Origin: Carcharhinus amblyrhynchos
Taxonomy: Eukaryota
NCBI GenBank assembly: GCA_965287045.1
Contig: OZ336882.1
Span: 48,236,001-48,300,000 of the forward strand
Direction: 5' to 3'
Length of the DNA stretch: 64,000 nt
The notes beneath the pieces were generated by a model. It was not told where the DNA came from and made no database searches. It worked only from the letters and a program-made list of their open reading frames with translations. Positions 1 to 64,000 of the stretch are shown piece after piece. The stretch's first letter is position 1; every line of letters begins with the position of its first letter. The position numbers and the translations under genes are program-made.

Positions 1-1248
1 GAAAGTAAATGGCAAAACTGTAGCACTTGTGAAGCCAGAGTGCCTCTCCAGAAGAGTCCGTGAATAAAGCTTATTTCAGGCCTGCAAACTCTCCTGTGTT
101 TACTACTAAACACAGAATCAGAATGCAGGAAATTATTGAAATTTTCTGTTTAACTATTAAGTGTCTTCTTTCTTATTTCTTGAGGCAGGAAAGCCAATTG
201 TTATTCTTGATCAGAACAATCACTGATGCTAGCAGTGGCAGGAATTTCTCTCCAGGGGGTTTGCGAAATAAAAACATATTTGACGTGGGATATTGATGGA
301 AATTGTTTACCTATTCCTTTATGGAGAGTTAGTTTTAAACATGGCTTATTCACTGGTCCTGTAATCGTTGATGTTCTTAATTTGTCTCTTGATGGTGTAG
401 ATTTCTCATTAGGAAATTATTTTGCTAGTGAAAAGGTATTGCTGTCTCCAGTGGTTTTGGGAAAGCCTGCTGAGACCGAAGGTGTATAGGAAAAGATGAG
501 AATCTTAAAGAAGTCAATGACTTTCTGCAATACTGCTGCATAAATTAATGCTTCAACAATAGATATATCCAAAATATCAAAAACACGCTGGTAAGTAAAA
601 GTTAATGGCAGCTGGAGACGAGCTAAAGTCGTCCAAATTCAGAACGCAGAAAAAAATGGGCAAGGTGTGGCAAAGCGGACAGCAACAGTATTCTAATGAT
701 GAAACAAAGGAAAGGAAAGCTTCAAAGAAGAATGGAAAAGCTGAATCTAGTGCTGCTATTACAGATGTGTTCTTGCATGTAAATTAAACTTCAAAGTACA
801 AGGCAATTGTGCTTATTAGAAGGGAATTAGACAGTGTTTCCCAAACTTTTCTGGCTATGAAAACTTTTTGACATCTCAAGAGTACTGACAGAACCCTTAA
901 GAAGCATTCCTGATATGTGGAAGAGTTAAACCACAGAAATTTGATTGGGCAATAAGTACAAGCATATAAAATCAATCTTACAGAAGTCTTTTCTATTTCT
1001 GATATGTTTACATTTATAACTAAAAAGTTATCTTATTTCATAAATAAGTATTTTTGTCATTTATAATGGGCAGTGATGCTGCTTCTACACACACACACAC
1101 ACACTCTCTCTCTCTCTCTCACTTGGTTTTATGGGGCTATGAATGCTGAACTTCATGAAGGTCATTTTTTAAAATATCCTTTTAACACAACGAAAGCAGA
1201 GAATTCTAGATGAACATTTCAGCTCAGAGACGTGTCCATGTTATCTCT
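1..1248 (-). other. Candidate long non-coding (5'UTR-like) exon of the gene driven by the 20.5-kb CpG island; runs off the left edge
   Basis: Minus-strand acceptor-like site TTTCTGTTTGAGTTTCACTTCCCATGACAG|AGAG at 1248. No recognisable TE, no long ORF, roughly 15 minus-strand ATGs. Inference only. Confidence 0.3.
1087..1120. repeat. Compound (AC)n(TC)n microsatellite
   Basis: acacacacacacacacac followed directly by tctctctctctctctc. Confidence 0.95.
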
Positions 1249-1889
1249 CTGTCATGGGAAGTGAAACTCAAACAGAAATTCAATTAAATAATGGATGGCA
1301 GTTTTAACAGTATTCCATAGAAAAAGGACAGTTGTTGTTTGAGACAGTGAGTCAAAGCAGCTATTGCTATGGGGAAACAGGGTGGACTGTTTTGTCCAAC
1401 CATGCAGAATGCTGCTGAGAGTCCAGTTTATGTTCAAAAGGAAGAAAACTGAATAGACGAGGCTCCTTCAGATCTCAGGAACAGGAAATTGTGCCTTGCT
1501 GGCGTATCTGGGAAAACTCAAGCTAAGTAGAACTGTTGAACAACAATGGAAGTTTTGGCCTGATGTGTTGGCAGAATGGAAGCTACCCTGAGAGATGGGA
1601 GTGACAATTAGACTGTTTTTATAATGCTACACATCTAACAGAAGTCACATTACATACATCAAAAGGGTTTCCTAAAATTTATTTTGTTTGCATTAATGCA
1701 AAACCTATCTTTTTCGTTAATTTGATGCATTAGCATTAATTGACGTCGATTTATATTGGTTTTAGTTAGCTTGTTACAGTAAAAGTCTTAAAATGTGGAA
1801 TCATGCCCTTTGATTCTTTCCACTGGCTGGTGGAAAATTAATCTTGTTCTAAAAAGTGTTCAGTCTCAATGAAAATCATCAGCAGTATT

Positions 1890-2250
1890 TAGAATCATAC
1901 AGCGCAGAAAAGGCCCTTCAGCTCAAGTCCAGACCGACACATTAAAAGCACCTGAAGGCCCACCTAATTCCACCAGCCAGTACTTGACCCACAGCCTCGA
2001 ATATTATAATGTGCTCATCCAGACACTTTTTAAAGGATGCAAGGCATTTCTTCTCTACCATCCTCTCAGGCGGCGCATTTCAGATCATCACCACCCTCTG
2101 GGTAAAGAAGACTTTCCTTACATCCCCCCTAAACCACCTGCCCCTCACCTTAAACCCATGACCTCTGGTGACCAACCCTTCAACTAAGAAGAATAGCTGC
2201 TCCTTATCCACTCGGTCCATGTCTGTCATAATCTTGTACACCTCAATCTT
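1890..2250 (-). mobile_element. CR1 LINE 3' fragment, degenerate
   Basis: Antisense CR1 3' end (agaatcatacagcgcagaaaaggcccttcagc ... caccaccctctgggtaaagaa ... cataatcttgtacacctcaatc), similar to other CR1 ends in the window. Confidence 0.75.
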
Positions 2251-2861
2251 CTTTGCTCATATGAAAACACATCTTTAGATGTCCTAATTATACTACAGCC
2301 ATGAATAAGGAAAAAAATTTGTAGTTAGAGAACTCCAGACTGGGAAGAGTTGAAGATTCTTGCCCTTCCTTGTCATTTGACCAAGGTTGGTTGAAAGCAG
2401 CCAAATCTGAACTACTGAAATGTGGTAATGAATTCCAATAAAAAGAACATGCCTTTTGAATCAAGTGAATATTTTCCAATTTCCTTGGTACAACCTTTGA
2501 TAAACCTGAGCAGATTCAAGGCAGAAGTTCTGGAATTACTGGAAGGGAAAAGCATTTTCATGTAGCATTTGGTGCATGTGATCAATTTCAAAAAGAATGA
2601 ATTCTAGTGAGCTAACCTTTGTAGATGTGAAATACCACCCTTTTCTTTTTGCTTCTTTAGGCAAGACAACAAGCCACACCAAGGCCTTAAAATTATGCTG
2701 TGAGCCACCAGCAGAGTTGTTAATCCACTTATGTTGGAGACTAAATACAACATCAAATAGTGGAGAGGAATTTCAAATTAACATATCAACACATCAATAG
2801 TATTGCACATTTACTTGTATTGCACAACACAAGTTCAAGATCATTATTTCTAAACAGACTC

Positions 2862-3540
2862 AGGGCGGGTGGGGGGGGGCACTATTCTCCCATCATGACA
2901 TGCTTGTTTTTTGACAAGTCGGGCCAGGAGATTCGTGTCTTCACCAATTCACGGGATTTGGGCATGCATTCCCAATGCGAGCACATCTCCCAACAGTTGG
3001 CGCCACGCTGGAAACCGGCAGGACCTGCAGGCAAGTAACTTATATCTTATTTTAATGTTACTTAAATGCAAGTATTGGGCCCAGGATTGAATTCTCTGGG
3101 CCTGATAGCATGCCCCATTCTGCCAGTACAATTTCACTCTGGTGGGGTTTACAGTAGCTCCCCATTTTCGAGGAACTAGAACTGAGGTGAGGAGAAATGT
3201 CTTCACCCTGTGGGAACTTTCAAGCGTTTACTGGATAGGCACGTGGAGCACACTAGAATGATAGGGAGGGGATAGCTTGATCTTGGGATTGGACATAGCT
3301 CGGCACAACATTGAGGGCCGAAGGGCCTGTACTGTGCTGTAATGTTCTATGTTCTATAAGATCCCATTGGACTGAAAGGAGGGGGGGGGGGATTGAGACT
3401 GGGTGGCAGAGGTGGTGTTGCCCCGAAGGGGCATAAGGCAGTACCACAGGGTGATCGCTGGGGGGGGGGTCCCACTGCCACTCTGCATTTGGATCAATCG
3501 GGTAAGAGAGTAAACAATCAGCAGCTTTTTCTAAAATACG
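2862..3540. mobile_element. Probable non-autonomous GC-rich interspersed repeat, interrupted by a CR1 tail
   Basis: Abrupt GC/CpG-rich block with G-runs and no coding capacity in an AT-rich background. Confidence 0.4.
3180..3357 (+). mobile_element. CR1 LINE 3' end
   Basis: actgaggtgaggagaaat...gagggccgaagggcctgtactgtgctgt, ending in a tandem (atgttct)n tail. Confidence 0.8.
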
Positions 3541-4204
3541 CCTAAGAAGCTACTGAGATAACACTGATCGGTACAGAATTCAAAACACTCTCCAGTTTAA
3601 CAAATACATTTGTGTGCATGATATTAGACAGGAATTTGAAGACTGTGATGACTTCCACTGACTCCCGAGGTACTTGAGCCTGTTTAACCTCACTGGATTC
3701 CTGTATATTTTTTATTTTTCCAATTTCTGTTACCATGCCACTTTTTGTTTTGCATTATTTTCAACTGTCACTTGTATCACCTTTTTCTTTTTTCCTTTTA
3801 TGGTTCCTTTTCTCTCTTTCTACTCCTTATTAGCTGCTCAGCTGTAACTTTGTTTCATTTTCCATATCTTGTATTCAGTACTTTGTTTCATATGGGCTCA
3901 GTTGAGGGTTGAACAGTATGTCAAGATTGCAGAGTTGGGGTCAGTTTGAGGTAATGGCAGGGAGAAGTCTGGAATTTGTGGTAAGGGCTAAAGCTGATGG
4001 CTTCAATGTTTACTGAGTCAGATCCAGGGTTGAATGTCAGCCTTACAGTATGAAAATACAGATGCACTGCACAACATGTAGAGGGTTTGTGAAGGCTGAT
4101 CTAAAAACTGTGGATGTGATCACCCAATGACAAAATACAGATATGTGAAAACTAAACATAGATTCATGGGTGCTTGAAGAACCGGGATAAGGTCACAGCA
4201 GGAG

Positions 4205-4455
4205 ATTATATGGCAAGCACTGCTGCCTCACAGTGCCAGGGACCTGGGTTCGATTCTTGGCATGGGTCACTGTCTGTGTGGAGTTTGCACATTCTTCCCG
4301 TGTCTGCATGGATTTCTTCCGGGTGCGTCTGAAAGGCATGTTGGTTAGGTGCATTGACCCAAACAGGTGCCAGGGTGTGGCGACTGGGGGAATTTCACAG
4401 TTACTTCATTGCAGTGTTATTGTAAGCCTTGCCTGTGACTAATAAATAAACTTTT
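4205..4455 (+). mobile_element. tRNA-derived V-SINE (HE1-like), non-CR1 tail
   Basis: gcactgctgcctcacag..gggttcgattc (B-box-like), V-domain tgtgtggagtttgcacattc, tail gtgactaataaataaactt. Confidence 0.85.
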
Positions 4456-4635
4456 ACTTTTTATGATGAGATACGTGGGAGTGAGATGTTGTTTGGGTTG
4501 CTTCAAGGACATACATCTGATTTGGACGATTCAACATCAAGTTGCAGAAAAGATGGGGCATGGCTATGGAAAGTGACAACATGTTCACAAAATTTTCAGG
4601 GGGAAAGCAGATTGCCTTTCATGGCAATCTTGGCA

Positions 4636-4905
4636 TGGGTGGCATGATGGCACAGTGGTTAGCTCTGTTGCTTCACAGTGCCAATGATCCTGGCTTGGGT
4701 CATTGTCTGTGTGCAGCCTGCATGTTCTTTCTGTGTCTATGTGGGTTTCCTCCAGGTGCTCCAGTTTCCTCCCACAGCCTGAAAGACGTGCTGGTTAGGT
4801 GCATTGGCCATGCTAAATTCTCCCTCAGTGTACCTGAACAGGCACCAGACTGTGACAACTAGGAGCTTTATACAGCAACTTAATTGCAGTGGTAATGTAA
4901 GCATT
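4636..4905 (+). mobile_element. tRNA-derived V-SINE (HE1-like)
   Basis: ggcacagtggttagc head, gggtttcctccaggtgctccagtttcctcccacag V-domain. Confidence 0.85.
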
Positions 4906-7579
4906 TGAGATTGCAGTTGGAGCAATAGCTTTCAAAGGACCAAAAGTTGCAGGGTGATATTAGAGGGCAGGGGTGTGTGTGTGTGTAAGTGGGGGAGAAG
5001 AGTTGGAGAGAATGGGGGACTGATAATGGTGGTTTTGAAAGGGAAAGTGAACCATTTGTACTCTTCAGCACGCAGGGATATTGGGAGCAAAGTTGAGTGG
5101 TCGGATTGAGGAGGACGAGGAGAAAATGAATGATAGAATATAAGGACAAAATGAGCCCAGAGGGTGAAGCACAAGGGGAAATAGCAGAGAAAACATATTT
5201 TGGAAAATCTTGGCTTGGCAGGCAAAGTTTGTGTGTGTGTGTGTAGAAGAGGGGTTACGATGACAGATGAATGATGGTTTAAATCTTAATGACAAAGAGA
5301 TCCATGAGTCTCTAAGATTTGCTGTTGAAGGCAAAAGTTAAGGAAATGGTGAGTATTTCATCACAGAACTGAAGGAAAGCGGGAGGATATCTTGGGAAGA
5401 AATTCAGCAAGGCTTGGTGGGCAGTGCACAGGAGTTATTAAGTAAGAAGTACATATGACATTACTGGTAGCAATCATCTAATTGCCAAATTGTGAATAAT
5501 TTTGATTTTATGATAGCATAAAGATGGCAATAGTCCTCCCCAAATAAATCTGATTTTTCACCGTTGGTTTACCGATAACTATAACCCTTTTGCGCCCCCC
5601 ATACCCTCTTCCTGTGAATTAATATTATTGAATTAACATTACTTTACTAAACCATATTATTGTTTTCCAGCTGTGATAATCCATAGCAGATTAGATATTT
5701 TAGACAGTTTGTCATCACAACATCGGCACCCAAATGGAACTTTTCAAACCTGTTATTTATATTAAAGCAGTATGTTCAACATAAACACTCCAGAAGTTGA
5801 TCTCTCTGCACTTGTAAATACTATATCCTTGTGACTTGGTTCACTAGCTTTAAATGGAATCTGAGAAATTCTTGGAAGGCAACTAATGTTATTACTGGAA
5901 AGAGTTGGAGTTGTATGGAGAAAAATCCATATAAAGAAGAAATGCAGATAGGAATGCATAATCCAATTCAAATTTGCTAAAATCTTCTCACTTACACAAC
6001 TGTAACCTAATGCTTTACATTTAAAAATGGTTTTGACAAGCTGGATGAACTTGTAAGAAAACAGTTTAGTAGCTCTGCAAATTCAATTACAGTTGAAGCT
6101 TTAGAAATTTGCTACATTAAAAATAAATGCACAAAAAACAGGTATGCATTACAGATTTTTCCATGAGGAAATTGTTCTTATATGAGATAAATATGAAAAA
6201 TTGAATGATTGAAAGCTTTAAAACAATTCTAATTTACACACAACTCATTTCATACATGAATTGCGATTTCACAAACAGAAATGAAGAATGACCCTGACTA
6301 AATGAAGCAATGCACATCAGGATGAGGAGTCAGAATCAGCTATGACGATCAAGCACTTCACCTTCATTCGCTTTCCAGACTCATTATGAAGAGACCACCT
6401 GGGCAAGACATCAGAAAACAAACATAACAGAATCATAGTGCAGCACGAACTGCTGTTTTCAGGAGTGGAGGTATGAAGGAAGATTGAAAAAAACACTTAA
6501 CCAAATGCCTGAAGTTTAAATTCATAAAGCTGCATTTTTTTAAATTTTAAAATGTAACTTACTGAATTGCCTAGGTTTTAGATCATAGTAAGTTAGAGGA
6601 AGTGCTATTTCACAGGAGGTGCAATACACCATGCTCTACTGCATTGCCAAAGTTAGCCTTATCCTTCAGGGCCACACTAATTGCTGAAAATAACACAACT
6701 TGACATTGTCAGGTCAAACTAAGTTGCTGTTTGCTGAAGAAAGCTTGTTTGAACTGAGGGTACTGTAAATAACAAATTCATTAAAAAAAACAAAATTTAT
6801 TTTTATTTTTCGCACTTAAGTTATTCTTAACTAGAACGTTTTCAACATGATAGACATATGTTTATATCATGTGGAACCAAAGAACTTTTAAACTACAGTC
6901 CCAGGCTACAAGTCTATGGTCTACACGAAGTCAATTCAACAACGACATAATCCTCTATGACTCACAACACAAAATCAATTTACTGGTTTATAAAAAGATA
7001 CGAGAACAAAAACACTGCACTTTAGTCAACTGACCTTGCATAAACACACTGCCATATGATTCAAGATTTTAAAATATTTATTTCTTTGGCTTGACCACAC
7101 AAATATAACTTGCAACTTGATTAAATGATAAATTCAATTAATTGCACTAATTTGGCACAGCTTGTTTGGAGCAGTGTGTTTTCTTCATTTAACATGAGCT
7201 TATTTTTCTGAAAAAGTTAAATTCTGAAGTAAATTACTGTATTTGTTTGACAGTTAGAATATATTAATGTTCATAATTACACCTCAGATAGCTGCTTTAT
7301 CTTCTAAAGGAAAATGAGGGATCCCAAGTGTTTTTTCTTCTACAGTTCTGTTTTTCCTTTAGTTGACTTTTCAAAGCAACATTTCTTAAGAGAACCAGAT
7401 TGGAAGGAAGGACAAGTTGTAAAGAGTTTGAAGTGACTCAGCAGTTGCCCTTGGGCACAGAATACCAGAGAACAGAGAATTAATTGTCGTGTGACAGTGA
7501 AAAGGGGCAGGGGGGACATAAAATTTGACTAGCAGATTTAAAGAAATGCCACAGTGAAATGCTGGCAAGAAGTATTGCT

Positions 7580-9045
7580 AGCAAGGCCAGCATTTATTGC
7601 CCATCCCCAAATGCTCTATGCAAAGTGGTGCTGAACCACTCAATCCATGTGCTATACATTAACCTTTTTTAAGGAGGCAGTTCAGGTTTTTGACCCAACA
7701 AATGATGGAGCATCAATAAATTTCCAAGTCAGGTTGGTGCGTGATTTGGAGGGGAATGTGCAGATGGTGGTGTTCCCATGCGCATACTGCCATTATTCTT
7801 CAAGATGGTAGAGGTTGCGGGTTTGGAAGATGCCGAAGGAACTTTGTGGAGCTGCTGCAGTCTTGTTGATGGTGCACAGTGTGTGCTGGTGGTGAATCGG
7901 GTGCACATCAAATGAGCTGCTTTGTCCTGGATGGTATCAAACTTCTTGAGGGTTGTAGGAGCTGCACTCATACAGGAACATGGAGAGCATTCCATCATGC
8001 TCCTATCTTTGGGAAGTCAAATAGGTACTCGCCATAAAATTCCCAATGTTTGACCTGCTCTTGAAGCCACAATATCTATATGGTTGGTTCAGTTAAGTCT
8101 CTGCTTAATGGTCAAGATGCAGATGGTGGGGATTCAGCAATGGTAATGATGCTGAATGCCAAGTGGAAATGGTTAGATTCTCTGTTGGTGATGGTTATTG
8201 ATTGGTACTCATGTGATATAAATGTTATTTTCACTTATCATCCCAAGCCTGAATGTTGTTCAGGTCTTTCTGCACGTGGGCATGACTATTTCAATATCTG
8301 ACGAGTTACAAATGTACAGAACATTGTGTAATTGAATATGCCCTCTTCTGACTTTATGGGGGGAAGTCTTTGATGAAGCAGTTGGAAGATCAATGTGCCT
8401 TGGACACTATCCTGAAGCCCTCGTGATGCAATGGTCTGGGGCAGCAATATTCTGGGCTGTCATGACTGGCTTCCAAAAACACAACTATGTTCTTTGTGAT
8501 AGGTGATTCTAACAGTTTCCCCTAATTCCCATGGATTTCAATTTTGCGCAGATTCTTTGATGCCACAGTCAAATGCTGCCTCGATGCCAAGGGCAGTCAC
8601 TCTTCCGTTCACCTTTGGAATTCAATTCCTTTGTCCATATTTGAACCAAGGCTACGATGACATCAGAAGCCAAGTGGCCCTGAGCATTGGCAAGCAGGTT
8701 ACTGTTGATTAAATGCTACTTTATGACACTGTTGATGACATCATCGATCATTTTGCTGAAGCTTAAGTGTGGGCTGATGGAGCAATAATTGGTTGGAATG
8801 GATTTGTCTTTTTTTTATGGATAGGTCACACCCGGGCAATTTTGCTCATGCTGGATAATCACAGTCTTGTCGCTATAATGGTGTGATCCAGGGCACTGGT
8901 AGTTCTGGAGCACAATGCTACAATGAAGATGTTGTCAGGGTCCACTATATTTGCATACCAGTGTGTTCAGCCATTTCTTGACAAAACATGGAGTTAACTG
9001 AATTAGTTGTAGATAGGCATCCGTGATGTTGGGGACCTCAAGAGA
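7580..9045 (-). mobile_element. CR1-clade LINE ORF2/3'UTR fragment (same family as 12720-13320 and 28050-31260)
   Basis: Minus ORF 7729-7998 (MECSPCSCMSAAPTTLKKFDTIQDKA) matches plus ORF 12790-13041 (MEYSPLAWMSAAPTIFKKPDIIQD). Confidence 0.7.
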
Positions 9046-10399
9046 AAGATCAAAGAGGAAGAGGTAGTGCTTCTAGCACTTTCCATTCAGCTGTTCCCCA
9101 TTACTGTTAGGTAATCATGTCCTCTTCACATTTCCACCATCTAGGGTAGCAGAAATTTGGAACCTTTTCTCCCACCACTACCCTGGCAAATCTTAGGATA
9201 GTTAGATATTTCAAACAGATATAGATAGATTTTTCTTAGATAAGAGTGTCAAGTGATATGGAGCAAAGGAAGAAAAACAAAGTTGAGGCTCAGATCAGCT
9301 GCAATCTAACTGAATGGTAGAGTGGCACCAAGAGGCAAATTAGCACCTGCTCACCAAATTAAGTTCATGTCATTATTGCACTGGGTGAAAATATTTTTAT
9401 GAAGGCACAAGAAACACAAGGCAAAACAAAACAATGGTTAAATTAAAAGTGTATTGTTGCTAATTTAAAAAAAAATTATTTTGGGTAAACCTGTGCTCTT
9501 GACATTAAGAGATTTGTGTTACTGAAGAAAAATGTACTATGAAATAATATTTAGAAAACATTGCGCAAATGGTGAGAACCTAATGACCCTGATTGTGCGG
9601 AACAGCAAACCAGCACAGGCATATTCATTTGGCATACAAATTCATAGCAGAAACGTGACATAAAAATATTAGACACAAGGTGCAAAAATTATTACGAGCT
9701 AAGTAAGCAATGCAGACAGGAAAATAATTTTAACAGATTACTTTAAACCTTAGTCTTCTCTCTGAGTTTAAGTATCTTCCCTCTTTATTTTTGTTCTGTT
9801 CCTAGTATCTTTTGCTAATTTTCCATAATTTTCATCAGCTTGCATTAGGAATTTAATTCTGATCAAGACTGAAATACACCGCTTCACTCAGTTTCAGTCA
9901 CTACTTACTGGAGTCAAAACATACAACTCTAAACTTGATCACCCCTTTAAAAGCACAATTTCCCACTGCACTGCTTCTACTTTCTTGAAAAAAACAGCCC
10001 AGGCCAATTATAATAACAAAGGTACTAAGCTTAAGTCCTTGTGACATGGACATTGTTTTTTTAGATACTACCCTGATACAAGCTGGTCATATCTGACATT
10101 CATCACAGTAATGCAGATAAAGATCAAAAATCCTTTCTAAATTCCAATGTGCCACTTGGAGTAGGTGGAAAAAATGTTTAAGAAGTGAATATTTTGTAGG
10201 GCTTAGAAATGACTCTTTTATGAGTTTTACTACTCTATCAAAAGTAGGTCTTAATAGAACTTAATTGATGCAGCAGTACTGGAATTATGCATCAAAATTC
10301 TAAGTTATGTGTGATCACAAACAAGAACAGGTATAGATCAATCCTTTCATCCCTCACAAGGGCACATGCAGCTCTGCAAAAAGAATCCACCATTTTAAG

Positions 10400-10710
10400 C
10401 TGCTAGCGGTGACTCAGTGTTTGCACTCATACTTCCAGTCAGAGGGTTGAGAGCTCAGCATGATGGAGACTTGAACACATAATATATATGGACATTCCAG
10501 TATTGTCTTTTTGATAAGATGTTAACACTTGGCACAGTCTCTGGTAGTTGGAAAAGAACCAATGGCACAGTTGGAAATAGGGACATTTACCCTCAGTCAA
10601 CATCTAAAACCAGTGACCTGTTTGTTTATTTCATTGTGGGATCTCACTATGTATTCATTTGTTACATTTTCCTGCATCTGAGACATCACCATTTATTAGC
10701 TTTTTGAGGA
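10400..10710 (+). mobile_element. Degenerate Deu-domain SINE (SacSINE1/AmnSINE-like)
   Basis: tRNA-like head, then gtctttttgataagatgttaa..atggcac..atttaccctcagtcaacatc..tgtgggatctcactatg, resembling the Deu domain as I recall it. Confidence 0.5.
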
Positions 10711-12365
10711 TATAACTAGGAGGGTGGATAGAGGAGAACCAATAACGTAGTATACCTGTATTTCCAAAAGGCATTTGACAAGGTGCCACATGAAAGGTTA
10801 ATAGGTAAGATAAAGGCTCATGAAGTTGGGATAATATATTAGCACGGATTTAAAACAGAGTGAGCATAAATGAGCTTTTTCAGGTTGGCAGGTATGCCGC
10901 AAAGATCAGTGCCTGGACCTCAGTTATTTACAATCTATATTAATGAATTAGATGAAGAGACAGAGAGTCTCTTCATCTAATCTGTGAAATGAATTCCACA
11001 GACTCACCATTCTTTGGCTGAAGGAATGTCTCTTCACCTCCATCCTAAATGATCTACCCTGAATCCTCAGACTCTGACTCCTGGTTCTAGACTCCCTCAC
11101 CATCAGGAATATCCTCCCTGCATCTACCCAGTCTTGTCCTGTTAGAATTTTATAAATCTCAGTGAGATTCCCCCCTCATTTGCCTGAACTCCAGCAAAAA
11201 CAATCCCAACCAAGTTACTCTCTCCTTAAAAATCAGTCCCGCCTGCCCCGGAATCAGCCGAGTGAATCTTCGCTGCGCTCCCTCAAGAGCGAGGACATCC
11301 TTCCTCAGAAAAGAATACCAAAACTGCATACAATATCTAGGTGTGGTCTCAAGGCCCTGTAATAATTGCAACAACACATCCCTGCTCCTGTATCCTAAAT
11401 CTTGCGCAATGAAGGCCAACATGCCATTTGCCTTTTTTATCACCTGCTACACCTGCATGCTTCCTTCAGTGACTGGTGCACAAGAACACCCAGGTCTGGC
11501 TGCATGCTCCCCTCTCCCAATTTACAGTAATTTAGATAGTAATCCACCTTCTCGTTTTTGCTTCCAAAGTGAATAACCTCATATTTATCCAAATTGTACT
11601 GCATCTGCCATAGATTTGCCCACTCACCCAACCTGCCTGGATCATTCTGAAGGATCTCTGCGTCCATGTCACAGTTCACCCTCCCACCTAAGTTGGCATC
11701 ATCTGCAAACTTTGAGATGTTAATTTTCTTCCCTCATCCAAATCATTAATAGATATTGTGAATAATGAAAAGTTATTCACTTTGGTCACGAGGATAGAAA
11801 ACAGAATATATTTTAATGTGTAAATGTTCATGCTCAAAGACAGTTGGATGTGCTTTTACAAGGAACAGAGAAATAAAAAATATACTTGCATTGGAGGTGG
11901 GATAGCAAAAGTTCATTAAATCAATTCCTGGGACGAGGAAGTTTTCCTATGGTGGGATTAAATTGGGTTTATATTCTCTATAGTTTAGAGGAATGAGAGG
12001 TGATCTCATTGAAACCTACATAATTCAGAAGCGGTTTAATCGGGTGGATGCTGATGTTTCCATTGGTCAGGGAATCTAAAACAGAGACTCACAGTCTCAG
12101 TATAACAAGTCAATCATTTTGGACTGAGATGTGGAGAAATTAGTTCACTCAAAGGGTTATGAAACTTCCAAATTCTTTATTTCACAGGTTATCACGTTCC
12201 ATTGTTGAATAATTTTGAGCTGGCAAAGACAAATGTTTGGTCTCTCAGGAATTAAGGGATATAGGGTACAGGGAAGAAAATGGAATTGAGGCCCAAGATC
12301 AGTCATGATTACACTGAATGGTGGAGTATTCTCAATGGGTTGTAAGCCCCACTCCTGTTCCTATT
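10711..12365 (+). mobile_element. CR1 ORF2 RT to 3' end, split by an opposite-orientation CR1
   Basis: gtatttccaaaaggcatttgacaaggtgccaca (F-Q-K-A-F-D-K-V-P), ttatttacaatctatattaatga; resumes at about 11765 and ends in a CR1 3' tail. Confidence 0.8.
10982..11765 (-). mobile_element. CR1 ORF2 RT fragment
   Basis: Minus ORFs 11440-11679 (RLGEWANLWQMQYNLDK) and 11159-11443 (KKANGMLAFIA...LEGAQRRFTRLIPG). Confidence 0.9.
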
Positions 12366-12719
12366 TTTTAGGTTATTACAAGTGGCTACGCTGCCAATCA
12401 ATTTTTCTTTCCCAAATAAATACTTTTGGATATCCTGAGGTTGTGAAAAGTGCTAAATAAAAATAGATTCCTTAATTCTTTATTTAGATCTTGAGACATG
12501 GTGTTAAGCAAGTGATACAAGTCAACATTTTATTCTCTTTTGTGCTCCTTTTCCCCCACCAAAATGAATGTTTTCTAGCTGTAGTAACATATTTAATCAT
12601 TCAAGTGGCAAACACAAGCCATCCCATTGTATCCTTTAGTTGCATTCTGCTATCAAATGCACAACACTATTATCCTGTAATTTGAGCATTCCTATGACAT
12701 GCTCAGTTTAAATTAAAAT

Positions 12720-13320
12720 TAAAACTGAATTGGCCTAGGCATATAAATACTGTGGCTACAACAGCAGGACAGAGGATAGGAATCCTGTAGTGAGTAACTC
12801 ACTTCCTGATTCCCAAAACCTGTCTACCTTCTATAAGGCACAAGTCAGGAGTGTGATGGAATATTCTCCACTTGCCTGGATGAGTGCAGCTCCAACAATA
12901 TTCAAGAAGCCTGATATCATCCAGGACAGCTCAGAGATTTGCAACTCAATATTCACTCCCTCCATCACTGATGCACAGTGTGTACTGTTTACAAGATGCA
13001 CTGCAGGAACTCACCAAAGATTGTTAGACAGCATCTTCTAAATCTACAACTACAACCAACTAGGACAAGGGCAGCAGATACATGGGAACCCCCATCACCT
13101 GCAAGTTCCCCTCCAAGCCACTCATCATCCTGATTTGGAAACGTACCACTTTTTTTTCAACATCACTGGGTAAACATCCTACAATTCCCTCCCTAACTGC
13201 ACTGTGGGTATATCCACACCATATGTATTATAGTGATTCAAGAAAGCAGCTCAACACCAATTTCTCAAGGCAATAAGTGCTGGCTTAGCCAGCAAACCAC
13301 ATCCCATGAGTGAATAAAAC
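12720..13320 (+). mobile_element. CR1-clade LINE 3' fragment
   Basis: ORF 12790-13041 (STFYKAQVRSVMEYSPLAWMSAA); ends cacatcccatgagtgaataaa. Confidence 0.75.
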
Positions 13321-14069
13321 ATACACATGGGAAAATATAAAATTATTTTTTCATTTTGCTGATGACGCGCAGCAATAATTATGAACTTAGTATATTGTTA
13401 AATCTAAGTTAGAGTTCATTTAGTGATGTAACTTTTCTCAAGTGTTTTAAAATAACAAAAACTAATAGCATCAAAGGGGCAGGTTTCAATTAGTCATGAC
13501 TTCTACTTGATTGCAGTCTGGAAGGATTTCAAACAATGCACCCTACAGAATCAATGATTGCAACACCTGGAGTTTTGTATTTAACTGCATGCATGGACTC
13601 TAGAGAGTTTCAGAAGAGTAACAATGACAAATGTTGACAGTTTAGCTATTATTTACAGGTTAATTGCTAAGTGGAATTTCTATAGATTGAAGTTATTCAT
13701 AAATTATTGGCTTTTCTCACTTTTGTTAATTTTTTAAAGCAATTACACAGTCATGTTTTGATACTATATCCATCTGGAACAAGAGAGACATTTTAAAGTT
13801 ACCCATGATGAAACATGAGTATATGGTGTTTTATAACACACAATGCATCACTAGTACCATTGATTTACAATAGCTGAATGCATCTTTTTTTTTGTTCCAC
13901 AGTGTTCCAGAATTTTTACCTACATTTTGAGGAATTAAATCCCACGTTTTTCTATTTTCCCCAAAAAACCATGAAAAAGTCAGCTTGATTACTATAGGTT
14001 AATTTATCCATGGATTTTATCAACTTTCAAAAAATATCCTTCCACAACAAACAAAGATGTCTAGACAAC

Positions 14070-15912
14070 ATATAGCAGACTGGAAACAAAACCCCAGCTG
14101 GAAACATCCATCCAAGGCTGATGAAGGAAGTTAAGGACAGAATGAGATAAAAGAAGAGGTTTATAATGTTGCAAAGTATAGTAGTAAGCCTGAGAACTTG
14201 AATGTGTTTTAGAAATAGCAAAAGGTGGCAACATTAAAAGAGAATAGCAGCATGAAAATAACAATAGGTTGCAAGAGCTTTTACAAATATATAAAAAGGA
14301 GAACAGCAAAAGTAAAGGTTGGTCCCTTAGACGGAGAGGCAGAAAAATCTATCTTCATTCCCCATTTGTCACGGGGAATGAAGAAACAGCATAGGCAATG
14401 AACAAATACTTCATCACAATCGGACACAAGTTACAGATCAGAAATAAAGGTAATCAAGGTGCTAATATAAGCAGACAAAGAAATCTGAAGAAACTTAAGG
14501 AACGAAAATTCAACAAATCCCCGGAATCTGATGGCCTACATCCTGGTAGCTGCAGAGATAAAAAAGGTAGCTGCAGAGATATTGAATGCACTGGTTATAA
14601 TTTTCCAAACTCTCTCAACTGTAGGAAAGTCCCAGTGGATTAGAAATTAGCAAATACAATACTACTATCCAAGAAAAAAGGGAGAGAGAAAAGAGGGAAC
14701 TAAGGACCTATTAGCCTGACATGTCATAACACAAGAAGCAAAGAGTTTGGGATAGATGGTGCATTTTCAAGTTGGTGGGCTGTAACAAGTAGAATGCCGA
14801 AAGGATCAGTGTTGAGGCTTCAGCTATTGACAATCTATATTAATGACTTTGACAAAAAGACAGAGTAATGTATCTAAATTTTCTGATGATACAAAGTTAG
14901 GTGGGAATGTAAGCTATGAGAAGGACACAAAAGTTGCGGAGATAGTGATAGATTAAGAGGGTGGGCAGCAAAGTAATAGGTAGAACGTAAGCGGGCAAGT
15001 GTGAGGTTATTTACTTGATAGTAAGAATATGAGTGTTTTTTAAAAAAGCATGGAACTTTGAAATGTTGACCTTCAAAGAGGAATAGTTGTACATGTACAA
15101 GAAACATAAGCATGCATAGACAGCAAGCAATTAGGAAGGCAAATGGTACTTTCATCCTTATTTCAAAGGGATTGTAATATAAGAACAAAATCCTTGTCAC
15201 CATTTTATAGGCAAAACCACAGCTTGAATACTGTGCACAGTTTCGGTTTCCATATTTAAGGAAAATATACTTACACTGGAAGCAGTACAGCAAAGGTTCA
15301 CTGGATTGGTCCCTGGGATGAGAGGGCTTTCCTATACTGAGAAGCTGAGTAAACTGTGCCAATCTCTCTGGAGTTAAGAAGAATGAGGGGTGATCTAATT
15401 GAAACATACAATAAGAGTCTAACAACACCAGGTTAAAGTCCAACAGATTTATTTGGATCACATGCTTTTGGAGCACTGCTCCTTCATCAGGATTTTAACG
15501 TGGTGTTGTGAGACTTCTGACTGTTCCCCCTCCCCCAAACCCCCCTCCACTCCAACGCCGGCATCTCCACATCATGAAACATACAAAATTCTGAAAGGGC
15601 TTAATAGTATTTACAGAGAGATGGTTTCCCTTTGTATCTGGAACTTGGGGGCACAGTCTCAGGATGAGGCATCAGTCATTTAGGATTGAGATGAGTAATT
15701 TCTTCAAAGAATTATGCACCTTTGAAATTCTTACTGTCAAGAAGGGTGTGGATGCTCCATTATTGCATATATTTAAATCTGAGATGGACCAAAAATCTAT
15801 CTATCACAGAATCAAGGAAATACATGGGAAAGTGAAATTGAGGCAGAAAATCAACCATAATTGTACTGAATAGTGCAGCAGGCTCAAAGAGCAATCCTGT
15901 TCCTATTTCTTA
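14070..15912 (+). mobile_element. CR1 ORF2 and 3' end, decayed, hosting a Penelope fold-back
   Basis: KFNKSPESDGLHP, VPVDW-like, ttttctgatgatacaaag (FSDDTK), 3' tail cctgttcctatttcttat. Confidence 0.85.
15412..15574. mobile_element. Short Penelope-derived fold-back element with a decayed hammerhead motif
   Basis: Inverted arms (gtctaacaacaccaggttaaa / tttaacgtggtgttgtgagac), tail ctccaacgccggcatctccacatca, perfect 12-bp TSD TGAAACATACAA (15400-15411, 15575-15586). Confidence 0.85.
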
Positions 15913-18900
15913 TACTATTAGTAGGGTACAGAGGTTCAGAATGGCAGTGCTTTTGGAGCAGGGCATGTGTTTAGTAACACTATGTGTTTTATTGGGAAAT
16001 TCCTTGTGTTTGGCACAAGTGATAGGGACCTTGTGAAATGGCATTCCAGAGTCTATCAGTGCTAAAGAATGGGGGCTTCCAAGAGGATACCAGGGGTTCA
16101 GGCATTGAAGCCAAGACTTATTGGGGTTGCAGAACAGTTATGTGGCAGTGAGTGGGTATACAACCAGGATGGGATTCAGAGGGATTGCAGGGTCTAATGG
16201 GATTGAAAAGGGGGTCAAATAATGGGATTGGGATTTTGGATTGAGGACTTTTATGGGGGCAGAGGGGTGTTGAAAGATGGTCTGTATGCTTTCAGCACTG
16301 ATAGGAATAGGTCTGAGAAGAATCTGCCCCAATGCATCCTGTACGTGGCTGCACCCAGCCTTCAATGCACTCACAGTTGGCAAATACAGTGTTAACATGC
16401 ATTTTTCACAGAATGTCAGCCAAGAAATAGGATGGTGGAAGAGTGTGTTTGACAACTTATAGGCAAATGAAGATGAATTTCACTTATTTTTGCGTACCAG
16501 TTATGTTGTAGGTTTTATATTTTATCATGGAGTAATGAAAGGTTGAGGGGGGAAAATGTACTTAAAATTTTCAAATGAGATTTTGAGAGATTAAACTAGT
16601 TTGTGTCCTTTGAGAAGTTTACATATGGCCAAATTACAATTGATAAATCTACATTAAAAGTAATAAATTTGAGAGTGGATGATAGTCCTGAGATTTGTCA
16701 ACTTAAGTGCTACCTAGGAGAACAAGCTTGAAAAACTCAAACAGTGGTGACAAACACGTATAAACAAGTGTTAATCATTAGAAGGACATGACTAAAAAGT
16801 TTGATGATGCCAGTATAAGATCATATCAGGACATCTAAGTGCAGGCAAGTGAACAAGGAAAAGAAGAAATGATATTCAATAAATCTAACTATATAAAATT
16901 AAAAGCTGTTTGAAATCTCTATAAATGCTCTAATATTTGTGGGTTTGTTTTACTATCATATATTGATATTGGTGAGAGGCTGGCACAACATTTTGATCAA
17001 AAAAATTCTTGAACCAGATGATAACTTAACAATTAGTACAAGACATTACGTTAAATACAAGTATGGCTTACGTAAAGAAGAAAATAACAAAAAAAACTGC
17101 CCAAACTCTATACATCAAGTACTGGCTTCACACTAAGTGTAAGTTTTGTTGAGCTTAACTTACCGTACCTAAGAAGTACACACTTGCTTGCTGAGGCAGA
17201 AACTTGAAGTCACACAAGCGTAATTCTTTCTCCTGAATTGAAAGTACACAAAAATATACATAAAGAATATACATTGCACACAAGAAATAAGTTTTAATAT
17301 GTCAATAGTTTGACAAAATTCCTAATATCAAAAATGTAAAATTTTTAAATTTAGAAAGGAATGTACTAAAATCTAATTTTACTGGCTTAAAATATTGAAA
17401 TTGAAGTGGCCCATTCATTTTGTGCATAAAAGACCAAGTACAGGTCATCTGTAGAGAAAAATGAAGTGTTTCTGGTACTACAACAGGATGTTCATATAGA
17501 TTCCAGTTTTAAACAGTAGTGAAGCACCAGACACACAAAATGTTCAATCATTATTGCCTCCTCACATATCCAAAGATCGCTGACAGGTGCTCACCTGCTC
17601 CTTGGCAAATACATTTGCTTGCCTTTTTGGATCAGATCCTTTCTTTGCATCATCAGGCATGCCCACCATCAGTGCCACAGTAACATTTAATTTAAAAGCA
17701 TTGGAAAATGTCAATTTGACTTTATTTAAAAAACAGTTGCAAAAATAGGTTAAATGAAACACTGAATCTGGGGATGGGGCACGGAAGATTATTGAAAGCT
17801 CACTTCATGCCTCAAGTTCATGTCCTGAATTGTGCCACTCATGCTGCCTCAAGATTTCTTCAACTTCAAATATAATTATGAATAGCTCAATTATGAAGCT
17901 GCTGGAGATAATATCACAATAGCAATGCAATGATCCTATCAATTCAAGATCAAATATCTTCCATTCAATACCATGTCACACTAGGATCAGTATAACTCCA
18001 TGCTATCCTTCAAATTAACAGTTTTTAATAAAATTTAAAAAATTCATGATATATAGGTTTTTAAATATGATTCCGCTCCTGATATCCACTATAAACCAAT
18101 ATCATTTCTGGATTTTTGCAAAATAGCATTAAAGCAGTTATTTTGACATGTAAAGCAAAAGAAAAACACTGCATTTTGGGCAAAATGTTAAAAAGTTAAA
18201 AGAATTGAGTATCAAAAACAGCATCAAGAATTTTCATCACTGCTCCCAAAAAAGACCTTTTAGAAGAACTGGACAATTTTCTAACACACAAATGCTAGTC
18301 AATGGTAGTAGTTCTAAGTGCCATTCTGAGGTCATCATGGCCTTTGAACAAAACCTATGGCTTTCATATTTCATTGGATAACATATATAACTTTTGGGAG
18401 ACTCTTGATAAAAAATCTTAAGGAAAGCATGGCTAGGAATGCACCTACATACAAGAAATAGAGAAGTGTGATCAGATTAAACACTTCAATCTCATCACTA
18501 AGCTCAAACTTATTCAAGCAAAAAACGCTATTTGCAGCACTAAGTTCCACAGATTTGGAATCAGCTATCATGAGATGTAATATGGCATATTGTGAAAATT
18601 CATATTTCTGCTACTGACCAGAACTTTGATCTTTGGATTGTCTGTTCAGATCACTTCCAATAATTTGCACTTATATATTTTCTCACAGAAAGATACCTAA
18701 AAGTGACTGATTGCCATCAAGCTGGAGAGGGGAACGATTAAGTGGATACAGGAAACAAAAACAGATTTAAAAAATCTTTGAAAGGAGTTGGAGAGCAAAG
18801 TAGCTGAAGTGGGAGAAGTTTAGAAGAGCAAGGGTGTAGTGACTGAAACAATTTCTGTCAATGGTACAGCACAAAATGAACGTAGTTAGAGGGACAGTGT

Positions 18901-19564
18901 GGATGATGACATTAGGCTGGTGAAGATTGCATAATAAAGCTATGTGATTAAGAAGAAGTTTGTTGAAACTGATTTGCAGGAGAATAATCTCTCAGGTTTT
19001 CTGCAATTGCGGTTTTAGGCCAAAGCAATGAAATTGCAGTGCATCTTTCTAGAAAGGTTATCTAGATATGAATGAGACTTGGACATTTGCGAACTGTTTC
19101 CAACTGCTTGGGATGCCAAACTGGTTTGCGATAGATGTTGCTGCTGGTTTTAGAAACTTTGTTGTGCTCAGAACTTACAAAGCAGGTAAGTATAGGGAAA
19201 CTATGTAGTTCTTCCTTCCTTGCAAATTCTGACAGGAAAATATTGAGAAATTCCAGTGAAAAATCTATTTAAAAAAACTTCAACTGCTGATGAAACATAG
19301 AAGCAAAATCCAAGCAGGCTTGCATTTGCTGAAGGAGGCTAGGGGAAAGAAGGAATGGGCACTGGAGAAGGTGGCTGCAGAGGAGAATAGACACCACAGA
19401 GGTGACTGAGAGAGGCAATGGGTGCTGCTGATGGGACTGCAGGACCAGGAACAATGGGCACAGCCAAGGTGGAGAGGAAATGGGCACTGCCAACAGGGCT
19501 GAGGCAAACCAGCGACTGCATAGGAAGGGGGATGGCAATGAGGGGAAGGAAGCCAGGGGAGATC

Positions 19565-19921
19565 ATAGATCACAGAAAAGATCATAGAAACCCTACAGTA
19601 CAGAAAGAGACCATTCGGCCCATTGAATCTGCACGGACCATAATCCCACCCAGGCCCTACCCCCATATCCCTATACATTTGCCCACTAATCTCTCTAACC
19701 TACACATCTCAGGACACTAAGGGGCAATTTTAGCATGGCCCATCAACCTAACCTGCACATCTTTGGGCTATGGGAGGAAACAGGAGCAACCAGAGGAAAC
19801 CCATGCAGAGACGAGGAAAATGTGCACACTCCACACAGACAATGACCCAAGCGAGTAATCGAACCCAGGTCCCTGGAGCTATGAAGCAGCAGTACCAACC
19901 ACTGTGCTACCATGCCACCGG
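19565..19921 (-). mobile_element. V-SINE (HE1-like) with CR1-derived tail
   Basis: Antisense head (taccaaccactgtgctaccatgccacc), V-domain, tail catagaaaccctacagtacagaa..ccattcggccc. Confidence 0.9.
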
Positions 19922-20513
19922 GAGGTTGGGGAGTGGCAGCATAGGAGGACTGGGGAGAAGGGGGCATGAAGAGCAAAGAGAGGTGGCAGGAGAGGGGGGA
20001 GAGAGAGAAAGATGATGGAGATAGAGAAATGATGGGGAGGGGGAGAGATGATTGATTGGGGGAAGAAAGGGTGCTGGCGGCCGGACAAAGCCCGGGATCT
20101 CTCTCCCACGCCGCACTCAGAGTTGTCTCGGGAACTGATGGAAAGTTCTTGTTGTTGGGAAGGGGCGTGGGTGGGTGGCTAGCTGAGGCTGTCTGTCATC
20201 GCAGTGAGTGAGTGACCGACGGCGCCGCCTCGAACTCTTCTCCGCCAACCCCCCCCCCCCCCCCCCCAACATCGGGAGAGTCGGCGACAGCTTCGACCAC
20301 CCCCGGCCCGGGGAGCGGCTCCGCCCCTACAGCCGAGAGCCCGGGGCCCAGTCGGCAGGCAAGGGGGAGGGGGGAACTGAGAGAGGCCCCACCTTCCCCG
20401 GCCCCTAGGACCGTTAGCCTGTCCCAGCCTGGCCTAGACTAGCCGCGCGCTGTCCCGCCAGCCCCCCCGGGCTGGTAGCCGGTTGATTGTTGCCCCCAGG
20501 GTGCCAGCCTCAC

Positions 20514-20620
20514 CCCTCCCTCCGTCCCTCCTCCTCCTCCCCTCTCACACTCACTCTCTCTCTCCCTCCGGCAGCTGTCCGTTTGCGGCGCGCGCGGATC
20601 CGGCGATTGTGGAACGCACG
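20514..20620 (-). other. Putative non-coding first exon (5' end approximate)
   Basis: Donor GGG|GTGAGG at 20514/20513 just downstream of the promoter motifs; purine-rich, no ATG on the minus strand. Confidence 0.55.
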
Positions 20621-20655
20621 GCGGGGGGGGGGGGGGGGAGAAATCGTCCGGCCCA

Positions 20656-20743
20656 CCACGTCACAATGCCCTGGGCTCCTCGGCCAATGGGGGCCGAGCT
20701 CCGGCAACTCGTCCGCCCCTTCCCCCCCCCCCTCCCCACGTCA
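20656..20743 (-). promoter_or_regulatory. Motif cluster: 2x TGACGTGG (UPRE/CRE-like), CCAAT box, GC box
   Basis: CCACGTCA at 20656-20663 and 20736-20743, CCAAT at 20684-20688, CCGCCC at 20713-20718 (plus-strand spelling). Confidence 0.65.
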
Positions 20744-21839
20744 ACATTCCAGAGGGCGAGGCGCGTGAGGGGCGGCAGTGCTTTGTGCTGCTGCTCAGAG
20801 CCCACAGTGAGAGATAGGCTGCAGACCATAGCACATTCCGCTGACAAACATCTCAGGAAAAAAATGTCTCATCCACTTCTAAAATAACGTAGCATTGTGG
20901 ATGCTGCATTTGCTGCAAGACATCTTGCTGCTTAAAATCACATTTGAATCATACTATCTAGAAATAAACTTTTGGTAATATCTAATTGTTTAATATTGCT
21001 AAGACCATATTTCATATTGCTAAAGCCAAATGTAGACAATTGAATTGCAATTTTTTTTGCACCGAAGGACAAAGTCGTTACATTTCGTGAAAAGAATACA
21101 GTTCCCCTCATGTAAGGCTCCCCAGAAGTCTGCATAACAATGTCTAACATTTCTTAACTGGTGCTATGACTCAGAAGCAGGCCTTTCAGCCACCTCTTCC
21201 CCAGCCCTCTTCCAAAGTAATTGTGAAGATCTAGTTCTAATCTCCTGTCTTTTTTCACGTAACACTTCTGCATCCAATTCCTGTTTGAAAGCCACGATTG
21301 AATCTGCCTCCTCCATCACACTTAATCTAATTCAGGTCCCCACCGTTCACTACACGACAGTACTTTTACAAATAGCTTATTTTGTTCTCTTCCATTCTTC
21401 AGCGTTCACCTCATTGCAGTCCCTTCCATCGTACAGCAGAACTGTTAATTGAGAATCCTGAGCCCCTCTCCTAGATCTCCTATTTTCTGACTGCTATAGC
21501 CTCAAAGGTTTCACTGAGGCCTGCTGTGATCCCTTCAATTAAGAATTTTTTCTGTGACAGAGTTGGTGCATCACCCCACCCATCCTTCCCAATTTGTTGA
21601 TAAGACAATAAGTGGGATGATTTTTAGTTTATTAGTATCAAGAGTAGGTTTACACTAACACTGCAATGAAGTTACTGTGGTTTGCTCTTCTTGCTCCATA
21701 TGGGAAACCAGACATCGAGTGCCCAGGGCCAGAATGTATGCAAGAATGTGTCCAGCTACAGCTCCTGGAAACTCAAGTTTCAGAGCTGAAACCACAGCTA
21801 GGGACACTGTCGCGCACCCATGAGTCAGAGTATTTAGAA

Positions 21840-21978
21840 CACTGGATAAAAGCAAATTACTGCAGATGCTGGAATCTGAAACCAAAAGAGAAAAAGCTGG
21901 AAAATCTCAGCAAGTCTGGCAACATCTGTAAAGAGAGGAAAGAGCTATTGTCGCGTCCAGCTGACCCTTTGTCAAAGC
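21840..21978 (-). mobile_element. Fragment of a second Penelope-like terminal-repeat family, nested in CR1 ORF1
   Basis: gcagatgctggaatctg..gctggaaaatctcagcaagtctggcaacatctgt; reverse complement resembles 58770-58830; minus strand carries the decayed motif TTGACAAAGGGTCAGCTGGAC. Confidence 0.55.
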
Positions 21979-24113
21979 AAAGGGAGGTGTTCATACCGCA
22001 ACTGAAAGGACTTAAGGAACAGAATGGGTGACCACCAGATAGTCCAAGAGATGTAGACGGGTAGTTCAGGAGTCCCTTGGAGTCTCGCCTGCAAATTGGT
22101 ATTCTATTTTAGAGGCTGATGAGGACGCTGGTTCCTTTAGGGAATGCAGACAGAACCAAGCTTCTGGCACCACAAGTTGCCTGTCTGTATGGGGCGGGGC
22201 AGGGTGGAGAGGAGAGCGAGAGAGCGGCAGGGCAATAGTAAAAGGGGATTCAATAGTCAGGGGTATAGATAAGCACCACTGTGGCCAATGTGACTCCAAG
22301 ATGGTACGCTGCCTCCCTGGTGCTAGGGTCTGGGATGTCATTGAATGGCTGCAGGGCATTCTGAAGGGGATGATAAAGGCAGAGGTCATGGTATGTTTTG
22401 CTACCAATGACATAGATAGACAGAGAGATGAGGTCATGCATCAAGAATACAGAGTGTTAGGCAATAGACTAAAAGGCAAAATCTCTCAGGTTATAACCTC
22501 AGGATTACACCCAGTGCTGTGTGCTAGCAAGCACAAAAACAGGAGGTTAGTGCAGATGAATGCATGGTTTAACAATTGGTGTAGAAGGGAGGGTTTTAGA
22601 TTCCTGGATCACTGGGACCATTTCTGAGGAAGGCAGGACTGTTTACGTTTCAATCAGAACAGGAATAACATCCTTGTGAGACGTTTTGCTAGTGCTGTTG
22701 GAAGGAACTAAAGTAATTTGGCAGGGGAAGGGGACACAGACTGTTCGCAGAATAATACAGCAAAAAAAAGTCAGAGGGAGTGCAGTTTCAAGGGAGTAAG
22801 GCTGGGCTGGATGGCCCCTATTTTAATGCCAGCAGTATTGCAGGTAAAATAGATGAGTTGAGGGCAATGATTGATATGTGGAAGTGTGATATAGTAGCTA
22901 TCACAAGGACACAGTTGAAGGAAGGACACAATTGACAACATTCCAGGATTAGAATCTTCAGGTGAGGTGGTAAAAGTGGAGGAGACATTGCATTATTTGT
23001 TAAGAAATCAGTTACTAAGTAACGAGAGATGATGTATGGGAGGGGGCATCAAATGAAACTTTATGGGTAGAGGTTAGGAATAAAAAAAAGGACAGCCACA
23101 TTTTTAGGTGTTTATTATAGACCCCCAGATAGTCAGAGGGATATTGAGGAGCAAATGTGTGCTCATTTTGTAGATGTGTATAAAAATAATAAATAGGGTT
23201 ACTGTATGAGATGATTTCAACTTTCCCAATATTAACTGGGATTATACATAGTGTTAAGGGCTTGAATGGAATACATTTCTTAAATGTGTACAGGAGAACT
23301 TTTTAAATCAATATGTGGACAATCCAGCAAGGGAGGGAGCTGTGCCTGACCTGATTCTGGGGAATGAAGCCAGTCAGGTAGTTGAGGTGGTGGTGGGGGA
23401 TGGCGATCACAACATGGTACGATCTGGCTAAGGTAAACTGAGAACAACTACTTATGGGAAAATCTACAGAAGAGCAGTGGGCGGCATTCAAAAAGGAAAC
23501 GGGGAGCGTGCAAGCCCAGCATGTTCCCCCTAGGGTGACAGGTAGGAATAACAAGCCCAGAGAATCATGGATCACCAGAGACATTCAGGATATAAGGAAA
23601 AGGAAAATAAAAAGGCTTTTTTAAAAAGTACAAGGGGAGCAAATCAGTGGGGGCATTAGTAAGGTATAGAAAGTGCAGGGTGGAGCTTAAGAAAGCAATT
23701 AGGAAAGCGAAAAAGTGTTATGAGAAAGCTCTGGCTGGTAAAAGTAGGGAAAATCCCAAGATATTCTGTAAGTATATCAACAGGAAGAGGATAACCAGGG
23801 AAAGAGTACAGCCCATTAGGGAACTCAGGAGGCAGTCTGTGGATGCAGCCAGAGGACATCGGTAGAGTGTTGAATGAATATTTCACATCTGTCTTTACCC
23901 AAGAGAATGAGGACGATGATACAGCATTCAGGGAGAGGGACTGTGAGATTCTTCAGCAAATTGACATAGGGAAGGACAAGGTATTGGCAGCTTAAAAGTG
24001 GATAAATATCCAGGTTCAGATGGATTATGCCCTAAGCTGCTATGGGAGACAAGGGAAGAAATTGCAAGGGCTCTGACCCAAATTTTCAATTCATCTCTGG
24101 CCACAGGGGAGGT

Positions 24114-24874
24114 ATGATGTGGAGATGCTAGCATTGGACCGGGGTAAACAATAAAAGTCTCACAACACCAGGTTAAAGTCCAACAAGTTTATTTGGTAGC
24201 ATAAGCCACTAGCTTTCAGAGCACTACTCCATCAGGTGATAGGAGTTCTACTCACAAACAGGACATACAAAGACACAAACTCAATTTACAAGATAATGAT
24301 GGGAAAGTGAGTCTTTACAGGTATTCAAGTCTTAAAGGTACAATGTGAGTGGAGAGAGGGTTAAGCACAGGTTAAAGAGATGTACATTGTCTCCAGACAG
24401 GACAGTTAGTGAGGGTTACAGATATTGTGGCATGAACCCAAGATCCTGGTTGAGGCCATCCTCATGTGTGTGGAACTTGGCTATCAGTCTCTGCTCAGCG
24501 ACTGACTCTGCATTGTCGTGTGTCATGAAGGCCGCCTTGGAAAATGTTTACCCGAAGATCAGAGACCAAATGCCATGACCGCTGAAGTGTTCCCTAACAG
24601 AAAAAGAACACTCTTGCCTGGTGATTGTTGAGCGGTGTTCATTCATCTGTGTCCTTTAAGACTTGATTACCAGTAAAGACTCACATTCCAACCATTATCT
24701 TGGAAATTGAGTTTGTCTTTATATGCCCTGTTTGTGAATAGAACTTCCACTCACCTGATGAAGGGGCAACACTCCGAAAGCTAGTGGCTAGTGGTAAACC
24801 TATTGGACTTTAACCTGGTGTTGTGAGATTTCTTATTGAGTTTATCCCAGTCCAAAGCCGGCACCTCCACATCA
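24114..24874. mobile_element. Penelope-like element, inverted-repeat insertion with GIY-YIG C-terminal remnant
   Basis: About 220-bp inverted terminal copies starting ATGATGTGGAG / ending CTCCACATCA; minus-strand remnant QMNEHRSTITRQECS; TSD CAGGGGAGGT/CAGGAGAGGT (24104-24113, 24875-24884). Confidence 0.9.
24751..24787 (+). ncRNA. Minimal type-I hammerhead ribozyme motif, catalytic core intact
   Basis: UCAC-CUGAUGA-A-GGGG(CAACA)CUCC-GAAA-GC-UA-GUGG: stem I UCAC/GUGG, stem II GGGG/CUCC, palindromic AGCU in place of stem III, NUH = CUA. Confidence 0.75.
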
Positions 24875-26204
24875 CAGGAGAGGTGCCAGACAACCAGAGA
24901 ACTAATGTGGTTTTGCTATTTCAGATGGACTGTAGAGATAAACCAGGGAACTGCAGACCAGTGAGTCTGAGGTCAGTGGTAGGGAAACTATTGGAGAAAC
25001 TTCTGAAGGAGAGCATCAATCTCTGCTTGGAGAGACAAAGCTTCAGAGGGAGGTCATGACTCTCAAATTTGATTGAATTTTTGAGGCAGTGACCAGGTAT
25101 ATAGACAAGGTAATGCAGTCAATGTAGTTTATATTGATTTCAACAAAACTTTTGACAAGGTCTCACATGGGAGACTTATAAAGAAGGCACATGCACATGG
25201 GATATAGGATAATTTGATAAAGTGGATTCAAAATTGGCTCAGTTGTAGGAGACAGAGGATGACGACAGAAGGCTGCTTTAGTGACTGGAAGTCAGCAACC
25301 AACAATGTACCACAGGGATGTGTCTTGGGCCCCCCATTATTTGTCATTTATATAAATTATATTGACAATTATGTGGGGGTAGAATTAGTAAGTTTGCAGA
25401 TGGCACAAAAATTGAACTGTTGGTTAACAGTAAGGTGGTGTGGCTTGGGCTACAAAAGATGTAGATGGTCAAATGGGCAGATAAGTGGCAGATGGAATTT
25501 AACCCTGAAAAGTGTGAAGTGATTTGGAAGGTGCAATTTGACAAAAAAAATCCTCAATGAATGGTAGGACGCTACGAAGTTCTGTGGAAAAAGCGACCTT
25601 GGCATCTTTGTCCACAGATCTCTGAAACCAAAAGGCTTATTAGCAGGGTGGTGAAAAAGGCATAATGGACACCTGCCTTTATCAATTGAGGCATAAATTA
25701 CAAAAGCAGAAAAGTCATGTTGGAGTTAGACAGCACTTTGATAAGGCCACAGCTATGTACAGTTCTGTGTGCCACTGTTGGAAGCATGTGATTGCATTGG
25801 AGGGGATGCAGAGGAGATTTACCAGGATGTTGCCTGGGATAGAACATTTAAGTTAGGAAGAGAGGTTGGATAGGTTTGGGTTGTTTTCACTGGAGCACAG
25901 AAGACTGAGGGCTAACCTGATCGAAGTGTACAAGATTATAAGGGTAAGGAGCTTTAGTTGAAGGGTCATCACAAGGGGTCATAGGTTCAATGTGAGGGGC
26001 AGGAGATTTTGGGAGAAGGGAGTTGGGGGGGGGGGGGGGATGTGAGGAAAATCTTTCTTAACCAGAGGGTAGTGACGATCTGGAATACGCTGCTGGGGAC
26101 AGTGGTAGAGGTGGGTTGTCTCACACCCTTTAAAAATTATCTGGATGAGCACTCAGCATATCATAACAATCAGGGCTACTAAGCCTTTCTGCGCTCTACA
26201 ATTC

Positions 26205-26430
26205 TATGAAAGTCGCCACACTCTGCTGCCTGTTCAGATACATGGAGGGAGAAATCAGCGTGGCCAATGCACCTAACTGACAAGTCTTTTGGACTGAAGG
26301 AGGAAACCAAGGAAATCCTTGCAGACACAGGGAGAATGTGCAGACTCTGTATGGACAGTGACCAAAGCCAGGAATCGAATCTAGGTCTCTGGCGCTGTGA
26401 GGCAGCAGTGCTAACCACTGTGCCACAATG
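26205..26430 (-). mobile_element. V-SINE (HE1-like)
   Basis: ctggcgctgtgaggcagcagtgctaaccactgtgccac is the antisense SINE head. Confidence 0.85.
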
Positions 26431-26699
26431 TTGCCCATAAAATCAAGTGTAGGATCAGGCACAAGATCAGGTATATTGCCTGCTCTTATCATCTTAGATC
26501 TAGTACATCTCATCTGTGGGGACCATGAATTGATTTGAATTTGATTTCATTTTTGTAGCAGGTTAAAATCTTGTCCTGTCCACTCTGCACATTGGCTTTG
26601 TTAACTCAGTGAAAGGAATAAAGTTTAAAGAGCAACAGCCAAGGACACCATTCAGAGTCTCATTCTAGACACAAATCCCCTCGGATTACTAGTCTACAG

Positions 26700-27580
26700 T
26701 TGGAAAGGTTTCAAAAAGGAATTCCAGAGTTTAAGATCTAGGTAGTTGGAAACATTGTCACCAATAGTAATTATGTAAAAATAAGGTGTGCAAGAGGCCA
26801 AAATTAAAGGAGCACAGATATCTTGGAAGGTTGTAGGGTTGGCAGAATTTACAGAGATAGGCAGATGTGAGATAATTAAAGAATTTGAGAAGGAGGATGA
26901 TAATCTTACAATCGTGGCATTCAGACTGGCAGCCAATGTAGGTTGCTATGCACAGGGGTGAGTGATGAACAGGATTGGTGCAAGTCAGGATTCAGGCAGG
27001 AGAATTTTGGATGAGCTTAAGTTTATGAAAAGTGGAAAGCCAAACAGCAGTGTATTGGAATAGTCAAATTGAGTGAACAAAGACACGGGGGAGAGTCTCG
27101 GCAGCATACGACTTAAGGCAGGAGTGGAGTTGAATAGAGGTGGAAATAGGTGGTCTTGGTGATGGCATAAATATGGTCAAAAATCATCATAAAACCAAAT
27201 ATGAGATTAAGGTAGCAGATACTCCGGTTCAGCTTCAGACAGTTGCCAGAAAGAGATGGAGATGACAACAAACAAACAGAGTTTCTGGGGAGGATCAAAG
27301 ACAATGGCTTCTCTCTTCATAATATTGTTAGAGAAAATTTCTGCTCATCCCATACAGGACATCAAGCAAACAGTCTGGCAATACAGAAATCAAAGAGGGG
27401 TTAAGAGAGGTGATGATGAGCTTGAGCTGAGTGTTTTTAGTATAAAATGGAAACTGATGTTGTTTTCAAATGATGTCCCCAAAAGGCAACATGTAAGTGA
27501 AAACTAAAAAGGGGTGACGGATAGATCCTTCAAGGACTCCAGAAATAATAGTGCAGGAGCAGGAAGACAGCACCAGTGAT
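26700..27580 (-). mobile_element. Old L2-like LINE fragment
   Basis: Minus-strand remnant LDLKLWNSFLKP; similar to 45980-46440 and 57930-58390. Confidence 0.55.
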
Positions 27581-27599
27581 TCTCACAAATTACATCTCA

Positions 27600-27960
27600 G
27601 TTAAGAAACTCACCAACATGTCTATTTTCTAAGATTAAAGAAATTCAGCATGTCCATAATGACTCCTACCAATTTTTACAGATGCACCATAGAAAGCATC
27701 CATTCCAGATGTATCACAGTTTGCTATGGCTCCTGCTCTGACCAAAGGACTACAAAGGATCGTGAGTGTAGCCCAGTCCATCAGGCAAACCAGCCTCTCA
27801 TCCATTTACACTTCCTGCTGCCTTGGAAAAGCAGCCAGCATGATCAAGGACCCCATGCACCCCAGATACACTCTTCCATCATCTTCTGTTGAGAAAAAGA
27901 TAGAAAAGTCTGAAAGCACATACCAACAGGCTCAAGAACAGCTTCTATCTGCTATCATTA
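27600..27960 (+). mobile_element. Rex1/Babar-type LINE RT C-terminal fragment
   Basis: TNFYRCTIESI..CITVCYGSCS; LQRIVSVAQSI; KAASMIKDPMHP. Confidence 0.75.
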
Positions 27961-28049
27961 GCATGAAATATTATGGCATCAGGTCTGGGAAAAAACTTCT
28001 GCCGATTACCATCTAAAAACCCTCCGGCCCTTTGATCTTATCCCCACCA

Positions 28050-31000
28050 TTCGACCTGTCACAACTGCATTTGTCCATGACCGTACTGGTAGGAGTGACC
28101 ACTGCATAGTCCTGACGGAGACCAAATTCTGTCTTCACTCCATCGTGTGTGGCACTACTACCATGCTAAATGGGACAGATCTAGCAAATCAAAACTGGGC
28201 ATCCATGAGGTACTGCAGATGCAGAAGCAGCAGAATTGTAAAAATCAAAATCTGTCAGCTTGTGGTTTAGCATATCCTCAATTCTATCATTACTATCAAG
28301 TCAAATAGTCAATTCTGGTTCAATGAAGAGTGCAGGAAGGTATGCTAGGGGCAGCAACATGCATACCTAAAAATGAGGTGTCAACCTGGTGAAGCTACAA
28401 CACAGGACTACCTGCATGTCAAACAACAGAAACAGCATGCAACAGATAGAGCTAAACAATTCCATAACCAAGCAATTATATATAAATTCTGTAGTCCTTA
28501 CATATCCAGCTGTGAACAGTGGTCACAATTAATCAACTCACTGGAGACGGCAGTGGTTCCACAAATATCTCATCCTCAATCAAGGGGAGCCCAGGACATC
28601 AGTGCAAAAATATAAGGCTGAAGCATTTGCAACCATTTTCATCCAGAAGTGGTGAGTGGGTTAAAATTTGAGGTGACCAGGTGTGGATGTGGGTAATGCA
28701 GTTGATGTAGTTTGGATGGATTCCAGCAGTCTTTGATAAAGCCACATGTGGGAGACTAATAAAGAAGGTAAATGCATGTGGGATACAGGGTAATTTGAGA
28801 ACATGGATTCAAAATTGGCTAAGTTCTAATGATGGAAGAGGCTTATTTAGTGATTGGAAGCCAGTGTCCAGTGGCATACCACAGAGATCTGTGCTGGGTT
28901 CTCTATTATTCATCATTTATATAAATGACAAAGATGACTATTTTTGGGTGGGGGGGGTGGGTGGTGGTGGTAGGATTAGTAAGTTTGCAGATAATACAAA
29001 GATTGGTTGGGTGGTTAACAGTGAAATCAAGTGTCTTGAGCTTGAAGATGATATGGACAGGATGAGAAGTTTGAAGTGATACACTTTGAGGGAGTAATGT
29101 CACAATGAAGTATTCAGTGAACGGCATGACGTTAGGGAGGTTCTGTGGGACAAAGGGACCTTGGTGTTTTTGTCCATAGATCTCGGAAGGTGGAAGGGCA
29201 TGTTAGAAAGATAGTGAAGAAGGCATATGGTACACTTGCCTTTATCAATCGAGGCACAGATTACAAAAGCAGGGAAGTCATGTTGGAGTTCTATAGCACT
29301 TTGGTGAGGCCACAGCTTGAATTGTGTGCGCAGTTGTGGTTACCACATTGTCAAAAGGATGTTATTGCACTGGAGAAGGCAGAGGAGATTCACCAGGATG
29401 TTGTCTGGGATGGAACATTTAAGTTATAAACAGAAGTTGTATAGGTTTGGGTTGTTTTTGCTGGAACAGAGAAGACCGAGGAGCAACCTGTACAAGATTA
29501 CAAGGGGCATGGGCAGAGTGGATAAGGAGCAGCTGTTTCCCTCAGTTGATGGGTCTGCCCTGAAGGGACAAAGGTTCAAGGTGGGGGGCAGGAGGTTTAG
29601 GGAATGTGAGGAAAAACCTTTTTACCCAGAGGGTGGTGACGAGCACTTGGAATGTCAATGTTGAAGGCTATGGTACATGGGATTAGGTGGGAGGTCAGGT
29701 ACTTATGTGTGGTGCCAACTTGATGGGCCTCTTCTGCACTTTGATTCCATGGTTCCTCCTGAAGTGTCTAGCATCACAGATGCCAATTCAATTCATGCCA
29801 ATTCAAAAAATGGCTGAAGACACTGGAAACTGCAAGGGCAATGGGCCCTGACAACATTCCAGCAACAGTCTCCTGCTCCAGAATTAGCTGTGCCACTAGC
29901 CAAATTGTTCCAATACAGCTGCAACACCAGCAATATGAAAATTTGTCCAGTTACGTCCTGTACGCAAAAAGCAGGACATATCCAACCTGGCTAATTACAA
30001 CTCCACCAGTCTACTCTTAATCATCAGTAAAGTGTTGTGGACAATACTATCAAGCATGACACATCAATAACCTTATCGCTGCCCAGTTTGGGTTTTGCCA
30101 GGGACACTGAAATCTTGGCCTTAGCGTCTTGGTTCAAGAGAACTGAACTTGAGGGCAGGAGAGAGCAAATGCCCTTGCCATCAAGGTAGCACTTAACCAA
30201 GTGTGATATTAAGGAGTACTAGCAAAAAATAGGAATTAGAGGAAATCTTTCCACAGATTGAGAGTTGTACCTAGTACTAAGACAGACAGTTGTTGTTGTT
30301 GGAGGACAGTTATCTCAGCTCTTGGCCTAACCATTTTCAGTTGCCTCAAATTATCTTCCTTCCATTATAACATCATAAATGGGGGTGTTTGCAGATGATT
30401 GCACAATATTTTGCAACTCCTCAGTTATTGAAGCAGTCTGTCTCCAAATGCAACAAGCCCTGGAAAACATTTAAGCTTTAGTTGACAAATGGCAAGTAAC
30501 AGTTACATAAAGTGCTGGACAATGCCCATTTCCAACAAGAGCAAATCCAGCCATTTCTCCAATGACATTAAATTACTTTACCATCACTGAATCCCCATCT
30601 ATGAATATCCTGAGACTTAGCATTGACCAGAAATTGAACTGGACCAGCCATATAAACATAGTGGCTACAAGAGCAGGTTAAAGGTTGGGAATTCTGTGGC
30701 AAGTAACTCACCTCCTGACTTCCCAAAGCCTGCCCATAATCTACAAGGCACAATTCAGGAGTGCAATGGAATACCCTCCACTTGCCTAGATAAGTGCAGT
30801 TCCAACAACACGCAAAGCTTGACATCTTCCAGGCCAAACCTTGCTTGTTGCACCCAATCTATCACCTTAACCATTCACTCCCTCAACCACTGATTACAGT
30901 GGCAGAGGTTTGTACAATCTACAAGGTGTACTACAGCTACTCACCAAGACTTCTCTGACAGTATCTTCGAAACCTGCAATCTCCACCTTCTCAAAGGACA

Positions 31001-31260
31001 ATGACAGCTGATGTTCCACCACCTGCAAACTTCCACTCCAAACTACACACCATTCTGACTTGAAAATATATTGTCATTCCTTCACTGTCGCTGGGTAAAA
31101 ATCCTGAACTGCCTTCCCAAAAACACTGGGTGTATCTACACCACATGGTTCCACAGCGGTTCAAGAAGGTAGCTCCCCACCACCTTCTCAAGGGCAATGG
31201 GAACCCGACAATAAGCGTTGGGCTAGCCAGTGACATCCACATCCCTTGAAAGAATAAATT
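28050..31260 (+). mobile_element. CR1-clade LINE ORF2, decayed, interrupted by another CR1
   Basis: ggccctgacaacattcc (GPDNIP), gtttgcagatgattgcac (FADDC), 3' end cacatcccttgaaagaataaa. Confidence 0.75.
28665..29755 (+). mobile_element. Nested CR1 RT and 3' end
   Basis: SGIPQRSVLGSLLFIIYIND, ISKFADNTK, QRDLGVFVHRS, RRFTRMLSGM. Confidence 0.85.
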
Positions 31261-32751
31261 AAGCAAAAATTGAATAGAAGGATGCAGAACAAAGGGTCTC
31301 CGCTCCATCCATATTCGGCCTGATATTTCCACTTGGGGATCAGTGGGCAACAGATTTAAGGTAAGAGTTTGCCAAAAGAACTCGAGAAAGATATGCGGAG
31401 AATATTTTTGCCAATTACAATCTGGAATGCACTGCATGACATGACAATGGAATCAGATTCAATAGTAACTTTAAAAAGTGAACTGAAAATATAATTGGAG
31501 AAGAAAGAAATGTTGGGTTATAGGAGAGAGGGGAGCAGGACTCTTAATTCTTTCAGAGTCAACATAACCATAATACGCTGAATGAATGTACTGCATGCTT
31601 CTACACTTAAGCCACAAATTACCATTTGTAACTGAATCATGGACTGAGATCTGTGTTCTCTGTTAAATCGCACACCCAAAAGTGGAAACTTTGGGCCAGA
31701 TTTTGGTGGACATGTTGCATCTTGCAGTGTGGGTTAGTTATACCCATCTCTGGACATGTATATGAACATAAGATGTCCACCGAAACATCTTGCGTCATAA
31801 CTTGCTGGAAATTAGTTGTTAATGGTATAGGGAGGACCATGTTCATTGAGGACCTTAGTTAATGATGAGGTCAGAGAACAATTAATAAATGCATTTTTCA
31901 ATACTAGATTGGGAAAATAAAAAATTAAGAATAGTCTAGCCAGACAAAAGAAACAAATAAATCATGTTGAAATCAACATTTATCTGCCTTGAGACAAGTT
32001 TTGACTTATGCAACGTCAGTGCCTTTGTACTTTCAGCCAACAAAATGAACTCTTCCCTCTCCGTTGCATAATATCTGCAAAGTGCTCCATCTAGTGATCA
32101 CTTTGGAAAATGAAAATACAGTTTCATTTGATTCAAGCATCCAGATTTGACTGCATTAGCTTAGAAAATAGCTATTTTGTTTCTTAAGTGCTGACTGTGA
32201 AATTCATCTGTAATGAGAGCAGATGTTAGGTGAAAATAGCCAATGTCTAACACCAAAAATAAAAGTACACCTATTGTATGGTCCAAAGGCGGCTGATAGT
32301 CCCACATTTTAATCTTGCTTTGGATGATGCACTTGCTAAATATTTGACCAGTTGTTTAGTATTACCTGGGAGACTTTCTTATATTGGCAAAATCAGTTAT
32401 TGGCTGTGGCATTAATTCAGGTGGTGCAAATGCTACCCTAAAATGTCAAGCTCTTGATATAACTATTGTTGGCCAACTGTACTACCAATTTTAATGCATC
32501 ACTTTGCAATGTTTTCAACTGTTAAAAATCAAATTGGTTTTGAGTGGCATTTCTCGCCTGCATTTGACTTCTCCATGGGGTTCTGCTTTTCCAAGCTTCA
32601 TAACAATGCAATGTGGCAATAAAAGATACATAAAACTAAACCAAAGAATATGCTTGTTGTGGTTTGCTTTCTGTGAGCCTCATTCTAAGCTAACGATAGT
32701 GGAGGGCTTGGCCTATTTGAGGATTACTTGTTTATCATATAATCAGACTAT

Positions 32752-34192
32752 ATAAGAACATAAGAAACAGGAGCAGGAGTAGGCCATCTAGCCCTTCGAG
32801 CCTGCCCCGCCATTCAATAAGATCATGGCTGATCTGTCATGGCTCTGTTCCACATTCCCACCCTCTCCCCATAACCCCCTTGCTTATCAAAAACCCATCA
32901 ACCCACGTCTTAAAAATATTTAGCGAGGCAGCCTCCACCACCTCAACGGGCAGAGAATTCCAGAGATTCACCACCCTTTGAGTGAAGAAGTTCCTCCTCA
33001 ACTCCGTTCTAAACCCCGCCCCCCCCCTTATCTCGAGGCTGTGCCCCCTAGTCCTACTGTCCTTTCTGAGTGGGAAGAGTCTCTCCACCTCTATCCTATC
33101 CATCCCATTCATCATATGTCTCAATGAGATCTCCCCTCAGTCTTGTAAACTCTAACGAGTACAAGCCTAGTTTATTCAGCCTCTCCTCATAGTTCAACCC
33201 CCTCAACTCCGGTATCAGCCTAGTAAACCTCCTCTGCACTCCCTCCAAGGCCAAAATATCCTTGCGTAAGTACGGCGACCAAAACTGCACACAGTACTCC
33301 AGCTGCGGCCTCACCAATGCCCTATACAGCCGCAGCAAGACCTCCCTACTTTTATATTCAATCCCCCTCGCTATGAAGGCCAGCATCCCATTTGCCTTCC
33401 TGACCACCTGCAGGCTGGGTTTTTGCGACTCATGCACAAGGACCCCGAGGTCCCTCTGCACTGTCGCCTGCTGCAGTTTTTCGCCACGTAAGTAATAGTC
33501 CTTCCTACCATTATTCCTACCAAAGTGGACCACCTCGCACTTGCCAACATTAAATTCCATTTGCCATTTCCTGGCCCATTCGCCCAGCCTATCTAGATCC
33601 TTCTGCAGACTCTCCGCACCTTCCGCGCAATTTGCCGTTCCACCAATCTTGGTGTCATCAGCAAATTTTGACACCATACACTCGGTTCCCTCCTCCAGAT
33701 CATCTATATAAATGGTAAATAGCTGAGGCCCCAGCACCGACCCCTGGGGCACTCCACTAGTCACCAACCGCCAATCCGAATAGCACCCATTAACCCCCAC
33801 TCTCTGCCTCCTATTGACAACCAATCCTCTATCCACGCTAACACCCTATCCCCAACTCCATGCCCCCTTAACCTTCTGCAATAACCTCTTGAGGTACCTT
33901 GTCAAACGCCTTCTGAAAATCAAGACAGACCACATCCATCGGCTCTCCTCTATCCACCGCCCTAGACACATCCTCATAGAACTCCAGTAAATTTGTCAGA
34001 CACGACTTCCCCTTAACAAAACCGTGCTGCGTCTGCTCTATCAACAATTCCCCTCAAGATGCCTCGCTATTTCCTCCTTGATGACGGATTCTAACATTTT
34101 ACCTACAACAGACGTTAAACTAACCGGCCTATAATTCCCTGACTTTTGCCTGGCACCCTTCTTAAACAACGGCGTAACATTAGCCGCTTTCC
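32752..34192 (-). mobile_element. Young 5'-truncated CR1 LINE
   Basis: 246-aa uninterrupted RT ORF 33096-33836 (SGVPQGSVLGPQLFTIYIDDL, SKFADDTK) continuing by frameshift into 32837-33124; CpGs retained; tandem tail (taagaaca)n. Confidence 0.95.
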
Positions 34193-36403
34193 ACTTTTCA
34201 TGAAGACCTTGAGCATTTATTCTTCCTCAGTCTGGCCAACTGAATAAAGAGCTGTTTATGGTGCTATTTCGATTTCATATAAGCTTTACCAAACGTAATT
34301 GAATTTCCTTCCTCAAATTTACCTGATTTGTTGTGCAGTACTGCATAATCATACCATGCAATGATTGTGCTCGATACTTTGCAATGCTAATTTTGGTACA
34401 CAAGGAGCAACTGGGTGGAAACAGTGCTTCTGAGACTAGCTTGAAAATAAAAATATGATTTTTGCTTTAGCAACATGATAAGGATTCAATTCACGTAGAA
34501 AAATGTTCTTAAAACATCTATATCGGAAAGCAAAGTCATAAGGGCAGGTAATGTAGTGAGCTAAGGTCAAGCATTTTAATTATTGGATCAGGAAGTCTTA
34601 AATTTAACATCCATCCCCTTATACAAGAACTGTGTTTTGCAATTTACCTTGTTATTCAGTTTACTTAGTTATAACTATTTTAGTAAATTAGCTTGATTAT
34701 CTAATTTATGGGATTAAGTAATTAACTGATTTGATAAAGATTCCAATATACCATGTCAAAAAAATAAAGACCATTTCACTGTTTGGTACAGGTACAGTTC
34801 TTTTGAATATGATTCAGGGATGGTTTTTTTTAAACTATTGTTTTACTTGCAAAAACAATGTAATTAACTATAATTATGAACAAATTAACCAGGTAATACA
34901 ACACATTTATCAACATTTCAATATTTTGTAGCCATATGTATATGTGACATTGGATATTTCCAAGCTACTAGCTTGTGTAATTAGATTATGTATCATAATT
35001 CTGGATGCCCCCGAGGCTTGTATAATTAGACTATGTAACATAATTCTTATACAGAACTCATGAAAATCAGAAAACTTTTTTTTTAAGTTATGTTGCATTG
35101 AGGACTTTAGTTACCTAAATGTAGAATGGGCCAATGGCAGTGTAAAGAGCGTTGTCAGGTAAACATTTCTAGATGGTGTTCAGGAAATTTTTCTACAGTA
35201 CATGTCCAGTCCACCAAGAAAGGTTGCACTGTTAGATCTGGTTCTTGGAAATGGGGTGAGCCAAGTAGAAAATTTAGGAAACAGTGATCATTGTATCATG
35301 AGGTCCAAATATGTGCAGGCAATGGTAAATTGCCCCTTAGTGTCAAAAGATGTATAGATTAAGGTGGACCCCAGAGGATCCCATTACTGGCCAATGGTGC
35401 GTTGTGCAGAAAATCCCATTCAAAGAAGAAAAAGTGTCCTTATTATAAGTGTCATGTACAAAATACAACTGAGAACCAAGATGAACACAGAAGTTTCAGA
35501 GGAGAGGTGAAAAGGCACATTTAATAAATAAAGGTGGATTATGAGAAAAAAACTGGCACCAACATAAGAGGAATTGCAAAGTCTTGTGTCAGCATATAAA
35601 TAGTAAAAGGAGTAGGGCCAATTAGGGACCTAAAAGGGCATTTACACATGGAGACAGGAGGCATGGCTGAGATATTAAATGAACTTTACATCAGTCTTTA
35701 CCAAGGAGGAAGATGCTACCCAGGACATGGTTACAGATGAGGAAACTCTGGCACTAGAAACTGATCAGGAGCAAGACAGACTGTCAGCACTTAAAAGTTG
35801 ATACTGGGACCAAATGAGATGCAATCAATGATGTTGAAGGAAACGAGAGTGGAAATTGCAGAGACACTGCCACAATCTTTCAGTCTTCTCTAGACTCAAG
35901 AGGATTGAACAATTGCAGACATTACTCCCTTGTTCAGAAAAAGTTATAAGGATAAGCCCAGCAATTATAGACCAGTCAGTTTAACTTCATTGATGGGAAG
36001 TTTCTGGAAACAATTACTTGGATATAATTAGTGGTCACATGGAAAAATGATTAGGTTGATTGGAAATCCATGCTGGATCTTCCCAAAGGGAAAATGGTGT
36101 TTAATTAACTTGGATTTTTTTAAAAAAAGCATTAACAGAAAGGATCAATGAGAGCATTGCTGTTGATGTGGTGTACGTTGTCTTTCAAACAGCATTTGAT
36201 ACAGTGCTACAAAAGACTTGAGAGAAAAGTTACAGCTCATAAAATAAAAGGTGCAATAACAACATGGATAAAATTCACTGAGTAATAGAGAATGGAGAGA
36301 ATTGATCCAAAACAAAAAAATGCTGAGAAATCTCAGCAGGTCTGACATCTGTGGAGTGGACAGATAGGTGACAGATGAAGTTCAATGTAGAGAAATGTGA
36401 GCA

Positions 36404-37210
36404 ATGATGTGGAGATGCTGGCGTTAGACTGGGGTGCGTACAGTAAGAACAGCAGGTTAACGTCCAACAGGTTTATGTGGAATCACAAGTTTTTGGAACA
36501 CTGCTCCTTCATCAAGTGAGTAGAGAGGTAGGTTTCACTAACATTCACAAGGATTGTGCAAACCCAGGCCTCTGCAAGATGTGCCGGAACATCGACATGA
36601 TACCACCATCGTATGTGGGACCACCACTCACCAGATACAGAGTACATGCTCATGAGACTCGGTCAATATCGTCTATCTCATACAGTGCAGGAAAAGATGT
36701 TCCGAGGCATGGTACATTGGCGAGACCACACAGACACTATGAAAACAAATGAACGGACATCGTGCAACAATCGCCGGGCTTCCGGTCAGGGAATATTTCA
36801 GCAGTCAAAGCATTCAGCCTCCCACCTTCAGGTAAACGTTCTCCAAGGCAGCCTCCAAATCACACGACAACACAGAATTACAAAGCAGAAGCTGATAGCC
36901 AAGTTCCGCCACACTAGACATAAGCCCCACTCTTTGGTCTGGGCTTGCAAAATCCTAACTATCCTGGCTTGAGACAATTTATACCTCTTTAACCTATGAT
37001 TATCTCTCTTTCCATTTGCACTGACTGTACCTGTAAAGACTTGATTACCTGAAAAGACTCGCATGCTAACTATTATCTTGCAACTGTGAGGTTGTCTGTA
37101 CATGCCTTATTTGTGAAACCTACCTCTTCACTCACCTGATGAAGCTCCGAAAACTCGTGATTCCAAATAAACCTGTTGAACTTCAACCTGGTGTTGTGAA
37201 ACTTCTTACT
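36404..37210 (+). mobile_element. Penelope-like element with GIY-YIG endonuclease remnant and inverted terminal copy
   Basis: From 36671 translates VYLIQCRKRCSEAWYIGETTQTL*KQMNGHRATI, with upstream CKMC; inverted copy at 36404-36540; TSD GAGAAATGTGA (36390-36400, 37211-37221). Confidence 0.9.
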
Positions 37211-37344
37211 GAGAAATGTGAACATGGACAGACAATATAAAATGAGGATCAAAGGGGGCTGGGTGCTTATATGCTTAGATCATTGAAGGGGGCAGGACAG
37301 GAGAGAGAGCAGTTAATAGAACATACAGTATCCTGAGCTTTTTA

Positions 37345-37652
37345 AAATCGTAGAATCCCTACAGTGCAGGAGGTAATTCAGCTCCGAGTCTGCACTGACC
37401 ACATTCCCACCCAGGACTATTCCCATATCCCCACACATTTACCCTGCTAATCCTCTGACCCCAAAGGTCAATTTAGCATGGCCAATCAACCTAATTTGCA
37501 CATCTTTAGATTGTGGGAGGAAACTGGAGTACCCGAAGGAAACCCATGCAGACATGGGCAGAACGTGTAAACTCCACACCAGTGATCCAAGGCCAAAATC
37601 GAACCAGGGTCCCTGGTGCTGTGAGGCAGCAACGCTAACCACTGTGCTACCG
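37345..37652 (-). mobile_element. V-SINE (HE1-like) with CR1-derived tail
   Basis: Antisense head gtgaggcagcaacgctaaccactgtgctacc; tail tagaatccctacagtgcagg. Confidence 0.9.
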
Positions 37653-40600
37653 TGTCACAAGAGCAAGGAGGTTATACTGAACTTATATACGATGCTAGTT
37701 TGTCCTCAGCTGGAGTATTATATATAGTGCCACACTACAGGAAGGATATGAATGCATCAGAATGTGCAGAAGAGATTTACTGGAATAATTCCAGGGATGA
37801 GAAATTTCAGTTGAGAATAGGTTGGAGAGGTTGTGACTGTTCTCCTTGGAGAGAAGGTAAGAGGAAATTTGACAGGTGTTCAAAATCATGAGGGGGCTGG
37901 ACAGAGTAGATACAGACAGACTATTCTGACTTGTAAAAAGGATCTAGAACAAGAGGGAACAGATTTAGAGTGATTTTCAAAAGAAGCAAATGTAATACGA
38001 GAAAAATAAATCTTTTCACTCAGCAACTGGTTCAGTACTAATTTCTAGCTATGTAGCAGTTTTTGAAGGACTCAGCTATTAGAACATTTCTGGAATGTAT
38101 TGACATAATTGTTTTGTATTAGTGTGCGCTGCTGTTAGGAAAATTCTGAATGGATTTGGTACAAATTAGCATGTCTCAACATCAGGACAACTCTTTACCA
38201 TATTTATTTTTGAGAAGATTCATTCCTCATTGAATGAATTCAGTGATATTTGCTAAATAAATCTGATATTCAGTTGAAATCAAAAGTCATTGCAGTGTTT
38301 CCTTCTCTGAATCTGTTCTTTATTAAAAACTTATTTTCCAATCAATATTTTAAAAAGGTGCAATTTTCTTCCCTCCACACTAAAATATTTTGATTCCGAG
38401 CTGGGATACAGTACCTGGCAAATGTATAATGGCCATCTGGGTTAGAAGTAGGTTATCTTTATGTGCATGATGATTCTTATCCCCTTGATATGATTTCACA
38501 TCCCCAAAATAAATTAAAAGTGAGGACTGATATTGATTTGGGATCAGCACAAACCTGGGTGTCAGTAGCAGATAGCATTGCCCTCATTTATGATGTCACC
38601 AGTTAAATATCCATAGATACTTACAGGCAAGGCTTGTATGGCTACATTTGCCAGGTATTGTATCCCCGCAAAGAATCAATTGAATGCGGGGAAAAAAATT
38701 GCAATAAAAAATGGAAAATTAGTTTTGAACGAAGAATGAGTTGAGAAGGAAACAGTGCTGTGACCTTTGATTTCAGCTGAATGTCAGAAGTTCAATAAGC
38801 CATTTTGCAAATATCATTAAATTCATGCAACAAGGAATGAATCCTTTCAGAAATAAAATTTACATACAATTACATTGTTCCTTTTCAATTCGTGGATGCA
38901 AGAAAATGACGCTACCGCATTGAAAAATATAAACAAGACTTGACTTAGAAGTATGGTTAAAGAAAATTAGAGAAATCACCACCTTTGGAGATAATCTTAA
39001 CAATTAGCAGCATTTTAAAATCCATACAGAAATGCTCCAAACCAAAAAAATCCTTGCAGGTAATTCAAATGTGTTTTCTTCATCTTCTGTGCTTGTCAGC
39101 CATATATTGAATGCAGTTGCTTTTAATCAGTTAGTCACATAATAATAAAGGACACTTTGAAATTTTACATTACATCACCACAGCACCATAGTACACATCC
39201 TCCCACATAGATAGATTATTTCAGTCAAAATGATTGTGATTAGAAAGAGAACCAAACCTAGCAGATGCTAAACAAAATTAAGTAAACATCACATCCACTC
39301 TAAAATAAATAGCAAAAGTTCATTCATTCCTTTTAATGAATTTTCTGTTCACCAAGAGGAACATTGGTTTTGGTTACTTAAGCACTGTTAGTATCAGGTT
39401 AGATGTTGCATAGTAAAGCTGCTTTTTACTCTGGATTAAGAAGAACATTTTTAGAAGTTCCAATATCAACTATCCAATTTGATTTAAATGGTTTGCAGGT
39501 CCACGATCATTAGAAATTTGTGCAGACTCATTTATCACAGGATTCCTTGTAGCCAACTGAGGAGACTTTAATTCTGTCAACATAAGGTTGGTTTTGAATC
39601 TAAGTTCCACACCTGATAGACAAACTTTTGTACCAATCTTTCCCCATCCTTTGGTTTTAAATCTGTTTTTGAACATTCTGGGATAGCTAATGGAGATTGG
39701 ATGGTGACTTAAAAGATATGCAATTCAAGTTGGTTAAATAATATTTGAATTGTTTAAGTATCAGTCAATATTGCAAACTATGGTAAATGAATATACAAGG
39801 AAACAAATACACTCCAATGGATGTAGAATGGCAAGGGTAGAGGGGGAGGCACAGTGGAGGAAATGAAGAAAGGGATATACATGACATTAGAATCAAGGAA
39901 ATGTTGAGATGTGGATCGTCAGGAGGTTAGAGAGATGAAGTGACCCAAGGCCATGGGAGGATATAAACACAATTATGGCAATTACTAATTTGAGGCTCTG
40001 GGAGCTGGAAGCCAATGTGGATCAGCATAGACCGGTATAGTGATACTGTGGGATAGGACAGGTGCCACAAAGTTTTTTTTTATGAACTAAAAGTTTTGGG
40101 GAACGGGTGATAAGAGGAATCAAAGTCTCCTCAGACAGCAATGGAATCAATGAATTTGGAGATGACACAGTCATGGAAGGGGGTTTCAGTGACAAATGAG
40201 CGGAGGCAATTTCAAGCAATGTTTAGAGCATTTCTGCAATGATATCTTTACACTCCACTGAATCCAGGATGAAAAGATGGAATTTCTGTGCTATTTGTTA
40301 CACTACTCAAGCACCAATGTTGTATAATATTAAAACTGCTGACAGTAAATGAGATTGAGCTTTCTTAAAAGGTTCTGACATCTTTGACATTCCTTTGCCT
40401 CAGAAAATTTAAGTTGAAATCATCAAATTAAGCAGCTCTTTTTCTAATTTGAAAGAATCATAACCTCAAAAAGGCATATGGTCAACATTTTCTTCAATAT
40501 TGTCTTAATAAAAAACAAAACCAGGCAGTGTGCAAAACAGGCAGCTTATTGGCTATCACTTGATATTAATTTCAACCCCATTGGATTTGCCTTCTTGACA

Positions 40601-41016
40601 ACCCAGAAAGGTATAATTTGTTGGACACTTACTCTTTAACATTTTCAGAGTAACACTGGTTTTCAGAAAAATACTAAATCCAGTGACTATCATGTTTGCT
40701 CCACATAAAACATTCTGCATTCTAGTACTCAAGCAAATGGATAGCTGCTGTAGATTCAACATAGAAGGACAACGTAGCAGAGCAAATTGGTTACTTAATA
40801 GCACTGAATTCACTTCCAAGCACAAACAAGTTTTGACATAGACAATTGTAGTAATTTAATTTCATGGAAAATAAATAGTGTACGCTGTGTTAAAGTTGTC
40901 TTCGACGACGACATATCCTTCTTTGTAAAAAGACCTATTGTTCTTTGAGCCAAGTTATAGTTAGGCAATTATTAGAATATCCAAAATACAAAAACTACCT
41001 CTTCTTGAAGTTTGAC

Positions 41017-41866
41017 TTTATTTAGGTTTTATTTTCCAGTTTCATCAAAATAATAACACTTTCATTGATTGAAACACTTGCAAGACAAGATACCAATACT
41101 TTCCTATTAAAACTGTAGTGTCCCTATATTCATGATCTAATTTTAAAAGTCCTAAAGGCATTAGATATCTAGGAATGCAAATTATTTTTAAGAATGTGCT
41201 TATTGAGCAACACTGTAGTTTTATTGCACAATTGTCATTGAGATTATAAATTTTAAAATTATCACTATCATTATTTCAAGTATTTAAATACCTAGATATG
41301 CTGTCCTTCATTCACAACCTGGAGGTTAAACATTATTCAATTGCCAAGTCCACAAGACATACAACTTATCTAATGGAGAATTATCTTCTGATGCTTTCAT
41401 TCACTATCTTGGTATATAATTTGAATTGAAACACTCTAATACAATTATGTTTACATGATACTTAACACAGTCACAAAATTTATTTTCTGTTCTATTCTAA
41501 TTGGCAAGTAGTTGTAAACACAGTAGGAAAAAATATTAATAAGGTGGAATGTAGTAAACACACATTTGATTCATAGTGACGTTTTGTGCTGCATCAGTAA
41601 ACTGACAAGGTTCACATTGGTAATGATACAAGTTATTTTAGAAACATACTACATAAATGCAGACAGCACAAACTGTTGTCTTTTTTACAGGAACATATGA
41701 AACTAATATCAATTAGAATTAATTTAGATTAGTATTTTTAAGTCATTAAATAAGCTTTTTGAAAAAGGTACAAATGGGTTAAGACAAAGAAAAACAGTTC
41801 TTAAATTTTGGCACACTGAACTCACTACAAATTGGATTGCTTGGTATTTATCTTCAGTTTGTGCTT
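41017..41866 (-). other. SFXN1: SFXN1 3'UTR (end uncertain)
   Basis: Follows the TGA stop; minus-strand AATAAA at 41479-41484, 41220-41225, 41028-41033 and 41017-41022. Confidence 0.55.
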
Positions 41867-41963
41867 TCACAATCCTTTGTTGAAGTAAACATATTCCACT
41901 CCAGGACTGATCTCTTGAACTTTGGCCTGAATATCATGCTCAAGATGGCTCACAGACATTGAG
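41867..41963 (-). CDS. SFXN1: Sideroflexin-1 last coding exon
   Basis: tttcttgtag| (S)SMSVSHLEHDIQAKVQEISPGVEYVYFNKGL* ; VYFNKGL is the sideroflexin C-terminus; 97 nt, phase consistent. Confidence 0.95.
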
Positions 41964-42239
41964 CTACAAGAAATTAAACAAAAGGCATCTCAAGACAGTT
42001 CAGGCATACAATATCTCACATGAAGTGGCCAAATGTAGATGGAAATAGAACTACGTAATTTTTATTCAAGCTTATACAATGATTCTACACTATGATTTGG
42101 TTTAATGTTACATCCTAAATAAAAGCTAAGTCATTGTGGTGCATTCTGTAGACCGACATGCTACTGCTACAATGCAGCTGTAATGACAGAGGTGAATATT
42201 CATTTACTGGCAGGGACACAAAAATCAAACAAATGGCTC

Positions 42240-42930
42240 TGTCCTACAGAGAATGCTTAATATTATGGCTGCATCTATCTGGGAGAATGGTGACTATTCC
42301 ATTACAAACGGTAGAGACTTGAGGGCCAGCCAAGTGGTGTCTCAGGCATTGGTGATAGGCCACAAGCTGTTCAATTGTACACATGCATTGGAACAGAGGT
42401 TAAGATATCCAGTTTTACAGATAGTAATCATCTTGGAGTAGGGTTAAAATTTCACAGCAAAGCAAGTGGGTGGAACAATGACAAATGCAGTTTAATATTT
42501 CAAGTGGTTTGCTTTGGATAAAAGAATAGGAAAAGGGGATATAATCTAAGTAGGTAATCAATAGGTAGATGGATAAAGGAATTATTCCTCCTCCATTCGG
42601 GAGTATCTTGAAAGTGCAAAAGGCAATCAAAAAGCTTGAGGATGCTTCAGTGGAAGGGATATAAAAAAAAGTGCTACTAAAACACTTAGCAGGCCTCACT
42701 GTTTTCAGTTTTGGGCAGCCCACCTAAAACTGACCTTGGATTAACCAAGTGATTTTTGGAATGAAGGAACTGAACTGTAATGATGGAGTAGATAACTTGG
42801 AACAAACTCTCTGGAGATGAGTGGTTAAGAATAATCTAATAGAAATGCATAAAATAATGAAGTTACAGGACAAAGTAGGAAATGATTTCTCCCCCCTATA
42901 GGTAAGCCGGAACAAAGGAGCAACATCTTA
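42240..42930 (+). mobile_element. Highly decayed CR1-type fragments
   Basis: gtggaacaatgacaaatgcagtttaat and gcctcactgttttcagttttggg resemble CR1 RT segments. Confidence 0.45.
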
Positions 42931-43686
42931 AATTACAAAGAAATCTAGCATTTGTATAACATCTTTCCACAACCTCTGGCTGTCCCAAACATCTTTCCAG
43001 CCAATTAAGCATCACTATTAGAATGTAGGAATAGGAGCCAGTTTCTTTCACTGGTAAAACCAGCATTTGTTGCCCAATCCTAAATACTCAAAGGGCCATT
43101 TAAAGGGCAGTTGCAAGTCAACCACACTTCTGATTGTCTGGAGTCATGTGTAGACAAGAACAAGGATGGATGGCAGACCTCCTTCCCTAAAGGACATTAC
43201 TGAGCCAGATGAGTTTTCACAATTGGCAATAGATGTCACTGTCATCACTACTGAGACTAGCTTCATATTCTAGATTTATTAATTGAATTTAAATTCCACC
43301 AGCTGTGGTGGCAGGATTTGAACCTATATCCCCAGCCTCTCCAAAGTTTGAACAAAAGTGAATGCTGAAATTTTTTTTCATACAAGGAACTGTGTTTAGA
43401 ACGCATTGCGCCTATAAGGCTGCTGATGAAAAAAAAACAAGTGCCTCTAAAGGATACGTGCATTTGGAAAGCAATTGATGAGGAAAAACTACCTATTAAG
43501 ATGAAAAAGATAGCAGTATCATTGCCAACAAAATGGCATTGCAAATAAGCTATGCCAAGTCAGAAGTCAAAAGTGGATTGGCCCTATTACGTTTGGCAAA
43601 TTCCCATTAGTAAAAATTCCAAAAGTGTGTTTTTATGGTATTAGCCTACAAATAACCAAATTCACTGAATTCAATTTCTTAAATTT

Positions 43687-43792
43687 AGTCTCAACACCAG
43701 GATAAATTCCAACAGGTTTATCCGGTTGGATTTTAACCGGGTGTTGAGACTACTTACTGTGCATACCCCAGTCCAACGCCGGCAACTCCACA
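43687..43792. mobile_element. Minimal Penelope-derived fold-back element
   Basis: 30-bp arms (26/30 complementary), 5-nt loop, tail ccccagtccaacgccggcaactccacatc, TSD TCTTAAATTT (43677-43686, 43793-43802). Confidence 0.85.
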
Positions 43793-44477
43793 TCTTAAAT
43801 TTCCATGGTGTATCCTGGATTGCCAATCTGTATGATAACCACTACACTACCATAACTCAGTCAAATATTTGAAATACCAGAAGCTTGCTACACCTACGAA
43901 AATAAAGATTGATGTGGTCAATCTTTCCCTATAAATTTACTGACTTGTTCATCATAGCATTTAAGATTGCACACCATTTATCTGTCCACTGATCAATTTG
44001 TTCCATACTTGTCAGCTGTGATTTAGTCATCTTATTGGGATGGATAATTATTCTGCAAAGCCAAATAGATCGTCACAGGCATTTTTGATGACACCCACCA
44101 GACTGTTGAAAAAGATAAAACAGGGTGGCATTCGAAAGGGATTCTAGTGTAGCTTGTGATGAGACAAAAAATCATTAATGACCTGACCTTTTGAAGTTTC
44201 TGACAGTCACATTTTCAGTTCAACAGTTCACCAGGTATGCTGGAAAATGAAACTGATGTCTCAATGTCACAGGAAAGAAAAGCTGTTATTTAAAATATGG
44301 ATAATCATCTATTACAGTGAATAGTGAATGCTCAGAACTTAAAGGGATGCAAGCCTGGCACCAAAATTATACATAGACTTGGAACTGGACTGAACTTCTA
44401 GATGAAATGGATTATTTTCTGCTTTTTAAAACTTAATATGGAAAACCAACGGACATATGTTTGAACTGTTTTCTTAC

Positions 44478-44525
44478 CTTTTCTGTGGAAACAATGCACA
44501 ACAAAGTGGTGTGGCAAATACCAAG
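44478..44525 (-). CDS. SFXN1: Sideroflexin-1 coding exon
   Basis: tttcag| (C)LVFATPLCCALFPQK(S) |gtaaga; 48 nt. Confidence 0.97.
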
Positions 44526-45505
44526 CTGAAATGAGGAAGATTACCAACAATTAAAATGGACAGAGTACAACCATTTTTCCACGTTTATTTCCCTGCCAAT
44601 GGATTTGAAATATCCCATACTTAGAAAGTCATCAGGGCATGATAAAAGTTCCGTTAGTATTTTTCACAATACTTGTTCTGAATATTATAGCTACTTTTTT
44701 AAAAAAAGTAAATGCGTAATTTATTCAAAAATGTAAACAACATGATAAGCAAAACCTGAAATCAAGTAGCTAGCAGATTCAGCTCAATTCACTTCAGACC
44801 CAGGTAAACAGACACACTATTTTAGCTGATCATATGAGTAAATTTTCCAATTTTATGGAAATGTCACAAACGGATTTCTTCTCAATTTGACAGTTGTATG
44901 TGGCTGGGTGCAGTCAGGCAGAAACAAAGAGCCAATCACTTTGAATTGCTTCATTCACAAATTACATGCCTTATATCTATGTACCTAACGATGGATACTT
45001 CTCTCTCTGAGGAGAAGTTGTTACGTTAAAAGTGACAAAGAATTTCAGTGACATCCTAATATTGTGTAAATTTAACATTTGAGGACTTAAATTACAAAGC
45101 AAAACAGGACATGTTTTTACAAAGTAGATACAGCATACAAACAATTAACTGAATAAGGTTATCTTAAAAAAAATCTAATCCTAAAACAAAACTTTTTTTT
45201 TCCAAAGCAAAGGTTTGCTTTATAGCGTGTAGTGAGATGCAAATTGACAAAATGTTCTTCACTGCATCCATTTCATCAAACAATAACTATGACATACTTA
45301 TGACATTCTTGCTGAGGGTATTATTTTCGGGTACAAAATGGCATCTTGAAGACTCCGTCAAGTCTGTGCAGTTTGACAATAAGAGGACTCACTCTTGGTG
45401 AATGTAATAACATTACTAAATGCCCATTTTAAAATAAAGAGTCTTTTTCCAAATCATTTCTTCAATTATCTTTTCCACTACTAGACAAAAAAAACTTCTA
45501 CTCAC

Positions 45506-45555
45506 CAGACTCCCACCAAACCCACTTGAATTGGTGCACTCATCCAAGGAAACCT
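45506..45555 (-). CDS. SFXN1: Sideroflexin-1 coding exon
   Basis: ttgtag| RFPWMSAPIQVGLVGV(C) |gtgagt; 50 nt. Confidence 0.97.
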
Positions 45556-45979
45556 CTACAAGAGTGCAAATATCAATTCAATTTTGTAAATTTAGACAGA
45601 AATATCAGTGCTGTTACAGTATTTCATGAACTCCAAGGCACCAACAAGCTAGCCATTATTTTGTATTGGAGACACAGATCCATGTGAAGGAAGCATCAAC
45701 TTATTAATGACTTTTGTAAGGACTGGATAAATGTAATTGCAAACATAGCCACTGCAGTCAACGTGAGCAGCTTGATTCTGAAAGCTTAATTAATCCTCTT
45801 TTTGCTAATGTTGTTCCCTTTTCAACACACTTTCTTCTTGAAATGGATTTGATTGGTGCTCACATCCTCCAATACCTGCACTGAAGGTGTCAAACATGAA
45901 CCCCAATACAGAGTGCCATTCAATATATCATTTATGTATTAAATGAGACATCTCTGATGCGATTTTACAGAATAAAATC

Positions 45980-46440
45980 AGATATAACATATCTTGGAGG
46001 ATTGTGGGGCTGGAGAGGTTACAGAGATAGCTGTGGTAGAATTTAACCTCATGGAGGGATTTGAAAATAAGGATGAGAATTTTAAATTCAAGACGCTGCT
46101 TAACTGAGAGCCAACCAATGTAGGTGGATGATGAGTGAACAGGGCTTTGAGCAAGTTGGGACATGGGAAATAAACTTGAGGTCATCCAAAGTTCTGTGTT
46201 AAGTAGAATAAGGGAGACCAGCCAGAACAGCACTGAAATAATGAAGCCGAATACCTAGAGGTAACAAAGGCATGGATAAATGTTTCAGGTGCAGGCAAAC
46301 TGAGGTAGAGGGAGGAGGAGTTGGGCATTGTTAGGGGAAGTAGAAATAGGCGATCTTTGTGATGGTGTGGATCAGGATCAAATTTGACACCAAGATTGTG
46401 AACAGTATGGTTCACCTTCAGACAATTTCCATTACAAGGG
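45980..46440 (-). mobile_element. L2-like LINE RT fragment
   Basis: VHNLGVKFDP, ETFIHAFVTSR, WLSVKQRLEFKILILIFKSLH. Confidence 0.75.
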
Positions 46441-46676
46441 GTGCTGTTAACGGCAAACATTTCAGGAACTTTGAAGAGCAAGAATCAAAACTATATCCAT
46501 TCAGTCCCCAACAATGAATAACCATGCTCAAACATTCATCACCGTCAAGCTGTTCCCACAACAATTTTTTTTTAATCCTCTCTTTGCCTTAGATAGTGTA
46601 GTAGACCCAAGAGTCTTAAAATACTTTGGTTCTGATTTTAACTTAGTATATGCCAATGGGTTTTGTCCTCTGTATC

Positions 46677-48989
46677 CGTTGTGATAGCCACGAAGGATCA
46701 TTAATAAATCTCCCTATGGTCTTTGTGCAATAAAGCTGCCTTATTGAGCATTTGGAGGCTCACCCAAAGGAAAACAGGGATTTTAAAATCTTTTACTCTT
46801 TCTGGACTGTGTTTCTACCTGACTCTAAGCCATAGGCGCATCCCTTTCCTCTGGTGCATAATAAAGGATGTTGGAGAGGGAAAAATTATGTTTGACCAAA
46901 TTGGCAATGAGGAGAATTTATTTTTTCCTCTATCAATGCCTCCAGGATCCTTTCGGACGCGAAGTGAAGGTATTCTCAAATTGAGAAGGGTTGGTGGTTG
47001 TATTTGGTGTGAAGTAGTTCCATCAATGCATCTATGATTTTTACTGTTACTGGCCATAAACCCTTATTGGGCCTCTTCAGAGGACAAAGCAATTCTCCCA
47101 ACACCTCTGCTTGGATACAATGCTGGGCCTTGATAATGGTGGCTTATAAATATCTTCTGGAACATTGCCCTGGAACCTAGGTAACTAATATCGATGCACT
47201 GAGTCACCTCTCATTGCCCGCAAGCCTGGATCCTTTACTAGCATTGGGAGAGGTTGTGACGACTCTGAACTTTTGAGGTCTTGCCAAAGTCAGCAAGGCA
47301 GGTTGAAGCCCAGATCCAATAAGATCCAGTCGTATCCAAAATAAGGCACGTTATCCCATGCAGTGGATTCAATTAACAGCATTGATCCTATATGGTGGAT
47401 TCTGTTATAGGAAACCAGTACACCCTGTATCCTATGTTTACTGTCACAATTTCTCAGAAGTTGTGGAGTCCTCTGAAGAAATGAAACCCTATCTCATTAA
47501 AGAACTTAGTATTGAGGACTGGTTCATTCTTTGGGGGTCTTGAGTAATTGTTCCAGCCCCAGGACAACGTCCAATATTAATAGAACCACACAATGGGGGT
47601 GCCAAAAGGATGCTGGCTAGGAGTTACGTCTGATGGCCATGTGGACTCTGTGGGCCCCTCTACGGGTTCCATGTTTTTATTTATGGTGGAGAAGTGGTTG
47701 GAAGTGTACCAAGCTACAATTGAGAAATTTTGACAAAGCTTCAAGATACATGGAATACCAGAAGTCCTAGTTTCCGATAAAAGCATGGCCTCTACTAGCA
47801 ATTTTTTTTCAGAACTTCGTGCTTTCCAGTGGTATCCGATACATCCGGATTGCACCCTTTATCCGTTGCCAAATGGACTGGCACAACTGGCAGTTCAACT
47901 TTCAAAAAAATGGTATGAACCACCACTGGCACCCAGAGACTAAAGTGGCACAATTTTTGTTCGATTACAGGACCACACTGCACACAACAACAGGCATTGC
48001 CCCAGTGTTAATGGGATGATGCTTTGTACCACATTAAGCCTGCTATTCCCAAACTTGGCAGGTAGGGTGGAGTCCCAACTGGAAAATCAAAGAAGGGCAA
48101 GAATAGAAAAAACTTTTGCAATGTGTCTCTGGATCATTATAGAGAAAACAGGACCCTGATCTTACAAGGTCAAACTTCAGAGTAAAGCAAGGTAAAGTCA
48201 CCATAGTCCCTTATGACCACAGGCTGCTCTCCCCTTTGATGGGGACATTTGACTGGTGGTGATTTAACCTAAGGATCACCTCACCTCAGCAGAGGGGTAA
48301 GGCGGGCCTTCATGAACAGCCTCACCTAGTACGGGAAGCCAGTACAGAGCAACAGTGTGGGTTCAAAGTTCAGGATGACACCTTAAAAAAGCACTTGGGC
48401 CAGGGAGTCGCTGCCTCAGCAGGCCACACTAATGGCCATGGGGATAAGCCACATGTTCTCAGCTTGATGCTGACTCTGCGTTAAACCCTGCAGATAGCGA
48501 CGGCATGGACTTCAATGGAGGCTGAAGAAGTAGGCCTCCAAGCTCAAGCAGAAGCTGAAGAGACACCCGCATCAGTAATCCTGCAATGCTCCCTCCAGAA
48601 GAGATGGTCCCCTGTTTGGTTTATATCACATGACCCAGACCTGTCTTCGCTGGAACTGTGACTGAACGCCAAGCGTCAGAAAGCTTCTCCTTGCGGTGGG
48701 AGTGCTGGGAGAGATGTGGACCTAAGGGATGAGGAATATTATGACGGCCATAAGGGATCATCAATAGATGTCCTGTGAGTTTTGTGGTGTATGAACTGCC
48801 TTACTGAGCAAGTAGCGATTCGCTCAATGAGAAACAGTCAGCGGGGTTTTAAACCTGTTACTTTACCCAAACTGCGGTTGTAGGTCCTGAGGTGAAGACA
48901 ACCTGATTGTAAACTGCAGGTATGGCCCTTTCCTTTTGTGCACAATAAAGGGTGGTAATGGGAAACTGGTGTTTGGCTGAATTACTACA
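46677..48989 (+). mobile_element. Decayed Gypsy-type LTR retrotransposon, internally deleted
   Basis: Related LTR starts at 46677 and 48737, purine tract aagggatgaggaa before the 3' LTR, LTR AATAAA and ACTACA end, integrase remnant FLFDYRTTLHTTTGIAP, near-TSD GTATC/GTATT. Confidence 0.75.
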
Positions 48990-49272
48990 GTATTTCAATT
49001 ATTTGACTGCTCCCATAATTGCTTTTACTTCACTTGTGCATTGTTTTTTGAACCTAAATTACAAACTAAAGCTGTGATGAAAAGGTATTCATGTACAGTA
49101 CTTGTTTTTATCTTAGTTCGTTACAACTTTTCATGCATTTTAAGATTAAACAGTCAGTAGTATAATGGATGAATAGCTTCATTTTATTTTAAACATAGGA
49201 AGCAAATGGAATATTGCTGGATAGTAAAACTATTAGAATGGTTCCACAAACTGAGTATAAAAAAAAACTTAC

Positions 49273-49322
49273 CTTTAAGAAGGCTTTCCTTTCCAAGGTA
49301 TTCATTATAAACGGAGGGATAG
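49273..49322 (-). CDS. SFXN1: Sideroflexin-1 coding exon
   Basis: tttttcag| (A)IPPFIMNTLERKAFLK |gtaagt; 50 nt. Confidence 0.97.
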
Positions 49323-49624
49323 CTGAAAAAAGGTCATTTAATAAAATATAATCACAACTAAAATAACAAAAAAAAGCAGATATCTTTGGTGACAATAAGA
49401 GATAAGCACACCTCTAATGTTTTGGATTCTAGTCCAATGTAACGACTATAAAAGTTTTAGGATTGACATATACAACAGATGTTGTATTCCATCAATAAGG
49501 GCATGCAAATTTTCTAGCATTCTAAGCCTTTGGTAAAAAGTTGGTGGAACCTATAAGAAATGCTCAAATTAACATTTCCATTTTCCACTTGCCACCTGGA
49601 AGCTTTGCCTGCATTAAAGTTTTA

Positions 49625-49927
49625 AAATTTAGTTTATTTATTCATGTCACTAGTAGGCTTACATTAACACTGCAATGAAGTTATTGTGAAAACCCCTTGT
49701 TGCCACACTCTGGCACCTACTCAGGTACACTGAGGGAAAATTTAGCATGGCCAATGCACCTAACCAGCATGTACTTCGGACTGTGGGAGGAAACTGGTGC
49801 ACCCAGAGAAAATCCACACAGACAAGTAAAACATTCAGACTTCGCACAGTGACCCAAGCAGGGAATTGAACCCAGGTTCCTGGCGCTGTGAGGCAGCAGC
49901 GCTAACCCCCACTGTGCCACCATGCTG
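49625..49927 (-). mobile_element. V-SINE (HE1-like), non-CR1 tail
   Basis: Antisense head and V-domain; tail agtttatttattcatgtcac. Confidence 0.9.
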
Positions 49928-50486
49928 TCCAATACTTGAAACTCAAGGCAAAGAATCATGTGATCACAGAAGACTTTGGTAAAATGGGAATTTTATTAAT
50001 ACTATTAAGATTGTCATAGAAATATACTAACACTTTGCAGTAAGAAACTAAATTAGCAAGTGTGCACAGAACCATTTGCTTCCTCACTTTGCGTCAACTT
50101 TCTCCAACAGCTCCTGAACAAATAAAAGATTCCGTTTAAAGTGAATCAGTTGTTGTCCTGACATTCTTAACTGAATCCAATTTTTATCTATTTTGTTATT
50201 TATCAAGCTAACTGGTCTCCTTGGTCTTTGTGCAGAGCCAGTGGCAAATAGGAAAATAGATAGGGTTCAAACTAAACATATGGCAGGTATTGGGAACAGC
50301 ATTCTTATCTGCACTTTTATTTGACAGCTCTCAAAAGCACAGATCTACATTTCTGTATATACAATTCATTAAGTTCCTCTGCTTCTCTGGGTCCCTAATT
50401 CCTGTATGGTCTTGCTGTAGAGGGCTGAGTTGTGAATGTCTCAAAGATCCTTGCCAACGGTGGTCCATATGACTTGCGAGTCAGCT

Positions 50487-50607
50487 GGGGTTCTTTTCCC
50501 GTCCTGCCCGCCATGGAATCATAGAAAGCAGGGGGTGGACCACACAAAGATCCACTGACTGTGCGTGGAATTTTCTGGTATTGGAGCAAGGCCAGAAAAT
50601 CCTGCCC
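50487..50607. mobile_element. Short MITE-like repeat
   Basis: Imperfect terminal inverted repeats ggggttcttttcc / gaaaatcctgccc. Confidence 0.4.
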
Positions 50608-51349
50608 AGTGTGTTTTTATAGTCAAAGACAGACACCAATGTTAGAGTTTTGCTATCTCATTCAAGAGAGTCACTAGCTTGCCATTCAAATTCAGGCCAA
50701 GATCCACCCACAGAAGCTAACTGAGTTTGAATGACAGGCGAAGGTGGACCTTCTGAATTCCACTAATAGCAAATGCTAACTTCACCAACGAATGCTAAAT
50801 CTGATAGCAACCCAACATTGTATCTGAATTTTGAAATTAAAAAGTCAGAAAAATAACTGGTTAAAAATTTACTTCAAAATGGAATTTATTTCGTAAAATA
50901 TAATTGGCATGCAAATATTTTAAAATGATAATTTATCATAATGATTGCCTGCAGTAAATGTGGAATAAGCAAGTGTTTCCAACATCAAAGAGCAACATTT
51001 ATGAAAGCTGCACAGCAGGAACCTCTGAACAACAAAACAATATTTGTTGTTTGCCTGTATTTATACAAGGTATTTATACAACACCTTGTATAAATACAGA
51101 AATAAAAGACAGAAATTTGTTTAACTGGAGTGACTTGAAGTCAGTTTATTAAAACTGTTTACTTTTAATACTATGACGCAACAGGTAGCGCCCTGCCTCC
51201 AAGTCAGAAGTTGTGGGTTCAAGTCCCACTTAATAGCCAAAATGACTTCACTCAAACAAATTGATTCTCAACCTGCAAACGTTCCAACACATGCCAATAG
51301 CTGAAGGCAAAAGGAGATTCCTGGTCAGTCACTTGATTGTTAACTATGA

Positions 51350-52377
51350 GGCGAGATTGGGCAAATTGGGGTTGTTCTCCCTGGAAAGACAGAACGAGGG
51401 GAGACTGAATAGAAGTGTATAAGATTATGAAGGGTATAGAGTGAACAGTGGGGAGCCTTTTCCCAGGTTGGATGTGAAAATCACAAGGGGTCACAGGCTC
51501 AAGGTGAGAGGGGCGAGGTATAATTCAGATGTTACAGGGATGTTTTTCCACACAAGGGTTGTGGGGGCCTGGAATGCACTGCCAAGTAGGGTGGTGGAGG
51601 CAGACACGCTAGGGTTGTTTAAGACTTACCTAGATAGGCACATGAGCAGACTAGAGATGGAGGGATACTCCAAAATGTTCTAGTTGGAGATCAAGAGCCT
51701 CAGGACGTTCCTGGGAATTAATAGATTCCTATCGGTTGTCCAACAAATTTTAAGGCTCACCTGTCTCTTACATTGGAGCTATTGGGGATCTTCCATTAAT
51801 GTCTTATAGGCTGTTGTGTGTTTATTGATGTCTCTTTTTTTAAACATCCACAGGCGATTCGGTCCGCCTTGTTGGCCAACAAGGGGCATACACACGGTGG
51901 GTTGTGCGAGGGCTGCTCTTGGATGTTGCTTCGAGAATTGCCTAGTGCTTCATGTCGTTAGTGTACACTTAAACTGGACCAATTGATGGGCAACACGACA
52001 GCTCGGTGACTATCACTGTTTGCTGTGCAGTTACAGGGACCCGGGTCGGATCTCCGGCATGGGTCAAAGTCTGTGGGAGTTTGCACATTCTCCCCGTGCT
52101 TGCGTGGGTTTTCTCCACGTGGTCCGGTTTCCTCCCACACTCCAAAAACGTGCTTTTAGGCTGATTGGTGTTAATAAATTGTCCCTAAATTGGATCTCCC
52201 TTAATCTGGTGCACAGATAATTCCCTAAATTTGCCACCCCTTTATTGTGGAGTCCACTAGATGTAGACAAAAGTCATAGGGAAAAGGAGGATTGGAATAA
52301 GGCACTCTGAGTATTAAAATGGGCGGCGCGGGCTTGTGAGGCCAAAGGGCCTGTTTCCTGTACTGTGCTGTTCTTTG
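51350..52377 (+). mobile_element. CR1 ORF2 end, about 300 bp CpG-retaining spacer, then a divergent V-SINE
   Basis: ORF 51441-51683 (RVVGAWNALPSRVVEADTLGLFKTYLDRHM); V-domain at about 52070-52150; CR1-type tail ggccaaagggcctgtttcctgtactgt. Confidence 0.75.
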
Positions 52378-52504
52378 GAAAAAGTTGCAACTTCTACCAT
52401 CACAATCCATAGCTCTAGAATGCCAAATGCATGTAAAGGTGCATTTTGCCTCAGGAACTCTGATTCCCAGTGATCTCTAACACAGTACTTTCAGTACTAC
52501 TGAC

Positions 52505-52632
52505 CCATGCCAGGAGCAGCCATGAGGATCCTAGAAATGACCACTTGTACAATGGCCTGTTGAGCAGCTTTTGTTGATTCTCCTAGTCGGTTGCCATTCT
52601 CATCCGTTACTGGTATTCCATGTTTCAATTCT
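52505..52632 (-). CDS. SFXN1: Sideroflexin-1 coding exon
   Basis: ttccacag| (R)[42 protein letters not shown] |gtcagt; 128 nt. Confidence 0.97.
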
Positions 52633-53601
52633 CTGTGGAATGAAAGTAGACTGAAGTGTTTTTGGAATGTTTGGTTTCACAAATTTAAAAGCACCATGGT
52701 GAAAGGCTTTTTTGTTTAGGTGGAGCAAAAATAAACACCAGATCACAATTTTATATTTTTGTATCTGACGTTCATAACAATGGAAAAGTTTAGATGATTA
52801 CATTTTCTGTGCTTCCTCAAATTTGTACCTATCTGCTCATTCATTGGAAAAAGGCAGCTTACTTACAGCAATTTAAAAATAGCAATTTTCTGAACATTCA
52901 TCCACTTTTCTGAAATGTAGATTCAGTATGATCCTGGCACCTTTTGGTCTGTGAAGCCACATTAAATAAGCGGATGCAAAGATTTTCAGAAGCTTAAAAT
53001 CATGCAATACTGATAAACATATTACTCAGTCTGTTAAATGAATGGAATGCCATTACAGTATAAATGGTGAGCAGAAATCAGTTTTTTAAAAAAGGAAGTA
53101 TTAAAGAGAAGTTAAAATTCAGCGTTCCCATTGTACGGCCAACAATGGGAGAGTTAAAAAGGGAAAATGTCATCTTAAAAATATTCTCAATTAAGCGGCC
53201 TTTTACAAAGTTCAGGAGTATCCTCCTCTCAGAATGCAGCAAATGATGACAGGCATGTCATTTTTCACAAAGCACTTAGGTTGTTCTTACTGGGGTTTTG
53301 CAGCATTCTGATCACTTTAAGGCAATTGACAGTTTTGTGAATGTCCTCAAATCTTTCCAGGAACGTCACTTATAGAAAGAGAGAGGTAATAGGGCTACTA
53401 TTATTAAAAAAAAGGCGTCTCTCAGGAATTGCTCATCATGACTGCCACTTGATTTTGGAGAAATGCCTGAACTCTGCTTGAAATCACTCAGTGAAAATCT
53501 GGAATTGGATCGCCCACTGTATGGTGCAATATGCCATCCCTAGAATTATTTCATTTTGAAATTTGTTTTACTGCTATTGAGACAGTACATGGAAAACTTA
53601 C

Positions 53602-53687
53602 CTTTGTCTCATTAAAGGGATATTTATACAGTTGGCAGCAGCCACTGCAGCAAATGGAACAAAGCGTCCTATTAGAGGTGTCACACG
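53602..53687 (-). CDS. SFXN1: Sideroflexin-1 coding exon
   Basis: ttctatacag| [28 protein letters not shown](R) |gtaagt; 86 nt. Confidence 0.97.
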
Positions 53688-54699
53688 CTGTATAGAAGAA
53701 ATGGATCATTAATTACTTGTTCTATAAGAACTAAGGGATTCAGTCCAAATCTTCATTATTGTGTTTATACAAATGTCTAAATATTACAAGTTTTGTCACC
53801 TGAATGTTTCCCTTATCCATAATAGTGCTCATTATGTTGCTCTTATCAAATGGAGAATGACTAAAGAATTAGAGTACTAAAGAATGCATAAAAAAAATTC
53901 CTGAGAAATGCAACTGGAATTGGACTCCATGTTGTATTATATTCTCACAAAGCGTACTGATGCAAATGAAGCTATTTTTTAAATTTAATCTTGATATTCC
54001 TTGCAATTAAATTTTATGTGGCATGTGAATCATTCTTGTATTTCACAATTTATATAGGTTTCCTTAAGTTGCAAATCCACACTAGGTGTTTGTCAAGCAT
54101 CATTAATTGCATATTAGAAAACACACTCAAATTAAAGAAAGCAGAGTTAAAAAAAAATTGGAACATCTGAAGGAATTGAAGAACACTCATACAAAGAGCA
54201 AAACTATTTTTGCATTGAAGTTCACATACGTGCTTAGTGGGTAAATATGTTGGCATGTGAAATAATAGGGCAGAAGTTTTATGTTCAACCCAACCCAAGT
54301 TAGCCGCAGCTAGGCACAACATTAACAATTAGGTTCAGGATTCCTGCACGAGGAAGGAGTAAGGTCATCTAGGATTCTGTTCTTGATTATTATACAATAT
54401 CTTCCAATCAAGTACACAATAGGCAAAAATAGGATCAAATTAGCTCCAAATTGCTTGCTGATGTTTTCTGAATCTTTAAGCACAAAATATTTTCAATCTT
54501 TCCCTTCAAATCCTTCTATATTTTTGAACATTTGTTAGATCTCTCCTTCACTTTTTCTGCTCCTTGAATACAACATTAGCTTTTCCATGATTACATTGAC
54601 TCTCTCCTGGCATCACCCTCATGAAATTGGCAACACCTTTTCCATAGCACCAAAATCCAAAAACAGATAAAATATGCAAGTATCAGAAATTAATGATAC

Positions 54700-54775
54700 C
54701 TTAGTTAGTGAATTAAGGCCAAGAGCTGTTGCTACTGCACCTGTTGTAGCAGAGACATAGGCTGTACCAAGCTGG
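54700..54775 (-). CDS. SFXN1: Sideroflexin-1 coding exon (most 5' exon found in the window)
   Basis: aatacag| QLGTAYVSATTGAVATALGLNSLTK |gtatca; 76 nt. Confidence 0.97.
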
Positions 54776-55193
54776 CTGTATTTTAAACAGGAGATAAAAT
54801 AAGAAATCATAATTGTAACAATGCCCTTAAGACTTCTAGAACAAAATCTAAATATCAATTTAACTATGATGAAAACACTACACTGTTGTAATACTAATAT
54901 ATGAAAGCTCAGTTTTGTTTACATTAATTTTATTTTGATCAACAAAACCATCATTTGGTTGGTAGCATATGAAGTACAGTCCAAAACAGAAACTTGTGAC
55001 AATGCTTTACATCAATCTTAATGGAAACACAACTTACCCTACAGTTATCGGAGCATCTCCACTTCTGTTAGTATAGTTTACAATAGCATTGAAGGACTGA
55101 TTAATCCATTGCCAGAAAACCACTGCTGGAGTTGTTCTATAATCAAATCAATAGGAAACATTACAGTTAATATTTAGTTATAAAAATAGAACT

Positions 55194-55889
55194 GGCCTGA
55201 GTTTTTCAGACAGCAGGGTCATTTCCTGCCATCTAAAGAATTAATGGAGAACACAAGCCCGCCGACTCTGTGCCAAAGGAATTTCATGCTCAAAGAAGCA
55301 TTAAGTGATTACAGGCAGGACTGCTGCCCTTCACTCCAGAGAAAGCCCTGCCTTAGAGCAATCGGATTGGTCAGCAGCCTTCCAATCCCTGCAGCAACAA
55401 TGCTGTAGTGGAAAGAAGGAAAACACAGATGAATGTAGGAGCACAGGTCTGGACATCAGAGGCCCAGTTAAGCAAAAGCAGGTTCCAGGGTGTGTAGGGA
55501 TGGCCTAGGGAGCCATGAAGGTGGTAACTGGGGTCTTGGCAAATAGTGGGTTGTGTGGGGATGGGGGAAATAGGAGAAAAGCAGGAAGAGGGGTTCGGGG
55601 CCACCAGGGCAGAGGCACTTGTCTTCAGAAGGGGGTTTCTGATGGAGGTGTTCCCCCATCCCGCCCCTCTGATGTTCAGGCATCTCCCAGTTAAGTTCAA
55701 TTCTCCTGCCAGCCCAAATATTGGATATTATGGATCTCAATTGGGACAATGGCAGACCTCCCATCAGGGACCTTACTCACCTAGTGTAAAATCACTCAGT
55801 AGTTGGAACAGGCGGGAATCTGGAGGGAATTTCATCCCTTCAATTACATGCCTAAAAATCCACCGGGGGAGGGGTGTAAAGTTCAGCCC
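55194..55889. mobile_element. Putative non-autonomous DNA transposon
   Basis: GC-richer block bounded by imperfect TIRs GGCCTGAGTTTT / AAAGTTCAGCCC (9/12). Confidence 0.45.
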
Positions 55890-56829
55890 GTTTCGGAAAA
55901 TTAATAAGGCAATTGGTCAATTTCCATATCGGATCACAGTTGTCTCTAAACCTGTATTTTGGTCATTTCTTTATCTGCATTGCAATAAACAGAAACACTG
56001 TCAAAAAGAAAAGTGATTGATGACTTTTAGCTCCATGAAATTTCACCAGTGTTAAAGATGAGGTATATCTGGAATTAATGATTTGCCTGAAGTTGCAAGA
56101 GGAAAGATTGGAGGTGGTAGGCAGTAGGGGGCTAAAGGACAAAATAAGTTTGAAAATGTTAAGATCACTTTGAAAAAATGAGACAGATTAAGAGATGGGT
56201 TATGACTTCAATATTGTAAAGATACAGGAAGTAGGAAACAAGTGCAGCAGAGAGGAAAAGAAAGAAAAGCACTAGCCAATGTAGCACAATGAATTAGTAA
56301 CCTGTGCCTTGTAATGTGGTGGAAGCAGCTTACTTTGAAAATTCAATATTTCAGGAAGTTAATAATCTAAACAAATCATGGAAAAATTTATCACATTACT
56401 AAAGAACAAATGCCATAGGAAAATATTATTTGATACCTTTCAAGAAACTTTTATCAAGTTCTTCCTCATATAGCCATGTCACCTATCAGCATAGTAATGT
56501 AATGTTACAGTATTATCGGTAGTATTGTAATTCTGAGATGGATTAAAACTGCTCAAAAACAACTACTTGTATTCATACAGTATGTAATGCAGAAATGACC
56601 TATGGTCTTCTCAGGAGCAATATCAAACAAAATTTGACACTCAACCATGTATGGAAGTATGGGGGTAGATGAAGAAAAGGTGGTCAACAGGACAGGTTTT
56701 AAGAAACACTTTAAAGGAGCGGAGAAAGGTAGAGGGGTGAAGAGGTTTAGGAAAAGAATTCATGGTGTTTGAAAACTTAAAAGTTCCTGAATGATGCAAT
56801 GAGCAGGGTGCATAAAAATGGAAATAAAT

Positions 56830-57870
56830 GTAACATATTGGAATTCCAAAAGCCATTCAATAAGGTGTTACATGTAAGGTTACTGCATGGTATTGGGGTA
56901 ATGAATTACATAGTTAGAGAATCAGGGTGAATGGATCATTTTCAGATTGTCAAATCAAAACCAGTAGGTTGCCTCAGGTATCAGTGCTGGTGGCTCAACT
57001 ACTTACAATTCATATTAATGATTTGGATGAGTGGACTAAATGTATTATAGTCAAATTAAATGATGATAGAAGGATAGGTATAAGATGTAAGGAGGATAGA
57101 GTCTGCAAAGAACTATGGATCAGTTAAGTGAGTGGGCAGAGATTTGACAAAGGGAGTATAAAGTAAAAAAATGTGAGGCAATCCACTTTAGTAGGAATAA
57201 TATAAAAGCAGAAAATTAGTTAAATGAAGAGATTACAGAATTCTGTACAGCAGGGAATCTGGATATCTTCATACACGAAACACAGCTATAGCATGTGGGT
57301 TCAGAAAGGGAAAAGATGACTTTTTGGAATATAAAGGTAGGGAAGCCTAAGACTGTACCTAGAGTACAGTGCACAAAGTTTTAAGGAGGGATATATTTGT
57401 ATTAGAGGCAATTTGGAGAAAGTTAATTAGAATGATTCTTCAAATGAAGAGATTGTCTTTTGAGGAAAGGTTGGGCAAGTTGGCCTATGCTTATTAGAAC
57501 TGAGGAGGATGAGATACCTACTTATTGAATTATAGAAGCATGGCAGGAGGTGGTTGACTGATTGGTGCCAAGTGGATATTTCCCCTCATATAGAATCTAG
57601 AACAAGGGGGCACAGTTTCAGAACAAGGAGTCTTCCATTTAAGACAAAGGGGAGGAATTTATTTTCTGAGGGTCATGAATCTTTAGAATTCTCTATCCCC
57701 AAAAAATAGTGGAGGTGAAGTCATCAAATGTATTCAAGGTAGTGATGGAGAGATTATTGAGCCACAGGCCAGTCAAGGACTATGGAGAACAGGCAGGAAA
57801 ATGGAGTTGAGGCCAAAGATCAGATTAGCGGAACAGGCTTGAGGAGTCACATGTTACAAGCCCATTTCTT
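56830..57870 (+). mobile_element. Decayed CR1 RT and 3' end
   Basis: LPQVSVLVAQLLTIHINDLD; CR1-like 3'UTR. Confidence 0.75.
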
Positions 57871-57929
57871 ATCCCAACACTTGGGGACATGGCGACTGAA
57901 GACACAGTCACCAACGTTGGAGATATTAA

Positions 57930-58390
57930 AATCAGGGGATGCTTAAGAGGCTAGAACTGGAGGAACAAAGGACTGTAGATTTGCAGAGATGAGATTCATG
58001 AAGGGACACAAAAACAAGAATGAGAATTTTAAAATCAAGGTATTGCTTTACTTGGAAGCCAAAATAATGAGCACAGAGGTGTTGGCTGAACAGACTTGGT
58101 ATGAATCAGGATGTGGGCAGCAGAGTTTTAGATGAGCACAAGTTTACAGAGGGTAATCAGCCATTTGGAACAGTGAAGTCTAAATGCAATAACAGAATGG
58201 ATAAAGGTTTCACCAGCATATGAGGTGACACAATAAGGCAGACAGGCAATCTTATGGAATAATGTAAATATGCGAGTGATAATGCAGATATGAAGTCAGA
58301 AGCTCATCACGAGATTGAATTTTAAATGAAGCTGACATTCTAATTCAGCCTCAGAGTTACCAGAGGAAGGGTTGAACTCAACAGCCTAGG
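57930..58390 (-). mobile_element. Old L2-like fragment
   Basis: aaaacaagaatgagaattttaaaatcaagg, matching the 46060-46100 segment. Confidence 0.55.
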
Positions 58391-58731
58391 GAACTTTTAA
58401 ACACCCACCTACTGGTTCAACTACTAGCTCGCTTCTAACAATTTCTTTCAAGTCTTGAAAGCCTAGTTACCAAAGTCTACAAAAAGTTTCCTTGCTTGAT
58501 ACGTTGAAGTCTAGTTTCTATCTTGTGAATAATACTGATACCCTGCTGGTCAAAGTCATCAGTAACATTGTATGCCAATCTTGCTCATGTCCTCTATGTA
58601 GTTTGCAACATGTCTGTTCTTTTCATAATCCTCAATTGGCTCTCCTCGGTGTTGATTTATGTTGACCCGATTCCAATCCTGCCTGTCCCAATGTTGGCAG
58701 TATAACTTCTTCAATGGCTTTTCTTCCCATC

Positions 58732-58768
58732 GGTTCTGATGGTGGGTCACAGACCTGAAACGTTAACC
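58732..58768 (+). ncRNA. Minimal hammerhead-like motif with A9-to-G core change (second Penelope-like family)
   Basis: GGUU-CUGAUGG-U-GGGUC(ACA)GACCU-GAAA-CG-UU-AACC; stem I GGUU/AACC, palindromic ACGU. Confidence 0.6.
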
Positions 58769-59134
58769 CTATCTTCCTCTCTCCACAGATGTTTCTGAAT
58801 TGCTGATCTTTCTGTATTCTGTTTCTAAATTAGACAAGCAGACAAGTTCCATAATAGGTCAGAAAAATATATTTCATATAAAACTTCATTGCAACATAGC
58901 CTATCATAAATTCAGGAAATTTTTTTTAGAACATACATCAACTTAGCCAAATTCAGGAACTATTAAAAATGTTGTGATGATGGACATCGACCTGAAATGC
59001 TAACTGTGTTTTTCTCTCTGCACAAAAATTGCTTGATCTAAGTATTTCCAATACTGTTATTAAAACAGATTGTTATTGCTATTGTTTCCTTATCAGATAA
59101 AGCCCCAAACAAGGTTTACTACAGTATTTTCCTG

Positions 59135-59612
59135 ATACCTTTAAATTCTTTCTGGTTGTATCACAGCTTGGTATGGCTCCTGCTCTGCCCAAGACTGCAA
59201 GGAACCACAAAAGGTCGTGAATGTCGCCTAATCCATCATGCAAACTAGCCTCCCATCCGTTGCCTGTGTCTACACTTCCTGCTGCCTTGGCAAAGCAGCC
59301 AGCATAATTAAGGTCCCCACGCACCCTGGACATTCTCTCTTCCGCCTTCTTCCTTCAGGAAAAAGATGCAGAAGTCTGAGGTCACATACCAACTGACTCA
59401 AAAGCAGCTTTTTCTCTGCTGCAGTCTTTTGAATAGACTTATCTTGCATTAAGTTGATCTTTCGCTACATCCTAGCTATGTAGAATGTAGTAACACTACA
59501 TTCTGCACTCTCTTGTTCCCTTCTCTACGAGCGGTATGTTTTGTCTGTACAGCGCACAAGAAACAATACTTCTCACTGTATACTAATACATGTGACAATA
59601 ATAAATCAAATA
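59135..59612 (+). mobile_element. Rex1/Babar-type LINE 3' end
   Basis: Same family as 27600-27960 (tacacttcctgctgccttgg..aagcagccagcat); tail catgtgacaataataaatcaaat. Confidence 0.75.
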
Positions 59613-59924
59613 AAAAACCCATTTTCTGAAGTAATCTAAAAGGATTTCTGATTATTGTGTGCAGATTGCAATGTATTTTATATTAAGGCAAATGAAAACA
59701 CTTGAAAATGTTGATAGCTAGAGTATTTCAATAAGTGATATCTGAAACAGAAGCCAAAAGCAAATGCAGAGGAAAAATACAAAAAACAAAAAGCCTATTA
59801 ACATAACTTGATTTGTGGCCTTATCTCCCAGTTCTATTTATTGTTCTTCTCCTTGGTCTCAAGTTATTAATTTTGTACTGCTCTGTTCACCAAATTCCGC
59901 CAATTTCAAAATCCTCAATAATAA

Positions 59925-62335
59925 TGGTAAGATTGGGCAAAATCAACAGAGTTACGAAAGAGAAATCATGTTTGACAAACCTGCTGGAGTTTCTTGAGAA
60001 TGTCACTTGCAGGATAGAAAAGGGAGAGCCAGTGGATGTGGTGTATTAGGATTTTCATAAAGCTTCCGATTAGGTCCCATACAGGTGGTCAGCAAGCAAA
60101 AATTAGACCTCATGGGATTGGTGGTAATATTCTAGCATTGACTGAGAACTGGTTAATGGAAAAAAACAATAGGAGTAAACCAATCAATCTCAGGATGGCA
60201 GGTGGTGACAAGCAGGGTATCACAAGGATCAGTGCATTGACCTCAGCTATTCAGAGTGTATATCAATGATTTGGACATGGGGACCAAATATGTTACCATG
60301 TCTCAAAGGAAGACAGGACCAAATGTTAAATATTCCTGGCTACAAGTATTTAGGAGAGACAGAAAAGGAAGAATGGTAGCATTAATGATACATACATTAT
60401 AGGACTGGAGAGAAATGATGTTCCAGAGGGTTCAAGGATTGGATCATTCTGTGCTGTGAAGATTGTGTGACTTAGTCAGACTGAGTGTGATATAATACAA
60501 AAATTGAAGGTATTTATTTTGATAGAAAAAAAAATGCAAAGTATTTCTTAAGTGGGAAGAGATTGGATGTGATGTTCAAAGGACATGGGTGTTCTTGTTC
60601 ATAAATTATTGAAAGCTAATGGGAAGATGCAACAAGAAATTTGGAAGGTAAATGTTAGATTGGCCTTTATTACAAAGGGATTTGAATAGAGGACTAAGGA
60701 AGTCTTACTACATTTGCGTAGAACCTTGCTGAGAACACACCTGGACTATCGTACGCAGTTTTAGTCTCCCTACCTAAGGAAGGACATACTGGCTATTGAG
60801 GGAGTGTAACACAGGTTCACCAGGCTAATCCCTGGGAAGGCAGGAGTGTTCTATGATGAAAGATTGAGGATACTGGGCATGTAAGGTTTAGAAGGCTGAG
60901 TGGTGATCACATTGAAGTATACAAAATTCTTGGATGGTTCAGAGTTTGGAATGGATTGGGAAAGGAATTTAGCAGTAAAGGTTGATCAGAGTGGCAGACG
61001 TTTCTGAAAATATTACATGACTCACAATAAAGTGAGGACGGAGGATTCGCGCAAGGGGATAAATCAACCATGAAAATTAAGAATCGTATTAAACTAAAAC
61101 AAAAGACAAATAATGTGGCAAAGATTAGTGGTAAGCCAGAGGATTGGGAAAGGTTTAAAAAACAATAAAAGATGACAAAAAATATAAAGTGGGAGAAGAT
61201 AAACAAGCAAGTAATGTAAAAACTGACAGCAAGAGCTTCTTTAAATATATAAAAAAGGGGCTGAGACTGGAGAAATAATAGTGGAGAACCAGAAATTTTG
61301 TGAAGTGTGCATGTCCTCTGTGCCTCAAGGTGTTCTAGTTTCCTTCCACAGTCCAAAGATGCGTGGGTTAGGTGGATTGGCTATGCTAAATTGCCCCTTG
61401 GTGTCCAAAGATGTATAGGTTAGGTGAATTAGCTATGATAAATGCACATGATTACACAGGGCAGTGGGTTGGGCCTTGGTAAAATATTCTTTCAGATAGT
61501 CGGTGCAAGATCGATGGACCAAAGAGCCTCCTTCTGCTCTGTAGGGATTCTATGGCTCTCAATGGCAGCAGAGTTAAATATTTGGCATCAGTCTTCACGG
61601 TGAAAGATAATAAACATTCCAAAAATTCTAAGTAATCAAGGGTTGAGAAAATAAATGGTATCACGACGAAAAAAGCATCAGGAAAACTAATGTGGCTAAA
61701 GGCCGATGAATTCCTAATGAGTTATATCCCAGGGTATTAAAGGAAGTAGCTGCAAAGATAGCAGATGCACTGGTAATAATTTTCCAAAAATCCTTAAATT
61801 CTCAAAGTCCCAGAAGATTGGAAAACTCTGATCTGAATCTGTGGATTTCTTTACAGAGTTATAGAAGTGGGGTCGTTAAGTATATTCAAGGCTGAGATAG
61901 ACAGATTTTTAATTAGTAAGGGCATCAAGGATTATCAGGATGAAGTGGGAAAGTGGAGTTGAGGATTATATTAGGTTAACCATGATCTTATTGAACAGCG
62001 GAACAGACTCGATAGATCAAATGGCCTAGTTCTGCTCGTGTCTTATTGTTCAACAGGGTGGACACAGGAAATATGGTTCTTTGGCAGGGGGAATAGTCTC
62101 AGAATAAGTCGACCATTTGGGACAGAGATGAACAAAAATTTCTTCAGAGGGTGGTGAACTTTTGGAATTCCTGTAGGCAGAGGGCTGTGGAGGCTCAGTC
62201 ACTGAAAATATTCATAGCAGAAACTAATAGATTTTTAGATACCAATGACATCAAAGGATACAGGGGTAAGTTCAGGAAGATGGTGTAGAGGTAGATGATC
62301 AGCCATGATCTAGTAAAATGGAGTAGCAGGTTCGA
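59925..62335 (+). mobile_element. Cluster of rearranged CR1 fragments
   Basis: KSCLTNLLEFLENVT..GEPVDVVY; ORF2 pieces out of order; two CR1 3' ends. Confidence 0.8.
61300..61555 (+). mobile_element. 5'-truncated V-SINE with CR1 tail
   Basis: tttccttccacagtccaaagatg..gcctccttctgctctgtagggattctatg. Confidence 0.8.
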
Positions 62336-63317
62336 GCACTGCTTGTGCTATTCTATCTCTGCAAGCTCATGTCCCAGCTCACTCATTTGCTTCTCTGATC
62401 TTTGGTGCATTTTCATTGGAGAGAGAAATTCAGTTACCTTGGCCTGTTTTGGAATTCCCACCCTAAGGCCTGTGTTACCACAGCCTACTGAATCTAATGC
62501 TATCTACCTTTTTTTTTCTACATCAATCTCTGCTTAGGCACTTAAACTTTGCTTTGCACCATATATTGAGACATTTCATTATTTTTAGAGCATTCTGGGT
62601 CAAGAATAAGAATGCCCGCGCCATCAACAAAACTTATGCTTTCTTACACTGCCATTAGCACCCATGCTACCTTTTAGAGGAATCAATTTTATATTTTAAA
62701 AGTCTTGTACCTGTGTGACTTCCTGTTGTGCAACACGTATTTCTGTATGGCCATGTATTCTGTCCAGGTCACATCTCTATCATGCTATTTGTCATGCTAC
62801 TTCCATGGCACCTTGATGTCATACTATCTCTCACACCTGTAAATTAATTTTAAACTATAAGATGTGTGGTATTTGTATTTAATTATAGTTACTTTCATTC
62901 CTCTGAACACTACATAGAGAATTTTATAGAAACATAACATGGTAAAAGGCTGTTTATTCAGCAACTAATCCATGCTGACTTATCTTCAAATGGCACTAAT
63001 CACATATCTGTCTTAATTTCCATTTCATTCAACTATCCATCTCACCTACATTGACAACACTAGGTAATGCTCGTGTTCCTCCAAGCTCTCTTCCACTAGA
63101 TAGTGGTACAAGCAGTAAGCAATGCTCTATAATTGCCTTTTCCCTCTGCATGCACCTTATTACTTGCAGGGAAGCTTTACCTCAAATTTATTGATGTTTT
63201 ACTCAGTATTTATTTGACACTTTCAGGCCTGTTAACTCATCCTTAATTATCTGCTCTGAGGTGAGATTCTGCTGTCATTGTCTCATCATTCAGAACCTTC
63301 CCTGCCATCTCTGCTGC

Positions 63318-63479
63318 AGTAAGAAGTCTCACAACATCAGGTTAAAGTCCAACCAGTTTTTGATAGTAAACCCACAAGTTTATAAAATTTACTATCAAAT
63401 AAACTGGTTAGACTTTAATCTGGTGTTATGAGGCTTCTTACTGTGTTTACCCCAATCCAACATTGGCATCTCCACATCG
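63318..63479. mobile_element. Short Penelope-derived fold-back element
   Basis: About 54-bp inverted arms around a 17-nt spacer, tail ccccaatccaacattggcatctccacatc, TSD TCTCTGCTGC (63308-63317, 63480-63489). Confidence 0.85.
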
Positions 63480-64000
63480 TCTCTGCTGCTGCAGAGTTAC
63501 TTCACTGCTCTATCTTCAGTCCTACTATGTCCTATTACGGGGTTCTCTATGACAGTCAGATTAGCTGCATGATCTTCCCTGCCACCTTAGGACTTTCTCT
63601 CTCCTGTTAGCCTGGTCAAACCTTGCCTGGAAAAACAAAGATTCAGAGTGAGATTGGTGCAGCTGGATAAGGGATGTAACATTAATGGGGAAAGCTGGAG
63701 GCAGAAGAGATGCCATTAAGTAGATAATGGAGGGAAAATGATGGAGCTGTAAAGGAGAATAGGCAGCGGCAAAGGAAGTGAGCTGGGTAAGCAAGCAACA
63801 GGAGACAGGAGAAGAGGCAAGTAGGGAATAGCAAGGAAGTTAAAGGGGAATCGTTAAAGGGACGGTAGGGATATGGTAGGATAAAGAGACAAAAAAAGGG
63901 AGAAAATAGAGAGAAGAATGGAATGTCAGTGGGAAAAACGTAAATCGGCAAAGGGGCAGTAGTAGTACAAGTGGACAATAGACAGGACGAGTTGAAGAGA

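Follow-up and report, generated by a model that had tools for sequence, protein, structure and literature searches.

The window, the whole 64-kb stretch of DNA analysed here, contains a motif that reads like a small self-cleaving ribozyme, and the locus raises the question of whether this motif is a chance match, a ribozyme at work or the relic of one. The original prediction described an intact minimal hammerhead with a full core, both stems and the palindrome AGCU, and all of these are present:

24751-24787, plus strand: minimal type-I hammerhead motif with a complete core (sequence, descriptor, shuffles).

Read from the sequence, its letters are TCAC CTGATGA A GGGG CAACA CTCC GAAA GC TA GTGG, so that the core boxes CUGANGA, GAAA and UH are all there. 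In hammerhead numbering, C3 to A9 occupy 24755-24761, and a single additional A (24762) stands between 9 and 10.1. Stem II, 24763-66 with 24772-75, has 4 bp (G-C, G-C, G.U and G-C), and the G10.1-C11.1 pair is present. GAAA (G12 to A15.1) lies at 24776-79, G15.2 and C16.2 at 24780-81, U16.1 at 24782 and A17 at 24783, giving the triplet CUA and a predicted cut at 24783/24784. Stem I (24751-54/24784-87) consists of three Watson-Crick pairs and one U.G. There is no helix III; the AGCU palindrome at 24779-82 makes 15.2/16.2 palindromic.

A hammerhead descriptor applied to both strands of the window gave 24751-24787 as its sole strict match, while 200 dinucleotide shuffles gave no strict match and 0.03 loose matches per shuffle. 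A match by chance would be in keeping with the Rfam search, in which no hammerhead was among the 13 matches at E up to 5, and with the folding energy of the isolated 37-mer, which is not better than that of its own shuffles (z -0.14); the evidence for the motif is therefore the motif and its context rather than folding energy. The shuffle counts speak against chance, as do the position of the motif in the pseudo-LTR of a Penelope-like element (PLE) and the presence of the G10.1-C11.1 pair and the palindrome, hallmarks that the descriptor does not demand. We give the chance reading practically no weight and regard it as effectively refuted already. The motif is real, and none of the sequence features published for the minimal hammerhead of Penelope elements is missing from it.

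The element that carries the motif (insertion A) is a 761-bp, 5'-truncated Penelope-like copy at 24114-24874, with the minus strand as its sense strand. It has the following parts:

24102-24113, plus strand: left target-site duplication (TSD), 12 bp with 1 mismatch (sequence comparison).
24114-24360, minus strand: 3' UTR and pseudo-LTR in the element's sense (window self-comparison).
24206-24239, minus strand: hammerhead of the 3' pseudo-LTR, decayed (A9 lost in a 3-nt deletion; C11.1>T).
24419-24655, minus strand: C-terminal fragment of the PLE GIY-YIG endonuclease, with a frameshift and a stop (tblastn).
24653-24874, plus strand: pseudo-LTR arm, inverted and 5'-truncated, located at the insertion's 5' end and bearing the motif (alignment to the other arm).
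24780-24793, plus strand: 7-nt tandem duplication beside the cut, a subfamily feature (also in the other arm; contigs; folds).
24836-24874, plus strand: 39-nt "tail", bounded by the two end positions of the family (loose contig ends concentrate at 24835 and 24874).
24873-24884, plus strand: right TSD (sequence comparison).

The TSD score was equalled in none of 400 random pairs, and the host reading frame, which we take from familiar motifs to belong to a CR1/L2-like RT remnant, runs on across the insertion. The two hammerheads of insertion A lie on opposite strands about 550 bp apart. When one arm is compared with the reverse complement of the other, the two are 80% identical over 215 aligned positions; since they were presumably near-identical when inserted, the copy is old. 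The intact motif, being within the inverted arm, is antisense to the ORF of its own element, a point that the original prediction left unstated.

Four further insertions of the family were found in the window. The four decayed homologues that had been predicted, one of them the hammerhead in the other arm of insertion A, are all there, each with a lesion in the core or in a stem:

15412-15574, no strand assigned: insertion C, a short fold-back of two pseudo-LTR ends with a broken hammerhead; 12-bp TSD.
15458-15491, minus strand: broken hammerhead of insertion C (G12>A, U16.1>A).
36404-37210, plus strand: insertion B, with inverted arm, linker Zn-finger, GIY-YIG fragment and 3' pseudo-LTR; 14-bp TSD.
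36483-36519, minus strand: broken hammerhead in the inverted arm of insertion B (C3>T, G12>A, 15.2 G>A).
37132-37160, plus strand: second, broken hammerhead of insertion B (8-nt deletion in stem II; 15.2 G>A).
43687-43792, no strand assigned: insertion D, a short fold-back without a hammerhead; 10-bp TSD.
63318-63479, no strand assigned: insertion E, a short fold-back with the 3' part of a hammerhead only; 10-bp TSD.

All five insertions have inverted arms and 10-14-bp TSDs, and in four of the five the tail is missing from one arm, which then ends about 35-40 nt short. In insertion B, the inverted arm spans 36404-36545 (minus), the linker Zn-finger and GIY-YIG fragment lie at about 36550-36960 (plus) and the 3' pseudo-LTR has no tail; both of its hammerheads are broken and share the non-palindromic AACU (A at 15.2). 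The presence of this A in both arms suggests that the source RNA may have been without the dimer palindrome by the time of its transposition. The 7-nt duplication is absent from insertions B and C. No RT was found in the five insertions, all of which are truncated. A sixth, partial hammerhead remnant, 63372-63385 (minus) in insertion E, retains the 3' part only and was absent from the original prediction. One of five family hammerheads in the window is thus intact, as neutral decay predicts. The only other plus-strand homologue of the motif is 12.4 kb away and broken, and the window holds no intact same-strand partner for a dimer.

Other repeats accompany this family in the window. An open frame of 249 codons at 33096-33845 (minus), in a CpG-rich stretch, contains an RT domain (Pfam RVT_1, E 2e-13) and is probably a young LINE copy. 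Another abundant dispersed family, SINE-like in size and present in both orientations, has copies at 4211-4331, 19729-19918, 26212-26434, 37450-37658, 49689-49925, 52076-52153 and 61329-61443.

The endonuclease fragments place the element. A HMMER scan with the insertion B fragment, its two stops read as X, returned 92 proteins at E up to 1e-3; among the 10 of these 92 that were looked up, of which four are unnamed or hypothetical, the best named relatives come from Heptranchias perlo and Rhincodon typus, and it is from these closest named matches that we call the element a shark one. RT is present in the relatives P0013 and P0094. P0013 (881 aa) combines RT, a DKG motif and a C-X5-CxxC linker with a GIY-YIG-type region at its C-terminus, and aligns to insertions A and B alike; tblastn of P0013, P0011, P0005 and P0002 against 24419-24655 (minus) gave E values of 6e-13 to 3e-6. 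Insertion B has a C-terminal GIY-YIG endonuclease with a Cys pair between its motifs and shares the C-X5-CxxC linker with the relatives, while this linker region is not kept in insertion A. Pfam gave no match on the decayed endonuclease fragments alone, and a word-index protein search with the insertion B fragment confirmed 0 of 14 candidates. A CX2-5CxxC linker upstream of the endonuclease marks Neptune or Nematis in passages of Craig et al. (2021, PMC8557442), and parts of a preprint surveying vertebrates report only Neptune and Poseidon (Li et al. 2026, bioRxiv 10.64898/2026.07.22.740005), which together make Neptune likely. The family is thus probably of Neptune type, a label taken from the linker motif, which Nematis has too, and not from an RT tree. 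These relatives and the pseudo-LTR context bear out the predicted Penelope-type minimal type-I hammerhead in the pseudo-LTR of a shark-like element. Among the relatives, P0002 (XP_067831053.1), annotated as a shark cytochrome P450 isoform, has the linker and endonuclease of this PLE as its first ~150 residues, either an exonisation or an annotation artefact. In metagenomes, a protein scan confirmed 5 of 305 candidates, all at distant loci and none with a credible hammerhead; among viral contigs, none of 8 protein-scan candidates was confirmed, and scanning metagenome and viral contigs for the DNA pattern gave no matches.

Contigs of the family were collected from four public runs that represent three organisms and no more than three samples, from genomes or samples other than the window's; no RNA run was among those that the sequencing-run search listed. 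The shares given below are depth-weighted and were drawn through an 80% identity filter towards the insertion A copy, and are therefore biased towards that copy. Per run, 22,889-36,435 contigs matched the 251-nt arm, a figure that is not a copy number, and loose ends piled at 24835 and 24874 in all four runs. Past the distal end at 24874, the letters begin so that the tail ends in ATG (agreement only 0.35), a hint from the loose ends that the ORF of a next tandem unit starts there. The family majority letters (A65 in 45-54%, G71 in 58-65%) agree with the consensus of the original prediction and make stem II 5 bp long; at position 17, the rows and loose ends listed have A, U or C. Helix changes, in window copies and family contigs, are one-sided only (A-U/G.U), together with CpG decay. 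The catalytic change G12>A accounts for 17-20% of depth and C11.1>T for 22-28%, against 19-23% and 8-15% for two control CpGs in the tail, outside the ribozyme. Decay at G12 is about that of the controls, which argues that individual copies decay neutrally at this catalytic base. The excess conservation of the core across copies that had been anticipated was not seen at G12, the sole core position compared with controls; such a result is what dead copies should give and does not count against the parent element. In insertion A, the 12 core bases survive with a p of 0.22-0.37 at 8-12% divergence per arm. The 5-bp majority stem II and the losses in the present motif fit selection in the parent and decay in this copy.

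Predicted folds bear on whether this copy could cleave. In a 58-nt context, stem II has a p of about 0.9 and stem I of about 0.7; in a 141-nt context, the p of stem II is 0.02, as it is outcompeted by pairing with the downstream end region. A predicted alternative helix joins 24766-24773, in stem II, to about 24822-24829, just before the proximal end site; it would switch the ribozyme off and may relate to protein-assisted folding. The plus strand of the whole element is predicted to fold back on itself (-359 kcal/mol), with 28 of the 37 motif bases paired to the antisense arm, although a transcript starting inside the element would avoid this fold-back. For a dimer, the double-hammerhead fold scored -11.3 kcal/mol and an inactive dimer fold -16.8 kcal/mol in a model that ignores the core's non-canonical pairs; these modelled energies do not support a dimer.

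These folds weigh on the proposal that this copy has been retained for, or performs, self-cleavage within a host transcript. The core is intact, and a CpG island lies some 4 kb from the motif: 20100-20850 has a GC of 57-66%, a CpG o/e of 0.6-0.7, a CCAAT and two CACGTCA motifs (at about 20.1-20.8 kb), and is probably a promoter. Survival of the core nevertheless fits chance, a stem II pair has been lost at a family CpG, the fold-back is predicted to sequester the motif, stem II is almost absent in the 141-nt context, and no intact partner is available in cis. Near the island, the best exon candidate faces away on the minus strand and has no confirmation by homology. A host role for this copy is accordingly very improbable. 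That candidate, 17595-17765 (minus), is the top-scoring one; its donor is strong and a start codon may lie close to its 3' end, and no homologue of it was found.

The 7-nt duplication offers another route to activity. Set beside the cut, it lengthens helix I in predicted folds, or could pair as an alternative helix III (A79-U89, G80-C88, C81-G87, U82.G86). In this second register, the hammerhead would be monomeric, with a helix III of 3-4 bp and another cut site after 24790, a one-step natural gain of helix III that would turn a dimer-dependent minimal hammerhead into a two-register switch. The descriptor finds the second register, its energy for the named helices only is -6.4 kcal/mol compared with -6.3 kcal/mol for the minimal form, the duplication is present in both arms of insertion A and in contigs of all four runs (the 24790 variant occurs in 78-103 contigs per run), and helix III reaches a p of 0.18-0.57 when the 5' flank is trimmed at 24751. 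With the natural 5' flank, however, the p of helix III is no higher than about 0.03, the duplicated bases being taken up into a longer helix I, while the alternative stem I has a p of at most 0.07 in six of six folds. The family letter at 24790 makes a CUU triplet, a weak cleavage site for hammerheads, and insertions B and C do without the duplication. We consider both the monomeric register and the switch that it would create highly unlikely. Among the papers listed in a literature search for a helix-III-gaining duplication variant of this kind, none described one in its title or abstract.

There remains what the ribozyme did in the parent element. The original prediction had the family's RNA processed by cleavage after 24783, and the arms provide some evidence against this. 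Read by eye, the starts of the 8 truncated arms fall upstream of the cut in four cases and about 5-22 nt downstream of it in the other four, with none at the cut itself. A cDNA that reaches the ORF must cross the uncut hammerhead, as the sense arms of insertions A and B did; these arms, and the four truncated ones that reach upstream, indicate that templates were uncut there. Of the joint rows listed, 5 of 15 connect opposite strands in a fold-back, and one of their sides falls at 24745-24748, immediately upstream of helix I; the other side of these joints is unplaceable because insertion A's own lesions break the alignments there. A conserved splice acceptor at this place was rejected, as the AG at 24740-41 of insertion A is missing from insertion B. 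Further counter-evidence comes from PAc, the Poseidon element of Anolis, whose tail is defined by two RT start sites: passages of Frangieh et al. (2024, PMC11167929) report that cleavage needed the element's protein, that HHR mutants were unimpaired for insertion in vitro and that no RNA-seq reads ended at the HHR cut.

It could still be argued that the ribozyme routinely cuts element RNA after CUA and that the short 3' products template the short arms. The arms that begin a few nucleotides downstream of the cut would suit such products, the family majority retains the core and the 5-bp stem II, and dimer cleavage is published (parts of PMC4209133 and PMC6765202). Routine cutting is in our judgment rather unlikely, given the lack of arm starts at the cut, the arms and junctions that lie upstream of the motif, the insertion of B despite AACU in both arms and the behavior of the PAc mutants.

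We instead favor, with considerable confidence, the explanation that the motif is a complete minimal type-I hammerhead in an old PLE arm and likely an inert relic, with an origin and a parental role as follows. It starts from the observed motif, fold-back anatomy, target duplication, endonuclease fragment, family abundance and CpG decay. Insertion would have occurred by target-primed reverse transcription that began at the two end positions of the family. These presumed priming sites, separated by 39 nt, are found 52 nt and 91 nt downstream of the predicted cut, and a second truncated cDNA would have been joined in inverted orientation. Since the cut sits between the priming sites and the ORF, the hammerhead would have been left uncut on RNAs serving as templates. 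The parent element, probably Neptune, would cut after CUA only as an AGCU-palindrome dimer or with the element's protein. By analogy with known elements, the parent likely carried a working, dimer- or protein-assisted ribozyme, which most likely acted occasionally, trimming read-through or tandem transcripts. At this locus, the core would have escaped mutation by chance.

The copy closely resembles published systems. In parts of Cervera and de la Pena (2014, PMC4209133), metazoan PLE min-HHRs are described as inactive when single and of low activity as dimers, and are known from fish Xena, Poseidon and Neptune elements. The present motif shares with them the type-I topology, full core, lack of helix III, palindromic 15.2/16.2, additional base between 9 and 10.1, G10.1-C11.1 pair and short helix I; those motifs likewise lie in pseudo-LTRs, mostly as single motifs from truncated copies, with opposite-strand pairs 100-700 bp apart. 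Stem II differs, in that this copy has 4 bp and the family majority 5 bp as opposed to 7-8 bp in Schistosoma, and the 7-nt duplication beside the cut also sets this copy apart from the motifs in those parts of that paper. No shark names were found in the text portions or two supplement files of PMC4209133.

For EN+ PLEs, sections of Craig et al. (2021, PMC8557442) describe units that include a 5'-truncated copy in inverted orientation together with a tail of 30-40 bp. The inverted truncated arm, the tail at one end only, the C-terminal GIY-YIG with two Cys between motifs and the CX2-5CxxC linker (Neptune/Nematis) are alike; unlike the units described there, the insertions here have, in five of five cases, 10-14-bp TSDs in non-microsatellite targets, and the window has no full-length copy. 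With PAc the distances agree: its HHR cut is 85-92 nt upstream of the main start site, and the cut here is 91 nt from the distal end. PAc, as portrayed in parts of PMC11167929, differs in belonging to the Poseidon clade, in having no linker Zn-finger and in having a measured activity. Non-LTR retrozymes, reported in one chondrichthyan genome, also have a type-I HHR in PLE-derived sequence but are head-to-tail tandem repeats with no ORF (portions of Li et al. 2026, bioRxiv 10.64898/2026.07.22.740005), whereas insertion A is inverted, TSD-flanked and endowed with endonuclease sequence. A retrozyme was ruled out on the inverted arms and the endonuclease fragment, and a new MITE-like class was ruled out because inverted arms with a tail are published PLE anatomy.

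The association of hammerheads with PLEs, the anatomy and the dimer model are already published (in parts of PMC4209133, PMC8557442, PMC6765202 and PMC6155905). No paper describing this shark family was found by title or abstract, with Repbase, Dfam and some supplements outside the scope of that search. The arrangement was described in 2014, and insertion A, as one more copy of a known class, matters little alone; being decayed, it is a poor test substrate compared with young full-length copies. With a family this abundant, it would be possible to tally where arms are truncated at the 5' end relative to the cut site.
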